Of a DNA stretch of 50,720 bases, positions 1 through 50,720 are shown piece by piece; positions within the stretch are counted from its first letter, which is position 1; the number at the start of each line of letters is the position of its first letter. Source of the DNA: Candidatus Bipolaricaulota bacterium (GTDB taxonomy: Bacteria; Bipolaricaulota; Bipolaricaulia; UBA7950; UBA9294). The notes beneath the pieces are model-generated. The model did no database searches and was not told the origin of the DNA. It saw only the letters and a list, made by a program, of their open reading frames with translations. A program made the translations under genes and the position numbers. The DNA lies in contig JAKLFO010000001.1 of NCBI GenBank assembly GCA_022711155.1, positions 1-50,720 on the forward strand. The letters are read 5' to 3'.

Positions 1-325
1 CGCCGAGCAACGTCCTCTCTCGTTCCGGATCGAGGCCCCGAGCCGAGACCCAGCCCAGAAGGAAGTCCGCCTCCTGCACTAAGCCGATTCCTCCTGCGTC
101 GCCGCGCAGCATCACGAGGAGCCGCTCCGCCTGGGCGCGCGCATCGGGAAGGCTGGGCGAAAACGCCGCGAACGCAGCCATCGAGAGTGAGAGGCGCATC
201 TTGCCCGCAAAGGCCGTCAGCTGCTGTTCGGGTGAGAGAGCCTGGACACCTTCCTCTGCGCTCCCGAGCGGCCCTACCGCGACAAGCACTCCCAGAAGGA
301 CTACGAGCATGGCAGCAGTCTTCAT
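1..325 (-). CDS. Partial CDS whose 3' end runs off the left edge. Secreted hypothetical protein with a signal peptide.
   Basis: Absent from the ORF track because it is truncated by the window edge. The reverse strand reads GGGAGG, 9 nt, then ATG (complement of 323..325). Translation begins MKTAAMLVVLLGVLVAVGPLGSAEEGVQALSPEQQ... and stays open to position 1. The N-terminus has a typical hydrophobic signal peptide. Confidence 0.5.
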   Translation of the reverse strand, partial: MKTAAMLVVLLGVLVAVGPLGSAEEGVQALSPEQQLTAFAGKMRLSLSMAAFAAFSPSLPDARAQAERLLVMLRGDAGGIGLVQEADFLLGWVSARGLDPERERTLLG

Positions 326-405
326 CGAGCTCAACCTCCCTCCGTCCGACGTCCACGATGCCCTCTGGCTCGACCGACATCCATCGCTCGCCGGTCAACG
401 ACCGG

Positions 406-1314
406 TCAACGGCCGTCGGCCAGGCGATATCCGAACCCAGGCACGGTGACGATCACGTCCTTGCCCTCGGCTCGAACCTCGGCAAGCCGGCGGCGAACCA
501 GGTACACGTACTGCTTGATGTCGCGCGCGTCGGCATAGGCGGAGTCGGGCCACGCGCCCGCGAGGATCTCCGCTTCCGAGAACACGCGACCCGGGTCACT
601 CGCCAAGACGCTGAGGAGCGCGAACTGCTTGGGCGTCAGCCGTAGCGCCGTCCCCGCGTACCACGCCTCGCAACGGGACGGGACGATCACCAGGTCTCCG
701 ATGGTGATCCGGCCAGCGTCCGCGGCGTTCGTCGCAGGCGGCGGCGCCGCGGCGGGCGCACGGCGCGACCGCAGCGCCCACGCGAGAAGCGCGATCACCG
801 CGACGTCGAACGCGAGCCCGCCGCTCACAGCGAGGAGCCCCGTGTGGCGCGTTGCGAGCACGGCGGAGGAGTCATCCACCAGCATCCGCACGACGCCTCC
901 GGCAGGGGAGAGAGAAGTCTCAACGATCAGGCCCCTGTCTCGCTCCTCGCCGTCCGTTCCAGCCCGCAGGAGCACTGCTCCGTTGTCGGCGACGATCTCG
1001 ACGGACCGCACGCTCCCGGCGACGACGAAGCCGGCAAGCGTCTGCGCGACCTCGGTCTCCCCCCGTTCGATCCACGTGCCGGCGGTCGCGGCAAACGCAT
1101 GGGCGTAGGTCGCCGCGCGGTCTCGGAACGCCGAGCGAGTCAGGGCGCCGTACGCATTCAGAAAGAGCACCACGGCCGCCGCCGTACAGACGACCACCCC
1201 GGCGCCCGCCGCCCACAGGACACGCCTGCCCTCCCGCCACCGCGCTTTCACGGCGAAAGGGTAGGGCTCCCTCCGGCGGCCGGCAAGGCGTGCGACCGGC
1301 CATTGACCCATCAC
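406..1314 (-). CDS. Membrane-anchored transcriptional regulator with two TM helices, an extracytoplasmic loop domain and a C-terminal OmpR/PhoB-type winged-helix DNA-binding domain.
   Basis: TM1 is VLWAAGAGVVVCTAAAVVLFLNAY and TM2 is LLAVSGGLAFDVAVIALLAWAL. The C-terminus (LRLTPKQFALLSVLASDPGRVFSEAEIL...YVYLVRRRLA...IVTVPGFGYRLA) matches the Trans_reg_C pattern. No receiver domain is present. Confidence 0.8.
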   Translation of the reverse strand: MMGQWPVARLAGRRREPYPFAVKARWREGRRVLWAAGAGVVVCTAAAVVLFLNAYGALTRSAFRDRAATYAHAFAATAGTWIERGETEVAQTLAGFVVAGSVRSVEIVADNGAVLLRAGTDGEERDRGLIVETSLSPAGGVVRMLVDDSSAVLATRHTGLLAVSGGLAFDVAVIALLAWALRSRRAPAAAPPPATNAADAGRITIGDLVIVPSRCEAWYAGTALRLTPKQFALLSVLASDPGRVFSEAEILAGAWPDSAYADARDIKQYVYLVRRRLAEVRAEGKDVIVTVPGFGYRLADGR

Positions 1315-1399
1315 TGACCGGATACCGATTCCAACGCGACGCCCGCCCGGCTACGGTCCTCGCGGCGTTCGTCCCACTCACCGAGCGCCAGGAGGAACC

Positions 1400-2056
1400 A
1401 TGCATGTGAAGACGTTCGTGAAGTTCGTGGCCCTCGCGGCCGCCCTGGTCCTGCTCGTCGCCCTGCCGTGCTTGGCCGACGAGGCTCCCGCGCCCGCGGA
1501 GAAGCCGGCCCCGCTCGAGGTCACGCTCGCCCGCCTCAACGAACTCCTGGCGCGCCTCGGCGCCGACCTCGACGCGGTCGACCGTCCGGTTGCGGAACGC
1601 CTCGGCGAGCGCGTCGACGAGGCCGCTCAGCTCGTGGCCGACCTCGTCTCCGCCATGGAAGACTCGAGCGAAGGCACGCGCGCACTGGCCGTCCGATTGG
1701 ACCTCACGCTGCACCGGCTCGTCGCCCTCCTCGAGCAGGTGATCGGTGACCCGCGGGAACGCCCCGAGCGTGGGCGGGCCCGCGGCACGCTCGACGAGCT
1801 GCGCGCGTGGGTCGACGGCTACGTGGCCGGTGCGACCACGGGCATGAGCGCGCGGGAGGCCGAGCGTTTCAGCCGCGCGGCGCACGACCTCGCCCGTGCA
1901 CTGGCGGCCCAGATGGCGAAGGTCGCGCAGAGGGCCGAGCTCCCAGCACAGAGCCAGCCCACCCTGCCGGGACTCGTCGCGCGGCTCGATGCCCTCGTTG
2001 CGAGGCTCGACCAGATCCTGCTCGATCGCGCTAGTGCGCCGGAGCCCGAGTCCTAA
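1400..2056 (+). CDS. Secreted alanine/leucine/arginine-rich helical hypothetical protein.
   Basis: AGGAGG lies 4 nt upstream of the ATG. The signal peptide is MHVKTFVKFVALAAALVLLVALPCLADE. There is no recognisable catalytic motif. Confidence 0.7.
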   Translation: MHVKTFVKFVALAAALVLLVALPCLADEAPAPAEKPAPLEVTLARLNELLARLGADLDAVDRPVAERLGERVDEAAQLVADLVSAMEDSSEGTRALAVRLDLTLHRLVALLEQVIGDPRERPERGRARGTLDELRAWVDGYVAGATTGMSAREAERFSRAAHDLARALAAQMAKVAQRAELPAQSQPTLPGLVARLDALVARLDQILLDRASAPEPES

Positions 2057-2063
2057 GAGAAGA

Positions 2064-2087
2064 GGGGTGGGCCGCCGGGCCCACCCC
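2064..2087. terminator. Bidirectional intrinsic terminator hairpin between convergent genes.
   Basis: GGGGTGGGCC (2064-2073), loop GCCG, then GGCCCACCCC (2078-2087) form a perfect 10-bp stem. It is followed by TTT on the + strand and by TCTTCTCTT on the - strand. Confidence 0.7.
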
Positions 2088-2116
2088 TTTCATTCCGTCT
2101 CTTGCGACGAGCCCGA

Positions 2117-3583
2117 CTAGGCCGCCGCGCGCAGGAACCGCCCCACATCGTCGCGGAATGCCTTCAGGCAGCCCGTGTCGAGGTAGAACATGTGCCCGGA
2201 CTCGTAGTAGACGATGTCGACGTTCGCCCGCAGTTTCGCGTCCGCGTTCATGTGGCTGACCATGTACTCGGTCGCGAACAGCGGCGTCGCGAGGTCGTAG
2301 TAGCCTTGCGCGAACAGGACTTTCATGAACGGGTTCCTGGCAAGCGCGGCCCGGACCTCTTCGCTCGTCGCCGGCAGCTCACCGTTCTCCCATGTCCATT
2401 TCTCGTTCACCGGGCCGCTCATCACCTCGTAGACGAGATCCGTCTCGATGCCGAGCTCCGATCGCACGTAGTGGTTGAGTGCCGCCGCGTACGGCGGCGT
2501 GATCGCGGCCATCGACGCGTCGAACTCCGGGCGCTCGGTGACCGCCAAGGCTTCGACCCCCTCGAAGCGAGAGTCGATGCGCCCGACGCTCCGGCGCTCG
2601 TCGCGCCGGAGCTCCTTGCAGAATCGGAAGATGTCGACGCGCAGGTTCGTCCCCAGCACGTAGTCGACGTCAAGGCCCGTGTACTCGGCGAGTTTCCTCG
2701 CGACGGACTTTCGCTCCGCGTCGTCGAGCCGGTCTCCCTTCATCAGCGCGGGAGCCAGCTTGGCCTCGATCCACGCCTTCACGTCCTGGGTGAACTCGGC
2801 GATCGGCTTCGCCAAGAGCGCGGGCGAGAGCTTCTTGTGATACCAAGCGGTGGCTGCGTAGGTCGGCACGAACAGCGCGTACGGAAGATCGTTCGCTCGT
2901 CCGAAGTGGAACGAGTGGAAGTCGAGGGCCGACGAGATGAGAAGAATCCCATTGAAGGCAATCCCCAGATCGATCAGATAGCCCGCGAGGCCTGCGGCGC
3001 GCGTCGTTCCGTAGCTCTCGCCCGCAAGGAAGAGCGGCGACGTCCAGCGCCGATAGCGGGACAAGTAGAGGCGAATGAACTCGCCGACCGATTCGATGTC
3101 GCCCTTGTAGCTCCAGAACTTCTTGTCCAGATCTTCCTTCGCCGCGCGGCTGTAGCCGGTCCCGACCGGGTCGACAAACACGAGGTCGGTCTGATCGAGC
3201 CAGGTAAGCGGGTTGTCCTCGTAGCGGAACGGCGGCTTCGGCATCCAGCCCTCGTCCTCCATCGCCACGCGTTTCGGGCCCAACGCGCCCATGTGGAGCC
3301 AGATCGACGACGAGCCCGGCCCGCCGTTGAATGCGAACGTGAGGGGACGCGCGGCGCGATCCTTGACTCCCTCGAGTTCGTAGGCCATGAAGAAGATCTC
3401 GGCCTCTGTCTCGTCGAACGGATCCTTGAGCGGGAGGACGCCGGCGCGCGCCGTGTACTTGAGCGTTCGCCCTCCCACGGACATCTCATGGTGTGTCTCG
3501 ATCGGCGCGATACCGAGAAGTCTGCGGCGCTTCTCCTTCGGCTCCTCGCTCTTCTTCACGTCGGTCCTCGTCTCGTCGGCCAT
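2117..3583 (-). CDS. Serine carboxypeptidase, peptidase family S10.
   Basis: Motifs seen are FNGGPGSSS, the nucleophile motif LAGESYG and a C-terminal YESGHMF. AAGGAG lies 7 nt upstream of the ATG. No obvious signal peptide is present. Confidence 0.85.
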   Translation of the reverse strand: MADETRTDVKKSEEPKEKRRRLLGIAPIETHHEMSVGGRTLKYTARAGVLPLKDPFDETEAEIFFMAYELEGVKDRAARPLTFAFNGGPGSSSIWLHMGALGPKRVAMEDEGWMPKPPFRYEDNPLTWLDQTDLVFVDPVGTGYSRAAKEDLDKKFWSYKGDIESVGEFIRLYLSRYRRWTSPLFLAGESYGTTRAAGLAGYLIDLGIAFNGILLISSALDFHSFHFGRANDLPYALFVPTYAATAWYHKKLSPALLAKPIAEFTQDVKAWIEAKLAPALMKGDRLDDAERKSVARKLAEYTGLDVDYVLGTNLRVDIFRFCKELRRDERRSVGRIDSRFEGVEALAVTERPEFDASMAAITPPYAAALNHYVRSELGIETDLVYEVMSGPVNEKWTWENGELPATSEEVRAALARNPFMKVLFAQGYYDLATPLFATEYMVSHMNADAKLRANVDIVYYESGHMFYLDTGCLKAFRDDVGRFLRAAA

Positions 3584-3643
3584 GCTCGCTCCTTGGATTG
3601 CGTGGAAGTGACGGGCGCATTGTACCGGCTCGTCCAGCGGCGA

Positions 3644-5407
3644 TCAGTCCGCCGCTGCGGGCGCCTGGCTCACGCCTTGGGCCGCGTGGAGGGCCGCGTA
3701 GACAGCCCCTGATGCGATCAGCTGTTCGTGCGTCCCTTCTTCTACGATTCGCCCCTCATCCACGACGAGGATCCGGTCGGCCGCGCGGACGGTCGAGAGG
3801 CGATGCGCCACTGCCAGCGTCGTTCTCCCCTTCATCAGGACTTCGAGCGCGCTCTGCACAAGACGCTCTGACTCCGCGTCGAGCGCCGAGGTGGCTTCGT
3901 CGAGAAGCAGGATCGGCGCGTCCTTGAGGAGAGCTCTGGCGATCGCGACGCGCTGGCGCTCGCCCCCGGAGAGCTTGGTCCCGCGCTCTCCGACCTTCGT
4001 CTGGTAGCCGTCGGGCTGTCCGAGGATGAACTCGTGAGCGTGAGCAGCCGTCGCCGCTCGCACGACTTCCTCGTGGGAAGCGCCCGCACGCCCCATGGCG
4101 ATGTTCTCCTCGATTGTCCCGTCGAACAGGTAAGCATCCTGCGGCACATAGGCAATCGCGCCGCGAACGCGCGCGAGGTCCGCCGTGCGCAGATCCATCC
4201 CGCACACGCGAATCTCGCCCGCGTAGTCGGGATACAACCCGAGTAGGAGCTTCGCGAGCGTCGACTTCCCGCCCCCGCTCGGCCCGACCAGCGCCACGAC
4301 CTCTCCCTCGTGCACGGCGAAGCTCACCGCGCAGAGAGCTGCCCGTCGATCCACGTCCGGCGTGTAGCAGAAGCTCACGCCCCGGAGCGAGACAACCTCG
4401 GCGCCCGTCGGCGGAAGTCGACCGGGTAGGCCTTCTCGCTCGAACGACTCGTCGAGGATCCCGAACACCCTCACGGAGCCGGCGATTCCCTTCTGGATCC
4501 CTGTGAGGAACTGCCCCAGAGATTGGAAGAGCCACGTCGCGTTCCCTTGCACGCGAATGACCGCCCAGACTGCCCCGACCAGGATCTCGCCGTTGCGGAA
4601 GAGCACGAGGGCCAACGCCAAGAGCCCGAGCGATTGGCCCCAGCCGAGAAGCCCCTGCGCCGCGTCAAACGCAGCTTGCGCTCTTGCCTGGGCGATCTTC
4701 CGTGCCGCGACGTCCGCCGATGCCGCGCGGTACGCCGCGTGGACCTGCTCCTCGCGCCCGAGCATGCGCGTCACGGAGAGACCGGCGAGGAGGTCGGAGA
4801 GCCGCTCGGTCATCCGGCCGAGCGCCGCCTGAACGGCCTCGCCCCGGCGGCGCAGGACCCGGGTCGCCGGAACGCTCAGCCCCAGGAGCGAGAAGCCGAG
4901 CGCGAGGCCGATCAGCCCGAGCTTCCAGGAGAGAGCGAACATGATCCCAAAGCCGATGACGCCCATGAACACCGCTGCAGAGAGGTCGGACAGCCCGTTC
5001 AGAAGGTTGAACGCCGCATCCAGGTCATTGGTCATGCGCGAGATCAGGTCTCCACTGTGCACGCCCTCAACCCGTGGCAATGGGAGACCGACGACTTTCG
5101 CAAACAGCTTCTCGCGCACCGCCGTCTTGCTCTGATAGAGGGCGACCGCGTGCAGGTACTGGGCGAAGGCTCCGAGAGGCAGTCCGAACGCGAAGGTACC
5201 GACCGCGAGCGCGACGCCGCGCAGGAGGAGGCTCATGTTCCCGGCCGTCGAGGCGTTCATCACGTCCTGGAACACGAGGGCCATCACCAGGTTAAAGCAG
5301 AACGAGATCGTCAGCCCCCACACGACGAGGGCCGCCGCGTACGTCGGGAAGTGTCTTCCCGTCAGGGACAACGCGCGGGCAAGAGCGCGGTCGCCGAGTC
5401 GCTTCAT
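3644..5407 (-). CDS. ABC exporter, fused permease and ATPase (MsbA/MdlB type), half 2 of a heterodimer.
   Basis: The real start is MKRLGDRALA (ATG is the complement of 5405..5407). The track ORF up to 5959 is an out-of-frame extension over the upstream gene. Walker A is GPSGGGKST, the signature is LSGGERQR, Walker B is ILLLDEATSALD and the H-loop is VAHRL. Confidence 0.9.
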   Translation of the reverse strand: MKRLGDRALARALSLTGRHFPTYAAALVVWGLTISFCFNLVMALVFQDVMNASTAGNMSLLLRGVALAVGTFAFGLPLGAFAQYLHAVALYQSKTAVREKLFAKVVGLPLPRVEGVHSGDLISRMTNDLDAAFNLLNGLSDLSAAVFMGVIGFGIMFALSWKLGLIGLALGFSLLGLSVPATRVLRRRGEAVQAALGRMTERLSDLLAGLSVTRMLGREEQVHAAYRAASADVAARKIAQARAQAAFDAAQGLLGWGQSLGLLALALVLFRNGEILVGAVWAVIRVQGNATWLFQSLGQFLTGIQKGIAGSVRVFGILDESFEREGLPGRLPPTGAEVVSLRGVSFCYTPDVDRRAALCAVSFAVHEGEVVALVGPSGGGKSTLAKLLLGLYPDYAGEIRVCGMDLRTADLARVRGAIAYVPQDAYLFDGTIEENIAMGRAGASHEEVVRAATAAHAHEFILGQPDGYQTKVGERGTKLSGGERQRVAIARALLKDAPILLLDEATSALDAESERLVQSALEVLMKGRTTLAVAHRLSTVRAADRILVVDEGRIVEEGTHEQLIASGAVYAALHAAQGVSQAPAAAD

Positions 5408-5408
5408 C

Positions 5409-7166
5409 TCATGCCTCCGCCGCGGCCTGCGCCTGCTGCTCGTAGAGCCGCCGATAGATCGTGTCCGCCTCAAGCAGGCTCGCGTGCGTGCCTCGCTCGC
5501 AGATCCCCCCGTCGGCGAGAACAATGATCTCGTCCGCATCCCGTAGTGCGGACAGTCTGTGCGAGACGACAAGGGTCGTTCGGCCCTTCGCCAAGCGACG
5601 CACAGCGTCGAGCACGCGCGCTTCGGACTCGGTGTCGAGGGAGGCCGTGGGCTCGTCGAGCAAGAGGATCGGAGCATCTCTGAGGAACGCACGCGCGAGG
5701 CCGATGCGCTGCTTTTCTCCACCCGACAACCGATGGCCGAGCTCGCCGGCCGGCGTGTCGTAGCCCTGTGGTAAGGCCTCGATGAAGTCGTGCGCGTTCG
5801 CGGCACGCGCCGCGGCAAGGACATCCTCCCGCGACGCGTCAGGCCTGGCCATTCTGATGTTCTCCGCGATGGATCCGGGGAAGAGGTGCGTATCTTGCGC
5901 GACGAGCGAGATTCGCGAGCGGAGCGAGGTGAGATCGGCCTCGGAGATCGGTTCACCAAGGACGCGGATCTCCCCCTCCCTCGGCTCGTAGAGCCCGCAC
6001 GTGAGGCGGAGGATCGTGCTCTTCCCGCACCCGCTTCCGCCCACGAGTCCCACCGTGCGCCCGGCGGGCACGTGGAAAGAGAGCCGCGAGAGCACGTCGC
6101 GGCCCTCTCCGTACGCGAACGTCACGGCTCGAAACTCCACGGCGCCGTCGCACGACGCCATGGGAACGGCCCGTCCCCCCCGCCGCTCGGCCGGCGAATC
6201 GAGGATCTCATAGCACCGCGCAAGAGCCGGACTGGCCTCGCGGAGCTCGCGGATCCAGCCGAGGAAGGCCTCGAGCGGCAGAAACACATACCAGATCAAG
6301 AGGTCAAACGCCAGGAGGGTTCCGAGCGATATCTCGCCGCGAAACGCCATGTACCCGCCGTACAGCGGAACGATCAGTTGAGGGATGTAGCGGAGCATGA
6401 GGAACGGAACCCAAGCGAGGATGCCCTTCTTCCTGTTCTCCATGCCGTGACGCTCAAGGGCCTTCGCTAGAGTGCGATAGTGCTCGGCGAGCACCTTCTG
6501 CAGATTGAAGGCGCGTACAATCGGCGCGCCACGGATCGCGTCCTGTGTTGCCGCGGTAGTCGCCGCAAGGGACTCCATCGCCTTCATCGAGTGACGCTGC
6601 ATCGGGCGCACGACGCGCTCGAACACGAGCAGCGAGATGGGCATCAACGCGCACGTGACGAGGGTCAGCTTTGGGCTGAGGACGACCATGAAGGCAAGTC
6701 CCCCGACGAACTGCAACGGCTGATACAGGTAGTCTGGAGCGCGCCGCAAGATCGCCTCGCACGAGTCGAGGTCGCTGCTCAGCCGCGACACGAGGTCGCC
6801 CGAGTGATACCGCTCAAGCGTCGCCGGCGGCAGGGCTTGAACGTGCGACGACATGCGGTCCCGCAGGTCACGCAGAGTGAGGGCAGACAGCGTGGCCATC
6901 GAGACGCTCTTGGCGTAGCCGAACCCGGCGTCGATCAGGGCCACGCCGAGCGAGGCCGCCATCAAGCCGAGAACCCACCGCATGTTGCCGGCCATAGCGG
7001 AGTCGGTGATGGCGCGCGTAAAGTACGGACCCGAGAAGGCCACCACGGCCGCCATCCCTGTCGATGCCGCCGCCGCGGCAACCCAGCTGCGATGCGGACG
7101 CAGTCGGCCGAGAACCCTCGCGAGGAGCTTCCACTCGATTCGCTTTGCCCGGCGGGCCTCATCCAT
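5409..7166 (-). CDS. ABC exporter, fused permease and ATPase, half 1 of a heterodimer.
   Basis: I placed the start at MDEARRAK because GGGAGG lies 6 nt upstream. Walker A is GGSGCGKST, the signature is LSGGEKQR, Walker B is ILLLDEPTASLD and the H-loop is VSHRL. Its stop lies 1 nt before the next start. Confidence 0.9.
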   Translation of the reverse strand: MDEARRAKRIEWKLLARVLGRLRPHRSWVAAAAASTGMAAVVAFSGPYFTRAITDSAMAGNMRWVLGLMAASLGVALIDAGFGYAKSVSMATLSALTLRDLRDRMSSHVQALPPATLERYHSGDLVSRLSSDLDSCEAILRRAPDYLYQPLQFVGGLAFMVVLSPKLTLVTCALMPISLLVFERVVRPMQRHSMKAMESLAATTAATQDAIRGAPIVRAFNLQKVLAEHYRTLAKALERHGMENRKKGILAWVPFLMLRYIPQLIVPLYGGYMAFRGEISLGTLLAFDLLIWYVFLPLEAFLGWIRELREASPALARCYEILDSPAERRGGRAVPMASCDGAVEFRAVTFAYGEGRDVLSRLSFHVPAGRTVGLVGGSGCGKSTILRLTCGLYEPREGEIRVLGEPISEADLTSLRSRISLVAQDTHLFPGSIAENIRMARPDASREDVLAAARAANAHDFIEALPQGYDTPAGELGHRLSGGEKQRIGLARAFLRDAPILLLDEPTASLDTESEARVLDAVRRLAKGRTTLVVSHRLSALRDADEIIVLADGGICERGTHASLLEADTIYRRLYEQQAQAAAEA

Positions 7167-7539
7167 CCCAGACCTCCCTGCGCGACACACTGTTCTACGG
7201 ATGAGTGAGCGAACCGAATTGGATGGTTCAATGGGGCGAGGACGTCTTCGGGACGCAGAATAGAAGACCTTTAGGGCTCACACGGAGGATGCAGCGTGCC
7301 GCGCCTCTCTAGGGCGTACCGACTGGCTCGATGCAGGATCGAGCTCTCCGCAATCACGGAAGCGGCCCGGCCAAACGCGGCGGCTTCTGCGGAGGGAATC
7401 CCCCGCCTCAGCGGAGTCGCCAAGGGCGCGTCCGACGCGGGGCAGTGCGCTCGAGGTGCGACGCGCAGAACCCTGGGCATCGAGAAAAGACCGGCGGGAC
7501 CGGGGCGGCTGTCTTGCCGGGCGCTCGCCGCACCTGAGG

Positions 7540-7863
7540 TCAGAAGATCAAGCGGAACATCCGCAGGAGGGGAAGCCAGAGCATGCTCAGGCCGCCGACG
7601 ACGATTCCCGCCACAGCGAGGCGCCTATCTCCGTCCTTGAGCCCGCAGAATCCGAAGACCACGGCCGCGGCCCCGAGCGCGAACCCGAACGCGACAAGGG
7701 ACGAGAACCAGCAGGGCCAGGACAGAGCCGACAGGATGAAGGCCATCGCTCCGTAGTGGTGCGCCGCCTCGTGAGATCCGTGGCGCTCGCCGACCGGGCG
7801 ACCGCACGCCGCACACTCCACCACGCCGGAGGCCAGTTCCTTGCCACAGTCCACGCAGTACAT
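7540..7863 (-). CDS. Small membrane protein with an N-terminal zinc ribbon and a DUF4190-like glycine/alanine-rich TM pair.
   Basis: The zinc ribbon is MYCVDCGKEL...CAACGRPV (CxxC-x11-CxxC). Two hydrophobic helices follow. GAGGTGG lies 6 nt upstream of the ATG. Confidence 0.7.
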   Translation of the reverse strand: MYCVDCGKELASGVVECAACGRPVGERHGSHEAAHHYGAMAFILSALSWPCWFSSLVAFGFALGAAAVVFGFCGLKDGDRRLAVAGIVVGGLSMLWLPLLRMFRLIF

Positions 7864-7882
7864 GACGGACCACCTCGGACGG

Positions 7883-7910
7883 AGTATAACACCTTTCCGC
7901 CTCTTTGCAC
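7883..7910 (-). promoter_or_regulatory. Candidate sigma70-like promoter for the zinc-ribbon gene.
   Basis: On the - strand the sequence reads GTGCAA, 16 nt, then TATACT, inside a local AT-rich patch of otherwise GC-rich DNA. The -35 match is weak. Confidence 0.3.
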
Positions 7911-8048
7911 ATATCTCTTCTTCTCCACCACGCTACTTCCCTGTGCCCCTTCGGCGGAGGCGTTGCGATGCTCGGAAGGCCGGTGATCCGTGGCCAAACA
8001 AGGTCGGGTAACGGCGACGGGTCGGTGGCGCCGTCCTGCGCTCAGTCC

Positions 8049-9581
8049 TCACGCCTCCGTCGTCAGGAACTGCTTCCCGTCCTCTTTGCACAGGATCTGG
8101 ACGGCGTCGCGGGCGGTGGACACGGCCGGCGGCAGGCCACCGCCGGGCGCGACCCACTGGCCGACCATGCGGAAGTTCCGCAGACCGGGCAACGTGGTGG
8201 GCAGTCCCTTGCCGAGCGATGCTCCCGTCAGCAGCCAGCCTTCATAGCTGGCGCGCCAGTTGCCCGTGTAGCGCTCCCAGGTCATGGGCGTCGCGACGTC
8301 GATCATCTCAACCTTGGACCGAGTGCCCGGCAGGCGCTGGGCGATCGCGTCGAGGACGCGCTCCCCTGCCAGGCTCTTCTCGGCCCGGTAGCGGACGGGG
8401 TCGAGCGAGTGCGCCTTCCAGCGGTCGTAATCCGAGCTGATCATGACCACGATCACGGTCTTTCCGGCCGGTGCGAGGGTGGGGTCGTAGTTGTAGACGT
8501 TCATCGACAAGCGGTCGCGCACCTTCCCGTCGATCTCGACCTTGGGCTCGAGCGGAAAACTGATCCCGGATGAGACCTGAGGGACGTCCGGGAGCGGGTC
8601 GGCGACGCCGATGCCGACGTAGAGAAGCGGCGGGAATGGCGTCATTCCGCCTTCGTACGGGCCGCGGATCGCATCGTTCGCGTACTTGCCGCCGAGCAGG
8701 TCGAAGATGGTCGAGTGCCCATCGGCGGCGGAGATCACGATGTCGGCCTCATGCTCGCTCCCATCGGCGAGGCGGACGCCGACGGCACGGTCGTCCTCCA
8801 CGAGGACTCTCTCGACCCGCGCTCCGTACTTCACCTCTCCTCCCAAACCGAGGAAGCGCCTCTCGATGTTCCGCGCAAAGGGTAGGGAGCCGCCGAGCGG
8901 GTACCCGGCTGTCTTCTGGTGCTGCCAGGAGAGGGGCATCATGAGCCCGAGCATGGGGAAAGATCCCATCTCGCCGGTCATGCTCGCGAAGGCCCTCTTC
9001 AGGGCGGGGCTCTCCAGGCGCTTGGCGAAGTCCTCGACGGTCACCTTGCGCCACTTCAGGAAGGCCGGGCCTAGAGGCGCCATGCGAAGGAACATCGCGA
9101 GCTTGTCCCACGGCGTGTACAGCGCGGCTGCCTTGTCGAGGGGCATGTCGAAGCGCGTGAGCTTGCGTATGCCGTTCGTGAACTCACGAATCAGCGCCCC
9201 GTCCTCCGGCCCGAGTTCGAGGAGGTGCCGCTCGAGTCGGTCGACGTCGCGATAGAAGACGAGCGCCGGGCCGTCCTTGCACTCGATCCGCATGAACTCG
9301 TCGAGATCGATGACCTGCGAGCCCGCGAGCGCGCCCACTTCCTTCCACAGCTTGTGGTATCCGGAGCCGGGACCCGACCCGACGAGCCAGTGGATGCAGC
9401 TGTCAATCGTGTACCCGTTCCGATGCCACGCGGTACACACGCCGCCGGGGAGGCTGTGCATCTCGAAGATCGTCGCCTTGTACCCGTTCATCCGGGCGTA
9501 GCAGCCCGCACACAGCCCGGCGATGCCCCCGCCGATGATGGCCACCGACTTTCGTTCACTGTCTCTCTGCCCACCTGCCAT
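8049..9581 (-). CDS. NAD(P)/FAD-dependent oxidoreductase of the phytoene-desaturase (CrtI, COG1233) family.
   Basis: The start is MAGGQRDSERKSVAIIGGGIAGLCAG, with GGAGG 6 nt upstream. A GxGxxG dinucleotide fold is present. The track ORF up to 9773 is an N-terminal over-extension. Confidence 0.85.
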   Translation of the reverse strand: MAGGQRDSERKSVAIIGGGIAGLCAGCYARMNGYKATIFEMHSLPGGVCTAWHRNGYTIDSCIHWLVGSGPGSGYHKLWKEVGALAGSQVIDLDEFMRIECKDGPALVFYRDVDRLERHLLELGPEDGALIREFTNGIRKLTRFDMPLDKAAALYTPWDKLAMFLRMAPLGPAFLKWRKVTVEDFAKRLESPALKRAFASMTGEMGSFPMLGLMMPLSWQHQKTAGYPLGGSLPFARNIERRFLGLGGEVKYGARVERVLVEDDRAVGVRLADGSEHEADIVISAADGHSTIFDLLGGKYANDAIRGPYEGGMTPFPPLLYVGIGVADPLPDVPQVSSGISFPLEPKVEIDGKVRDRLSMNVYNYDPTLAPAGKTVIVVMISSDYDRWKAHSLDPVRYRAEKSLAGERVLDAIAQRLPGTRSKVEMIDVATPMTWERYTGNWRASYEGWLLTGASLGKGLPTTLPGLRNFRMVGQWVAPGGGLPPAVSTARDAVQILCKEDGKQFLTTEA

Positions 9582-9639
9582 GGCGCCCCTCCTTCGCGAG
9601 ACGTGTGAGCCTAGCGAACGGACGAGCAACGAACAAGGA

Positions 9640-9665
9640 GGGGCCCTGCGTTTCCGCAGGGCCCC
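9640..9665 (-). terminator. Intrinsic terminator hairpin downstream of the flotillin gene.
   Basis: GGGGCCCTGCG, a 4-nt loop and CGCAGGGCCCC form a perfect 11-bp stem. On the - strand it is followed by TCCTTGTT. Confidence 0.6.
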
Positions 9666-9702
9666 ACAGTCGCTTGTTCTCCACTTGCGCGGGAGCTCTC
9701 GG

Positions 9703-11850
9703 TTACAGCTTCTTCTCGCCGACTTCGGGCTTCGCTCCCGCCGCGGACAGGACTTCGCCGAGCTTGCCGGCACGCGCCAGTCCAGTGAGCGAGGCGAAGA
9801 ACGCGCTCATCGCACCCTGATCGCCGCCGCTTCCGCCGGTCACCGACACCTCGGGCACGAACGGCTGCTGGCTCGTCGCCAGCGCCTGGACGACGTTGAC
9901 GAGCGTCGTGCCCTCGCGTCCGAGGGCCTCCATCTGCCGCATGTAGCCGTCGGCCTTGGCGAGGGCGATCGCGCGCACCTCGGCGCCCTTCGCGGTTCCT
10001 ACCTTCTCGAGGTACGTGGCCTCTCCGGCGGCCTCGCGCATGCGCGCCGAGGCCGTGTTCTGGGCGATGTCGATCCCGACGCTCGATCGCGCGAGCGCCG
10101 CCTGCTGGTCGGCGAGTCCGCGTTGCTGCTCCGTCGCGATGCGCGCCGTCTCCGCGGCCTGCTGCTTCTGCAGCGTGAGGATCTGCTGGTTTGCGATCTC
10201 GCGCTCGGTGAGCACCTTCGTCAGCTCCTCCGGCAGGATGACGTCCTGAATGAAGACGCCGCGGGTGTCCACGTTGTAGATCTCCAGCTGCTTCATGATG
10301 TGCTGGAACGCCTCTTCCTGCACCTTCTGGCGGTTCTCGATGAACTGGATCGCCGGCATGCTCTGGAGCTTGTCACGGAAGTGGTTGCCCACCGCGGCCT
10401 GCAGCACTTCATTGACGAGGTTCTGCATCGTGCCGACCGCCGAGATGACGCGCGACGCCATCGTGTCCGGAACGTGGATCTGTACCTGGAGATCGATCTT
10501 GAACACGAACCCCTCGCGGCTCTTCGCCACGATCTGACTCAGGTGCCGGTCGAGGCGGTGCGCTTCCGAGACCTGCGTCGCCCAGTTCAGGGTGAGAATC
10601 GACGTGGGGACGATCTCGGCGTCGTAGCAGCGCGGATTGATCGCGTACTTGCCCGTGCGCAGCGTCTCCTGCCAGATCCCGCGGTGCCCGGGGCGAACGA
10701 GCGTGCCGAACCGGAAGCCCTCGCCCGACGTGTCCTGCGGAACCAGCCCGACGTACGACTTGACGACCCCGACTTGTCCCTGCTCGACGACGAGCATGGG
10801 GACCAGCTCAACCTCCACGAGGTAAGGATTGAGGTTGAACGTTCCGTAGAGCAAGGGATCGTGCTGCAGCCCGATGCGCCCGCCAGCGTCGAGGAACGCC
10901 TGGAAGTCCTGGTAGTTGTCGTGTAGGCGCACTTTGCTGTCGAGGATGAGGTCGCTCAGCTCGGCATCGGTGGCGCCGGCCTCCTCACGCTTGCGGATGT
11001 CGTCGAACCCGCCGATACGGCAGGCGATGTCGCCCGGGTCGAGCGGCGGCCCCTCGTGCACGCGCACGATGCCGATCACGTCGACCAGTTTCACTCGATC
11101 CTGGTTCGTGAGATCGATGTGCGCCATGGGCGCGCGCGGCGTCGACGCCTGCCCGCCCTTTTCCGGTCCCACCTCGCGCAGGGCCTCCCCTTCGGTTGCG
11201 AAGACGTTGCGACGCTCGACATTCTGGATCAGTTGGTCGTGCACGTGCAGGGCGCCGATCTCTTGCTGCTCGGTCCCTACAACCACCTGGGGCCGGATGA
11301 CCACCTGCTTGAATCGATCGGAGGGAAGCGCCTTCGCTTTTTCCAAGGCCTCTTTCGAGATCGGGACTCCGTACATGGCGCTCGCCGTACGCACGATGAA
11401 CGCCGCCGGATGGATGGCGAGAACCGAGCCGGGGCGAAGCGTCGGACGCTGCGGCCCCTTCTGCCCCCCGTTCTCCACGAACGCTCGGACGTCGGAGAAG
11501 TCGCCGAACACGGGTTTGTAGACTCCCGACTTCTGGCCTTCCTTCAGGCTCTGCCCGACCTGGGCGATCACAACGCCGATCTCGCCCGCCGGCACCTGCA
11601 CCATCGGGTGGCGAGTCACCTTGTAGATCGGCCACAGCTTGAACCACAGGCCCGCGCGGAGCAGGTTCGCCTGGTACCCGGCTTCCCCGCGGAAGGCGAT
11701 TGGATCGTCGCCGCGAAGCTTCCGGAAGCTCACGCGCTTCAGCACGAGGCCCACTTCCGTCGGCCCGATATTGCGGATCGACTTCAGGAGCACGATGAGG
11801 ACCAACACACCGACGACGAGCCAAACCACCGTCGACGTCATGCTCGACAC
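9703..11850 (-). CDS. Flotillin-like SPFH/band-7 domain protein.
   Basis: An N-terminal TM helix (VVWLVVGVLVLIVLL) is followed by an SPFH-like region (IGPTEVGLVLKR...). The C-terminus has an alanine/glutamate/glutamine-rich coiled-coil (LTLQKQQAAETARIATEQQRGLADQQAALA). I chose the GTG at 11850, 7 nt after AAGGAG. The track start at 11856 is also possible. Confidence 0.85.
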   Translation of the reverse strand: MSSMTSTVVWLVVGVLVLIVLLKSIRNIGPTEVGLVLKRVSFRKLRGDDPIAFRGEAGYQANLLRAGLWFKLWPIYKVTRHPMVQVPAGEIGVVIAQVGQSLKEGQKSGVYKPVFGDFSDVRAFVENGGQKGPQRPTLRPGSVLAIHPAAFIVRTASAMYGVPISKEALEKAKALPSDRFKQVVIRPQVVVGTEQQEIGALHVHDQLIQNVERRNVFATEGEALREVGPEKGGQASTPRAPMAHIDLTNQDRVKLVDVIGIVRVHEGPPLDPGDIACRIGGFDDIRKREEAGATDAELSDLILDSKVRLHDNYQDFQAFLDAGGRIGLQHDPLLYGTFNLNPYLVEVELVPMLVVEQGQVGVVKSYVGLVPQDTSGEGFRFGTLVRPGHRGIWQETLRTGKYAINPRCYDAEIVPTSILTLNWATQVSEAHRLDRHLSQIVAKSREGFVFKIDLQVQIHVPDTMASRVISAVGTMQNLVNEVLQAAVGNHFRDKLQSMPAIQFIENRQKVQEEAFQHIMKQLEIYNVDTRGVFIQDVILPEELTKVLTEREIANQQILTLQKQQAAETARIATEQQRGLADQQAALARSSVGIDIAQNTASARMREAAGEATYLEKVGTAKGAEVRAIALAKADGYMRQMEALGREGTTLVNVVQALATSQQPFVPEVSVTGGSGGDQGAMSAFFASLTGLARAGKLGEVLSAAGAKPEVGEKKL

Positions 11851-12117
11851 AGCCACTCTCCTTGGCCTCCGCCGCCGGGGCCTGCGGGCGCGCTTCCGGC
11901 GCGCCGCCTTCTCCCTGCGCAGAGGGACAAGGGATCATAGGTAAGCAGGAAGCCTGAGGCAACAGCCGACATTCTCCGCGTGGATCGCGGCGGACCCGCC
12001 CCCAGGCCTGTCCCTGCGGGCAGAGCCTCGGCCGGCGAGACGAGCAGGAGATGCTCCGCGGTGAACCTGGCGCCGCTGGCGGCGCACGCACCTGTGACCA
12101 AAGGAGAGGGAGGACGA

Positions 12118-13185
12118 ATGGTGAGGCTCGATCGTCTGACGGAAGAGGAGTTCGCACGCTGGCTGGAGCTCTCGGCACAGCGGCAGGCGGACGACCGCGC
12201 GTGGGTCAATGGGTCGGACCCGGCGGTCGAACGCGCGCAGGTGAATGCGATGGTGCCGGTCCTCTTGCCGAACGGTCTCGACTCGCCGGGCCACGCCTTC
12301 CGCGTCGCCCGAGACGCGTCCGGAGAGGAACTCGGGTTCGTCTGGGTCGGCGCGTTGCCCGACGCCCCCGAAGGCACGTGCATCCTGTTCGATCTCTTCG
12401 TCCACGAGCCGCATCGCGGTCGCGGCATCGGGCGGGCGATCCTCGAGCAGACCTTCGACCTCTTGCGCGCTGACGAAGTGGACACCGTGGTGCTCTACGT
12501 TCGCGCCGACAACGCGCCGGCGCGCGCGCTCTACGCGCGTCTGGGGTTCGTCGCCGTCGACGCGCCGGAGGGCGCGAAGGACCTACAGATGCGGAAGGCC
12601 CTCGAGCCGGATCCCATGGCCGCGCGCACCGTCACGCTCGAACGCCAGCACGTCACGCTGGGCAGCCTGACCGGAGAGGGCTGGGTCCTCGACATCGGCG
12701 GGGGCGGAGAGGGAGTGATCGGGCTGGTTGGCGGAGCGAGGGTCGTGGCGATCGACCGCCTCAAGGAGGAACTCGTCGAGGCGCCGGCCGGGCCGCTCAA
12801 GATCGTGATGGACGCGCGCGATCTCCAGTTCCCCGACGCGACGTTTGGGACGGCGACCGCGTTCTACAGTCTGCTCTACATGCGGGACGAGGACTTGCCA
12901 CGAGTTCTTGCCGAAGTCCATCGCGTGCTCACGCCGGGCGGCCGGTTCCTCGTCTGGGACTCGATCCTGCCGCCCCGAGTCGATGAAGGAAAGGATGTCG
13001 CCGTCGTCCCGGTCACAGTCGCGCTGCCGAACGGAAAGGCGATCTCGACGGGCTACGGCGTTCGGTGCCCAGAGGAAGGCCGCGATGCCGCCTACTATCC
13101 GCGTCTGGCGGAGGCGGCAGGCTTCGAGACACTGTGCGTGGACGTCGCGGAGCAGCAGATCGCGATCGTCCTGCGCAAGTCCTAG
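12118..13185 (+). CDS. GNAT N-acetyltransferase fused to a class I SAM-dependent methyltransferase.
   Basis: AAGGAGAGGGAGG precedes the ATG at 12118. GNAT motif A is HEPHRGRGIGRAIL. Methyltransferase motif I is VLDIGGGGEG and the post-I region reads IVMDARDLQFPD...LTPGGRFLVWD. Both domains lie in one frame with no stop between them. Confidence 0.8.
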   Translation: MVRLDRLTEEEFARWLELSAQRQADDRAWVNGSDPAVERAQVNAMVPVLLPNGLDSPGHAFRVARDASGEELGFVWVGALPDAPEGTCILFDLFVHEPHRGRGIGRAILEQTFDLLRADEVDTVVLYVRADNAPARALYARLGFVAVDAPEGAKDLQMRKALEPDPMAARTVTLERQHVTLGSLTGEGWVLDIGGGGEGVIGLVGGARVVAIDRLKEELVEAPAGPLKIVMDARDLQFPDATFGTATAFYSLLYMRDEDLPRVLAEVHRVLTPGGRFLVWDSILPPRVDEGKDVAVVPVTVALPNGKAISTGYGVRCPEEGRDAAYYPRLAEAAGFETLCVDVAEQQIAIVLRKS

Positions 13186-13206
13186 ACGCGGGACGGCCGG
13201 GCTCTG

Positions 13207-13268
13207 TAATGCGCATCACGCGGCTGCGTGTGATGCGCGTCGCCTTCGTCCGACGTGATGTGCATCAC
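13207..13268. repeat. Three spaced copies of a 14-bp palindromic motif, GTrATGyGCrTCrC.
   Basis: The copies are GTAATGCGCATCAC (13207), GTGATGCGCGTCGC (13230) and GTGATGTGCATCAC (13255). Copies 1 and 2 can also pair as a 9-bp hairpin (GCGCATCAC with GTGATGCGC). Confidence 0.5.
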
Positions 13269-13449
13269 AGCCGGAGACCCGCCTCCATCCAACGGAAGCG
13301 CCGAGCGGCGCGGCAGCTTCTCCACTACCCGAACGTAGGCTCGCGCACATTCGGCCAGCGGAACTTGGGCCCGGAGCAGCCGACGCGACCGCACGCCCGC
13401 GTCGGCCCCAGCTGCTCGACAACGTCGGCCGTCGAGCAGCCCTGCCCTA

Positions 13450-13478
13450 GCCGAACGTAGGCTTTGCCTACGTTCGGC
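13450..13478. terminator. Perfect 13-bp hairpin overlapping the cyclase stop codon. Likely terminator for the convergent gene pair.
   Basis: GCCGAACGTAGGC, loop TTT, then GCCTACGTTCGGC. The right arm encodes the last codons and the TAG of the cyclase gene. A degenerate second copy (CCGAACGTAGGC...TTCGGCCA) lies at 13329-13358. Confidence 0.6.
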
Positions 13479-14340
13479 CAACTTCATGCAGCTGAGGGTT
13501 CTTCGCTCCGGCGATGTCACCGTGCTTGGTCAAGACGCACTCCGCCTTGATCGCCATGAGCTCCTCGTATCGGTCGTCCTCGACCATGGCGACGATGCGC
13601 GCGATCGAGCTCTCCCCGTCGACGAACCGCCACGGGAAACACCCGATCACGGCGCGCTGATTGAGCAGGAGGTCGATGTCGCCGCCCAGGCACTCGGCGT
13701 GGATGATGCCGTGGCCGAACAGCTCGATGTGCATGAGCTGGTACTTGCCGGCGTCGAACCGCTCGGCAAGCGGCTGGCCGTACTTGGTGCGGAAGTGCTG
13801 ATCGGCCTCTTTGGCCTGACGCGGCATCCAGTCTCGGATGATCGTGTTCATCGGGTGGTCGGCCGATCCGCAGTCGACGCCGATCCAGCGGATCCTCTTC
13901 TCGCGGCACCACAGCGCGAACTCCCGGTCGGGGCCCGGGTGCTTGACCATGTAGCGAACCTCGTCGGCCGTCGGCTGGTCCCACCCGTAGTGGTGGTAGC
14001 CGGTGTGGAGGATGAGGATGTCGCCTTCCTTCACCTCGACGCGCTCCTCGATCATGTCGGGGGTGTAGATGTCGTAGTCGCCCACGACGTCCGACAAATC
14101 GACGACCACCCCTTCATGGACGAGGAAGTCCAGGCTGAGCTGGGCGATGTCCTTGCCCGGGGTGTAGAAGTGGATCTCGCCGTCGAGGTGCGTGCCCACG
14201 TGATTCGAGTGCGTCACGAGCTGGCCGTTCGCCCCGTTTGGCGCGAGGCGCTTGAAGTACTTCACCTGGAGCGGCTCGTAGGTCGGCCACGGCGGCGTCG
14301 CGATCGAGAGCGGGATTGTCAGATCGATCAGTTTCATCAT
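13468..14340 (-). CDS. Cyclase-family protein, a metal-dependent hydrolase resembling kynurenine formamidase.
   Basis: The HxGTHxDxxxH motif is present as HVGTHLDGEIHF. GGAGGGA lies just upstream of a tandem ATG ATG, so the start may be 14337. Confidence 0.85.
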   Translation of the reverse strand: MMKLIDLTIPLSIATPPWPTYEPLQVKYFKRLAPNGANGQLVTHSNHVGTHLDGEIHFYTPGKDIAQLSLDFLVHEGVVVDLSDVVGDYDIYTPDMIEERVEVKEGDILILHTGYHHYGWDQPTADEVRYMVKHPGPDREFALWCREKRIRWIGVDCGSADHPMNTIIRDWMPRQAKEADQHFRTKYGQPLAERFDAGKYQLMHIELFGHGIIHAECLGGDIDLLLNQRAVIGCFPWRFVDGESSIARIVAMVEDDRYEELMAIKAECVLTKHGDIAGAKNPQLHEVGRT

Positions 14341-14360
14341 TCCCTCCGTTACAGCCTTTC

Positions 14361-14578
14361 ACCGCAGAGCGCGCAGACCGCTGAGAAGGAGGCTCGAACG
14401 GGAACGGATCCTTTGGTCCGCGCGACGCGTTTTGTCGCCACCCTCATCCCCGCCCCCGCGCATCCGACCCCAGCTACTCTGACTCTGCGCACCCCACGAC
14501 GGCTCCTGCCTGCCAATTCCGTCCACGTCCGGCCTTTCGTCCCTCTCCCCCTCTGCGTTCCTCTGCGCGCTCTGCGGT
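14361..14578. repeat. A 17-bp perfect inverted-repeat pair bracketing almost the whole intergenic region.
   Basis: ACCGCAGAGCGCGCAGA at 14361-14377 is the exact reverse complement of TCTGCGCGCTCTGCGGT at 14562-14578. The 184-nt spacer is strongly C-rich on the + strand. Confidence 0.5.
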
Positions 14579-16030
14579 TCATTCCTTCCTCGTATCCAGC
14601 GTCTGGGCAAGCGCTTGGACGGCCTGGGCGAAGCACTCGAACGGCGGCGTCACGAGCCCAGCGCCGATCATGCCGACGCCCGGATCCTTGTGCGCGATCC
14701 CCGTGTTGATCGCCGGGAGGATGCCCGTCTCGACAACGCGCAGGGCGTCGATACCGGTCGGCGTGCCGCGAAAGCCGAGCGCCGGGATTCGGTAGACCGG
14801 GCTCTCGCCGAGGGTGATCTTGGCCATCCTCCGCGTCGTCTCGAGAGCGCGCTCGGGGCTGCCTCCGACAAACTGGACGATGGCCGGCGCGGCGGCCATC
14901 GCGAACCCGCCGTAGCCGCCGGTCTCCGTGATCGCCGAGTCGCCGATGTCGGGCGCCGCGTCCTGCGGTCCATAGCCGGGAAAGTAGAGCCCGTCAACTC
15001 TCGGCGCCGGCGCCGTGAACCAGCGCGCGCCGGTTCCTGCGAGGCGCACGCCGAACTCGGTCCCGTTCCGAGCCATGACCGTCACGAGCGAGCTCCCCGG
15101 CGCCTCCGCCGCGGCGTCGAGCGCGCACTTGGCGGCCGGCATCGACAGGTTCAGGGTGAAGTGGTCGTTCCCGTTGAGGAACTCAAAGACGCGGGCCACG
15201 TCGTCGCGTCGCGCGGTCAGGCGCACGAGGTGTGGAGCGAGTTCCCGGATGAAGAGCGACGTCGCGGCACGGTTGCGGTTGTGACCCTCGTCCCCCATCT
15301 GCAGCGCCTGCGCCAAGAGGCTGCGCAGGTCGAGCGGGCCATGCGCGCGCAGCGCCTTCGCGAGGAGCGGCGCGAGGACCTCGCGCATCCAGACGAGGCG
15401 CACCACGACCTCCTCCGAGTACGCGCCGTAGCGCAATACCTTGCCGAGACCTTCGTTCAGGGTCGCGAAGGCGCGGTTCCCGAACGCGCCATTCTCGACG
15501 ATCCATACCGGCATCGAGGCGGTGATGACCCCGGCCATGGGTCCGACGGCCTGGTGCTCGTGGCACGGCGCGAAGCGGATCCGGCCCGATGCCGCAAGCT
15601 CGGCGGCCTCCTCGGCGGAAGCGGCCAGCTCCTCATAGAGCAGGCCGCCGATCACGGCGCCGCGCATCGGCCCGCACATGTCTTCCCACGCGACCGGAGG
15701 GCCGGCGTGTAGGACAGTCTCGGCATCCATCCTAGGGATGACCGCATCGGCGCGTCCGATCCCGATGACGCGCGGCTCGGCGGCGAGAAGGCGCTCCAGA
15801 GCGGCCGCGTTGGCCGACGCAATCGGCTCGCGCCATCCGGAGCCGTTCTCGTCCTCGAGGCTCTCGAGGATTCGTGCCAGCTCGACGTCCCCGCCCGCCG
15901 GAGGGCGCCAGTCGACGTGCACGGCCGCCCCGCCCGCCGCGCGGATGCTGTCGGCGAACGAGCGCAGGCCCAGGTTCACGACGCGAACCTCGCCCTCGAG
16001 GAGCCCGGCGTGTCTCGGCGCGCCCTTCAT
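14579..16030 (-). CDS. DUF1116 family protein (YlbE-like, partner of FdrA).
   Basis: The start MKGAPRHAGL overlaps the fdrA stop as ATGA. VVNLGLRSFADSIRAAGGAAVHVDWRPPAGGD resembles the conserved DUF1116 N-terminus as I recall it. This family assignment is from memory, not a search. Confidence 0.78.
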   Translation of the reverse strand: MKGAPRHAGLLEGEVRVVNLGLRSFADSIRAAGGAAVHVDWRPPAGGDVELARILESLEDENGSGWREPIASANAAALERLLAAEPRVIGIGRADAVIPRMDAETVLHAGPPVAWEDMCGPMRGAVIGGLLYEELAASAEEAAELAASGRIRFAPCHEHQAVGPMAGVITASMPVWIVENGAFGNRAFATLNEGLGKVLRYGAYSEEVVVRLVWMREVLAPLLAKALRAHGPLDLRSLLAQALQMGDEGHNRNRAATSLFIRELAPHLVRLTARRDDVARVFEFLNGNDHFTLNLSMPAAKCALDAAAEAPGSSLVTVMARNGTEFGVRLAGTGARWFTAPAPRVDGLYFPGYGPQDAAPDIGDSAITETGGYGGFAMAAAPAIVQFVGGSPERALETTRRMAKITLGESPVYRIPALGFRGTPTGIDALRVVETGILPAINTGIAHKDPGVGMIGAGLVTPPFECFAQAVQALAQTLDTRKE

Positions 16031-17580
16031 CTCGCCTCCTCGCGCGCGCGCCGAACCAAGAGGCGCGCGCACCATTCCGCGGCCTCCGCGTTTGACTCCG
16101 CCACGCGAATGCCCGCGGCTTCCAGAGTGCGACGCTGGTCGCGATACCCCTGAGGATCGCGATCGGTCCCTGTCACCGAGGCCACGACAACCGGTAGCCG
16201 TCCGGCGGGGCCCGCCTCGGCAGCGCGCTGGACGGCGTTTGCCAGACTCCCAGCGGGACTGGGGTGCGCACCGTAGCCAAGGACGCAGTCGACGAGAACG
16301 AGGCCGACGGCAGGGTCACCGAGCGCCCGCGCGACTTCCTCGTCGCGCAAGGCGGGTTCAATCATCGGGTGCGGCCGGCCGACGGTAAACGCGTCGTCGC
16401 CGAGATCCCACACGACATGCCCGGCAATCGTCGCTCCTGCCTTGACCTTGTACGCCGGGTCGGCGGCGACGTTGGAGCGGATGTCGATTCCACTCTCTCG
16501 AAGGATCGTCCAAGCCTCTTGAGCCAAGGTGCCGCCGCAGAAGAGCCCGCGCAGGCTGCCCGCTCGTTTCGGCAGTTCCGCCTCGGGCGCGTTGGAGAAG
16601 CGCGGCGCGGGGAGGCCGGCGAGATCGAGCGCCTGGCGTGCGGCATCGGCCAACGTCGCAGCGAAAGTCACCGCCCCACGCGGGGCGCGAGCAGGCGACC
16701 CAACGAACTGCACCACCGCGGGCTTCCGGGTGCCGGCCAGCCGCTCCAGGACGCGCTCGGCCACCCCGGGCTCGGGCGTCTTCGAGACGACCACGAGGAC
16801 GCGCGTGTCCGGATCGGCGGCCAGCATGTCGATGGCCGCGAGCATGGATCGTCCCCCGACAGCCTTCGAGAGGTCGCGGCCGCCGGTCCCGAGGGCGTGC
16901 GACGCGCCGCCGCCGGCTCGGTCGATGAGCGAGGCGATCTCCTGAATCCCCGTGCCCGACGCGCCGACGATGCCGATCGAGCCACGGCGAACGACGTTCG
17001 CGAACCCGAGCGCCGCCCCGCCGACGATCGCCGTGCCGCAGTCGGGGCCCATCACGAGGAGCCCGCGTCGCGCGGCCTCTTCCTTCAGCGCGACCTCGTC
17101 GTCCACGGATACGTTGTCCGAGAAGAGCATCACGTGGAGGCCGCGGCGCAGCGCGCGCCGGGCTTCCGCCGCGGCGTACGCGCCGGGAACCGAGATCACG
17201 GCGAGGTTCGCCCGCGAGTCGACCGAGAGAGCGTCTCCCAGCGTGGAGGGCAGCTCCTCGGACGCTTCGCCGCGCTCCGCGCCCGCCGCTAGGAGCCGGG
17301 ATAGCTTCTCCTCGGCGGCGCGCAGGGCATCCGCGTCGGCCGCTTCCAGGGCGACCACGAGATCGTCGGGGCGAGCGCCAGATCGCGGGAGCGGCTCTCC
17401 CGACGCGTCGCGCAGGTCGGACGCGTCGAACCCCACCCGCGCCAGGTTCTCGAGGTTGGCCGGAGTTCCCATCGCTACGGCCGCGCGCGACACGCCGGGC
17501 GTCTCTTCGAGCGTCCGGCTGATCCGAAGGAGGAAGACCGAGTCGAAGTAGCGGCCGCGCTGCAGGAGAAGGCGTTTCAT
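16027..17580 (-). CDS. fdrA: FdrA family protein (acyl-CoA synthetase-like, related to succinyl-CoA synthetase alpha).
   Basis: Regions seen are YFDSVFLLRISR...AVAMGTPANLENL, the CoA-ligase-like GPDCGT and GIVGASGTGIQE. The start overlaps the stop of the molybdenum subunit as ATGA. Confidence 0.85.
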   Translation of the reverse strand: MKRLLLQRGRYFDSVFLLRISRTLEETPGVSRAAVAMGTPANLENLARVGFDASDLRDASGEPLPRSGARPDDLVVALEAADADALRAAEEKLSRLLAAGAERGEASEELPSTLGDALSVDSRANLAVISVPGAYAAAEARRALRRGLHVMLFSDNVSVDDEVALKEEAARRGLLVMGPDCGTAIVGGAALGFANVVRRGSIGIVGASGTGIQEIASLIDRAGGGASHALGTGGRDLSKAVGGRSMLAAIDMLAADPDTRVLVVVSKTPEPGVAERVLERLAGTRKPAVVQFVGSPARAPRGAVTFAATLADAARQALDLAGLPAPRFSNAPEAELPKRAGSLRGLFCGGTLAQEAWTILRESGIDIRSNVAADPAYKVKAGATIAGHVVWDLGDDAFTVGRPHPMIEPALRDEEVARALGDPAVGLVLVDCVLGYGAHPSPAGSLANAVQRAAEAGPAGRLPVVVASVTGTDRDPQGYRDQRRTLEAAGIRVAESNAEAAEWCARLLVRRAREEAR

Positions 17581-19931
17581 GGCGTGTCTGGGCGCGGCGC
17601 GCGCGCGACGAGGATCTTCTCGAGAACGCGTTCGGAGCTGAGCGGCAGAGATTCGAACTCGATCCCGAGCGCGTCGCGAAGCGCATTGCCGATCGCCGAC
17701 GGGACGGAGATCATCGGGTGCTCGGCCACGCCGCGCGCCCCGTACGGCCCGCCGGGTTGCGGGTTCTCGAGCAAGATGGGGACAATCTCGCGCGGCAGAT
17801 CCTTGGCCGTCGGAATCTTGTAGTCGACGAAGTTCGGGTTCAGGAGCCGGCCCTTGTCGTCGAACCGGAACCCCTCGAGCACGGCCGACCCGAGCCCCTG
17901 CACGATCCCGCCGACCACCTGGCCGCGGCAGAGGAGCGGGTTCAGCACCTTCCCGGCGTCGAGCGCGGTCGCAATCCTGAGGACCTCGATCTCGCCGGTC
18001 TCCGTGTCAACCTCGATCTCGACCGCGTGAGCTCCGTACGTCCAGAACTGGGCCGGCCGCCCCTGCCCGGTCTCGGGATCGAGGTTGGTGAGTCCGGTGG
18101 CGATGTAGCGTCCGTGGCCGATGACCGGGCCGCCGATCGAGTTCCCATTCGGGAACGTGTATCCGAGCGCGAGATCCTTGTAGGCGATCCCGCGCGCGGG
18201 ATCCTGGCGCGGGAACACCTTGCCGTCGCGGCAGACGAGGCCGTCAGCCGGGACGCCGAGCGCGCCCGCCGCCACAGCGCGGAGCTGGCAGAGACAGTCG
18301 GCACAGGCCTCGATCACGGCGTTCCCACCCATGTAGGCGAAGCGGCTGGCCACGGTCTGCCAGTCGTAGGGCGTCATCGCCGTGTCGCACTCCCACGTGA
18401 TGTGGACCTTGTCGATGGGGAGGCCCAGCTCCTCCGCCGCGACCTGGCGCAAGACGGTGTACGTACCCTGTCCGTAGTCAACGCCGGACACGAGCACGTC
18501 GGCGGCGCCATCCTCGTCCAGCTTCACGATCGCCGCGCAGGACGTGTAGGTCGGCATCGCCGGCGCCTTGTGCAACATGGCGACTCCTTTGCCACGGACC
18601 TTGTGCGGCGCGCTCGGCGCGGACGGGCGTCGTCCCCAGCCGATCGCCTCGGCCGCCGCTTCGAGGCACTCGATCGGCTTTCCGTGCCCGTTCGTAAACG
18701 GCTCCCCCGTGATCGTCGTCGCGCCCTCGCGCAGGAGGTTCCGGCGGCGGAACTCCACCGGGTCGAGTCCGAGCGCACGCGCCATCCGATCCATCGCTCG
18801 CTCGACGCCCCACAGCACCTCGAGGTGCCCGAAGCCGCGGTAGGCGGTGCCGTAGACCTTGTTCGTGTAGACAACGTAGGAGTCGATCGAGCAGTGATCG
18901 AGTGCGTACGGACCGGCGCCCGAGTACGCCGCGGCGCGGCCCACATTGACGCCGTAGTCGGCGTAGGCGCCGGCGTCCCAGACGTACTCCGCCTCCAGCG
19001 CGGTGAGGCGCCCGTCGCGCGTCGCGCCGAGGCGAATCGTCGAGTAGAGCCCTTGGCGCGACGGCGTGGTGTTGAACTCCTCTTCGCGCGTCATCGCGAT
19101 CTCTACCGGCCGTCCGCCGCACGCTCGCGACAGGACGTACGCCAGCGGTTCGAGTCCGAGGCCGGCCTTGCCGCCGAATCCGCCGCCCACGTGCGGCACG
19201 TGGACGCGGATCGCCGCGTGTGGCATGCCGAACGCCAGAGCGAGAAGGTGTCGCACCGTGTACGGCGACTGGCTCGACGTCCACACTTCGACTCGTCCGC
19301 CAGGGAGCGCGTGCGCGATCGCCGCGTGCGTTTCCATCGGCACGTGCTGCACGGGCGGGTTATCGAACGAGACCTCAAGGCAGACGTCGGACGCCGCGAG
19401 AGCGGCCGCCGAGTCGCCCTTCCGCACCTTCTGATGGTGCGCGATGTTCGTCCCCGCCTTGGGGAAGAAGACGCCGCGCATGTGGTCGTACGTCGCGAGG
19501 TCCGGATGGACGAGCGGAGCCTCGGGCTTCCTCGCGTCTCGCGGGTCGAACACCGCGGGAAGCTCCTGGTACTCCACACGCAGAAGGTGGCACGCTTCGC
19601 GCGCCGCGTCGAGCGTGTCTGCGGCCACGGCAGCGACGGCCTCCCCCTGGTAGCGGACGACGTCGCGCGCCAGGATCCGCTTGTCGCGCAGGTAGAGCCC
19701 AAGACGAATGTCGAGATCCGCGCCGGTGAGGACGGCGCGCACGCCGGGCACCGCGAGCGCGGCGCTCGTGTCGATCCGAACGATCCGGGCCGAGGCGTGC
19801 GGCGACGTGAGGATGGCCGCGCGCAGCGTGCCGGGCAGAGCGAGATCTGTCGTGTAGCGGGCCGCGCCCGTCACCTTGTCGACCGCGTCCTCGCGCGGAA
19901 CGGGCTGGCCCACCACGCGCAACTCAGCCAC
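17577..19931 (-). CDS. Molybdopterin-binding large subunit of a xanthine dehydrogenase / aldehyde oxidase family enzyme.
   Basis: The GTG start (VAELRVVGQPVPRED) has GGGAGG upstream and overlaps the 2Fe-2S gene end by 8 nt. GGGFGGK and GARGVAEHP (catalytic glutamate region) are present. The CODH VAYRCSFR loop is absent. The track ORF up to 20081 is over-extended. Confidence 0.9.
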   Translation of the reverse strand: MAELRVVGQPVPREDAVDKVTGAARYTTDLALPGTLRAAILTSPHASARIVRIDTSAALAVPGVRAVLTGADLDIRLGLYLRDKRILARDVVRYQGEAVAAVAADTLDAAREACHLLRVEYQELPAVFDPRDARKPEAPLVHPDLATYDHMRGVFFPKAGTNIAHHQKVRKGDSAAALAASDVCLEVSFDNPPVQHVPMETHAAIAHALPGGRVEVWTSSQSPYTVRHLLALAFGMPHAAIRVHVPHVGGGFGGKAGLGLEPLAYVLSRACGGRPVEIAMTREEEFNTTPSRQGLYSTIRLGATRDGRLTALEAEYVWDAGAYADYGVNVGRAAAYSGAGPYALDHCSIDSYVVYTNKVYGTAYRGFGHLEVLWGVERAMDRMARALGLDPVEFRRRNLLREGATTITGEPFTNGHGKPIECLEAAAEAIGWGRRPSAPSAPHKVRGKGVAMLHKAPAMPTYTSCAAIVKLDEDGAADVLVSGVDYGQGTYTVLRQVAAEELGLPIDKVHITWECDTAMTPYDWQTVASRFAYMGGNAVIEACADCLCQLRAVAAGALGVPADGLVCRDGKVFPRQDPARGIAYKDLALGYTFPNGNSIGGPVIGHGRYIATGLTNLDPETGQGRPAQFWTYGAHAVEIEVDTETGEIEVLRIATALDAGKVLNPLLCRGQVVGGIVQGLGSAVLEGFRFDDKGRLLNPNFVDYKIPTAKDLPREIVPILLENPQPGGPYGARGVAEHPMISVPSAIGNALRDALGIEFESLPLSSERVLEKILVARAPRPDTP

Positions 19932-20475
19932 GGCCGCCTCCCTCCCCGGGAACACGCGGCGACGAGAGCCGGCCGCCCTGCGAGCCGGAGCCGCCCGCCG
20001 ACTGACCTGCGACCATTTGTCCGGCGTGCGGCACGGCCTTCGCCTGGGCCGCGACGCGGACGGCCTCCAGGATCGCTTCATAGCCCGTGCAGCGGCAGAG
20101 GTTGCCGGCCATCGCCTCCACGATCTCGTCGTCGGTCGGGTTCGGGATGCGCCGCAGGAGCCCGCGCGCCGACATGATCATCCCGGGCGTGCAGAATCCG
20201 CACTGGATCGCGCCCGCCTCGATGAAGGCTTTCTGCAGCGCGGACAACTCGCCGTCTCGGGCTTCTCCCTCGATCGTGTCGACCGCGCCGCCGTCCGCCT
20301 CGACCGCGAGGACGAGGCACGCCGTGACGGGCTTCCCATCGAGGAGGACCGTACACGCGCCGCACTCGCCGATCCCGCAGCCTTCTTTCGTCCCCACGAG
20401 GCACAGGCGGCCGCGCAGGAACTCGAGCAAGGTCATGCCGGCCGGAACCGTCGCCGTCTCCAGGCGGCCGTTCAC
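19924..20475 (-). CDS. [2Fe-2S]-binding small subunit of the xanthine dehydrogenase family enzyme.
   Basis: Motifs are CGIGECGACTV, QCGFCTPGMIM and NLCRCTGY. The first canonical start is the GTG at 20475. The conserved first beta-strand (EIRVRVNG) and a GGAGG site lie upstream of it, so the true start may be the ATA at 20499 (see findings). Confidence 0.88.
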   Translation of the reverse strand: MNGRLETATVPAGMTLLEFLRGRLCLVGTKEGCGIGECGACTVLLDGKPVTACLVLAVEADGGAVDTIEGEARDGELSALQKAFIEAGAIQCGFCTPGMIMSARGLLRRIPNPTDDEIVEAMAGNLCRCTGYEAILEAVRVAAQAKAVPHAGQMVAGQSAGGSGSQGGRLSSPRVPGEGGGRG

Positions 20476-20495
20476 GCGAACGCGGATCTCGCAGT

Positions 20496-21344
20496 CTATG
20501 TCGCACCTCCTCCCAGGAGCTCGGCGACGACGCGACGAACGAGGACGGGCAAGACGGCTCGTCGGTACTCGGCCGACGCGCGCACGTCGCTGATCGGGCT
20601 CGCCGCGGCGAGGGTCGCAGCGGCGGCCGCCGCGCCAACCGCGACGGCCGACATCCCCTTGGTCTCGATTGGTGCAAGCAGGATGGGCGTCGGCGCGCAG
20701 CTTCCGAAGGCGAGTCGCAGAGTGCCCGTGGACGGCGCGAGCGCTCCGGCGACGTTCGCCACCGCGAGGTCATGGCCGCGCAGCCGTTGCTGCTTCAGGA
20801 ACGCCGACCGCAGCTCGGGCTCCGGCGCGGGAATGCGGACCTCGGTCGCGATCTCGCCGCGCCGGAGCGTCGTCCGCTTCACGCCGGCGAAGAACTCCGC
20901 AACGGGGATGACTCTCGCGCCACGCGGTCCCGCGACGCCGACCGCAGCGCCGAGCACGAGCAGCGCTGGCGCCAAGTCCGCGGCCGGCGAGGCATTGCAG
21001 AGGTTGCCGGTCACCGTGGCGCGGTTGCGCAGCTGGTACGTGGCGATGGACGCGGCAGCCTGCGCGAGCCCCGGAAACGACCAGCGCGTGGCCGCGTGCT
21101 CAAGGAGCTCGTTCAGGGAGACGGCCGCGCCGATCGTGAGATCTCCGCGAGGCCCCACATCTAGGCGTCGCAGCCCGTCGACCCTCTTCACGTCGACCAG
21201 AAGACGTGGAGCATGGCGCCCACTTCGCAGCTCAACGAGGAGGTCCGTGCCGCCCGCGAGGATCGCGGCAGACGGGGTCTCCGCAAAGAGGCGTACCGCT
21301 TCCGCCAGGTTGGTCGGTCTCTCGTAGTCGAAGCGTCCCAGCAA
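20496..21344 (-). CDS. FAD-binding medium subunit of the xanthine dehydrogenase family enzyme (CoxM/XdhB-like).
   Basis: ILAGGTDLLVEL and TVTGNLCNASPAADL are present. The start is TTG with GGAGAGGAG 7 nt upstream. Confidence 0.9.
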   Translation of the reverse strand: MLGRFDYERPTNLAEAVRLFAETPSAAILAGGTDLLVELRSGRHAPRLLVDVKRVDGLRRLDVGPRGDLTIGAAVSLNELLEHAATRWSFPGLAQAAASIATYQLRNRATVTGNLCNASPAADLAPALLVLGAAVGVAGPRGARVIPVAEFFAGVKRTTLRRGEIATEVRIPAPEPELRSAFLKQQRLRGHDLAVANVAGALAPSTGTLRLAFGSCAPTPILLAPIETKGMSAVAVGAAAAAATLAAASPISDVRASAEYRRAVLPVLVRRVVAELLGGGAT

Positions 21345-21587
21345 GCCTGGCTCCTCTCCCGATCCGATGGAGCAGCAACGCGCGACCCTTCAAGGGATCG
21401 CGCGTCTGCCCGCCCCAACGGGCCCATCATAGAGGACGCCGGTCAGTCTGCCAAGTGGCTTGACCGGTTCTGCTACTCCTCCCTCTAGGGCAGAAGGTGC
21501 TTGGCACTATGGCGAACAGCAACGCACGCCCTCTGTCCTTCGTTATGTGCTATAGTGCGCAAGACTCACATATAGGAGGGAGACGCC

Positions 21588-22100
21588 ATGACTACAACGA
21601 CACCAGGAATGAGATTGCTGCACCGGGCCGGGCTCTGTGCCTGCTTGCTGACACTGTTTGCGGTCAGCGCAGGATGCGAACTCAAGCCGGAGTACTCAGC
21701 AGCGAAGGCCGTCCTCGACCCATACAGAAGCTCGGTGACCCAGGTTGTCGCGCTCCTCGAACAGGGAGACGAGGCCGAAGCGGTAAGTGCTCTAGATGAG
21801 CTGCATGGAGCGGTCATAGAGGCCCGCGCCATTCTCACAGGACAGCGGTTCTCTGGAGCCACTGACACGCTCTCTGACCCTTTCGCTCTCCCGGCTGGAA
21901 CCTATAGGGCAACAGTGCACGGGGATGGATCCCCCTGGGTGAAGGTGATCCCGGTGGCCGCACCGGATGACTACGACTACGTGATGATCGGCGCGGAGGA
22001 CGGCTCTAGCGCTCTGTATGTTTCGGACGGTGCCCGGATCATGCTTGAGTTCTCAGTCGTCAGCGGCCCATACGAGCTCGTCTTCGAGAGGATCGAGTAG
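21588..22100 (+). CDS. Lipoprotein, hypothetical.
   Basis: GGAGGGAG lies 6 nt upstream of the ATG. The signal peptide carries a lipobox (LLTLFAVSAGC). The gene has lower G+C than its surroundings. Confidence 0.7.
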   Translation: MTTTTPGMRLLHRAGLCACLLTLFAVSAGCELKPEYSAAKAVLDPYRSSVTQVVALLEQGDEAEAVSALDELHGAVIEARAILTGQRFSGATDTLSDPFALPAGTYRATVHGDGSPWVKVIPVAAPDDYDYVMIGAEDGSSALYVSDGARIMLEFSVVSGPYELVFERIE

Positions 22101-22425
22101 CACTCTCGCCAACGCTGGACGCGATCAAGACATGCTACACCGACGAGGCGAATCTCTTCTCAAGGCTCTGCAACACTGTCCAGATCTTCCAGGTCAACCG
22201 TTCCCGCAAGCAGCTGGCCGCTGGCCAAGCGTGTGTGAGCAAGGTGTAGGGCACGTGGGCGTTGCCTACACGAGGACTGGCCAGGGGCCAACCATCATCT
22301 CTCGGCCGATGCCCTCTGGGAGTGCCTCGATGGACTCGGGTTACGGCAGTCGCACCTCGAGGATCGAGAAGCGCTAGTCAGCTCTTGCTGGCGAGCTTCC
22401 GTAGGCCAGAACACGAAGCCACGAA

Positions 22426-23082
22426 TCATCCATCCATCTCGGATGTGACCGCATCACGGAGCGCGTCAATCCGATCAGCCAGAGACGCATCTACGCCGGG
22501 GAGAGTAGCTATGCAGTTCCATCCAGCAATGCAGAGTAGCACCTGCACCGCGTGAAGAGTTAACAGATTCCTGCGGAGCTTCGACTCGACGTAGGGCTGC
22601 TCTTTCCTGAACTCAACCCCGCCGTTGGCTGGCGCGACGAGATGCACGACCGCGTGGTAGTCGAACGATGCGTGGGAGGCTGCCACATTGAGATGCTCCC
22701 GAAGCCTACGGTGCGGGCTACCTATCTCCTTGGCGATGTCCCCAGCAGGCTTCTTGCCCGTCAGGAGGATCTCCGCGTGCTGTGTGTTCCTGCGGACGTA
22801 TTCAAGCCTCTCTATGCACTCGATGAGCGGGCGAAGCAGTGCTCCGGCCTCCTGCGCAAGGCCGTCAAGGCAGAGACTGTAGAGAGCAAGCGAGAGGTTC
22901 CGACCCTTTGCGAGGATCAGGCCAGCGACTGTGACTCGATCGTCGGCACTCCGCTTCTTGGCCCTCGTGCACTCGTCAAGGAGAGAGTCCAGCAGCAAGA
23001 AGAGATCCTCAGTTCTGATTGCATACTGTAACAGCCCGGACTGCAGTGCGGTGAGAGCGCGCTCCCTCGTGTCGAACAGCAT
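22426..23082 (-). CDS. All-helical hypothetical protein, HEPN-like (AbiV/DUF5677-type candidate).
   Basis: I placed the start at MLFDTRERAL because GGAGGG lies 8 nt upstream. The pattern A..L..G....A..LLRPLIE..ERLEYV is followed by an Rx4H motif, RRNTQH (22777-22794). The family call rests on remembered patterns only. Confidence 0.55.
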   Translation of the reverse strand: MLFDTRERALTALQSGLLQYAIRTEDLFLLLDSLLDECTRAKKRSADDRVTVAGLILAKGRNLSLALYSLCLDGLAQEAGALLRPLIECIERLEYVRRNTQHAEILLTGKKPAGDIAKEIGSPHRRLREHLNVAASHASFDYHAVVHLVAPANGGVEFRKEQPYVESKLRRNLLTLHAVQVLLCIAGWNCIATLPGVDASLADRIDALRDAVTSEMDG

Positions 23083-23440
23083 GAAGAACCCTCCATGGGC
23101 CGCCACTGCGTGGCCATCGAGCCCTCCTCTCAGGCAGACGCACCAACCTGAGCAATACAGCTCCCTGGTGGATCATCTCCAGCGGCAACGGCACGACGCC
23201 CAGAGTTGTAGTGCTGCCCGCCTCCTTCCGCCCACTTGGTCTTGGATCCTGCGACCATCCCTCTCCTCGGAGGGTAGGGCGGCAGTTGTGCTGCGCGGCT
23301 GCCCAGGGTGCAGGCTAGCGAGATGGTCAGATCTTGGGCAACTGCGCTGCCTCAGACGGCTGAGCACTGTCGGTTCCGGTGCCGTACAACGCCGGTCAGT
23401 CTGCCAACTGGTTCCGGCGCAAGAGCCGGCGGGCGCGCCG

Positions 23441-23695
23441 TCAGGCGGACAGCGCCCGCGATCGAACGGTCTCGAGCACCCAGCGCTGACGGGCCGTCTC
23501 GAAACGGACGGTGACCTCTCTTTGGGAAGAGCAGGCTCGGTAGACGAGCGCGGTCGGCGTGACGTCGACGCGCGTCGGAGAGGAGAGCGCGATCTCTTCG
23601 TCGCGGAAGCGGATGGCGCGCAACTGCGGGAACCCAAGCCCCCGCGGGAACTCGACAATCGCCTCCACTTGTTCGTCGACCCACATGATCTTCAT
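23441..23695 (-). CDS. Small hypothetical protein of 84 aa.
   Basis: MKIMWVDEQVEAIVEFPRGLGFPQLRAIRFRDEEIAL... has a protein-like composition. The rest of the 217-aa track ORF upstream is arginine/proline-rich and overlaps the next gene. There is no clear RBS. Confidence 0.4.
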   Translation of the reverse strand: MKIMWVDEQVEAIVEFPRGLGFPQLRAIRFRDEEIALSSPTRVDVTPTALVYRACSSQREVTVRFETARQRWVLETVRSRALSA

Positions 23696-23880
23696 CGTAC
23701 TCGATGAATACAGCACGAGCAAGACCCTCCGGGACCGCCGACTCCGCACCGCAGGCGGCAAAGGGGCTTCGGATTCGGATCCCGAACGCAGAGTGACCGA
23801 CGCGACGTGCCAGCTCGGCACGGCTCTGTCCTTGGCGTCCTCTCCGCGCGCTTCGCGGCCGGCTCGGGGCCTGCCGGAGC

Positions 23881-24318
23881 CTAGGGCTGGACGAGAAAGG
23901 TGACCGCCGTCATCTCGCCGGGCTTCAGGTACTCGATCTCGACCCGCGTGATGCGGAAGAGGGCGAAGTTCGGGTCGCCCGGCCCGGTCCAGTACTCCTT
24001 CAGGAACGGGATCTGGTCGCCGATCGCGCGCTGCACGTCCGGCGCCGTCTCGAGGGTCGCGATGCCGGCAACCCGCAGGTAGCCCGTACCGCACGTCTCG
24101 GTGAGCGGCAGGCAGAACTCGACGTTCGGATTCCGCAGCATCTGGCGCGCTTTCGCGCTGCGTCGTCCGGTGGCAATCCAGAACTTCCTCTCGATGTCGA
24201 GGAGCGTGACCGGACGCACTCGCGGCTGATCATCCTCGGCTGTTGCCAGATACACGCACTGGCTCGGCTTGAAGAGGCTCCACACTTCCCGCTCTAGGTC
24301 AGCCATCGTCACGCTCAT
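23881..24318 (-). CDS. Pyridoxamine 5'-phosphate oxidase family (FMN-binding split-barrel) protein.
   Basis: The start MSVTMADLEREVW has GGGAGGGAG upstream. The regions VYLATAEDDQPRVRPVTLL...FWIATGRRSAKARQMLRNPNVEF are typical of the PNPOx-like fold. Confidence 0.8.
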   Translation of the reverse strand: MSVTMADLEREVWSLFKPSQCVYLATAEDDQPRVRPVTLLDIERKFWIATGRRSAKARQMLRNPNVEFCLPLTETCGTGYLRVAGIATLETAPDVQRAIGDQIPFLKEYWTGPGDPNFALFRITRVEIEYLKPGEMTAVTFLVQP

Positions 24319-24512
24319 CGCGTCTCCCTCCCGCTTCTTGCGTCGGACCGGCCCGACTCTGCCGAGCATAGGTGGACGCCCGCCGCCGGTCAACGACCAG
24401 GGCGCGGACGCACCGTGGAATGCAGAGCTATGTCCTCTCGATCTCGCGCCCGTGCGGTATCCTGAGGGACCCTTCATGAGGACGAAGATGCGAGAACTCG
24501 GGAGGACCGCAC

Positions 24513-24758
24513 ATGGTTAAGCTGAAGCATTGCCCGTTCTGTGGCGGAGAGGCTCGCGGCTGGTGCCGCTCTGCCACGATCAACCTGGCCGACGAGATCG
24601 ACTACAACGGCTATGTGTCCTGCTCGCGGTGCCCGGCCAAGATGAGGTCGACGTATCAGCACGTCACCGGAGCCGAGGCCATCGCGGATGCGGCCCGCAA
24701 CTGGAACGCGCGGGCTGGTGGCGCTCCCGCCGCTTCCCACCTCGACCAGGAGGCATGA
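24513..24758 (+). CDS. lar: Lar-family restriction alleviation protein.
   Basis: MVKLKHCPFCGGEA...VSCSRCPAKM...EAIADAARNWNARA matches the Lar-family pattern (CPFCGG, a second CxxC and a C-terminal WNxR). Confidence 0.8.
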   Translation: MVKLKHCPFCGGEARGWCRSATINLADEIDYNGYVSCSRCPAKMRSTYQHVTGAEAIADAARNWNARAGGAPAASHLDQEA

Positions 24759-24790
24759 CCAGAGGAGTCCGCGGAAGCGTCCGCGTCGGT

Positions 24791-25231
24791 TCATCCACCG
24801 AACGTCTCCCGGATCCACGCGTCGATCTCGTCGCGCGTCTCTCGGAATGCGTCCAGGCGTGCCGCATCAGATCCCGACACGGCGCTCGGGTCGGCAAACG
24901 CATGATGGATCTGCCGGCCGCCGGGGAAGAACGGGCACGTCGGCTCGTCTCTCCCGCAGACGGTCGCCACCACGTCGAACCTCCGCCCTCCGAACTCCTC
25001 TACATGCTTGGACCGCAGAGAAGCGGTGGGGATTCCTAGCTCGTCGAGGACGCGCAGGACGAGCGGGTGGACGCCTGCCGGGGCAACCCCGGCACTCATT
25101 GCCTCGTACCGGTCCGGGAAGCGAGCGCGCAGGATCGCCTCGGCCATCTGCGAGCGCACCGCATTGTGTCGGCATAGAAAGAGCACGCGCGCTCTTCTGC
25201 CCAATGGCTTCCCTGGTTCCTGGCCCAGCAT
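24791..25231 (-). CDS. arsC: Arsenate reductase / low-molecular-weight phosphotyrosine phosphatase family, thioredoxin-coupled ArsC type.
   Basis: The P-loop is VLFLCRHNAVRSQMAE (CX5R-S). A downstream cysteine pair, VCGRDEPTCP, is spaced as in Bacillus-type ArsC. The start is uncertain (25231 or 25252). The track start at 25312 would run through the pstS promoter. Confidence 0.75.
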   Translation of the reverse strand: MLGQEPGKPLGRRARVLFLCRHNAVRSQMAEAILRARFPDRYEAMSAGVAPAGVHPLVLRVLDELGIPTASLRSKHVEEFGGRRFDVVATVCGRDEPTCPFFPGGRQIHHAFADPSAVSGSDAARLDAFRETRDEIDAWIRETFGG

Positions 25232-25306
25232 GGGGCGAGTGTACCCCAGCATCGCGTACCGCTTTGGGCGCGTGGAGCGCGGTCCGGTACTCATTTGTGT
25301 GCCTGT

Positions 25307-25335
25307 TTGCATATTCTGGCTGCCATATATATACT
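25307..25335 (+). promoter_or_regulatory. Sigma70-like promoter upstream of pstS.
   Basis: TTGCAT (25307-25312), 17 nt, then TATACT (25330-25335) sit in the only AT-rich patch of the intergenic region. Direct repeats CTGCCAT (25320) and CTGCCAC (25337) flank the -10. Confidence 0.5.
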
Positions 25336-25373
25336 CCTGCCACTAACTCAATAGCGTGAAAGGCGGTAGTCCA

Positions 25374-26198
25374 ATGGCAGTACGCAGGATGATGCAGATG
25401 TGCTCCGTAGCGCTGGTCCTCGGCCTCCTCTCGGTAGGCCTCGTCGCGAGCGCAGCAGACGTCACGATGAGCGGTTCGACGACGGTCCTCCCCATCGCTC
25501 AGGCCGTTGCGGAGGCCTATGCAGGCATCTATGAGATCGAGGTATCGGGCGGCGGCTCCGGTGTCGGCATCGCGAACATCATTGACGGCACGACGATGGT
25601 CGGCAACATGTCGCGCGCCGTGAAGACAGAGGAGTTCGCGAGCGCCGTCGCGAAGGGAGTCCTGCCGTATGTGTGGTTCATTGCCAATGATGCCCTCTCC
25701 CCGATCGTGAATCCCGCGAACCCCATCTCCGGCCTGACGACAGAGCAGCTGAAACAGATCTACACGGGGGAGATCACGAACTGGAGCCAGGTCGGAGGCA
25801 ACGCTGGGCCGATCGTAGTCGTGTCGCGCGATAGCTCGTCCGGCTCCTTCGGATCGTGGAGCGAGCTCGTGCTTGACAAAGCGCCCGTCACAACGAGCGC
25901 GGTCTACACATCGTCGAATGCCGACGTCGCCGGCGAAATCGCGCAGAATCGCAACGCCATCGGTTACGTGGGCCTTGGCTACCTCGTCGCGGGAGTCAAG
26001 CCTGTCTCGGTCAACGGTGTCCTCCCCAGCGTGCAGACGGCGCTCGATCGGACGTTCCCGCTCTCTCGTCCCCTGTTCATGGTGACAAACGGCTTCCCGG
26101 CCGGGAAGGTCTTCGATGTGATCATGTGGATTCTGTCAGATGACGGGCAGCGCCTCGTCTTGAACATGGGTTTTGCGCCTATCCGCACGCTCCCCTAG
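25374..26198 (+). CDS. pstS: Phosphate ABC transporter substrate-binding protein PstS.
   Basis: A signal peptide is followed by SGSTTVLPIAQAVAEAY, GGGSGVGI and VSRDSSSGSFG. The ATG at 25374 has AAAGGCGG upstream. The track GTG at 25356 is an alternative start. Confidence 0.9.
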   Translation: MAVRRMMQMCSVALVLGLLSVGLVASAADVTMSGSTTVLPIAQAVAEAYAGIYEIEVSGGGSGVGIANIIDGTTMVGNMSRAVKTEEFASAVAKGVLPYVWFIANDALSPIVNPANPISGLTTEQLKQIYTGEITNWSQVGGNAGPIVVVSRDSSSGSFGSWSELVLDKAPVTTSAVYTSSNADVAGEIAQNRNAIGYVGLGYLVAGVKPVSVNGVLPSVQTALDRTFPLSRPLFMVTNGFPAGKVFDVIMWILSDDGQRLVLNMGFAPIRTLP

Positions 26199-26210
26199 CT
26201 CTCCGGTCTT

Positions 26211-26237
26211 GCGGGGCGGCCCCGGGCGCCGCCCCGC
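26211..26237 (+). terminator. GC-rich stem-loop after pstS. Possible attenuator or mRNA stabiliser.
   Basis: GCGGGGCGGC, a 7-nt loop and GCCGCCCCGC form a 10-bp perfect stem. No U-tract follows. Confidence 0.45.
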
Positions 26238-26336
26238 CCTACCCTCCTCTGCGCCCGCTCGTCCGCGACCTCGCCTGGCTCGAGTGGCGCCAAGTACACG
26301 CGAGACAGCCGCCGCCAGCGTCGCGGGCGACCTTTC

Positions 26337-26364
26337 TTGAATAACTACGGGTGATGTATATACT
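26337..26364 (+). promoter_or_regulatory. Second sigma70-like promoter, upstream of pstCAB.
   Basis: TTGAAT, 16 nt, then TATACT in an AT-rich patch. It is followed at once by the inverted repeat CGCTATG-N5-CATAGCG (26367-26385). Confidence 0.45.
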
Positions 26365-26395
26365 TGCGCTATGTTCTGCATAGCGGTGGCCAGCA

Positions 26396-27364
26396 ATGCG
26401 TAACACTGGGCCTCGTCCACAACTCGCGGCCGTCGCGGGGCCCCCGCTCGATCTTCGTCCCATGCGCAAGGCAGGCGCGCGCGGCCTGCTCGCAATGCTC
26501 AGGGAGCGGTGGGATCGCCCGCTCTTCTTCTCCCTCGCCTGCGCTTCGCTCGTCGCTCTCGGGCTCATTCTCTTCTTCATCTTCCGCGAAGCGGCGCCCG
26601 TCCTGCGCGAGATCGGTCTCGGCGGCTTCTTCGGTCGGGTGTGGAATCCCGCCGGCGAGCCTGTGAGCTACGGCGCCCTGCCGATGATCGTCGGCTCGGC
26701 CCTGGTGACCCTCGCGGCTCTTCTCGTGGCGGTGCCCCTTGGGTTCGCCGCCGCCGCGTTTATCGCCGAGGTCGCGCCGCGCTGGATGAAGGACGTCGCG
26801 AAGTCGGTCTTGGAGCTTCTCGCCGGAGTCCCGTCGGTCATCTACGGATTCTTCGGGCTCATGATCGTCGCTCCCGCGCTCCAGAACGCGTTCAACCTGG
26901 CCACGGGGAGAACCGCGCTGACAGCCTCGGTCATCCTCGCCATCATGGCGCTGCCGACGATCGCCAGCTTGGCCGAGGACGCGCTGACGGCCGTGCCGAA
27001 CGCGTACCGCGAAGCGTCCATGGCGCTGGGCGCGACAAGATGGCAGACCATCCGCAACGTGACGTTTCCGGCGGCCTTCTCGGGCCTGATCGGCGCGTCC
27101 ATTCTCGGGATGGGGCGAGCCGTCGGAGAGACGATGGCCGTCTTGATGGTGGCTGGAAACGCGCCGCAGATCGTCGCGTCGCTTCTCAAACCCGTGCGGA
27201 CGCTCACCGGCGCGATCGCGCTCGAGATGGGCGAGACCGCCCTCGGGAGCACGCACTACCATGCGCTCTTCGCGCTGGGCGTCGTCCTCCTCGTCATCAC
27301 GCTCGCGACAAACGGCGCCGCGGAGTGGTTCCGGGGACGTCTCGCAAGGAAGCACGGGCGATGA
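26396..27364 (+). CDS. pstC: Phosphate ABC transporter permease PstC.
   Basis: The protein is multi-TM. The EAA-loop region is EASMALGATRWQTIRNVTFPAA. Confidence 0.9.
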   Translation: MRNTGPRPQLAAVAGPPLDLRPMRKAGARGLLAMLRERWDRPLFFSLACASLVALGLILFFIFREAAPVLREIGLGGFFGRVWNPAGEPVSYGALPMIVGSALVTLAALLVAVPLGFAAAAFIAEVAPRWMKDVAKSVLELLAGVPSVIYGFFGLMIVAPALQNAFNLATGRTALTASVILAIMALPTIASLAEDALTAVPNAYREASMALGATRWQTIRNVTFPAAFSGLIGASILGMGRAVGETMAVLMVAGNAPQIVASLLKPVRTLTGAIALEMGETALGSTHYHALFALGVVLLVITLATNGAAEWFRGRLARKHGR

Positions 27365-28242
27365 TCCGCGAGATCACGGCGGAGACGGAGAAGCGGCAGC
27401 GCGCAGCCCAGAGAGTCGCGTTCGCGCTGCTCGCGATGTCGACTCTGTCGGCATTCCTCGCCCTCGGCGCGATTCTCTACACCATGTTCGCGAACGGGGC
27501 GGAGGCCATCTCGTGGCAGTTCCTGACCGAGTTCCCGCGCAAGCTGATGACCGAAGGCGGCATCTACCCGGCGCTGGTCGGGAGCTTCTACCTGACTGCA
27601 GGAGCGCTCTTTCTCGCGCTCCCGTTCGCCATCGCGTCGGCCATCTGGCTCTCTGAGTACTCGCGCGGAGGCTTGTGGGTACGCGTGATTCGTGTCGGCG
27701 TGAACAGCCTCGCCGGCGTCCCGTCGATCGTGTTCGGGCTGCTCGGGCTCGCCTTCTTCGTCAAGGTCCTCGGCTTCGGCGTCTCCGTGGTCTCCGGCGC
27801 GCTGACCCTGGCTCTCCTCATTCTCCCGATCCTGATTCGTGCCGGGGAGGAGGCGCTGCAGGCCGTGCCCATGAGCTTCCGCGAGGGCGCGCTGGCGCTC
27901 GGAGCGACGCAGTGGCACGCTGTGCGCACGGTGGTCCTGCCGTCGGCGATCCCGGGCATTCTCACGGGCGCGATCCTCGGAATCAGCCGTGCGATCGGCG
28001 AGACGGCGCCGATCATGTTCACCGCGGCGGCTTTCTACATGAGCCGCCTCCCCGAGACGCTGTCCGACAAGGTGATGGCGCTCCCGTACCACATCTTCGT
28101 CATGGCCACGGAGAGTCCCAACTACTGGAAGACGCGCGACCTGCAGTTCGGCGCAGCGCTCGCTCTCCTCGGCATGGTCTTGTTGATGAATCTCGGCGCC
28201 GTCGTCTGGCGCGCCCGGGTGCGAAGGAGGAAGCAGTGGTAG
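27361..28242 (+). CDS. pstA: Phosphate ABC transporter permease PstA.
   Basis: The start overlaps the pstC stop as ATGA. The protein begins MIREITAETEK and contains EGALALGATQWHAVRTVVLPSA. The track ORF 26509..28242 is an out-of-frame upstream extension. Confidence 0.9.
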   Translation: MIREITAETEKRQRAAQRVAFALLAMSTLSAFLALGAILYTMFANGAEAISWQFLTEFPRKLMTEGGIYPALVGSFYLTAGALFLALPFAIASAIWLSEYSRGGLWVRVIRVGVNSLAGVPSIVFGLLGLAFFVKVLGFGVSVVSGALTLALLILPILIRAGEEALQAVPMSFREGALALGATQWHAVRTVVLPSAIPGILTGAILGISRAIGETAPIMFTAAAFYMSRLPETLSDKVMALPYHIFVMATESPNYWKTRDLQFGAALALLGMVLLMNLGAVVWRARVRRRKQW

Positions 28243-29066
28243 CAGAAGCGACCGCTACGGCACGGGTTCGGAGCCTCGACGCGACGCGCGCATGGCTCGA
28301 GCGGAATCTCCACTCGACGTCGATTCTCGATGTAGAACGCTTCAGCTTCTACTACGGCAAGGAGCAGGCGCTGCGCGACGTCACGCTCGGAATCCCGCTC
28401 GACGGCGTGACGGCGATCATGGGGCCTTCGGGTTGCGGCAAGAGCACGCTCCTCCGCGCGTTCAACCGCATGAACGAGTTGTACCCCGCCACGCGCGCGG
28501 AGGGCACCATTCGCTTTCTCGGCCAGGACCTGCTCAAAGCGGATCCCGTTGCGGTGCGCCGCCACATTGGCATGGTCTTCCAGCGTCCGAACCCTTTTCC
28601 GAAGTCGATCTTCGACAACGTCGCCTTCGGGCCGCGCGTCCACGGCGAGCGTGGCCGTGCCCGGCTGGCGGAGTTGGTCGAGGAGAGCCTCCGGCGGGCC
28701 GCCCTGTGGGACGAGGTCAAGGATCACCTCAAGAAGAGCGCGCTCTCGCTCTCCGGCGGACAGCAGCAGCGCCTGTGCATCGCGCGCGCGCTCGCGGTCC
28801 GGCCCAGCGTCCTCCTCATGGACGAGCCCTGCTCGGCGCTTGATCCGAAAGCGACGGACCGAATCGAGGCCACGACGCGGGAGCTGGCGCAGGAACTGAC
28901 GGTCGTCATCGTGACGCACAACCTTCAGCAGGCCGGCCGCATCAGCGACCATGTCGCCGTCCTCCTCGCAGGGGGCGTGCTGGCCGAGTTCGGACCGACG
29001 AAGGCCGTGTTCGCTGACCCGAGCTGCGACCAAGTGGCCGACTACCTCTGCGGCCGCTTCGGCTAG
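28236..29066 (+). CDS. pstB: Phosphate ABC transporter ATP-binding protein PstB.
   Basis: The GTG start lies 6 nt after AAGGAGG. Motifs are GPSGCGKST, LSGGQQQR and LLMDEPCSALD. Confidence 0.92.
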   Translation: MVAEATATARVRSLDATRAWLERNLHSTSILDVERFSFYYGKEQALRDVTLGIPLDGVTAIMGPSGCGKSTLLRAFNRMNELYPATRAEGTIRFLGQDLLKADPVAVRRHIGMVFQRPNPFPKSIFDNVAFGPRVHGERGRARLAELVEESLRRAALWDEVKDHLKKSALSLSGGQQQRLCIARALAVRPSVLLMDEPCSALDPKATDRIEATTRELAQELTVVIVTHNLQQAGRISDHVAVLLAGGVLAEFGPTKAVFADPSCDQVADYLCGRFG

Positions 29067-30085
29067 GATTCCTTCGCCGGGCGCCCGGCGACGCGCACGT
29101 GGGCCGCAGCAGGGACGTCGAGCGCGTGTTCGGCCACGTTGAACCCGTACTCGCGAATGCGCAGCAGGCTGTCGAGGACGATGCTGATCGACGGTGCCTC
29201 TTCCGGGTGCTTGTCGCCAATAGCTCGGCGCGTGAGAGAGAAGAGCACCTCCGAGCTGGCGCGATCGGAGAGCACCTTGTTCGCGTGGTCGGCGCTCTGG
29301 TCGATGAACGACTGGACGGCTCGCTGGACGATGTCGATCGAGCTCTCGGCATGCGTCCTGACCTCGGAAGCCGCCGCCTTGCGCACAGGCGTCCCAAGCG
29401 CGATGGTCGCTGCGGAGATCTTCACCGCGTGGTCGGCGACTCGCTCCAGCTGCTCGACGACCTCGTTGTAGTTCGCGAACTGGAGCCGCGAGAGGCCGTA
29501 GTCCTCCTCCAAGACAAGATCGCGTAGAAGCAGGCTGTACTGGCGCGCGACGAGGAGAGTGAGTCGGTCGACATCGTCGTCGCGGTCGACGACGTCGTGG
29601 GCCAGCTCGACGTCGTGGCTGCAGAAGGCGGAGACCGCGTCGCGCACCATGGCCAGGGAGATGTCGAAGACACGGCGCAGCGTTCGCTCGGGCGGGAAGT
29701 CGCGCACGTTGACCAGCGCGTGGAGGGTGATCGTCTTCTGCGACTCGTCGAAGATCTCGAGTCCGATGAGTCCTTGCGCGATGTCGCGCACCATCCGCCT
29801 CTGCTCGGCGCGAATCTTGTCGGACTCGACCTCGATGACATCGAAGCCGACGATGTAGCGCGCGATGATCTCGCGCTGGAGCCGATCGAAGTCCCACGCG
29901 CCGATCTCGACCGTGCAGCGGTTCCGCCCCGGCAGGCTCTCGGGAACGAGCAGGAGAGCGCCGGAGTCGCTCGGGATCAGATTGACCAACACTTGCGGCT
30001 TGATTCCCACTTCGTCCGCCCACTCCTTCGGCAGCGTGACGAAGTACGTCGATCCTCCCGTCTTCTGCACCTTGCGCTGGAACAT
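29063..30085 (-). CDS. phoU: Phosphate uptake regulator with an N-terminal SpoVT/AbrB swapped-hairpin domain fused to PhoU repeats.
   Basis: The N-terminus KVQKTGGSTYFVTLPKEWADEVGIKP is AbrB-like. Two PhoU-type helical repeats follow. GGAGGAG lies 3 nt upstream of the ATG. Confidence 0.85.
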   Translation of the reverse strand: MFQRKVQKTGGSTYFVTLPKEWADEVGIKPQVLVNLIPSDSGALLLVPESLPGRNRCTVEIGAWDFDRLQREIIARYIVGFDVIEVESDKIRAEQRRMVRDIAQGLIGLEIFDESQKTITLHALVNVRDFPPERTLRRVFDISLAMVRDAVSAFCSHDVELAHDVVDRDDDVDRLTLLVARQYSLLLRDLVLEEDYGLSRLQFANYNEVVEQLERVADHAVKISAATIALGTPVRKAAASEVRTHAESSIDIVQRAVQSFIDQSADHANKVLSDRASSEVLFSLTRRAIGDKHPEEAPSISIVLDSLLRIREYGFNVAEHALDVPAAAHVRVAGRPAKES

Positions 30086-30171
30086 GGTCTCCTCCGATCG
30101 AGAAGGATTCTACCGGTCGGGTCTATAGTCAGGCAAGATCTATAGAGGACTGAGAGGGAGAGGGGGCGGCC

Positions 30172-31533
30172 CTACCCGGGCGGCGGAGGGATGTGTCCCT
30201 CCCGCTGCAGGATCGTCGTCTCGCGCTGCGCGCGACAGATGTGGATCTCAGCCTCGGCGCGCAGCTCGGCCTCCGACAGCGGCCGCCGGGCGATGCCCTG
30301 CTCGACGGCCTTCCGCCCAACGGCCACGGCCTGGTTCACGAACGTCTCGCTGTCCATCATCGTTGGAAGGATCGCGTCCTCGCGCAGGCCGCGGTCCACG
30401 GCGGTCTGGGCGATCGCCTGCGCGGCGGCGATGGCCATCTCGTCGGTGATCGTCGTGGCGCAGACGTCGAGCGTCCCGCGGAAGATCCCGGGGAAGCCGA
30501 GCGAGTTGTTCACCTGATTCGGGAAGTCGCCCCGGCCTGTCCCGACGATCGCCAGCCCCGCCTCCGCGGCGTCCCACGGCCAGATCTCGGGCGTGGGGTT
30601 GGCCATGAAGAAGCCAACGCCGCGAGCGTTCATCGCCTGGAGCCATGCCTTGTGGATCGTGTCGGGACCCGGCTTGGTGAATGAGAGGACAACGTCGGCG
30701 CCGGCAAGCGCGTCGGGCGTGGATCCGCGGACGCCTTCTCCATTTGTACGCGTCAGGAGTCCGCCGCGGTGGGGGAAGAGCCACTCGAGGTCGTGCTCGC
30801 GCCCGAGGACGGCGGTCTCGCCTTCGACAACGTCGACGACCCGCACGTGCTCCGCGGGAACTCCCGCGGCGACGAGCACGCGCAGGGTCGCCGCGCCCGC
30901 GGCGCCGGCCCCGAGCAGGGCGATCGTCACCCCATCGAGACGCTTCCCGACCAGCTCGAGCGCGTTGTACAGGCCGGCGAGCGTCACCGCCGCGGTGCCC
31001 TGCTGGTCGTCGTGCCACACCGGGATGTCCAGCTCACGCCGCAGGCGCTCGAGGATGGGGAAGCACTTCGGCGTCGCGATGTCCTCGAGATTGATGCCGC
31101 CGAACCCGGGGGCGATCCAGCGCACGGCCTGCACGATCTCGTCTTCTTCGTGCGCGTCGAGGACGACCGGGAAGGCGCCGACACCGCCGAGGTACTTGAA
31201 CAGGAGGGCCTTCCCCTCCATCACCGGAAGGCTGGCGCGCGGGCCGATGTTGCCGAGCCCGAGGACGCGAGAGCCGTCCGACACGACCGCAACGGCGTTC
31301 GCGACGTTCGTGTACTCGCGGAGCTTGCCCGGGTCACGGGCGATCTCCTTACACGGAGCCGCGACGCCGGGCGTGTACCACACGGCCAGGTCGTCGAAGC
31401 TGGTGATCGCACACTTGACCGACGCCTCGATCTTGCCGCGGTAGAAGGCGTGCAGGGCGGGAGCCTTCTCGCCCGGCGCCGCCGCGCGCTTCACGCGCTC
31501 GTCTCTGGACACCTCGGACCGTTGCATCGACAT
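30172..31533 (-). CDS. NAD(P)-dependent malic enzyme (short form, no PTA domain).
   Basis: Motifs are VVSDGSRVLGLGNIG, PVWHDDQQGTA and LLGAGAAGAA. GAGGAG lies 5 nt upstream of the ATG. Confidence 0.9.
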   Translation of the reverse strand: MSMQRSEVSRDERVKRAAAPGEKAPALHAFYRGKIEASVKCAITSFDDLAVWYTPGVAAPCKEIARDPGKLREYTNVANAVAVVSDGSRVLGLGNIGPRASLPVMEGKALLFKYLGGVGAFPVVLDAHEEDEIVQAVRWIAPGFGGINLEDIATPKCFPILERLRRELDIPVWHDDQQGTAAVTLAGLYNALELVGKRLDGVTIALLGAGAAGAATLRVLVAAGVPAEHVRVVDVVEGETAVLGREHDLEWLFPHRGGLLTRTNGEGVRGSTPDALAGADVVLSFTKPGPDTIHKAWLQAMNARGVGFFMANPTPEIWPWDAAEAGLAIVGTGRGDFPNQVNNSLGFPGIFRGTLDVCATTITDEMAIAAAQAIAQTAVDRGLREDAILPTMMDSETFVNQAVAVGRKAVEQGIARRPLSEAELRAEAEIHICRAQRETTILQREGHIPPPPG

Positions 31534-31607
31534 GGGATCTCCTCGCGGTTCGACTCATCGTAGCTCAGGACGCAAGGATGGACACAGCCAACCGCAGAGA
31601 GAAGAAC

Positions 31608-31641
31608 CTGGAGATCGACGTCCACGAGAGACGTTCTCCAG
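31608..31641 (-). terminator. Candidate terminator hairpin downstream of the fumarase genes.
   Basis: CTGGAGA...TCTCCAG forms a 7-bp outer stem with an inner ACGT/ACGT pairing. On the - strand it is followed by GTTCTTCTCTCT. Confidence 0.4.
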
Positions 31642-31758
31642 TGACGATCAGGCGTCTCGCCGCCCCTGCGGACGCACGCCAGGCCCTGCCATGCATCCCT
31701 CAGCGCCCTCCGCGTCCTCTGCGGTGGACCCGCCTTTGCCCTTGGGCGGCCGATCGCT

Positions 31759-32331
31759 CTAGCTGAGCCGTGCGGCGCGGCGCGCGATCTCGGCGTGCAG
31801 GTCGTGGCCGGCTGCGTCGATCGTCACCACAAGCGGGCCGTACTCGCAGAGGTCGAGGATCCACACTGCATCCGGCATGCCGACTTCCTCGAGCCAGTAG
31901 ACGCCGCGCACGCCGCGGACGGCGCGTGCACCGAGCGCGCCGGTGCCGCCGACTGCCGCGAGGTAGGCGGCTCCCTGCTCGACCAACGCGCGCCGCGTCG
32001 AGTCACCCATTCCGCCTTTGCCGATGAGGAAGGGCGTGCGGTAGCGTGCGAGGATTTCCGGAGTTGACGGGTCCATCCGCGCGCTCGTCGTGGGTCCCAG
32101 TCCGGTGATCGTCCAGCCTCCGGCGTCGCGGCGGGCGAGCGGGCCGCAGTGAAAGATGGGAAGGCCCGTGGGATCGAAGGGAAGCGGCTCCCCGCGGCGC
32201 GCCGCCGCGAGGATGCGCCGGTGCGCCAGATCGCGCGCCGTGAGCACCGCACCGCTCACGAAGACGACGTCTCCCGCCCGCCACGCGGACACCTCGGCGG
32301 GCGAGGCAGGAAGGAGGACGTGTCGCGTCAC
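31759..32331 (-). CDS. Class I Fe-S fumarate hydratase / tartrate dehydratase beta subunit (C-terminal domain protein).
   Basis: The GTG start overlaps the alpha-subunit stop as GTGA. The protein begins VTRHVLLPASPAEV and contains GKGGMG. The track ORF up to 32952 is an out-of-frame extension. Confidence 0.85.
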   Translation of the reverse strand: MTRHVLLPASPAEVSAWRAGDVVFVSGAVLTARDLAHRRILAAARRGEPLPFDPTGLPIFHCGPLARRDAGGWTITGLGPTTSARMDPSTPEILARYRTPFLIGKGGMGDSTRRALVEQGAAYLAAVGGTGALGARAVRGVRGVYWLEEVGMPDAVWILDLCEYGPLVVTIDAAGHDLHAEIARRAARLS

Positions 32332-33194
32332 AAGACCGCCTCCGCTGCTCCGGACGCGTCGATGCGGACGGCGGCGCGCCGGTCGGCCCAGCACTGGAGT
32401 GCGACGCCCACCGGCAGCGACGCCGGGTGGCGGAATGCGAACTCGACGTGGACGGCGAGCGCCGTGGCCGCCCCTCCGAGCCCGGCCGGGCCTATGCCCA
32501 ACCCGTTCACGGCCTCGAGGAGATCGCGCTCGAGCGCGGCGATCGCCGGATCCGCATGGTGGATGTCGAGCCTCCGCGTCAGGGCGCGCTTCGCAAGCAC
32601 GAGCGCCCGGTCGGCCGTGCCGCCGATCCCCACGCCGACCACGATGGGCGGACAGGCGCGAGGCGCAACGCGGGCCACGTGGGCCAGCACGGCGCGCGCG
32701 ATCTCCGCCGCTCCGCCGCCGGGCTGGACGAACAGGAGGCCGGTCGCGTTCTCGCTTCCTCCGCCCTTGGCGACGTACGTGATCTCCACCTCGCGGCCCG
32801 GCACGATCTCCCAGTCGATGACGGGGACGCCGCGGCCCACGTTGCCGACGTTGCGGTCGGTCAGGGGGTGGATGGCGCTCGGGCGCAGCGGGATGGCCGC
32901 CGTCGCCGATCTCGTCGCCTCGACGAGAGCCGCTTCGATGTCTGCCAACCACGGGCTCTCCGCGCCCGCGCGCACGAAGAAGACGGGCGTACCCGTGTCT
33001 TGGCAGATCGGAAGGCCTTCCTCTCGCGCGACGCGCGCGTTCTCGAGCAGGGTCTCAAGGTGCAACCGGCCGAGTTCCGACGGCTCGCTGGTCAGCGCCT
33101 CGCGGAGCGCGCGCTCGACGTCGGCCGGCAGGGCGACGGTCGCTTCGCGGATGGCCCGACCCACGGCGTCAATCCACTCAGACGACTTCGACAC
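32328..33194 (-). CDS. Class I Fe-S fumarate hydratase / tartrate dehydratase alpha subunit.
   Basis: CQDTGT and AKGGGSEN are present. I chose the GTG at 33194, 6 nt after AGGGAGGCGGAG. The ATG at 33245 is an alternative start. Confidence 0.85.
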   Translation of the reverse strand: MSKSSEWIDAVGRAIREATVALPADVERALREALTSEPSELGRLHLETLLENARVAREEGLPICQDTGTPVFFVRAGAESPWLADIEAALVEATRSATAAIPLRPSAIHPLTDRNVGNVGRGVPVIDWEIVPGREVEITYVAKGGGSENATGLLFVQPGGGAAEIARAVLAHVARVAPRACPPIVVGVGIGGTADRALVLAKRALTRRLDIHHADPAIAALERDLLEAVNGLGIGPAGLGGAATALAVHVEFAFRHPASLPVGVALQCWADRRAAVRIDASGAAEAVL

Positions 33195-33332
33195 GCTCCG
33201 CCTCCCTGTCGCACGATTCTGCCGCACCGCCGCCGGCCGGTCCATGCCCGCGGCGGGCCGCCGCGGGCTCTAGAGAGGTTTGCAACCCCGCGACCCGTTC
33301 GCTACCGTCTCCCTGACGCGCAGGGAGGGGTC

Positions 33333-34574
33333 ATGAAGAGCATTCTCATCATCGCCGACGGCCTCGGCGGCCGACCGACCGACCAAGCCGGCAAGACGTG
33401 TCTCGAGGCCGCGCGAAAACCGAACCTGGACGGCCTGGCGGCGCAGGGTGCCGTAGGCCTCGTGGATCCGATCGGGCCGGGCATCCGCCCGGGCAGCGAC
33501 ACGGCCCACCTCTCGCTCCTCGGGTACAACCCGCGCGAGCTCTACACCGGGCGCGGTGTCTTCGAGTGCCTCGGAATCGGCCTCGACGTGCAGCCCGGCG
33601 ACATTTGCTTCCGAGCCAACTTCGCGACCGTGAAGGAGTCGGCCGGCGCGCTCCTCCTCGTAGACCGGCGCGCCGGGCGCATCGAGTCCGGCCAGCGAGA
33701 GCTCGAAGCGGCTCTCGACGGCATGAAGCTGAAGACGCCCGGCGTCGACGTCGCATTCCGCGCTTCCACCGAGCACCGCGGCGCGCTGCTCCTGCGCGGC
33801 AGCGAGCTGTCGCCGTACGTCGGCGAGACGGATCCCCACGAGACGGGGGCGGAGATCCGCTCCGCCGAGCCGATGGCGGAGGGACGGGCGGCGCGGCGCA
33901 CGGCCGACGCGGTGAACGAGCTGACGCGCAGGAGCTATGAGCTGCTGAAGGACCTGCCGCTCAACGTGGCGCGCGCGAAGGCCCACAAACTCCCAGCCAA
34001 CATCCTCCTCGTTCGCGGCGCCGCCGACTGCCCGCACATCCCCTCGATTCCCTCGATCTACGGCGTGCGCGGCGCAGTCATCGCCGGAGGCGCCTTGTAC
34101 CGCGGCGTGGCGCTCGCCTGTGGCCTCGAGTCGATCGAGGTCGAGGGAGCTACCGGCGGACTGGACACGAATCTGCGCGCCAAGGCGGCGGCCGCGCTCA
34201 AGGCGCTCGAGACGTACGACCTGGTGTTCGTTCACATCAAGGGAACCGACAACGCGGCGCACGACCATCAGGCGGCCGCCAAGACCGCGTTCATCGAGCG
34301 GATCGACGCGGAGTTCTTCGGCACGCTTCTCGGAGGCATCGACTGGAACACGACGCACGTCGCCTTCACCGGCGACCACACGACGGCCATCGACTACGGC
34401 GATCACACCGCGGACCCGGTTCCGGTCTTGTTCGCGGGTCCGAAGGTTCGCCGCGACGATGTCACGACGTTCGACGAGCGCGCGGCGGCTCGGGGCGGGC
34501 TCTTGCGCTTCAGCGGCCAGGTCCTGCCGACCTTGATGAGCTACGCCGACCGCTCGCCGAAGTACGGATCGTAG
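33333..34574 (+). CDS. apgM: Cofactor-independent phosphoglycerate mutase, archaeal type.
   Basis: The protein begins MKSILIIADGLGGRP and contains GSDTAHLSLLGY, HIKGTDNAAHD and FTGDHTT. GGGAGGGG lies upstream of the ATG. Confidence 0.88.
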   Translation: MKSILIIADGLGGRPTDQAGKTCLEAARKPNLDGLAAQGAVGLVDPIGPGIRPGSDTAHLSLLGYNPRELYTGRGVFECLGIGLDVQPGDICFRANFATVKESAGALLLVDRRAGRIESGQRELEAALDGMKLKTPGVDVAFRASTEHRGALLLRGSELSPYVGETDPHETGAEIRSAEPMAEGRAARRTADAVNELTRRSYELLKDLPLNVARAKAHKLPANILLVRGAADCPHIPSIPSIYGVRGAVIAGGALYRGVALACGLESIEVEGATGGLDTNLRAKAAAALKALETYDLVFVHIKGTDNAAHDHQAAAKTAFIERIDAEFFGTLLGGIDWNTTHVAFTGDHTTAIDYGDHTADPVPVLFAGPKVRRDDVTTFDERAAARGGLLRFSGQVLPTLMSYADRSPKYGS

Positions 34575-34585
34575 GAGACGGACAC

Positions 34586-34954
34586 ATGCTCTTGCGCGAC
34601 GTGGCGAAGCTCGTGGAAGGCGACATCCTGTCGGGAGGGAACAACGGCGACCTCGTGATCGACCGGGCGTACGCCGTCGACCTCCTGTCCGACATCCTCG
34701 CCTTGACCGACGAGCGGACGACGCTCATCACCGGAACGATCAGTCCGCAGGTCCTCCGCGTAGCGGAGATCCTGAACGTCATCGCGATCATCTTCGTGCG
34801 CGGCAAGCGCCCGACGCCCGCCATGGTCGCGCACGCCGAGACCCTCAACATCCCGGTGGTCGCGACGAAGAAGACGATGTTCGAGACGTGCGGGCTCTTG
34901 TACGCCGACGGGGTGCGGGCGTGCAAGAACCGACCGGTGGAGACGATGGAGTGA
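34586..34954 (+). CDS. DRTGG domain protein.
   Basis: AYAVDLLSDILALTDERTTLITGTISPQVLRVAEILNVIAIIFVRG matches the DRTGG pattern. The gene starts 11 nt after the apgM stop. Confidence 0.8.
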   Translation: MLLRDVAKLVEGDILSGGNNGDLVIDRAYAVDLLSDILALTDERTTLITGTISPQVLRVAEILNVIAIIFVRGKRPTPAMVAHAETLNIPVVATKKTMFETCGLLYADGVRACKNRPVETME

Positions 34955-35403
34955 AGCAGTTCGTCCATCTCGTCAAGCCCCGTGACATCGAGCACGGCGG
35001 GATCGCGTCGGCGGAGATCAAGCGCGAGCTGCGCGAGTGGGGCGCCAGCGCGGCCGACGCGCGGCGCGCCGGGATCATCGCGTTCGAAGGCGAGATGAAC
35101 CTCATCGTCTACGCCGACCACGGCGGCACGATCCAGGTGACCTTGTCCCGCGAGTGGATTGAGATCCTCATCGCGGACGACGGCCCCGGGATCGGCGACA
35201 TCGACCTCGCCATGACGCCGGGATACTCGACCGCGCCGGCCTGGGCCACGAACCTCGGGTTCGGAGCCGGGATGGGGCTGCCCAACATGCAGAGGAGTTC
35301 CGACGAATTCGAGATGCACTCCCACGTAGGGCAGGGAACGCTGATCCGTTGTCGGATCGAGAGGAGAGGACATGACGCTGCGAGAACTGGCCAAGCTCCT
35401 TAG
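34951..35403 (+). CDS. Anti-sigma-factor-type serine kinase / GHKL ATPase (RsbW-like).
   Basis: The GTG start overlaps the previous stop as GTGA. DDGPGIGDIDLAMTPGYSTA...GFGAGMGLPNM are GHKL G1/G2-box-like motifs. Confidence 0.75.
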   Translation: MKQFVHLVKPRDIEHGGIASAEIKRELREWGASAADARRAGIIAFEGEMNLIVYADHGGTIQVTLSREWIEILIADDGPGIGDIDLAMTPGYSTAPAWATNLGFGAGMGLPNMQRSSDEFEMHSHVGQGTLIRCRIERRGHDAARTGQAP

Positions 35404-35716
35404 GTGGGACGTCCAGAGCGAGGGATCCGGACTGGACGAGGCGGTCCGTGGGGGGTACTGCGGTGACTTGCTCTCCCACGCCCTCGCCTCGGCCAAAGCG
35501 GGCGACGTGTGGATCACGATCCAGCACCACGCCAACGTCGTGGCCGTCGTTCAGGTCGCCAACCTGGCGGGCATCGTCCTCGCGTGCGGCGTCCGCGCGG
35601 CCGACGGCGTCGTGGAGCGCGCGAGGGAAGCGGGCGTCTCGGTCTTCTCCTCGCCGGACTCGGCCTTCGACCTCGCTGGGAAGGTACACCGCGCACTGTC
35701 CGCGGAGACGCGTTGA
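35372..35716 (+). CDS. Second DRTGG-like domain protein.
   Basis: GYCGDLLSHALASAKAGDVWITIQHHANVVAVVQVANLAGIVLACG is present. The gene overlaps the previous one by 32 nt. Confidence 0.65.
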   Translation: MTLRELAKLLRWDVQSEGSGLDEAVRGGYCGDLLSHALASAKAGDVWITIQHHANVVAVVQVANLAGIVLACGVRAADGVVERAREAGVSVFSSPDSAFDLAGKVHRALSAETR

Positions 35717-36471
35717 GGACGTACGTCGCCGATCTCCACATCCACACGTGCCTGTCGCCGTGCGCCGACCTGTCGATGTCGCCGCGCGCTATCGTCCGCG
35801 CGGCCGCGGAGCGCGGGATCGACCTCATCGCCGTCACGGACCACAACACCGCGCGCATGACCGATGTCGTGGCGCGCGAAGCAGCGCGTCAAGGAATCGC
35901 CTTCCTCTACGGCCTCGAACTGCAGACCCAGGAAGAGGTACACCTCCTGGCGTACTTCGACGCGTCCCCGCCGGCGCACGCCTTCGCGGACAAGATCTAC
36001 GCCCAACTCCCGGACCGACCGAACGTGCCAGAGGCCTTCGGCGATCAGGTCGCCGTCGACGACGCCGAGAAGATCGTCTACGTGGAGCCGCGCCTGCTCC
36101 TCAACTCGCTGCGCCTGGACTTCGAGACGGCCGTCGCGTGGATCACCGATGCTGGCGGCCTGGCCGTGCCGGCGCACGTCGACCGAGAGCCCTACGGCCT
36201 CATCACCCAACTCGGCTTCGTTCCCCCGGGGCTCGATCTTCCGCTCGCCGAGGCGGACGGAGACGAGCTCCCGGCCGCCTGCCACGACAGCCGGCTCGTG
36301 TGGAGCTCGGACTCCCACTGGCCGGAGGCCGTCGGCCGCCGCGTGACCCACTTCACCATGAACGCGCCGTCCGTCGCCGAACTGCGCCTCGCAGCGTCTG
36401 GAGCGGGAGGACGCACGCTGTCGGTCGAGCGACGCCTCTCGCCTGAGGCAGCATCCAGGAGGCGCACGTGA
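35713..36471 (+). CDS. PHP-domain phosphoesterase.
   Basis: YVADLHIHTCLSPCAD and LIAVTDHNT are present. The putative TTG start overlaps the previous stop as TTGA. The track ORF from 35509 is an out-of-frame extension. Confidence 0.75.
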   Translation: MRTYVADLHIHTCLSPCADLSMSPRAIVRAAAERGIDLIAVTDHNTARMTDVVAREAARQGIAFLYGLELQTQEEVHLLAYFDASPPAHAFADKIYAQLPDRPNVPEAFGDQVAVDDAEKIVYVEPRLLLNSLRLDFETAVAWITDAGGLAVPAHVDREPYGLITQLGFVPPGLDLPLAEADGDELPAACHDSRLVWSSDSHWPEAVGRRVTHFTMNAPSVAELRLAASGAGGRTLSVERRLSPEAASRRRT

Positions 36472-36998
36472 TCGAATCCCTGGACATGCACATCCTCGAC
36501 CTGTTCCAGAACGCCCTCGCGTCGGGGGCGTCCGAGGTGCTTCTCCGGCTCGAGTGCCCAAGCGACGAGAATCGGCTCACGATCGAGATGCGCGACAACG
36601 GTCGCGGGATGGACGCAGAGACGCTCGCCGCGGTCGAGCGCGGCTACTACTCGTCGAAGTGCGAACGCTGCGTCGGGCTCGGGCTCCCGCTCTTGCGCGC
36701 CACGGCCGAGCACTGCGGCGGCCAATTCGAGATCAAGAGCCGCCCCGGAGAAGGGACAACGGTCACGGCGACGATGCTGAGAGAGCACATCGACCTGCCG
36801 CCGTTCGAGAACGTGACCGAGACGTTGCTCACGCTCCTCGCCACTTCGGGAGATCGCCGCATCCGGCTCGCCGTCGACTGCGGGATCCCCTTCGAACTCG
36901 ACACAGACGAGATCGAGGCGGCGCTCGGAGACGTACCCCGGAGCCACCCCGACGTCATCGCGTTCCTGCGCGCCTTCCTGGCCGAGCGACTCGGATAA
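36468..36998 (+). CDS. Stand-alone histidine-kinase-like ATPase (HATPase_c) protein.
   Basis: The GTGA overlap gives the start. Motifs are EMRDNGRGMD, GLGLPLL and GEGTTV. There is no HisKA or sensor domain. Confidence 0.7.
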   Translation: MIESLDMHILDLFQNALASGASEVLLRLECPSDENRLTIEMRDNGRGMDAETLAAVERGYYSSKCERCVGLGLPLLRATAEHCGGQFEIKSRPGEGTTVTATMLREHIDLPPFENVTETLLTLLATSGDRRIRLAVDCGIPFELDTDEIEAALGDVPRSHPDVIAFLRAFLAERLG

Positions 36999-37128
36999 GT
37001 GCGGCGGAGCCGCTGCCGCAGCCCGATGGGACTCGACGGGCGGTCCAAGGTACCATTTCGAACCCGGCAGCCCGACGCACCGAGGGAATCCCGGGTAGAG
37101 AACACTGATAAGTGAGGTGGGTGGTGCG

Positions 37129-37686
37129 ATGGAACTCACGTCTTGTACGCCGCAGCAGGCGGCCGACATCCGGCGCATCCTGGACGCGGCGGCCGGCTCG
37201 CCGGGCCCTCTGATCCAAGTCCTTCACGCCGTCCAGGGCGTCGTCGGGTATCTTCCCGCGGACGTTCTGGACTACGTTGCCGATGCCCTCTACCTCCCGA
37301 AGAGCGAAGTCCACGGGGTAGCGACCTTCTACAACTTCTTCCGACTCGACCCCGCGGGCAAGCACACCGTCACGGTCTGCCTCGGGACCGCGTGCTATGT
37401 GAAGGGCGGTGCCAAGATCCTCGAACGCCTCAAGAAGGAGCTCGGCGTGGCGGAGGGAAGGACGACGGCCGACGGCCTGTTCACGCTCGACACCGCTCGC
37501 TGTTTCGGCGCATGCGGCCTGGCGCCGGTCATGACCGTCGACGAGGAGGTCTTCGGGCGCCTGAGCCCGACCAAGGCGCTGGCCATCCTCGAGAAGTATC
37601 GCTCGAGCACGGAGGACGAGACCGCCGGGTCGCGCGAGGTGACTCACACCGCCAAGGTGGCGAAGGGACGGAAGCATGAAGCTTGA
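37129..37686 (+). CDS. hoxE: NuoE/HoxE-like [2Fe-2S] thioredoxin-like subunit (copy 1).
   Basis: GAGGTGG lies upstream of the ATG at 37129. VTVCLGTACYVKG...ARCFGACGLAPVMTV retains all four cluster cysteines. Confidence 0.88.
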   Translation: MELTSCTPQQAADIRRILDAAAGSPGPLIQVLHAVQGVVGYLPADVLDYVADALYLPKSEVHGVATFYNFFRLDPAGKHTVTVCLGTACYVKGGAKILERLKKELGVAEGRTTADGLFTLDTARCFGACGLAPVMTVDEEVFGRLSPTKALAILEKYRSSTEDETAGSREVTHTAKVAKGRKHEA

Positions 37687-38050
37687 GGAACTGCGGCAGA
37701 TCCGCGAACGAGCGCAGTCGGACATGCGCCTGCGCGGTGGAGCGGTGCGCGTGAAGGTCGTCGTCGGCATGGGAACGTCCGGCATCGCCGCCGGCGCGCG
37801 CGGCGTCATCTCGGCGTTTCTCGAGGAGATCCAGAAGCGACGCCTGACCGACGTCGTCGTCACCCAGTCCGGCGAAAAGGGATTCGCGTCGCAGGAGCCC
37901 GTGGTCGAGATCGTCGAGCGGGACCGGCCGCGTGTCCTCTACGGGCACGTCGACCCGGCGGGGGCTCGCCGCATCGTCGCCGAGCACATCGTCAACGGCG
38001 CCGTCGTCGAGGACCTCGTCCTCGCGGTCCACGAGGCGGAGAAGGAGTAG
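37676..38050 (+). CDS. Thioredoxin-like [2Fe-2S] ferredoxin-fold protein with no cysteines (degenerate).
   Basis: VKVVVGMGTSGIAAGARGVISAFLEE...VVVTQSGEKGFASQEPVVEIV aligns with the CxxxxC...C...C ferredoxin module found in hydrogenase operons. This 124-aa protein contains no Cys. Confidence 0.75.
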   Translation: MKLEELRQIRERAQSDMRLRGGAVRVKVVVGMGTSGIAAGARGVISAFLEEIQKRRLTDVVVTQSGEKGFASQEPVVEIVERDRPRVLYGHVDPAGARRIVAEHIVNGAVVEDLVLAVHEAEKE

Positions 38051-38052
38051 GC

Positions 38053-41000
38053 GTGCCGAGTCGTCTTGAAGTCCTGGTCTGCGCTGGCGGCGCGTGCGTC
38101 TCTTCCCACAGCCGAGAGATGCGAGAGGAACTCGGGAAGCGGATCGACGCGCACGGGCTCGCCGAAGAGGTACGCATCATCGAAACGGGGTGCATGGGGC
38201 CGTGCGAGCACGGCCCGCTCGTCCTCGTCTACCCGGAAGGCGTGCTCTACAAGAGCGTCGCCGCCGCCGACGTCGACGAGATCGTGCGCGAGCACTTCCT
38301 GAAGGGCCGCGTCGTGTCGCGCCTCCTCTTCCGCTCCGAGGAGGCCGACCGGATCATTCGCGAGAAGCGCTCGATCCCGTTTTTCGAGAAGCAGATGAAG
38401 ATCGTCCTCGCCAACTGCGGGGCGATCGACCCCGAGTCCATCGACGAGTACATCGGCGCGAACGGCTACGAAGCGCTGGGGAAGGCCGTGACGTCCATGA
38501 CTCCGGACGAAGTGCTCGCGGAGGTCAAGGCGTCGGGGCTGCGCGGGCGCGGCGGCGCCGGCTTCTCCACCGGGATGAAGTGGCAGTTCGTCCGCGACGC
38601 CAAGTCGAGCGAGAAGATGGTCATCTGCAACGCCGACGAGGGAGACCCCGGCGCGTTCATGGACCGCGCGGTGCTCGAGGGCGACCCGCACACCATCATT
38701 GAGGGTATGACGATCGCCGCATACGCCGTGGGGGCGCAGCGCGGCTACGTCTACGTCCGAGCCGAGTACCCGCTGGCCATCGAGCGGCTGCAGATCGCCC
38801 TCAAGGCCGCGCGGGCCATGGGGCTCCTCGGGAAGAACATCCTTGAGACGGAGTTCTCGTTCGACATCGAAGTGCGCGTCGGCGCGGGCGCGTTCGTCTG
38901 CGGCGAGGAGACCGCGCTCATCGCCTCCATCGAGGGGCGGCGCGGCGTCCCGCGGACCCGCCCGCCGTACCCGGCGGCCTCCGGCCTGTGGAAGAAGCCG
39001 ACGCTCCTGAACAACGTCGAGACCTACGCCAACGTGCGGCACATCATCCTTCGCGGCGCCGCCTGGTTCTCCGCGATCGGCGTGGGCGAGAGCAAGGGAA
39101 CGAAGGTCTTCGCGCTGTCGGGGAACGTGCGCAACACGGGACTGGTCGAAGTTCCCATGGGGACGACGCTCGGCGAGGTCGTGTTCGACATCGGCGGCGG
39201 AGTGCCCAACGGGAAGCGACTGAAGGCTGTGCAGACGGGCGGGCCGTCCGGCGGCTGCATCCCCGTCGAGTACCTGAACACGCCCATCTCGTACGAGTCG
39301 CTGAAGCAGCTCGGAGCCATCATCGGATCCGGCGGACTCATCGTGCTCGACGAAGACACGTGTATGGTCAACCTCGCGCGGTACTTCATCGAGTTCACCG
39401 CGTCGGAGTCGTGCGGCCAGTGCACGCCGTGCCGCGTCGGCCTGGTGCGCATGCTCGAGATCCTCAACCGGATCACCGCCGGCGAGGGGACGATGGACGA
39501 TCTCGACAAGCTCGAGTCCCTCGCGACGGCCATCGGGAAGACGTCTCTCTGCGGATTGGGGCAGACGGCGCCGAACCCAGTCTTGAGCACGCTCAAGTAC
39601 TTCCGCGACGAGTACATCGCGCACATCCGCTACAAAACGTGTCCCGCCTCCGTCTGCGCCGCTATGTTCGTCGCGCCGTGCGAGTCGAGCTGCCCGGCGA
39701 ACGTCGACGTGCCCGCGTACGTGGGGCACCTGGCGAACGGCGATGTGGAGGAAGCGTTCCGCGTGCACATGGAGCACAACCCGCTGCCGGGAGTGTGCGG
39801 CCGCGTCTGCTATGCGTTCTGCGAGACGAAGTGCCAGCGCACCCAGGTTGACGAGCCGGTGGCGATCCGCGACCTGAAGCGGTTCATGGCCGACGCCGCG
39901 TCGGAGCACGGGCTGGGGATCGCGCCTCCGGCGAAGGTGAAGCCGGAGAAGGTCGTCATCGTCGGCGCGGGGCCGGCCGGCCTCTCGTGCGCGTACTTCC
40001 TGACGCGACTCGGCTACGCGCCGGTGATCCACGAGGCGCTGCCGATCGCCGGGGGCACGATGGCGACGGGAATCCCCTCGTATCGCCTTCCCCGCGGGAT
40101 CCTCGCCGCTGACGTCGAGCGCATCGAGAAGGCGGGCGTCGAGATCCAGCTCCTGACTCCCGTAGCGGACGTCGAGGAGCTGTTCTCGGCCGGCGCCCGT
40201 GCCGTGTTCGCGGCGACGGGAGCCATGGACGGCCAGACGCTGCGCCTGGGAACTCCGTCCCTTCCCGGCGTCTACGCCGGCGTCGACTTCCTCAAGGCCG
40301 TCAACCTCGAAGGCAAGACGGCGGTCGAGGGAGACGTGGTCGTCATCGGAGGCGGCAACTCGGCCATCGACTCCGCGCGCACGGCGCGACGCCTGGGAGC
40401 GAAGAGCGTGACCATCGTCTACCGCCGCGCCAAGGCCGACATGCCGGCGTCGCGGGAGGAGATCGCGGAGGCGATCGAGGAAGGAATCGAGGTCCGCGAC
40501 ATGACCGCGCCGCTCGGACTCGTCGGATCGAAGCGGGTTGAAGGGCTGCGCTGCAGCAAGATGGTGCCCGGCGAGTTCGACGCATCGGGCCGCCGGCGGC
40601 CGGTCGCCGAAGAGGGTTCGGACTTCGTCCTTCCGGCGTCCACCGTGCTCATCGCCGTCGGCCAGCAGGCGAACCTCGACCTGTTGACGAAGGCGGGCGC
40701 CGAGGCGACGGCCGACAAGAACATCGCTGTGGACGAAGCGTCGATGATGACGCGCCGCGCCGGCCTGTTCGCGGGCGGCGACGTGACGAGCGGCCCATCG
40801 ACGGTGGTCCAGGCGATCGCCGCCGGGCGACGTGCCGCCGCGGCCATCGATCGCTACCTCGGAGGGGACGGCATCATCGTCCGCGAGGCGCGCGTCGAAG
40901 TGGCGTCGCGCTACGACGAGAGCGAGTACGCGAAGGAGCGCGAGCGAGCGGTGCCGCCGCTGGCCGAAGTCGAGGACCGCGTGGGATCGTTCGCCGAGGT

Positions 41001-41142
41001 CAGGGGTTGCTTCACGTGCGCGCAAGCCACGGAAGAAGCTCGGCGCTGCTTGCACTGCGACCGAGCCCAGGACGAGGAGTCGGGGGTTCGCGAGGCCGGA
41101 GGGGCTGTCGCATCGAGGGCCGGCGCGCTCCCCGGCGACTAG
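38053..41142 (+). CDS. NuoF/HoxF-like FMN/NADH subunit fused to a GltD/NfnB-like NADPH-dependent FAD oxidoreductase.
   Basis: AAGGAG lies 7 nt upstream of the GTG. The N-terminal 2Fe-2S domain reads CAGGAC...GCMGPCEHGP. The NuoF core has GLRGRGGAGFSTGMKW, CNADEGDPGAF and ESCGQCTPCR...SLCGLGQ. From about nt 39640 the sequence reads CPASVC...CESSCP...GRVCYAFCETKC, then VVIVGAGPAGLSCA, VVVIGGGNSAIDSA and FAGGDV. Confidence 0.9.
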   Translation: MPSRLEVLVCAGGACVSSHSREMREELGKRIDAHGLAEEVRIIETGCMGPCEHGPLVLVYPEGVLYKSVAAADVDEIVREHFLKGRVVSRLLFRSEEADRIIREKRSIPFFEKQMKIVLANCGAIDPESIDEYIGANGYEALGKAVTSMTPDEVLAEVKASGLRGRGGAGFSTGMKWQFVRDAKSSEKMVICNADEGDPGAFMDRAVLEGDPHTIIEGMTIAAYAVGAQRGYVYVRAEYPLAIERLQIALKAARAMGLLGKNILETEFSFDIEVRVGAGAFVCGEETALIASIEGRRGVPRTRPPYPAASGLWKKPTLLNNVETYANVRHIILRGAAWFSAIGVGESKGTKVFALSGNVRNTGLVEVPMGTTLGEVVFDIGGGVPNGKRLKAVQTGGPSGGCIPVEYLNTPISYESLKQLGAIIGSGGLIVLDEDTCMVNLARYFIEFTASESCGQCTPCRVGLVRMLEILNRITAGEGTMDDLDKLESLATAIGKTSLCGLGQTAPNPVLSTLKYFRDEYIAHIRYKTCPASVCAAMFVAPCESSCPANVDVPAYVGHLANGDVEEAFRVHMEHNPLPGVCGRVCYAFCETKCQRTQVDEPVAIRDLKRFMADAASEHGLGIAPPAKVKPEKVVIVGAGPAGLSCAYFLTRLGYAPVIHEALPIAGGTMATGIPSYRLPRGILAADVERIEKAGVEIQLLTPVADVEELFSAGARAVFAATGAMDGQTLRLGTPSLPGVYAGVDFLKAVNLEGKTAVEGDVVVIGGGNSAIDSARTARRLGAKSVTIVYRRAKADMPASREEIAEAIEEGIEVRDMTAPLGLVGSKRVEGLRCSKMVPGEFDASGRRRPVAEEGSDFVLPASTVLIAVGQQANLDLLTKAGAEATADKNIAVDEASMMTRRAGLFAGGDVTSGPSTVVQAIAAGRRAAAAIDRYLGGDGIIVREARVEVASRYDESEYAKERERAVPPLAEVEDRVGSFAEVRGCFTCAQATEEARRCLHCDRAQDEESGVREAGGAVASRAGALPGD

Positions 41143-41202
41143 CGCCGGTTCGGAAGGGCCTGCCGCCGCAAGGCGGAAGAGACACAGGATCGGGAGGCGG
41201 AA

Positions 41203-41901
41203 GTGGAACGGATTACGGTGAAGATCGACGGCCGGGAGATCGTGACGAGCCCCGGCCGGACGATTCTCGAGGTGGCGGTCGAGCACGGGATACGCATCCC
41301 CACGCTGTGCCATCTCGAGGGCCTGTCTGACGTGGGCGCATGCCGGCTGTGCATCGTCGATGTGCGGGGCCAACTCGTGACGTCGTGCACGACGCGCGTC
41401 GCCGACAAGATGGAAGTGCTGACCGGGACGGATGCGGTTCGCGCCTATCGGCGAACGATCCTCGAGCTTCTGTTCGCGGAAGGAAACCACGTGTGCGCGT
41501 TCTGCGTCTCCAACGGGGGATGCGAGCTCCAGGATCTCGCCTGCGAGCTGGAGATGCACTCGGTCACCGTGCCGTACGCGTACCCTCGCCACCGCGTGGA
41601 CGCCACGCATCCGCGCTTCCTGATCGACCGCGACCGCTGCGTGCTCTGCGGCCGCTGCGTGCGCGCCTGCGGCGAAGTCGAGGGAGCGCGAACGTGGAAC
41701 TTCGCCGAGCGCGGCAGCCAAGCGCGGGTGATCACGGACCTCGATGTGGATTGGGGCACGGCGGCGTCCTGCACGAGCTGCGGCAAGTGCGTCGAGGTCT
41801 GCCCGACGGGGGCCATCGTCCGCAAGGGCGAGAGTAACGGGGAAATGCGCAAGAAGCCGGAGGTCATCACGCGCCTCAAGGAGAGGAGGACACATGGCTA
41901 A
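41203..41901 (+). CDS. hoxU: HoxU-like Fe-S subunit resembling the NuoG N-terminus (2Fe-2S plus 4Fe-4S clusters).
   Basis: Motifs are CHLEGLSDVGACRLCIV, CVLCGRCVRAC and CTSCGKCVEVCP. Confidence 0.88.
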   Translation: MERITVKIDGREIVTSPGRTILEVAVEHGIRIPTLCHLEGLSDVGACRLCIVDVRGQLVTSCTTRVADKMEVLTGTDAVRAYRRTILELLFAEGNHVCAFCVSNGGCELQDLACELEMHSVTVPYAYPRHRVDATHPRFLIDRDRCVLCGRCVRACGEVEGARTWNFAERGSQARVITDLDVDWGTAASCTSCGKCVEVCPTGAIVRKGESNGEMRKKPEVITRLKERRTHG

Positions 41902-42430
41902 GGTTCGAGTGGCCACGATGTGGTTCAGCGGGTGCGCTGGATGCCACATGTCACTCCTTGACATCGACGAGACGCTGATCGATCTCGCAGGCATGATCAC
42001 TCTCTTCAACAGCCCGATCACCGATCTCAAGGTGTTCCCGGAAGAAGGGGTGGACGTGACCCTGATCGAGGGAGCGGTCGGGAACGAGGAGCAGCTGCAT
42101 CTCGCCCGCACGGCGCGCCAGAAGTCGAAGATCCTGATCGCGCTCGGTGACTGCGCCGTGACGGGCAACGTGCCCGCGCTGCGCAACGGGATGGACCCGG
42201 ACGAGATGATCGCCAACATCTACGGGGACAAGGTCACGTCGAACGGCGCTCTCCCGTACGAGGCGGTGCCGCACCTGCTCGGGCGCGTGCGCCCTCTCGC
42301 CGAGGTCGTTCACGTCGACTACTTCCTGCACGGGTGTCCTCCGCCGGCCGGGCTCATCGCCAAGGCCGTGCTGGCCCTCGTCGCGGGCAAGACGCCGGAA
42401 CTCGCCGGCCCTGACCTCAAGTTTGGATAG
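41894..42430 (+). CDS. hoxY: [NiFe]-hydrogenase small subunit, short group-3 type.
   Basis: MAKVRVATMWFSGCAGCHMSLLD, LGDCAV and FLHGCPP are present. The gene overlaps hoxU by 8 nt. Confidence 0.9.
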   Translation: MAKVRVATMWFSGCAGCHMSLLDIDETLIDLAGMITLFNSPITDLKVFPEEGVDVTLIEGAVGNEEQLHLARTARQKSKILIALGDCAVTGNVPALRNGMDPDEMIANIYGDKVTSNGALPYEAVPHLLGRVRPLAEVVHVDYFLHGCPPPAGLIAKAVLALVAGKTPELAGPDLKFG

Positions 42431-42442
42431 CGGAGGAGCAAG

Positions 42443-43870
42443 ATGGAAAGGCAGATTCATATAGAGCCAGTCACGCGAATCGAGGGACACGGGAAGATCA
42501 CCGTGTTCCTTGACGCCAAGGGCGACGTGCGCGACGCCCAGTTCCACGTGACCGAGCTGAGAGGTTTCGAGCAGTTCTGTGTCGGCCGGACGCTGTGGGA
42601 GATGCCCGGCCTCACGGCCCGCATCTGCGGGATCTGCCCGGTGAGCCACATCCTCGCGTCGGCCAAGGCGTGCGACGCGATCCTCGCCGTCCAGATCCCT
42701 CCTGCGGCCACGCTCCTTCGCCGGCTGATGAACGCCGGACAGCTCGTCCAGTCGCACGCGCTCAGCTACTTCTACCTGTCCGCGCCGGACTTCCTGCTCG
42801 GCTGGGACTCGGACCCGGCGACGCGCAACGTCATCGGGCTCGTCGCGGCCGACCCCGTGCTGGCCCGCAAGGGGATCCGGCTGCGCGCGTTCGGCCAGGA
42901 AATCATCGATCGACTCGGCGGCAAGCGAATCCACCCCGGCTGGGCCGTGCCGGGCGGCGTGAACCAGGCGCTGCCGGAGACCGACCGCGCGTGGATGCTC
43001 GAGCGCCTTCCCGAAGCTCTTGCAACGACCCAGGAGGCATTGGCCCTGTTCAAGTCGACGTTTGGCGACGTCGAGGACCGGGACGTCCTGACCGACTTCC
43101 CGAGCATGTACATGGGACTCGTTCGTCCGGATGGAGCGTGGGAGCACTACGCCGGCGTCCTGCGGATCGTCGACTCGAAGGGCAAAGTCGTCGAGCCGGG
43201 CTACGATCCGGCCCGCTACTACGAGATCATCCAGGAGGCGTCGGAGCCCTGGACCTACCTCAAGTTCCCGCACTACGTCCCGAAGGGGTACCCGAAAGGC
43301 ATGTACCGCGTCGGGCCGCTGGGGCGCGTCAACGCCTGCGACCACTTCGCGACGCCGCTCGCCCAGGCGGAGCTCGAGGAGTTCCGCGAGCGCTCGGGCG
43401 GCCGCTCGGGACGCGTGTTCGACTACCACTACGCGCGTCTGATCGAGATCCTCGCGTCCGTCGAGGAGATCGGCGAGCTACTGGCCGACGACCGCATCAC
43501 GTCGACCGAGATCCGCGCCCAGGCGGGGATCAACGTGCGCGAAGGCGTCGGCGTGCATGAAGCGCCGCGCGGAACGCTGATCCACCACTATTGGGTCGAC
43601 GGAAACGGCGTGATCGAGAAACTCAACCTCATCGTGTCGACCGGGCACAACAACCTGGCGATGAATCGGGCCGTCCGCGAGATCGCCAAGACGTACATCA
43701 AGAAGGGCAAGGTGAGCGAGGGGATGCTGAACCGCATCGAAGGCGGCATCCGCGCCTACGACCCCTGCCTCTCCTGCTCGGTCCATGCCGTGGGGAAGAT
43801 GCCGCTCGCCGTCGAGATCGTGGATGCGCAGGGCGACGTCGTGACGACGCTCGCGCGCGACGATCGGTAG
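42443..43870 (+). CDS. hoxH: [NiFe]-hydrogenase large subunit.
   Basis: The N-terminal nickel-binding motif is [10 protein letters not shown]. The C-terminal motif DPCLSCSVH is followed by a 27-aa tail that would be removed during maturation. Confidence 0.93.
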
Positions 43871-43874
43871 AGAG

Positions 43875-44312
43875 ATGGATCTCGTGGTGGGCGTCGGAAA
43901 CGAACTGCGGAGTGACGACGGAGTCGGAGCGCGCATCGTGCGAGCGCTGCCGGCGCAACCGGGCGTCGAGACGGACGTCGTGCACCAACTCACGTTCGAT
44001 CTCACCGACGCGGTCGGCCGCGCCCGGCGCGTCTTGTTCGTCGATGCGCACGCTGAAGAGACGCACCTGCGCCTCTCTCGCGTGTCTCCGCACGGCGCGG
44101 TCCAAGGGATCGGTCACGCCCTGGCTCCAGAGGCCCTGCTTGCCTGGACGTCGGCTGCCTGCGGCCGTGCGCCCGACGCGTGGGTGCTCAGCGTCCCGGC
44201 GCAGTCATTCGACATCGGCGAGGAACTCAGTCCGGACGTCGTGCGAGGCCTGCCGGCAGCAGAGCAGGCCGTGCTCGATTGGCTTAGAGACCCCGAACCG
44301 AGCGATGAGTAG
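43875..44312 (+). CDS. hoxW: Hydrogenase maturation endopeptidase.
   Basis: The GVGNELRSDDGVG motif is present. The gene lies immediately downstream of hoxH. Confidence 0.85.
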   Translation: MDLVVGVGNELRSDDGVGARIVRALPAQPGVETDVVHQLTFDLTDAVGRARRVLFVDAHAEETHLRLSRVSPHGAVQGIGHALAPEALLAWTSAACGRAPDAWVLSVPAQSFDIGEELSPDVVRGLPAAEQAVLDWLRDPEPSDE

Positions 44313-44324
44313 TTGGGAGGACGC

Positions 44325-44786
44325 ATGAACGAGCTCTTGAAGAAGTACCCGCCGGCGCCGGAGTCTCTTCTCGACATCCTGCACGATCTGCAGGCCGCGG
44401 AGCCGCGGCACTATCTCACCCGCGACGCGCTGCGCGCCGCCGCCGAGTACGTGGACGTGCCGCTATCGGACGTCGTGAGCACTGCCACGTTCTACTCGAT
44501 GTACAGCCTGTCGCCGCGAGGGCGGCACATCGTCCGGGTCTGCGAATCGCCCCCGTGCCAGCTCGTGGGCGCCGATTCGCTGATCGAGATCCTGACTGCG
44601 CATCTCAGCGTCGCCGTCGGCGGGACGACCGTGGACGGAGCGTTCACGCTCGAGACGACGAGCTGCCTCGGCGTCTGTGGCGTCGCGCCGGCGATGATGG
44701 TGGACGACGAGCTCTACGGCAATCTGACCAAGGAGAAGGTGCTCGGCGTGATCGCCGACGTGAGGGGGAGAGATGCCGCGAGCTAG
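44325..44786 (+). CDS. NuoE/HoxE-like [2Fe-2S] subunit (copy 2).
   Basis: GGGAGG lies upstream of the ATG at 44325. VRVCESPPCQLVG...TSCLGVCGVAPAMMV retains all four cysteines. Confidence 0.85.
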   Translation: MNELLKKYPPAPESLLDILHDLQAAEPRHYLTRDALRAAAEYVDVPLSDVVSTATFYSMYSLSPRGRHIVRVCESPPCQLVGADSLIEILTAHLSVAVGGTTVDGAFTLETTSCLGVCGVAPAMMVDDELYGNLTKEKVLGVIADVRGRDAAS

Positions 44787-46353
44787 AGGGCACGTCCTGA
44801 TCGCCGTCAACGAGGAAGCCCTGCTCGCCGGAGCGAGGCAGGTCGGCCGCGCGCTCGGCGAGCACCTGGCGAAAGAGGGTCTGGCAGAGGAAATCCGAGT
44901 CATCGAGACCGGAGACGTCGGGGTTGCCGGCCGCGGCGTTGTGCTCGTCGTGTACCCCGACGGCGTGCGGTACGGCAACGTGACGCCCCACGATGTCGGG
45001 GAGATCGTGCGCGAACATCTGCTCAAAGGGCGCCCGGTTGAGCGGCTGCGACTCGCCGCGGGAGCAGCGCGTGGCGCGTGGTCCGTGGAGCGCCAAGTGA
45101 GAATCGTGCTCGAGAACTGCGGCAGGATCGACCCGGAGAGCCTGGATGAAGCGATCGCCGCGGGTGCCTACGAGGCCATCGCGCGTCTTCTCGAAACCAA
45201 GCGTCCGCCGGCCGACGTCATCGCCGAAGTGAAGCGCTCGGGCCTGCGCGGCCGCGGCGGCGCCGGATTTCCCACCGGACTCAAGTGGTCTTTCACGGCC
45301 CCGGGCGACAGGAAGTACGTCGTCTGCAACGCCGATGAAGGAGAGCCAGGAACGTTCAAGGATCGCCTGATCCTCGAGGGGGATCCGCACCGGCTGCTCG
45401 AGGGCATGATGATCGCCGCGTACGCGGTGGGCGCAAGGCAGGGATACGTGTACGTCCGGGGAGAGTACGGACTCTCGATTCGGCGCCTGCAGAAAGCGAT
45501 CGACGATGCCCGCGCCGCCGGACTCCTCGGCGAGCGGGTCCTCGAGTCGCCCTTCTCGTTCGACGTCGAGATCAAGAAGGGCGCCGGCGCGTACGTGTGC
45601 GGCGAGGAGACCTCGCTCATCGAGTCCATCGAGGGCAAGCGCGGCTACCCGCGGCTCAAGCCGCCGTATCCAGGCGCGGCCGGACTGTGGAAGAAGCCGA
45701 CCGTCGTGAATAACGTCGAGACGCTCGCCAACGTCCCGCCCATCCTCTTGCGCGGCGCCGACTGGTTCCGCGGCTTCGGAACGGAGAAGAGCCCGGGGAC
45801 GAAGGTCTACACGATCCTCGGCCACGTGCGAAACCCCGGCCTGATCGAGGTCGAGATGGGAACTCCCTTGCGCACGATCCTCGACGAGTACGGCGGCGGC
45901 GTCCGCGACGGCAAGCGGTTCAAGGCCGCCCTTCTGGGAGGCGCGGCCGGCGCCGTGATCGGGGCGCAGGGCCTTGACGTGCCGATGGACTTCGACGGCC
46001 CCAAGGAGTACGCGGCCGTTCTCGGCTCGGGCGCGATTCTCGTCCTCGATGAGGACTCCTCGATCGTCGAGCTCCTGCACGGCATCCTCCGCTTCTTCCG
46101 TCACGAGTCCTGCGGCCAGTGCGCGCCGTGCCGCGGCGGCACCGTCGCCCTGGTAGAGCTGTCCGAGCGCATTCGCTCCGGATGCGGCACGCGGGACGAC
46201 CTGGACCGCATGGTCCACATCGCGAAGGCGATGCAGGCCGCGTCGCTCTGTCCGCTCGGCCAGTCGCCCATCCTGCCCGTGCAGACGGCGATCAACACGT
46301 TCCACGGCGAGTTCGAGGCGCGCTTCGCGGAGCGCGGCGACTGCAAGGCATAG
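44773..46353 (+). CDS. NuoF/HoxF-like FMN/NADH subunit (copy 2) with a cysteine-less N-terminal ferredoxin-fold domain.
   Basis: GLRGRGGAGFPTGLKW, CNADEGEPGTF and ESCGQCAPCR...SLCPLGQ are present. The N-terminus (VLIAVNEEALLAGA...ETGDVGVAGRGVVLVVYP) aligns to copy 1 with all four cysteines substituted. Confidence 0.9.
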   Translation: MPRARGHVLIAVNEEALLAGARQVGRALGEHLAKEGLAEEIRVIETGDVGVAGRGVVLVVYPDGVRYGNVTPHDVGEIVREHLLKGRPVERLRLAAGAARGAWSVERQVRIVLENCGRIDPESLDEAIAAGAYEAIARLLETKRPPADVIAEVKRSGLRGRGGAGFPTGLKWSFTAPGDRKYVVCNADEGEPGTFKDRLILEGDPHRLLEGMMIAAYAVGARQGYVYVRGEYGLSIRRLQKAIDDARAAGLLGERVLESPFSFDVEIKKGAGAYVCGEETSLIESIEGKRGYPRLKPPYPGAAGLWKKPTVVNNVETLANVPPILLRGADWFRGFGTEKSPGTKVYTILGHVRNPGLIEVEMGTPLRTILDEYGGGVRDGKRFKAALLGGAAGAVIGAQGLDVPMDFDGPKEYAAVLGSGAILVLDEDSSIVELLHGILRFFRHESCGQCAPCRGGTVALVELSERIRSGCGTRDDLDRMVHIAKAMQAASLCPLGQSPILPVQTAINTFHGEFEARFAERGDCKA

Positions 46354-46369
46354 CCTGTCGGACGCCCGG

Positions 46370-46400
46370 CCCCGCGGCGCCGTACGGGCGGACCGCGGGG
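46370..46400 (+). terminator. Terminator-like hairpin after the hydrogenase block.
   Basis: CCCCGCGG...CCGCGGGG forms an 8-bp stem with inner CGCC/GGCG pairing. It is followed by TCGCCCTCTCTT. Confidence 0.5.
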
Positions 46401-46489
46401 TCGCCCTCTCTTGCCCCGCGGCCTCAGCTCGTGTTGCAGCGCCAACCCCGTCTTGAGTACAAAGGGACATGGAGAATCCGGGAGGTCCA

Positions 46490-47980
46490 ATGGCACGCCG
46501 CATCCACATGGAGCCCTCGAGGACTCTGACCGAGTTCCGCCTGCTCCCCGGGCTCACGACGCGCGAGACGTCGATCGAGAACGTCCACCTCGCGAGCCCG
46601 CTCGTCGTCCGCCCAGACGGAGGCGTCATCTCCCTCACGACGCCGGTGCTGGCTGCGGCAATGCAGTCCGTGTCGGGAAGCCGTATGGGGATAGAGCTGG
46701 CACGGCTCGGAGGCGCGGCCGTCGTCTACTGCTCCCAGCCGATCGCGGCCGAAGCGGAGATGGTCGCGAAGATCAAGGCGCACAAGGCTGGGTTCGTCGA
46801 GCCCCGCACAATCGGGCCGGACACGCCGCTGCGCGAGGTGGACGCTCTGCGTCGCCGCGAGGGCTACTCGACGTTTCCCGTGGTCGACTCGCAGGGCCGC
46901 CTCCTCGGCCTCATCACGCGGCGCGACTACGACGCGCGCATCCACGGCGACGTCCCGGCGCGCGAACGCATGGTTCCCCGCGCCCAGCTCGACGTCGGCG
47001 TGTCGCTCACGGATCTCGAGGCGGCGAACGCGATCCTCATCGAGGGGCACCGCGCTGTCCTTCCCATCGTCGACGGCGACGACCACTTGCTGTCCCTCGT
47101 CTTCCGGAAGGACATCGAAGATCACCTCGACAACCCCGACCAGGTCGTGGACGAGAAGAAACGGCTCCTTGCCGTCGCCGCGATCAACACCCACGACTAC
47201 CGCGAGCGCGTCCCCGCGCTCGTCGAGGCGGGCGTCGATGTCCTCGCCGTCGATTCCTCCGACGGACACACGGTCTTCCAAAAGGAAGCTCTGGAGTGGG
47301 TGCACCGGCATGCACCGCACCTTCCCGTGATCGGCGGCAACGTCATCACGGGAGAAGGCTTCGACTACCTCATCGCGTCCGGCGCGGGAGCCGTGAAGGT
47401 CGGCATGGGCGGCGGCTCCATCTGCATCACGCAGGAGCAGAAGGGCACGGGGCGCGGCCTCGCGACCGCGGTGATGCAGGTCGTTGCGGCGCGCGACCGG
47501 TACCGCGCCGAGACCGGCACCCACATTCCGGTCATCGCCGACGGCGGAATCGTCAACTCGAAGGACGCGGTCATCGCGCTCGCGCTGGGAGCGGATGCCG
47601 TCATGATGGGACGCTTCTTCGCACGGATGGAGGAATCGCCAACCGAGACGGTGAACATCAACGACCGCGTGATGAAGCCGTACTGGGGCGAGGGCTCGGC
47701 CCGCGCTCGGGAATGGAGCCCGGCCCGCTACCGCCAAGCCGCGTTCGTCGAGGGCGTCGAGGGGTTCGTCGAGTACGCGGGCAAGCTGCGCGACAACCTG
47801 CCCCTCTTCGTGAGCAAGGTGAGATCGGCACTCGCGTCGTGCGGTTGCCGCACCATCGGCGAGCTGCACGCGAACGCGGAACTGGAGCTCGTCTCTGCTC
47901 TCGCGATCCGCGAGGGCAAGGTGCACGACATCCTCCAGCTCGGCGGCGAGGCGGACTCCCTCTCGAGCTGGAGTTCGTAG
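46490..47980 (+). CDS. guaB: IMP dehydrogenase family protein with a CBS pair (variant catalytic loop).
   Basis: GGGAGG lies 5 nt upstream of the ATG at 46490. The catalytic-loop region is [23 protein letters not shown] pair ([36 protein letters not shown]) and IADGGI are present. Confidence 0.85.
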
Positions 47981-47988
47981 GAGGCAGC

Positions 47989-49353
47989 ATGCGCGAGATC
48001 TCTCCGTTGGATGGGCGATACGCCGACCAGGTCAGCCGCCTCGGGGAGTACTTCTCCGAGCACGCTCTCATGCAAGCTCGTTGTGATGTCGAGCTTGCCT
48101 ACCTCCTCGCGCTCGACGAGACGAAGCTCCTGCCGCGCCTCTCCGCGGCCGAGCGCGGGCGCGTCGAGGCGGCGCGCGGGACGCTTGCCGACGCCGCGTT
48201 CGCGCGAATCAAGGAGATCGAGCGAGCGACACAGCACGACGTGAAGGCCTGCGAGCTCTTTCTGCGAGAGAAGCTCGCGCTTGCCCACCCGAACCTGATC
48301 CACTTCGGGCTCACCTCGGAAGACGCGACGAACCTCGCGTACGGACTCCTCCTCTCGCGATATCGAAGCTCCGAACAGCTCCCACAGCTGCGCCGAATCG
48401 TCACCGCGCTCGCCGACCTCGCCGAGCGGTGGAGCGCGGCCGTCTTCCCGGCGCGCACGCACGGCCAGCCGGCATCGCCGACCACGTTCGGCAAAGAGAT
48501 CGCCGTCTTCGTCTCCCGCCTCGTACGGCAGGGAAGGCAGCTCGACGCGTTCCGCTTCCGTGGCAAGTTCGCGGGCGCGACGGGCACCCACGCGGCGCTC
48601 GCGGCCGCCTTCCCAACCTACGACTGGATCGCGTTCGCCGAGCGGTTTGTAGCGTCGCTCGGGCTGGAGTTCGTCGCTTGCTCGACGCAGATCGACGACG
48701 GGGACGGGCTCGCCGAGTACTTCGGCATCGTGACGCGCCAGAACGGCATCCTCCTCGACCTCAACCTCGACCTGTGGGAGTACATTTCGCGCGGCGACGT
48801 CGTCCAGGCCGCGGTCTCCGGGGAAGTGGGGTCGTCGACGATGCCCCACAAGGTGAACCCGATCCACTTCGAGAACAGCGAAGGCAACCTCGTGCTCTCG
48901 ACCGCCATGCTCCACGCGCTGTCCGACAAGCTGACCCACTCGCGCATGCAACGCGACCTCTCCGACTCCTCCGTCAAGAGGTCGATCGGCGTCGCGCTCG
49001 CCCACGCCTACCTCGCCGGGGAGCAGACCCTGAAGGGACTCGGCCGCGTGTCGCTCGACGAAGGGGCGGCGCGCGCCCACGTCGAGACGGCGCCGGAGAC
49101 CCTGACGGAGGGGTACCAGACGATCTTGCGCGCGGCGGGAGTCGAGGATCCGTACGAAAAGCTCCGCGCGGCCGCGCGCGGCCGATCACTCGGACTCGCT
49201 GAGCTCCACGCTTGGGTCGAGACGCTCGACCTCGCACCCGACGTGCGACGCCGGCTCCTCGGCCTGCGCCCCACCGAGTACGTTGGGGTCGCGTCCGACA
49301 TAGCCCGCCGCGCCGTGGCCGACGCCCGGCAGTGGCTGCGCGCCGCGGGATAG
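47989..49353 (+). CDS. purB: Adenylosuccinate lyase.
   Basis: The protein begins MREISPLDGRYADQV and carries the fumarate-lyase signature GSSTMPHKVNP. The track ORF from 46411 is an out-of-frame extension across guaB. Confidence 0.92.
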   Translation: MREISPLDGRYADQVSRLGEYFSEHALMQARCDVELAYLLALDETKLLPRLSAAERGRVEAARGTLADAAFARIKEIERATQHDVKACELFLREKLALAHPNLIHFGLTSEDATNLAYGLLLSRYRSSEQLPQLRRIVTALADLAERWSAAVFPARTHGQPASPTTFGKEIAVFVSRLVRQGRQLDAFRFRGKFAGATGTHAALAAAFPTYDWIAFAERFVASLGLEFVACSTQIDDGDGLAEYFGIVTRQNGILLDLNLDLWEYISRGDVVQAAVSGEVGSSTMPHKVNPIHFENSEGNLVLSTAMLHALSDKLTHSRMQRDLSDSSVKRSIGVALAHAYLAGEQTLKGLGRVSLDEGAARAHVETAPETLTEGYQTILRAAGVEDPYEKLRAAARGRSLGLAELHAWVETLDLAPDVRRRLLGLRPTEYVGVASDIARRAVADARQWLRAAG

Positions 49354-49601
49354 CGCCGCACGCCGGCTTGCGCGCCAGCGCCGCCCATTCATTCCCAGGC
49401 TGAGACAGCCGTCACCTCGCCGCCCCCCACCGGTTCCGATTCAGCCTGTGACGAAGATCACACCCGCACCCGCCGACCGTCACGCTCGTCACAGAGCGCC
49501 AGCGGTAGCCTCTCGTCAGCCTGGCTGAGAGGGTCGGCAGACGCGCTGCCGGCACGCGGCACCGGCTGTCTGTCGCTCGACGCGAGAAGGGAGTGGTGCG
49601 A

Positions 49602-50666
49602 ATGGCACAGCGAATCGGTTCATGGGGGAAGACGTCCAGGGTGGGTTCGCTCTTGGCGGTCGCCATCCTCATCCTCGCGGCGAGCACCGCGTGGGCGGAG
49701 GAGCCGTGCGGCAAGCTGCCCGACCTGTGGTTTCCGGAGCCCGGCGTCGTCCTCTCCGGAGGCGTGACGTCCGTACAGGAGACCTCGGGCGACGTCTGCG
49801 AGGGCGGCACGATCACGATCACCGTGACGATCGACAACCTGAGCTGCGGCGACGCCGCCGCGTTCGACGTCTCCGCGTATTGGGACAACACGTCCCACCT
49901 GATCGGCACCAAGCACGTCGCGGGACTTCCAGGGTGCGAGTTCGTCAAGCTGACGTTCACGTGGGACACCGACGACGTTCCTCCCGGCACCCATACGATC
50001 CTGGTCGTCACCGACTCCGGCAAGATCGTTCGCGAGCTGAACGAGGGCAACAACCAGGAGACGTTCGACGTCCTAGTTCGCCCGAACGATCCACTGGTCG
50101 AGGCGACCAAAGAGGCCGTGGACATCGACGGAGGCGCACCGGCCGGCGGCGACACGATCCGCTATGAGATCGAGATCACGAACCTGGGCTGCGCCGACCT
50201 CGAGAACGGTCCCGGCCACGAGTTCACCGACACGCTGCCCGCCGGCCTGACGGCGACGGGCACGGTCCAGGCGGACCGGGGCACGGTCAGCCTCGCTGGC
50301 AACGTGATCGTCTGGGATGGATCGATTCCCGCTGGGGGCACGGTTCGCATCCTGTTCAAGGCGCGAATCGCCGACGACGTCGAAGCGGGAACCACGCTCT
50401 GCAACCAAGGCGTCGTCAGCTGGGACTCGGACGATGACGGCATCGCGGACTCGAGCGAGCCGACCGACGACCCGAGCACGCCCGAAGACGACGATCCGAC
50501 CTGCCTGACCGTCGACGAAGCGCCGCAGCCGATCCCGCTGACAGGCACGATCGACGCCCCCACCCTCAGCGAGTGGGGAATGATCGGCCTCTCGATCGCC
50601 TTCGCCCTCGCGTTTGGCTGGCAGATGTGGAGGCGGAGAGCGCGCCAAGCGAGGAGCCACTCGTGA
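49602..50666 (+). CDS. Secreted surface protein with a CARDB domain, a DUF11-like domain and an IPTL-CTERM sorting signal.
   Basis: AAGGGAG lies upstream of the ATG at 49602. The signal peptide reads LLAVAILILAASTAWAEE. CARDB-like segments are TITITVTIDNLSCG...LNEGNNQ. The DUF11-like segment is GDTIRYEIEITNLG. The C-terminus is APTLSEWGMIGLSIAFALAFGWQMWRRRARQ. Confidence 0.8.
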   Translation: MAQRIGSWGKTSRVGSLLAVAILILAASTAWAEEPCGKLPDLWFPEPGVVLSGGVTSVQETSGDVCEGGTITITVTIDNLSCGDAAAFDVSAYWDNTSHLIGTKHVAGLPGCEFVKLTFTWDTDDVPPGTHTILVVTDSGKIVRELNEGNNQETFDVLVRPNDPLVEATKEAVDIDGGAPAGGDTIRYEIEITNLGCADLENGPGHEFTDTLPAGLTATGTVQADRGTVSLAGNVIVWDGSIPAGGTVRILFKARIADDVEAGTTLCNQGVVSWDSDDDGIADSSEPTDDPSTPEDDDPTCLTVDEAPQPIPLTGTIDAPTLSEWGMIGLSIAFALAFGWQMWRRRARQARSHS

Positions 50667-50720
50667 TCGTGAAGAGACACGGGCAGACGCCTGGCTGGCG
50701 ACGCGCGGCCGCTTCGATCG

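Follow-up and report, generated by a model that had tools for sequence, protein, structure and literature searches.

The 14 genes at 34586-46353 of the window (the whole analysed stretch of 50,720 nucleotides, from a Bipolaricaulota bacterium) form a single operon in two layers, an invariant core and an exchangeable add-on, and this operon is an uncharacterised variant within a known enzyme family. The first layer (HoxUYH, HoxW, and NuoE2F2) would be a cytoplasmic group-3 [NiFe]-hydrogenase with a non-bifurcating, NADH-only diaphorase. The second (a regulatory cassette, NuoE1, the small protein X124, and the fusion NuoF1::GltD) would be a bifurcating flavin module of Bfu type, similar to HydBC, in which the C-terminal 2x[4Fe-4S] domain, the usual outlet of low-potential electrons to ferredoxin, is swapped for a Stn-type GltD domain carrying 2x[4Fe-4S], FAD, and an NADPH site.

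An ORF check and a Pfam search recovered all 14 genes where an earlier note on this DNA had placed them, tightly packed on the + strand. Neighboring genes either overlap or have 0-12 nt between them; only two gaps are larger, one of 118-130 nt (between the second HATPase_c gene and nuoE1) and one of 60 nt (upstream of hoxU). No credible terminator was found between genes of the block; hoxW contains two weak sites, against 5.7 expected by chance. The Pfam domains agree with the first reading, the 124-aa protein (X124) and the 145-aa protein (HoxW, searched at E 0.01) having no match, and the HypC and HypD signature motifs are absent from the window in any frame, in line with the earlier statement that it holds no hypA-F genes. 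The synteny search proposed in that note identified the same gene order in two independent assemblies, L006 (HoxH identity 89%) and L171 (76%). This recurrence, together with dN/dS values of 0.09-0.29 against L006 across all 14 genes, indicates that the block is not chance ORF content of GC-rich DNA.

The core consists of six genes:

41203..41901, + strand: HoxU, a short BfuA-like conduit of 232 aa (Pfam Fer2_4, 1.5e-16; NADH-G_4Fe-4S_3 and Fer4 families)
41891..42430, + strand: HoxY, [NiFe] small subunit of ~179 aa with the proximal cluster only (Pfam Oxidored_q6, 1e-26)
42443..43870, + strand: HoxH, [NiFe] large subunit, group 3, 475 aa (Pfam NiFeSe_Hases, 1.2e-28)
43875..44312, + strand: HoxW-type hydrogenase maturation endopeptidase, 145 aa (NCBIfam TIGR00072, 65.7 bits for a cut-off of 47.45 bits)
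44313..44786, + strand: NuoE2, [2Fe-2S] subunit (Pfam 2Fe-2S_thioredx, 2.5e-44)
44773..46353, + strand: NuoF2, non-bifurcating-type flavoprotein of 526 aa (Pfam Complex1_51K, 1.4e-52)

HoxH carries the motifs [10 protein letters not shown] and DPCLSCSVH, and its named relatives at 70-86% identity belong to Candidatus Bipolaricaulota/Acetothermia. HoxU has ligands for a [2Fe-2S], a His-ligated [4Fe-4S] (motif HxxxCxxCxxxxxC, retained), and 2x[4Fe-4S] clusters. Scores against PDB chains favor the electron-bifurcating NiFe-HydABCSL of Acetomicrobium mobile (Bfu family) over the Hox enzyme 5XF9 for HoxH (7T2R_D 518 bits, 5XF9_D 423, MvhA 393), for HoxU (202 bits with residues 1-209 of the 692-aa A. 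mobile HydA, 135 with 5XF9_B), and for NuoF1 (767 vs. 291 bits); HoxY scores 158 bits with MvhG, 135 with A. mobile HydS, and 124 with HoxY. With the GltD matches described below, these scores uphold the earlier view that the block departs from the canonical HoxEFUYH layout and resembles Bfu and Stn/Nfn-Bfu enzymes. The comparison made there with a "simple NAD-reducing Hox" uses an outdated baseline for group 3d: the Synechocystis HoxEFUYH has itself been reported to bifurcate, with NAD and ferredoxin (2026 preprint).

The enzyme genes of the add-on lie directly upstream:

37117..37686, + strand: NuoE1, HydC (BfuC)-like [2Fe-2S] subunit (Pfam 2Fe-2S_thioredx, 1.9e-48; motif CxxxxC...CxxxC)
37676..38050, + strand: X124, cysteine-less thioredoxin-like ferredoxin-fold protein of 124 aa (BfuB homology)
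38053..41142, + strand: NuoF1::GltD fusion, 1029 aa (7T2R_B, 767 bits; ligand motifs; Pfam Complex1_51K 1.5e-49, NADH_4Fe-4S 3.4e-35, Fer4_20 7e-24, and Pyr_redox_2 6.8e-28)

The earlier note had read two FMN/NADH modules. Both are present, but motifs and ligands indicate that they are not equivalent: NuoF1 and NuoF2 are ~51% identical and differ at every diagnostic site. Residues 1-~540 of NuoF1 match a bifurcating-type HydB/BfuB core, retaining the N-terminal [2Fe-2S] cysteines, the FMN/NADH site with its nearby [4Fe-4S], and the site known as "B2 or Zn" (Cys/Thr/His/Cys/Cys). It also has each of the three features that the Losey criteria require of a bifurcating beta subunit (AFM, the Phe in GAGAFVCGEE, and GGPSG), and by every marker in its sequence NuoF1 is of the bifurcating type. 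In contrast, NuoF2 is by every such marker of the non-bifurcating type: it displays TFK, GAGAY (Tyr), and GGAAG, has a cysteine-less N-terminal domain, an FMN/NADH site, and one [4Fe-4S] (ligand pattern AADA-S-CCC-R-C-R), and lacks the B2/Zn site and the C-terminal cluster domain. Purifying selection is equal on the two proteins (dN/dS of 0.133 for both, against L006). X124, first read as a cysteine-less ferredoxin-fold protein, proved homologous to the thioredoxin-like [2Fe-2S] domain with which BfuB/HydB begins (9N5U_B residues 7-93, E 2e-14; 7T2R_B, E 1e-7). Dozens of Bfu operons have it in the interval from E1/HATPase to F1, and it probably corresponds to the HydD-type small protein that HydABC operons encode.

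From residue ~540 to 1003, NuoF1 continues as a permuted GltD domain (2x[4Fe-4S], FAD, and NADPH), with the RCLxC segment at its C-terminal end and the NADPH motif GGGNSAID...VYRR...DMPA. It scores best with the GltD portions of 9BOV_A, NfnA, and StnC; 9N5U_A, 8OH5_C, and NfnB (4YLF_B 292 bits, 5JCA_L 247 bits) are among its matches. A Lys occupies the position of StnC K170, and C10, C15, C47, C51, C437, H524, C530, C535, K609 (this Lys), C999, and C1002 are conserved without exception in 17 NuoF::GltD fusions. The domain is therefore assigned, on these resemblances, to the Stn/Nfn-Bfu kind, a demonstrated non-bifurcating NADPH entry site. By motif, the three nucleotide and three flavin sites counted in the earlier note are intact. 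GltD starts immediately behind the B2/Zn ligands, the very position at which HydB carries the C-terminal domain that binds ferredoxin, and NADP(H) is therefore probably a substitute for ferredoxin and not an addition to it. Two groups interpret the B2 site differently, one seeing a [2Fe-2S] cluster and the other a Zn hinge, and it is accordingly uncertain how electrons would pass from FMN to the GltD clusters.

The division into two layers is visible at the shared chromosomal locus, defined by its flanks (PGM-like ... IMPDH/ASL). In all Bipolaricaulota relatives HoxU-Y-H-W-E2F2 is constant; nuoE2, present in every one, abuts hoxW and overlaps nuoF2 in the window. The add-on is of the GltD type in the window, L006, and L171, of a ferredoxin type in L170 and L168, and absent from L167, L172, L088, and L169, and it invariably lies directly upstream of hoxU. 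The cassette is present in the five layouts with E1/F1 and missing from the four without, and NuoE1 co-varies with F1 from locus to locus. Between the window and L170, identity reaches 84-88% for U, H, and F2 and just 54-68% for E1, X124, and the F1 core, which argues that the add-on has an evolutionary course of its own, as one unit. Cassette, NuoE1, small protein, and NuoF1 are accordingly, as far as gene content tells, an optional and exchangeable add-on. Of the earlier proposal that both modules serve one core, their presence in one operon stands; HoxUYH always has E2F2 beside it, whereas E1/F1::GltD is optional.

Judged from the genomes surveyed, the NuoF::GltD fusion is widespread across phyla. 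Of 80 genome loci, ~46, drawn from >15 phyla, have E1-F1::GltD as their sole NuoEF, adjoining an [FeFe] HydA, an FdhA, or a NiFe unit, which indicates that it does serve catalytic partners. Bifurcating- and non-bifurcating-type NuoEF also occur together with a single catalytic unit in three enzyme classes: FDH (L005, L052), [FeFe] (L031, L071, L080), and NiFe (L061, with HoxH identity of 61%, a PGM-like gene upstream, and cassette, E1, F1, and E2F2 all present). A literature search on the fusion returned one passing mention, in a paper that guesses that ferredoxin binds to such a HydB fusion.

We give about even chances to a mechanism in which both modules feed the HoxUYH core as two "gears"; their substrates, coupling, and direction are inferences, and the association of either module with HoxU is read from gene order alone. 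The modules may form alternative assemblies on the same HoxUYH or the protomers of a HoxU-linked dimer. For the latter there is a structural precedent: T. maritima HydABC protomers are linked (~9 A) through a His-ligated [4Fe-4S] of HydA, whose motif HoxU shares. Through E2F2 the reaction would be NADH + H+ <-> H2 + NAD+; through E1/F1::GltD it would be NADH + NADPH + 2H+ <-> 2 H2 + NAD+ + NADP+, a con/bifurcation with NADP(H) in the ferredoxin position. Using textbook potentials of ~-280 mV for NADH and ~-380 mV for NADPH (mean ~-330 mV), the equilibrium pH2 is estimated at ~150 Pa for the mean, a sensible value for a digester-dwelling fermenter, and at ~3 Pa for NADH alone. Against two gears, a NuoG/HoxU-type subunit has a single canonical NuoF docking site, and a Bfu core whose low-potential branch ends in NADP(H) is, to our knowledge, unprecedented. 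In addition, the two pentamers of the A. mobile dimer are >40 A apart electronically. An uncoupled NADH path in one complex would short-circuit bifurcation unless regulated, and the horizontal exchangeability of the add-on also fits an autonomous enzyme.

An unlikely alternative is a four-substrate enzyme, in which GltD adds an NADP(H) site and its distal [4Fe-4S] remains the docking point of ferredoxin, as in NfnSL. Such an enzyme would combine a hydrogenase with an Nfn-like function, linking H2, NAD, NADP, and ferredoxin. The [4Fe-4S] pair of the homologous NfnB/NfnL-type GltD does lead to ferredoxin, and the ferredoxin-type F1 of sister lineages at the same locus suggests that ferredoxin coupling is physiologically relevant in the clade. 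However, the domain in the window is of the permuted kind, with Lys instead of Glu beside the FAD-proximal cluster. The StnC GltD is a plain NADPH entry; there, ferredoxin binds a HydB-like C-terminal domain that is missing in the window, and F1 retains no separate ferredoxin-type domain.

It is rather more doubtful that the operon encodes two enzymes, HoxUYH+E2F2 as a complete NADH-linked hydrogenase and, never in contact with it, E1/X124/F1::GltD as an independent NADH/NADPH oxidoreductase or transhydrogenase of the kind that lacks BfuA ("type 4"). The four relatives with UYHW-E2F2 only indicate a self-sufficient core, the add-on is swapped as a unit, BfuBC cores without BfuA have been described (Schut et al.), and in L007 and L019 the E2F2-type and F1::GltD-type modules each have their own HydA. 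Nevertheless, the ~46 loci with a lone F1::GltD suggest that its normal role is as its partner's diaphorase, and the add-on is never placed elsewhere than upstream of hoxU. Furthermore, F1 retains the [4Fe-4S] that hands electrons to a NuoG-like subunit, and mere NADH -> NADP+ transfer would not need a bifurcating core.

Finally, an ordinary group 3d bidirectional Hox with duplicated diaphorase genes and no new function is very improbable and largely refuted: the HoxU, HoxY, and HoxH sizes and motifs are Hox-like, most HoxH relatives at 52-60% identity lie in plain E-F-U-Y-H-W clusters, and the published Bipolaricaulis/Acetothermia genome lists "Hox E,F,U,H,Y", but the diagnostic sites show that E1/F1 and E2/F2 did not arise by recent duplication, purifying selection is equal on the two modules, F1 bears a GltD domain of 490 aa, and the closest structural relatives are Bfu enzymes.

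The regulatory cassette opens the operon:

34586..34954, + strand: DRTGG-domain protein 1, 122 aa, first cassette gene (Pfam DRTGG, E 4.5e-5; 23.7 bits, slightly under the 25.2-bit cut-off)
34888..35403, + strand: GHKL (HATPase_c) protein 1, SpoIIAB-like (Pfam HATPase_c, 2.2e-9)
35372..35716, + strand: DRTGG-domain protein 2, 114 aa (Pfam DRTGG, 1.5e-5, at the cut-off; conserved in L006)
35698..36471, + strand: PHP-domain phosphoesterase-like protein, ~252-257 aa (Pfam PHP 5.7e-9, PHP_C 1.6e-3)
36468..36998, + strand: GHKL (HATPase_c) protein 2 (Pfam HATPase_c, 2.6e-14)

DRTGG protein 1 has a dN/dS of 0.21 against L006, and its homologues come first in the same cassette in many Bfu operons; the PHP-domain protein is also a cassette member in other loci. 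GHKL protein 1 matches the NCBIfam anti-sigma F factor at 4e-12, below the cut-off. Its true start is probably near 34951 (150 aa, as in the JGI gene call in L001), and the JGI call starts the PHP-domain protein at 35713. GHKL protein 2 takes the gene-order place of "HisK" in the A. mobile operon, whose HisK, HydD, and HydP are absent from the purified enzyme, and the order E1-HATPase-X124-F1 recurs in many HydABC operons. These upstream genes are present as first read but are not special to this block: Bfu HydABC operons regularly carry both the cassette and the 124-aa protein. The probable role of the cassette is to regulate the add-on module.

The + strand from 34586 to 46353 carries all 14 genes that the earlier note had listed there, each of which was recovered by ORF listing, translation and Pfam scans.

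Genes of the hydrogenase block in order (34586-46353) with their matches
First gene, + strand: DRTGG protein (Pfam E 4.5e-5, marginal)
Second gene, + strand: HATPase_c protein (Pfam E 2.2e-9)
Third gene, + strand: DRTGG protein (Pfam E 1.5e-5)
Fourth gene, + strand: PHP protein (Pfam E 5.7e-9)
Fifth gene, + strand: HATPase_c protein (Pfam E 2.6e-14), followed by a gap of 118-130 nt
NuoE1, + strand: Pfam 2Fe-2S_thioredx, E 1.9e-48; four Cys
X124, + strand: 124-aa protein, no Pfam match
NuoF1, + strand: NuoF::GltD fusion of 1029 aa (Complex1_51K 1.5e-49, NADH_4Fe-4S 3.4e-35, Fer4_20 7e-24, Pyr_redox_2 6.8e-28)
HoxU and HoxY (~179 aa), + strand: Pfam matches
HoxH, + strand: motifs [10 protein letters not shown] and DPCLSCSVH
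HoxW, + strand: 145-aa protein, no Pfam match; NCBIfam TIGR00072, 65.7 bits against a cut-off of 47.45 bits
NuoE2, + strand: Pfam E 2.5e-44
NuoF2, + strand: Pfam E 1.4e-52

By its NCBIfam match, the 145-aa protein is a hydrogenase maturation protease. X124, which has no cysteines, is homologous to the thioredoxin-like [2Fe-2S] domain at the N-terminus of BfuB proteins (E 2e-14 to NfnB, 9N5U_B). From nuoE1 to nuoF2, the genes overlap or are spaced by 0-12 nt, with a sole larger gap of 60 nt ahead of hoxU; neither this gap nor that of 118-130 nt yielded an Rfam match or a promoter or terminator pattern above chance. HypC/HypD signatures were not found within the window. A reading of the block as pseudogenes, or as chance ORFs in GC-rich DNA, is ruled out by conserved synteny and by dN/dS values of 0.09-0.29 for all 14 genes (against locus L006, whose HoxH is 89% identical). 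In addition, an 18-kb stretch of the window is 99.9-100% identical to a JGI anaerobic-digester contig (L001). The 1426-aa antisense ORF that crosses nuoF1::gltD and hoxU (37939-42219, - strand) is a GC artefact and not a gene, as are many further long antisense ORFs in this DNA (68% G+C). Within the second DRTGG gene, the otherwise matching L001 contains ~46-47 extra bases (window 35615-35638 against L001:3150-3171), apparently a short tandem duplication, which breaks the reading frame; the cause is a difference between the assemblies or else natural frameshift variation within the population.

When the window proteins were compared by bit score against all PDB chains, HoxH matched the large subunit HydL of Acetomicrobium mobile NiFe-HydABCSL (518 bits) better than Hox (5XF9, 423) or MvhA (393), and the top match of the NuoF1 core was A. 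mobile HydB (767 bits). HoxU scored 202 bits against residues 1-209 of the 692-aa A. mobile HydA versus 135 against HoxU, and HoxY scored 158 bits against MvhG, 135 against A. mobile HydS and 124 against HoxY. The top NCBIfam match of HoxH was VhuA, at 404 bits and under the VhuA cut-off. Because of the PDB-wide score pattern, that of the GltD half of NuoF1 included, the enzyme is judged nearer to Bfu enzymes than to classical Hox, albeit with a Hox-sized HoxU. The earlier note had claimed a non-canonical HoxEFUYH, and this was borne out by the two NuoE/NuoF pairs, the order E1-X-F1::GltD-U-Y-H-W-E2-F2 and the fusion of one F to GltD; the resemblance to Bfu, Stn and Nfn enzymes that it had seen also held, with A. 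mobile at the top for HoxH, NuoF1 and HoxU, and 9BOV_A, NfnA and StnC for GltD.

The A. mobile enzyme (Bfu type 3; PDB 7T2R/7T30) is the closest solved structure for HoxH, the NuoF1 core and HoxU, and shares with the window a HydC-/HydB-like core, an N-terminal [2Fe-2S], a [4Fe-4S], the Cys/Thr(Cys)/His/Cys/Cys site and a short small subunit. However, the HydA of NiFe-HydABCSL enzymes is long (~690 aa) and contains a degenerate H-cluster domain as well as clusters A1-A5, whereas the window HoxU has 232 aa and aligns to residues 1-209 of 7T2R_A only. A long A subunit is present in some other NiFe loci with F1::GltD (L015, L047, L151 and L152). Furthermore, A. mobile HydB ends in a ferredoxin-type 2x[4Fe-4S] domain where the window has GltD (FAD/NADPH), and A. 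mobile lacks a second NuoEF pair. The A. mobile operon also contains HisK-, HydD- (small protein) and HydP/protease-type genes, whose products are absent from the holoenzyme. Canonical [FeFe] HydABC operons (L056-L086) are regularly accompanied by the DRTGG/GHKL/PHP cassette and the 124-aa protein.

With group 3d HoxEFUYH (Hydrogenophilus 5XF9; Synechocystis), the block shares the sizes and cluster motifs of HoxU, HoxY and HoxH, a HoxW and a NuoE/NuoF-type diaphorase. Group 3d is characterized by a single HoxE, HoxF and HoxU with HoxYH in the order hoxEFUYH, whereas the window has two NuoEF pairs, a different gene order and the GltD fusion, and its proteins are less similar to Hox than to the A. 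mobile enzyme. Soil and peat metagenomes contributed HoxH relatives of 52-60% identity, most of which lie in plain E-F-U-Y-H-W clusters, and the named relatives at 86, 83, 71 and 70% identity are MAGs labelled "Candidatus Bipolaricaulota" or "Acetothermia". The "Hox E,F,U,H,Y" hydrogenase annotated in a published digester Acetothermia genome is probably the same kind of cluster, and genome papers that name such clusters plain "HoxEFUYH" would need correction.

The two NuoF proteins were compared by residue-level alignment with A. mobile HydB, by an alignment of 17 fusions and by a table of 97 sequences, and the results were concordant. In NuoF1, the ligands of the N-terminal [2Fe-2S] (C10, C15, C47, C51) and of the [4Fe-4S] beside FMN, B1 (C454, C457, C460, C500), are invariant among the 17 fusions, and C437, T475, H524, C530 and C535 correspond to the B2/Zn-site residues C438, C/T476, H525, C531 and C536 of A. 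mobile. The B2 site is disputed, being a [2Fe-2S] cluster according to one group and a Zn hinge (Thermotoga maritima) according to another. Among the features that define BfuABC (Schut et al., 2022), NuoF1 has the BfuB FMN/NADH domain with the B1 and B2 ligands and the N-terminal [2Fe-2S] B5, and NuoE1 has the [2Fe-2S] of BfuC (C1). The C-terminal ferredoxin-type 2x[4Fe-4S] domain (B3/B4; IPR017896), which served as a selection criterion in that survey and is a proposed ferredoxin site, is replaced in NuoF1 by a Fer4_20 GltD with FAD and NADPH sites. Biochemically, the family is also defined by tightly coupled turnover of NAD(H), ferredoxin and a third substrate. In NuoF2, the alignments and the 97-sequence table revealed no N-terminal Cys, no B2/Zn ligands and no C-terminal domain.

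Three motifs separate bifurcating from non-bifurcating HydB (beta) subunits (Losey et al., 2020), and have been re-used in a 2026 Hox preprint: A/E-x-M versus T/S-x-K/S/A, Phe versus Tyr in GAGA(F/Y)xCGEE, and GGPSG present versus absent.

Motifs of the two window NuoF proteins
Motif 1: AFM in NuoF1, TFK in NuoF2
Motif 2, GAGA(F/Y)VCGEE: Phe in NuoF1, Tyr in NuoF2
Motif 3: GGPSG in NuoF1, GGAAG in NuoF2

The first rule is obeyed by 85/85 F1-like and 12/12 F2-like sequences in the set of loci. By motif, NuoF1 has the bifurcating and NuoF2 the non-bifurcating pattern; thus, of the two FMN/NADH modules proposed previously, both NuoEF pairs are indeed present but they are of unequal kinds. NuoF2 is nearest to bifurcating HydB sequences (7T2R_B, 552 bits) and is therefore a stripped-down derivative rather than an import from complex I or FdsB. 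A recent duplication of NuoEF is ruled out, as F1 and F2 share ~51% identity and are members of two families that are each conserved in multiple phyla. In its T-x-K, Tyr, missing GGPSG and missing extra Fe-S ligands, NuoF2 resembles Syntrophus aciditrophicus HydAB and Syntrophomonas wolfei Hyd1ABC (Losey et al., 2020). However, those enzymes are [FeFe] hydrogenases, whereas the window module accompanies a [NiFe] core, is encoded after the protease gene (U-Y-H-W-E-F) and retains in NuoF2 a degenerate, cysteine-less N-terminal domain.

In the ordinary E-F-U-Y-H-W loci (L089-L166, 52-60% HoxH identity), nearly all HoxF-like proteins have AFM, Phe, GGPSG and the N-terminal Cys4, and about half have the Cys/x/His/Cys/Cys site despite having no C-terminal ferredoxin domain. 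These signatures fit, at the motif level, the 2026 report of bifurcation by Hox. In contrast to these bifurcating-type HoxF proteins, the constant partner F2 of the window clade is non-bifurcating by motif, which is a peculiarity of the Bipolaricaulota clade.

The GltD domain of NuoF1 starts directly after the B2/Zn ligands, at the position that in HydB is occupied by the ferredoxin-type C-terminal domain, the proposed ferredoxin-binding site. Its PDB scores were 353 bits for 9BOV_A, 344 for NfnA of NfnABC, 317 for StnC and 292 for NfnB (4YLF_B). It is circularly permuted relative to NfnB: the sequence "...EEARRCLHCD" opens NfnB and closes the domain here, as it does in StnC and 9BOV_A. In the alignment, this RCLHCD tail falls on StnC residues ~560-566, and its C999 and C1002 are invariant in the 17 fusions; the ~25 final residues past it (window 40900-41142 covers this C-terminal tail) are unconserved and of low complexity. 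K609 is also invariant and corresponds to K170 of StnC, where NfnB has Glu; the residue at this position ligates the FAD-proximal cluster or lies beside it. Conservation extends to the NADPH motif GGGNSAID...VYRR..DMPA. In StnC, the GltD domain of this version has been shown to be a non-bifurcating NADPH entry site. By homology, the FAD of the GltD half would be an NADP(H) dehydrogenase site, wired via two [4Fe-4S] clusters to the low-potential side of the Bfu core.

With the Stn/Nfn-Bfu enzymes (StnABC 8OH5; NfnABC 9N5U; 9BOV), the block thus shares the permuted GltD, the Lys at the FAD-proximal cluster, the NADPH site with VYRR, scores of 317-353 bits and a HydBC-type bifurcating core. In those enzymes, however, GltD lies inside a NuoG-like A subunit with no hydrogenase unit, NADPH is a mid-potential donor and HydB keeps its ferredoxin domain, whereas in the window GltD is fused to the B subunit at its C-terminal end, replacing that domain, with HoxUYH encoded after it and the [NiFe] unit on the A-side. 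The likeness to NfnSL (NfnAB), the NADH-dependent ferredoxin:NADP+ oxidoreductase, consists in a GltD-type protein with 2x[4Fe-4S], FAD and an NADPH site. However, the block has no NfnS-like gene for the NfnS/NfnA partner (FAD and [2Fe-2S]), and both the permutation and the Lys in place of the NfnB Glu are non-bifurcating Stn features. A role for E2F2 like that of NfnS beside the GltD FAD is disfavoured, given that E2F2 occurs equally with a ferredoxin-type F1 and without any F1.

An alternative to NADP(H) as the sole partner of this domain is that ferredoxin still binds at the GltD clusters, which would make a four-substrate enzyme. Ferredoxin was the partner guessed for the archaeal group F hybrid [FeFe]/[NiFe] complexes of Greening et al. 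(Cell 2024). Like the window, these have a HydB with a glutamate-synthase-like domain (there termed a "glutamate synthase (GltA) domain") beside a group-3 [NiFe] unit. Binding to the extra domain was assumed by those authors without a biochemical test, and the complexes differ from the window in that [FeFe] HydA and the NiFe small subunit form one fusion protein, HydBC is single and a second NuoEF is absent. With the ferredoxin-type domain replaced in NuoF1, the four-substrate reading seems unlikely.

In Bipolaricaulota relatives, the hydrogenase genes occupy a shared site between a PGM-like gene and IMPDH/adenylosuccinate lyase, with several layouts (percentages are HoxH identity to the window).

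Layouts at the shared Bipolaricaulota site
Cassette, E1, X124, F1::GltD, U-Y-H-W and E2-F2: window, L006 (89%), L171 (76%)
Same layout with a ferredoxin-type F1 of 599-601 aa: L170 (86%), L168 (75%)
X124, U-Y-H-W and E2-F2 only: L172 (74%), L088/L087 (72%), L169 (71%)
U-Y-H-W and E2-F2 only: L167 (86%)

Since U-Y-H-W-E2-F2 is present in all layouts, it is an invariant, self-sufficient core. The cassette tracks E1/F1, being found in 5/5 loci with E1/F1 and 0/4 without at this site, and a further Bipolaricaulota locus, L061, is a sixth case. Between the window and L170, identity is 88% for U, 86.5% for H and 84% for F2 versus 54% for E1, 58% for X124 and 68% for the F1 core; against the GltD-type L171, it is 72-81% for all proteins. 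The add-on (cassette, E1, X124 and F1) is accordingly seen, from identity values, to evolve as its own unit. An in-situ C-terminal swap between GltD-type and ferredoxin-type F1 is ruled out by the divergence of the whole E1-X124-F1 (54-68%, against 84-88% in the core).

Directly upstream of the block is a cofactor-independent phosphoglycerate-mutase (PGM)-like gene (window 33333-34574; Metalloenzyme and PhosphMutase). All Bipolaricaulota relatives, even the distant L061 (58% identity), have it at that position, which could reflect plain synteny or a functional link. In relatives without E1/F1, NuoF2 often has only 418-426 aa and has lost its cysteine-less N-terminal domain (L167:12336-13616, L172:12327-13586, L088:12327-13583), with the 521-aa form kept in L169. 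A free-standing X124 is kept upstream of hoxU in L172, L088 and L169 and is absent in L167. In L168 (13938-18831), NuoE2-NuoF2 is directly followed by a 903-aa FdhA, a formate/nitrite transporter (FocA), FdhD and a molybdenum-cofactor gene. This single locus therefore combines NiFe and FDH units with both a ferredoxin-type Bfu module and a non-bifurcating NuoEF, and its gene content could correspond to a shared-diaphorase H2/formate system.

The combination of a bifurcating-type E1/F1, a non-bifurcating-type E2/F2 and a single catalytic unit recurs across loci.

Loci with two NuoEF pairs, by catalytic partner
FDH: L005 (spirochaete), L052 (Clostridia)
[FeFe]: L031 (Verrucomicrobiota), L071 (Cloacimonetes), L080 (Caldisericota)
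NiFe: L061 (Bipolaricaulota)

Each kind of NuoEF module has its own HydA in L007 and L019. That the block encodes two independent enzymes sharing one operon is a quite improbable reading, although the self-sufficiency of the core and the separate evolution of the add-on speak for it. Least tenable is an ordinary Hox with redundant genes, which is essentially excluded, the canonical Hox reading being ruled out by the PDB scores and the NuoF motifs.

Predicted by motif, the cofactors are the [NiFe] site, one [4Fe-4S] in HoxY, and [2Fe-2S] and 3x[4Fe-4S], one His-ligated, in HoxU; one [2Fe-2S] each in E1 and E2; FMN, [2Fe-2S], [4Fe-4S], the B2/Zn site, 2x[4Fe-4S] and FAD in F1; and FMN and [4Fe-4S] in F2. 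The core with E2F2 would be an NADH-linked hydrogenase, and the add-on would provide a second mode, with H2 linked through the Bfu core to NAD(H) at the FMN and to NADP(H) at the GltD FAD. The physiological direction in a digester fermenter would be confurcating H2 evolution. The modules may bind HoxUYH alternately or together. In T. maritima HydABC, protomers are electronically joined via a His-ligated cluster, which is kept in the window HoxU; A. mobile pentamers are without such joining. At its most ambitious, and as a doubtful proposal, HoxUYH, E2F2 and E1/X124/F1::GltD would form one ferredoxin-independent bifurcating/confurcating supercomplex that couples H2 to NAD(H) and NADP(H), with NADP(H) on the low-potential Bfu branch and the non-bifurcating NuoEF as a regulated by-pass or "clutch". 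From textbook potentials, we estimate an equilibrium pH2 of ~3 Pa for NADH alone (~-280 mV), ~150 Pa for NADH with NADPH (~-380 mV; mean ~-330 mV) and ~0.15 bar for NADH with ferredoxin; the H2 thresholds of syntrophs, fermenters and digesters would have to be modelled differently with NADH and NADPH than with NADH.

If the supercomplex reading is true, the pairing of bifurcating and non-bifurcating NuoEF on a single catalytic unit would be an unrecognised design principle of [NiFe], [FeFe] and formate-dehydrogenase Bfu enzymes. The Bfu mechanism is disputed as to what the B2/Zn site does, which path the low-potential electron takes and at which place ferredoxin docks, and the fusion, in which an NADPH/FAD domain is swapped in for the ferredoxin-binding domain, is a natural experiment on it. 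The Bipolaricaulota site, where close relatives have the core alone, with a ferredoxin-type module or with an NADPH-type module, offers a ready comparison that makes two points testable: whether a Bfu core drives NADP+ instead of ferredoxin reduction, and what role a second, non-bifurcating NuoEF has in the same operon.

The literature, with incomplete coverage of subscription journals, yielded nothing relevant on a second NuoEF or HydBC pair and, on NuoF-GltD or HydB-GltD fusions, only the remark of Greening et al. (Cell 2024); no biochemical study of the fusion was found. The survey by Schut et al. defines BfuB by the ferredoxin-type domain (IPR017896), with fusions and glutamate synthase unmentioned, and the NuoF::GltD fusions probably fell outside its domain filter. 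The arrangement, uncharacterised so far and informative about mechanism, is no new family, nor is it a rarity in sequence databases. A protein search returned >115 clusters of full-length fusions (~1000-1030 aa, >=54% identity), and a scan of one genome per species ~46 loci. The fusion occurs with three kinds of catalytic partner in >15 phyla, among them Desulfobacterota, Chloroflexota, Verrucomicrobiota, Spirochaetota, Bacillota, Acidobacteriota, Planctomycetota, Omnitrophota, Armatimonadota, Nitrospirota, Gemmatimonadota and Bacteroidota, and in a Promethearchaeota MAG. The adjoining catalytic gene is [FeFe] HydA in ~17 loci and FdhA in at least 11, and four loci (L015, L047, L048 and L037) have a NiFe unit there; the cultured Thermanaeromonas toyohensis has NuoE-HATPase-119 aa-NuoF::GltD-HydA.

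The Asgard archaeal contig L039 (Promethearchaeota Loki_b31 MAG, ~10001-13003) has NuoE-NuoF::GltD, whose F core is 53% identical, and then a HoxU-like gene; the fusion is therefore not confined to Bacteria. In a Balneolales MAG (L037:3784-10933), a NiFe small-subunit::[FeFe] HydA fusion, NuoE, NuoF::GltD, a HoxU-like gene and a divergent NiFe large subunit, followed by a second, ordinary F-U-Y-H-W cluster, resemble in gene content a bacterial version of the archaeal group F hybrid hydrogenase. Finally, an Anaerolineales MAG (L047:1-17210) contains two tandem NuoE-NuoF::GltD systems, the first with a long HydA-like protein, NiFe small and large subunits and a protease as partners, and the second with FdhA.
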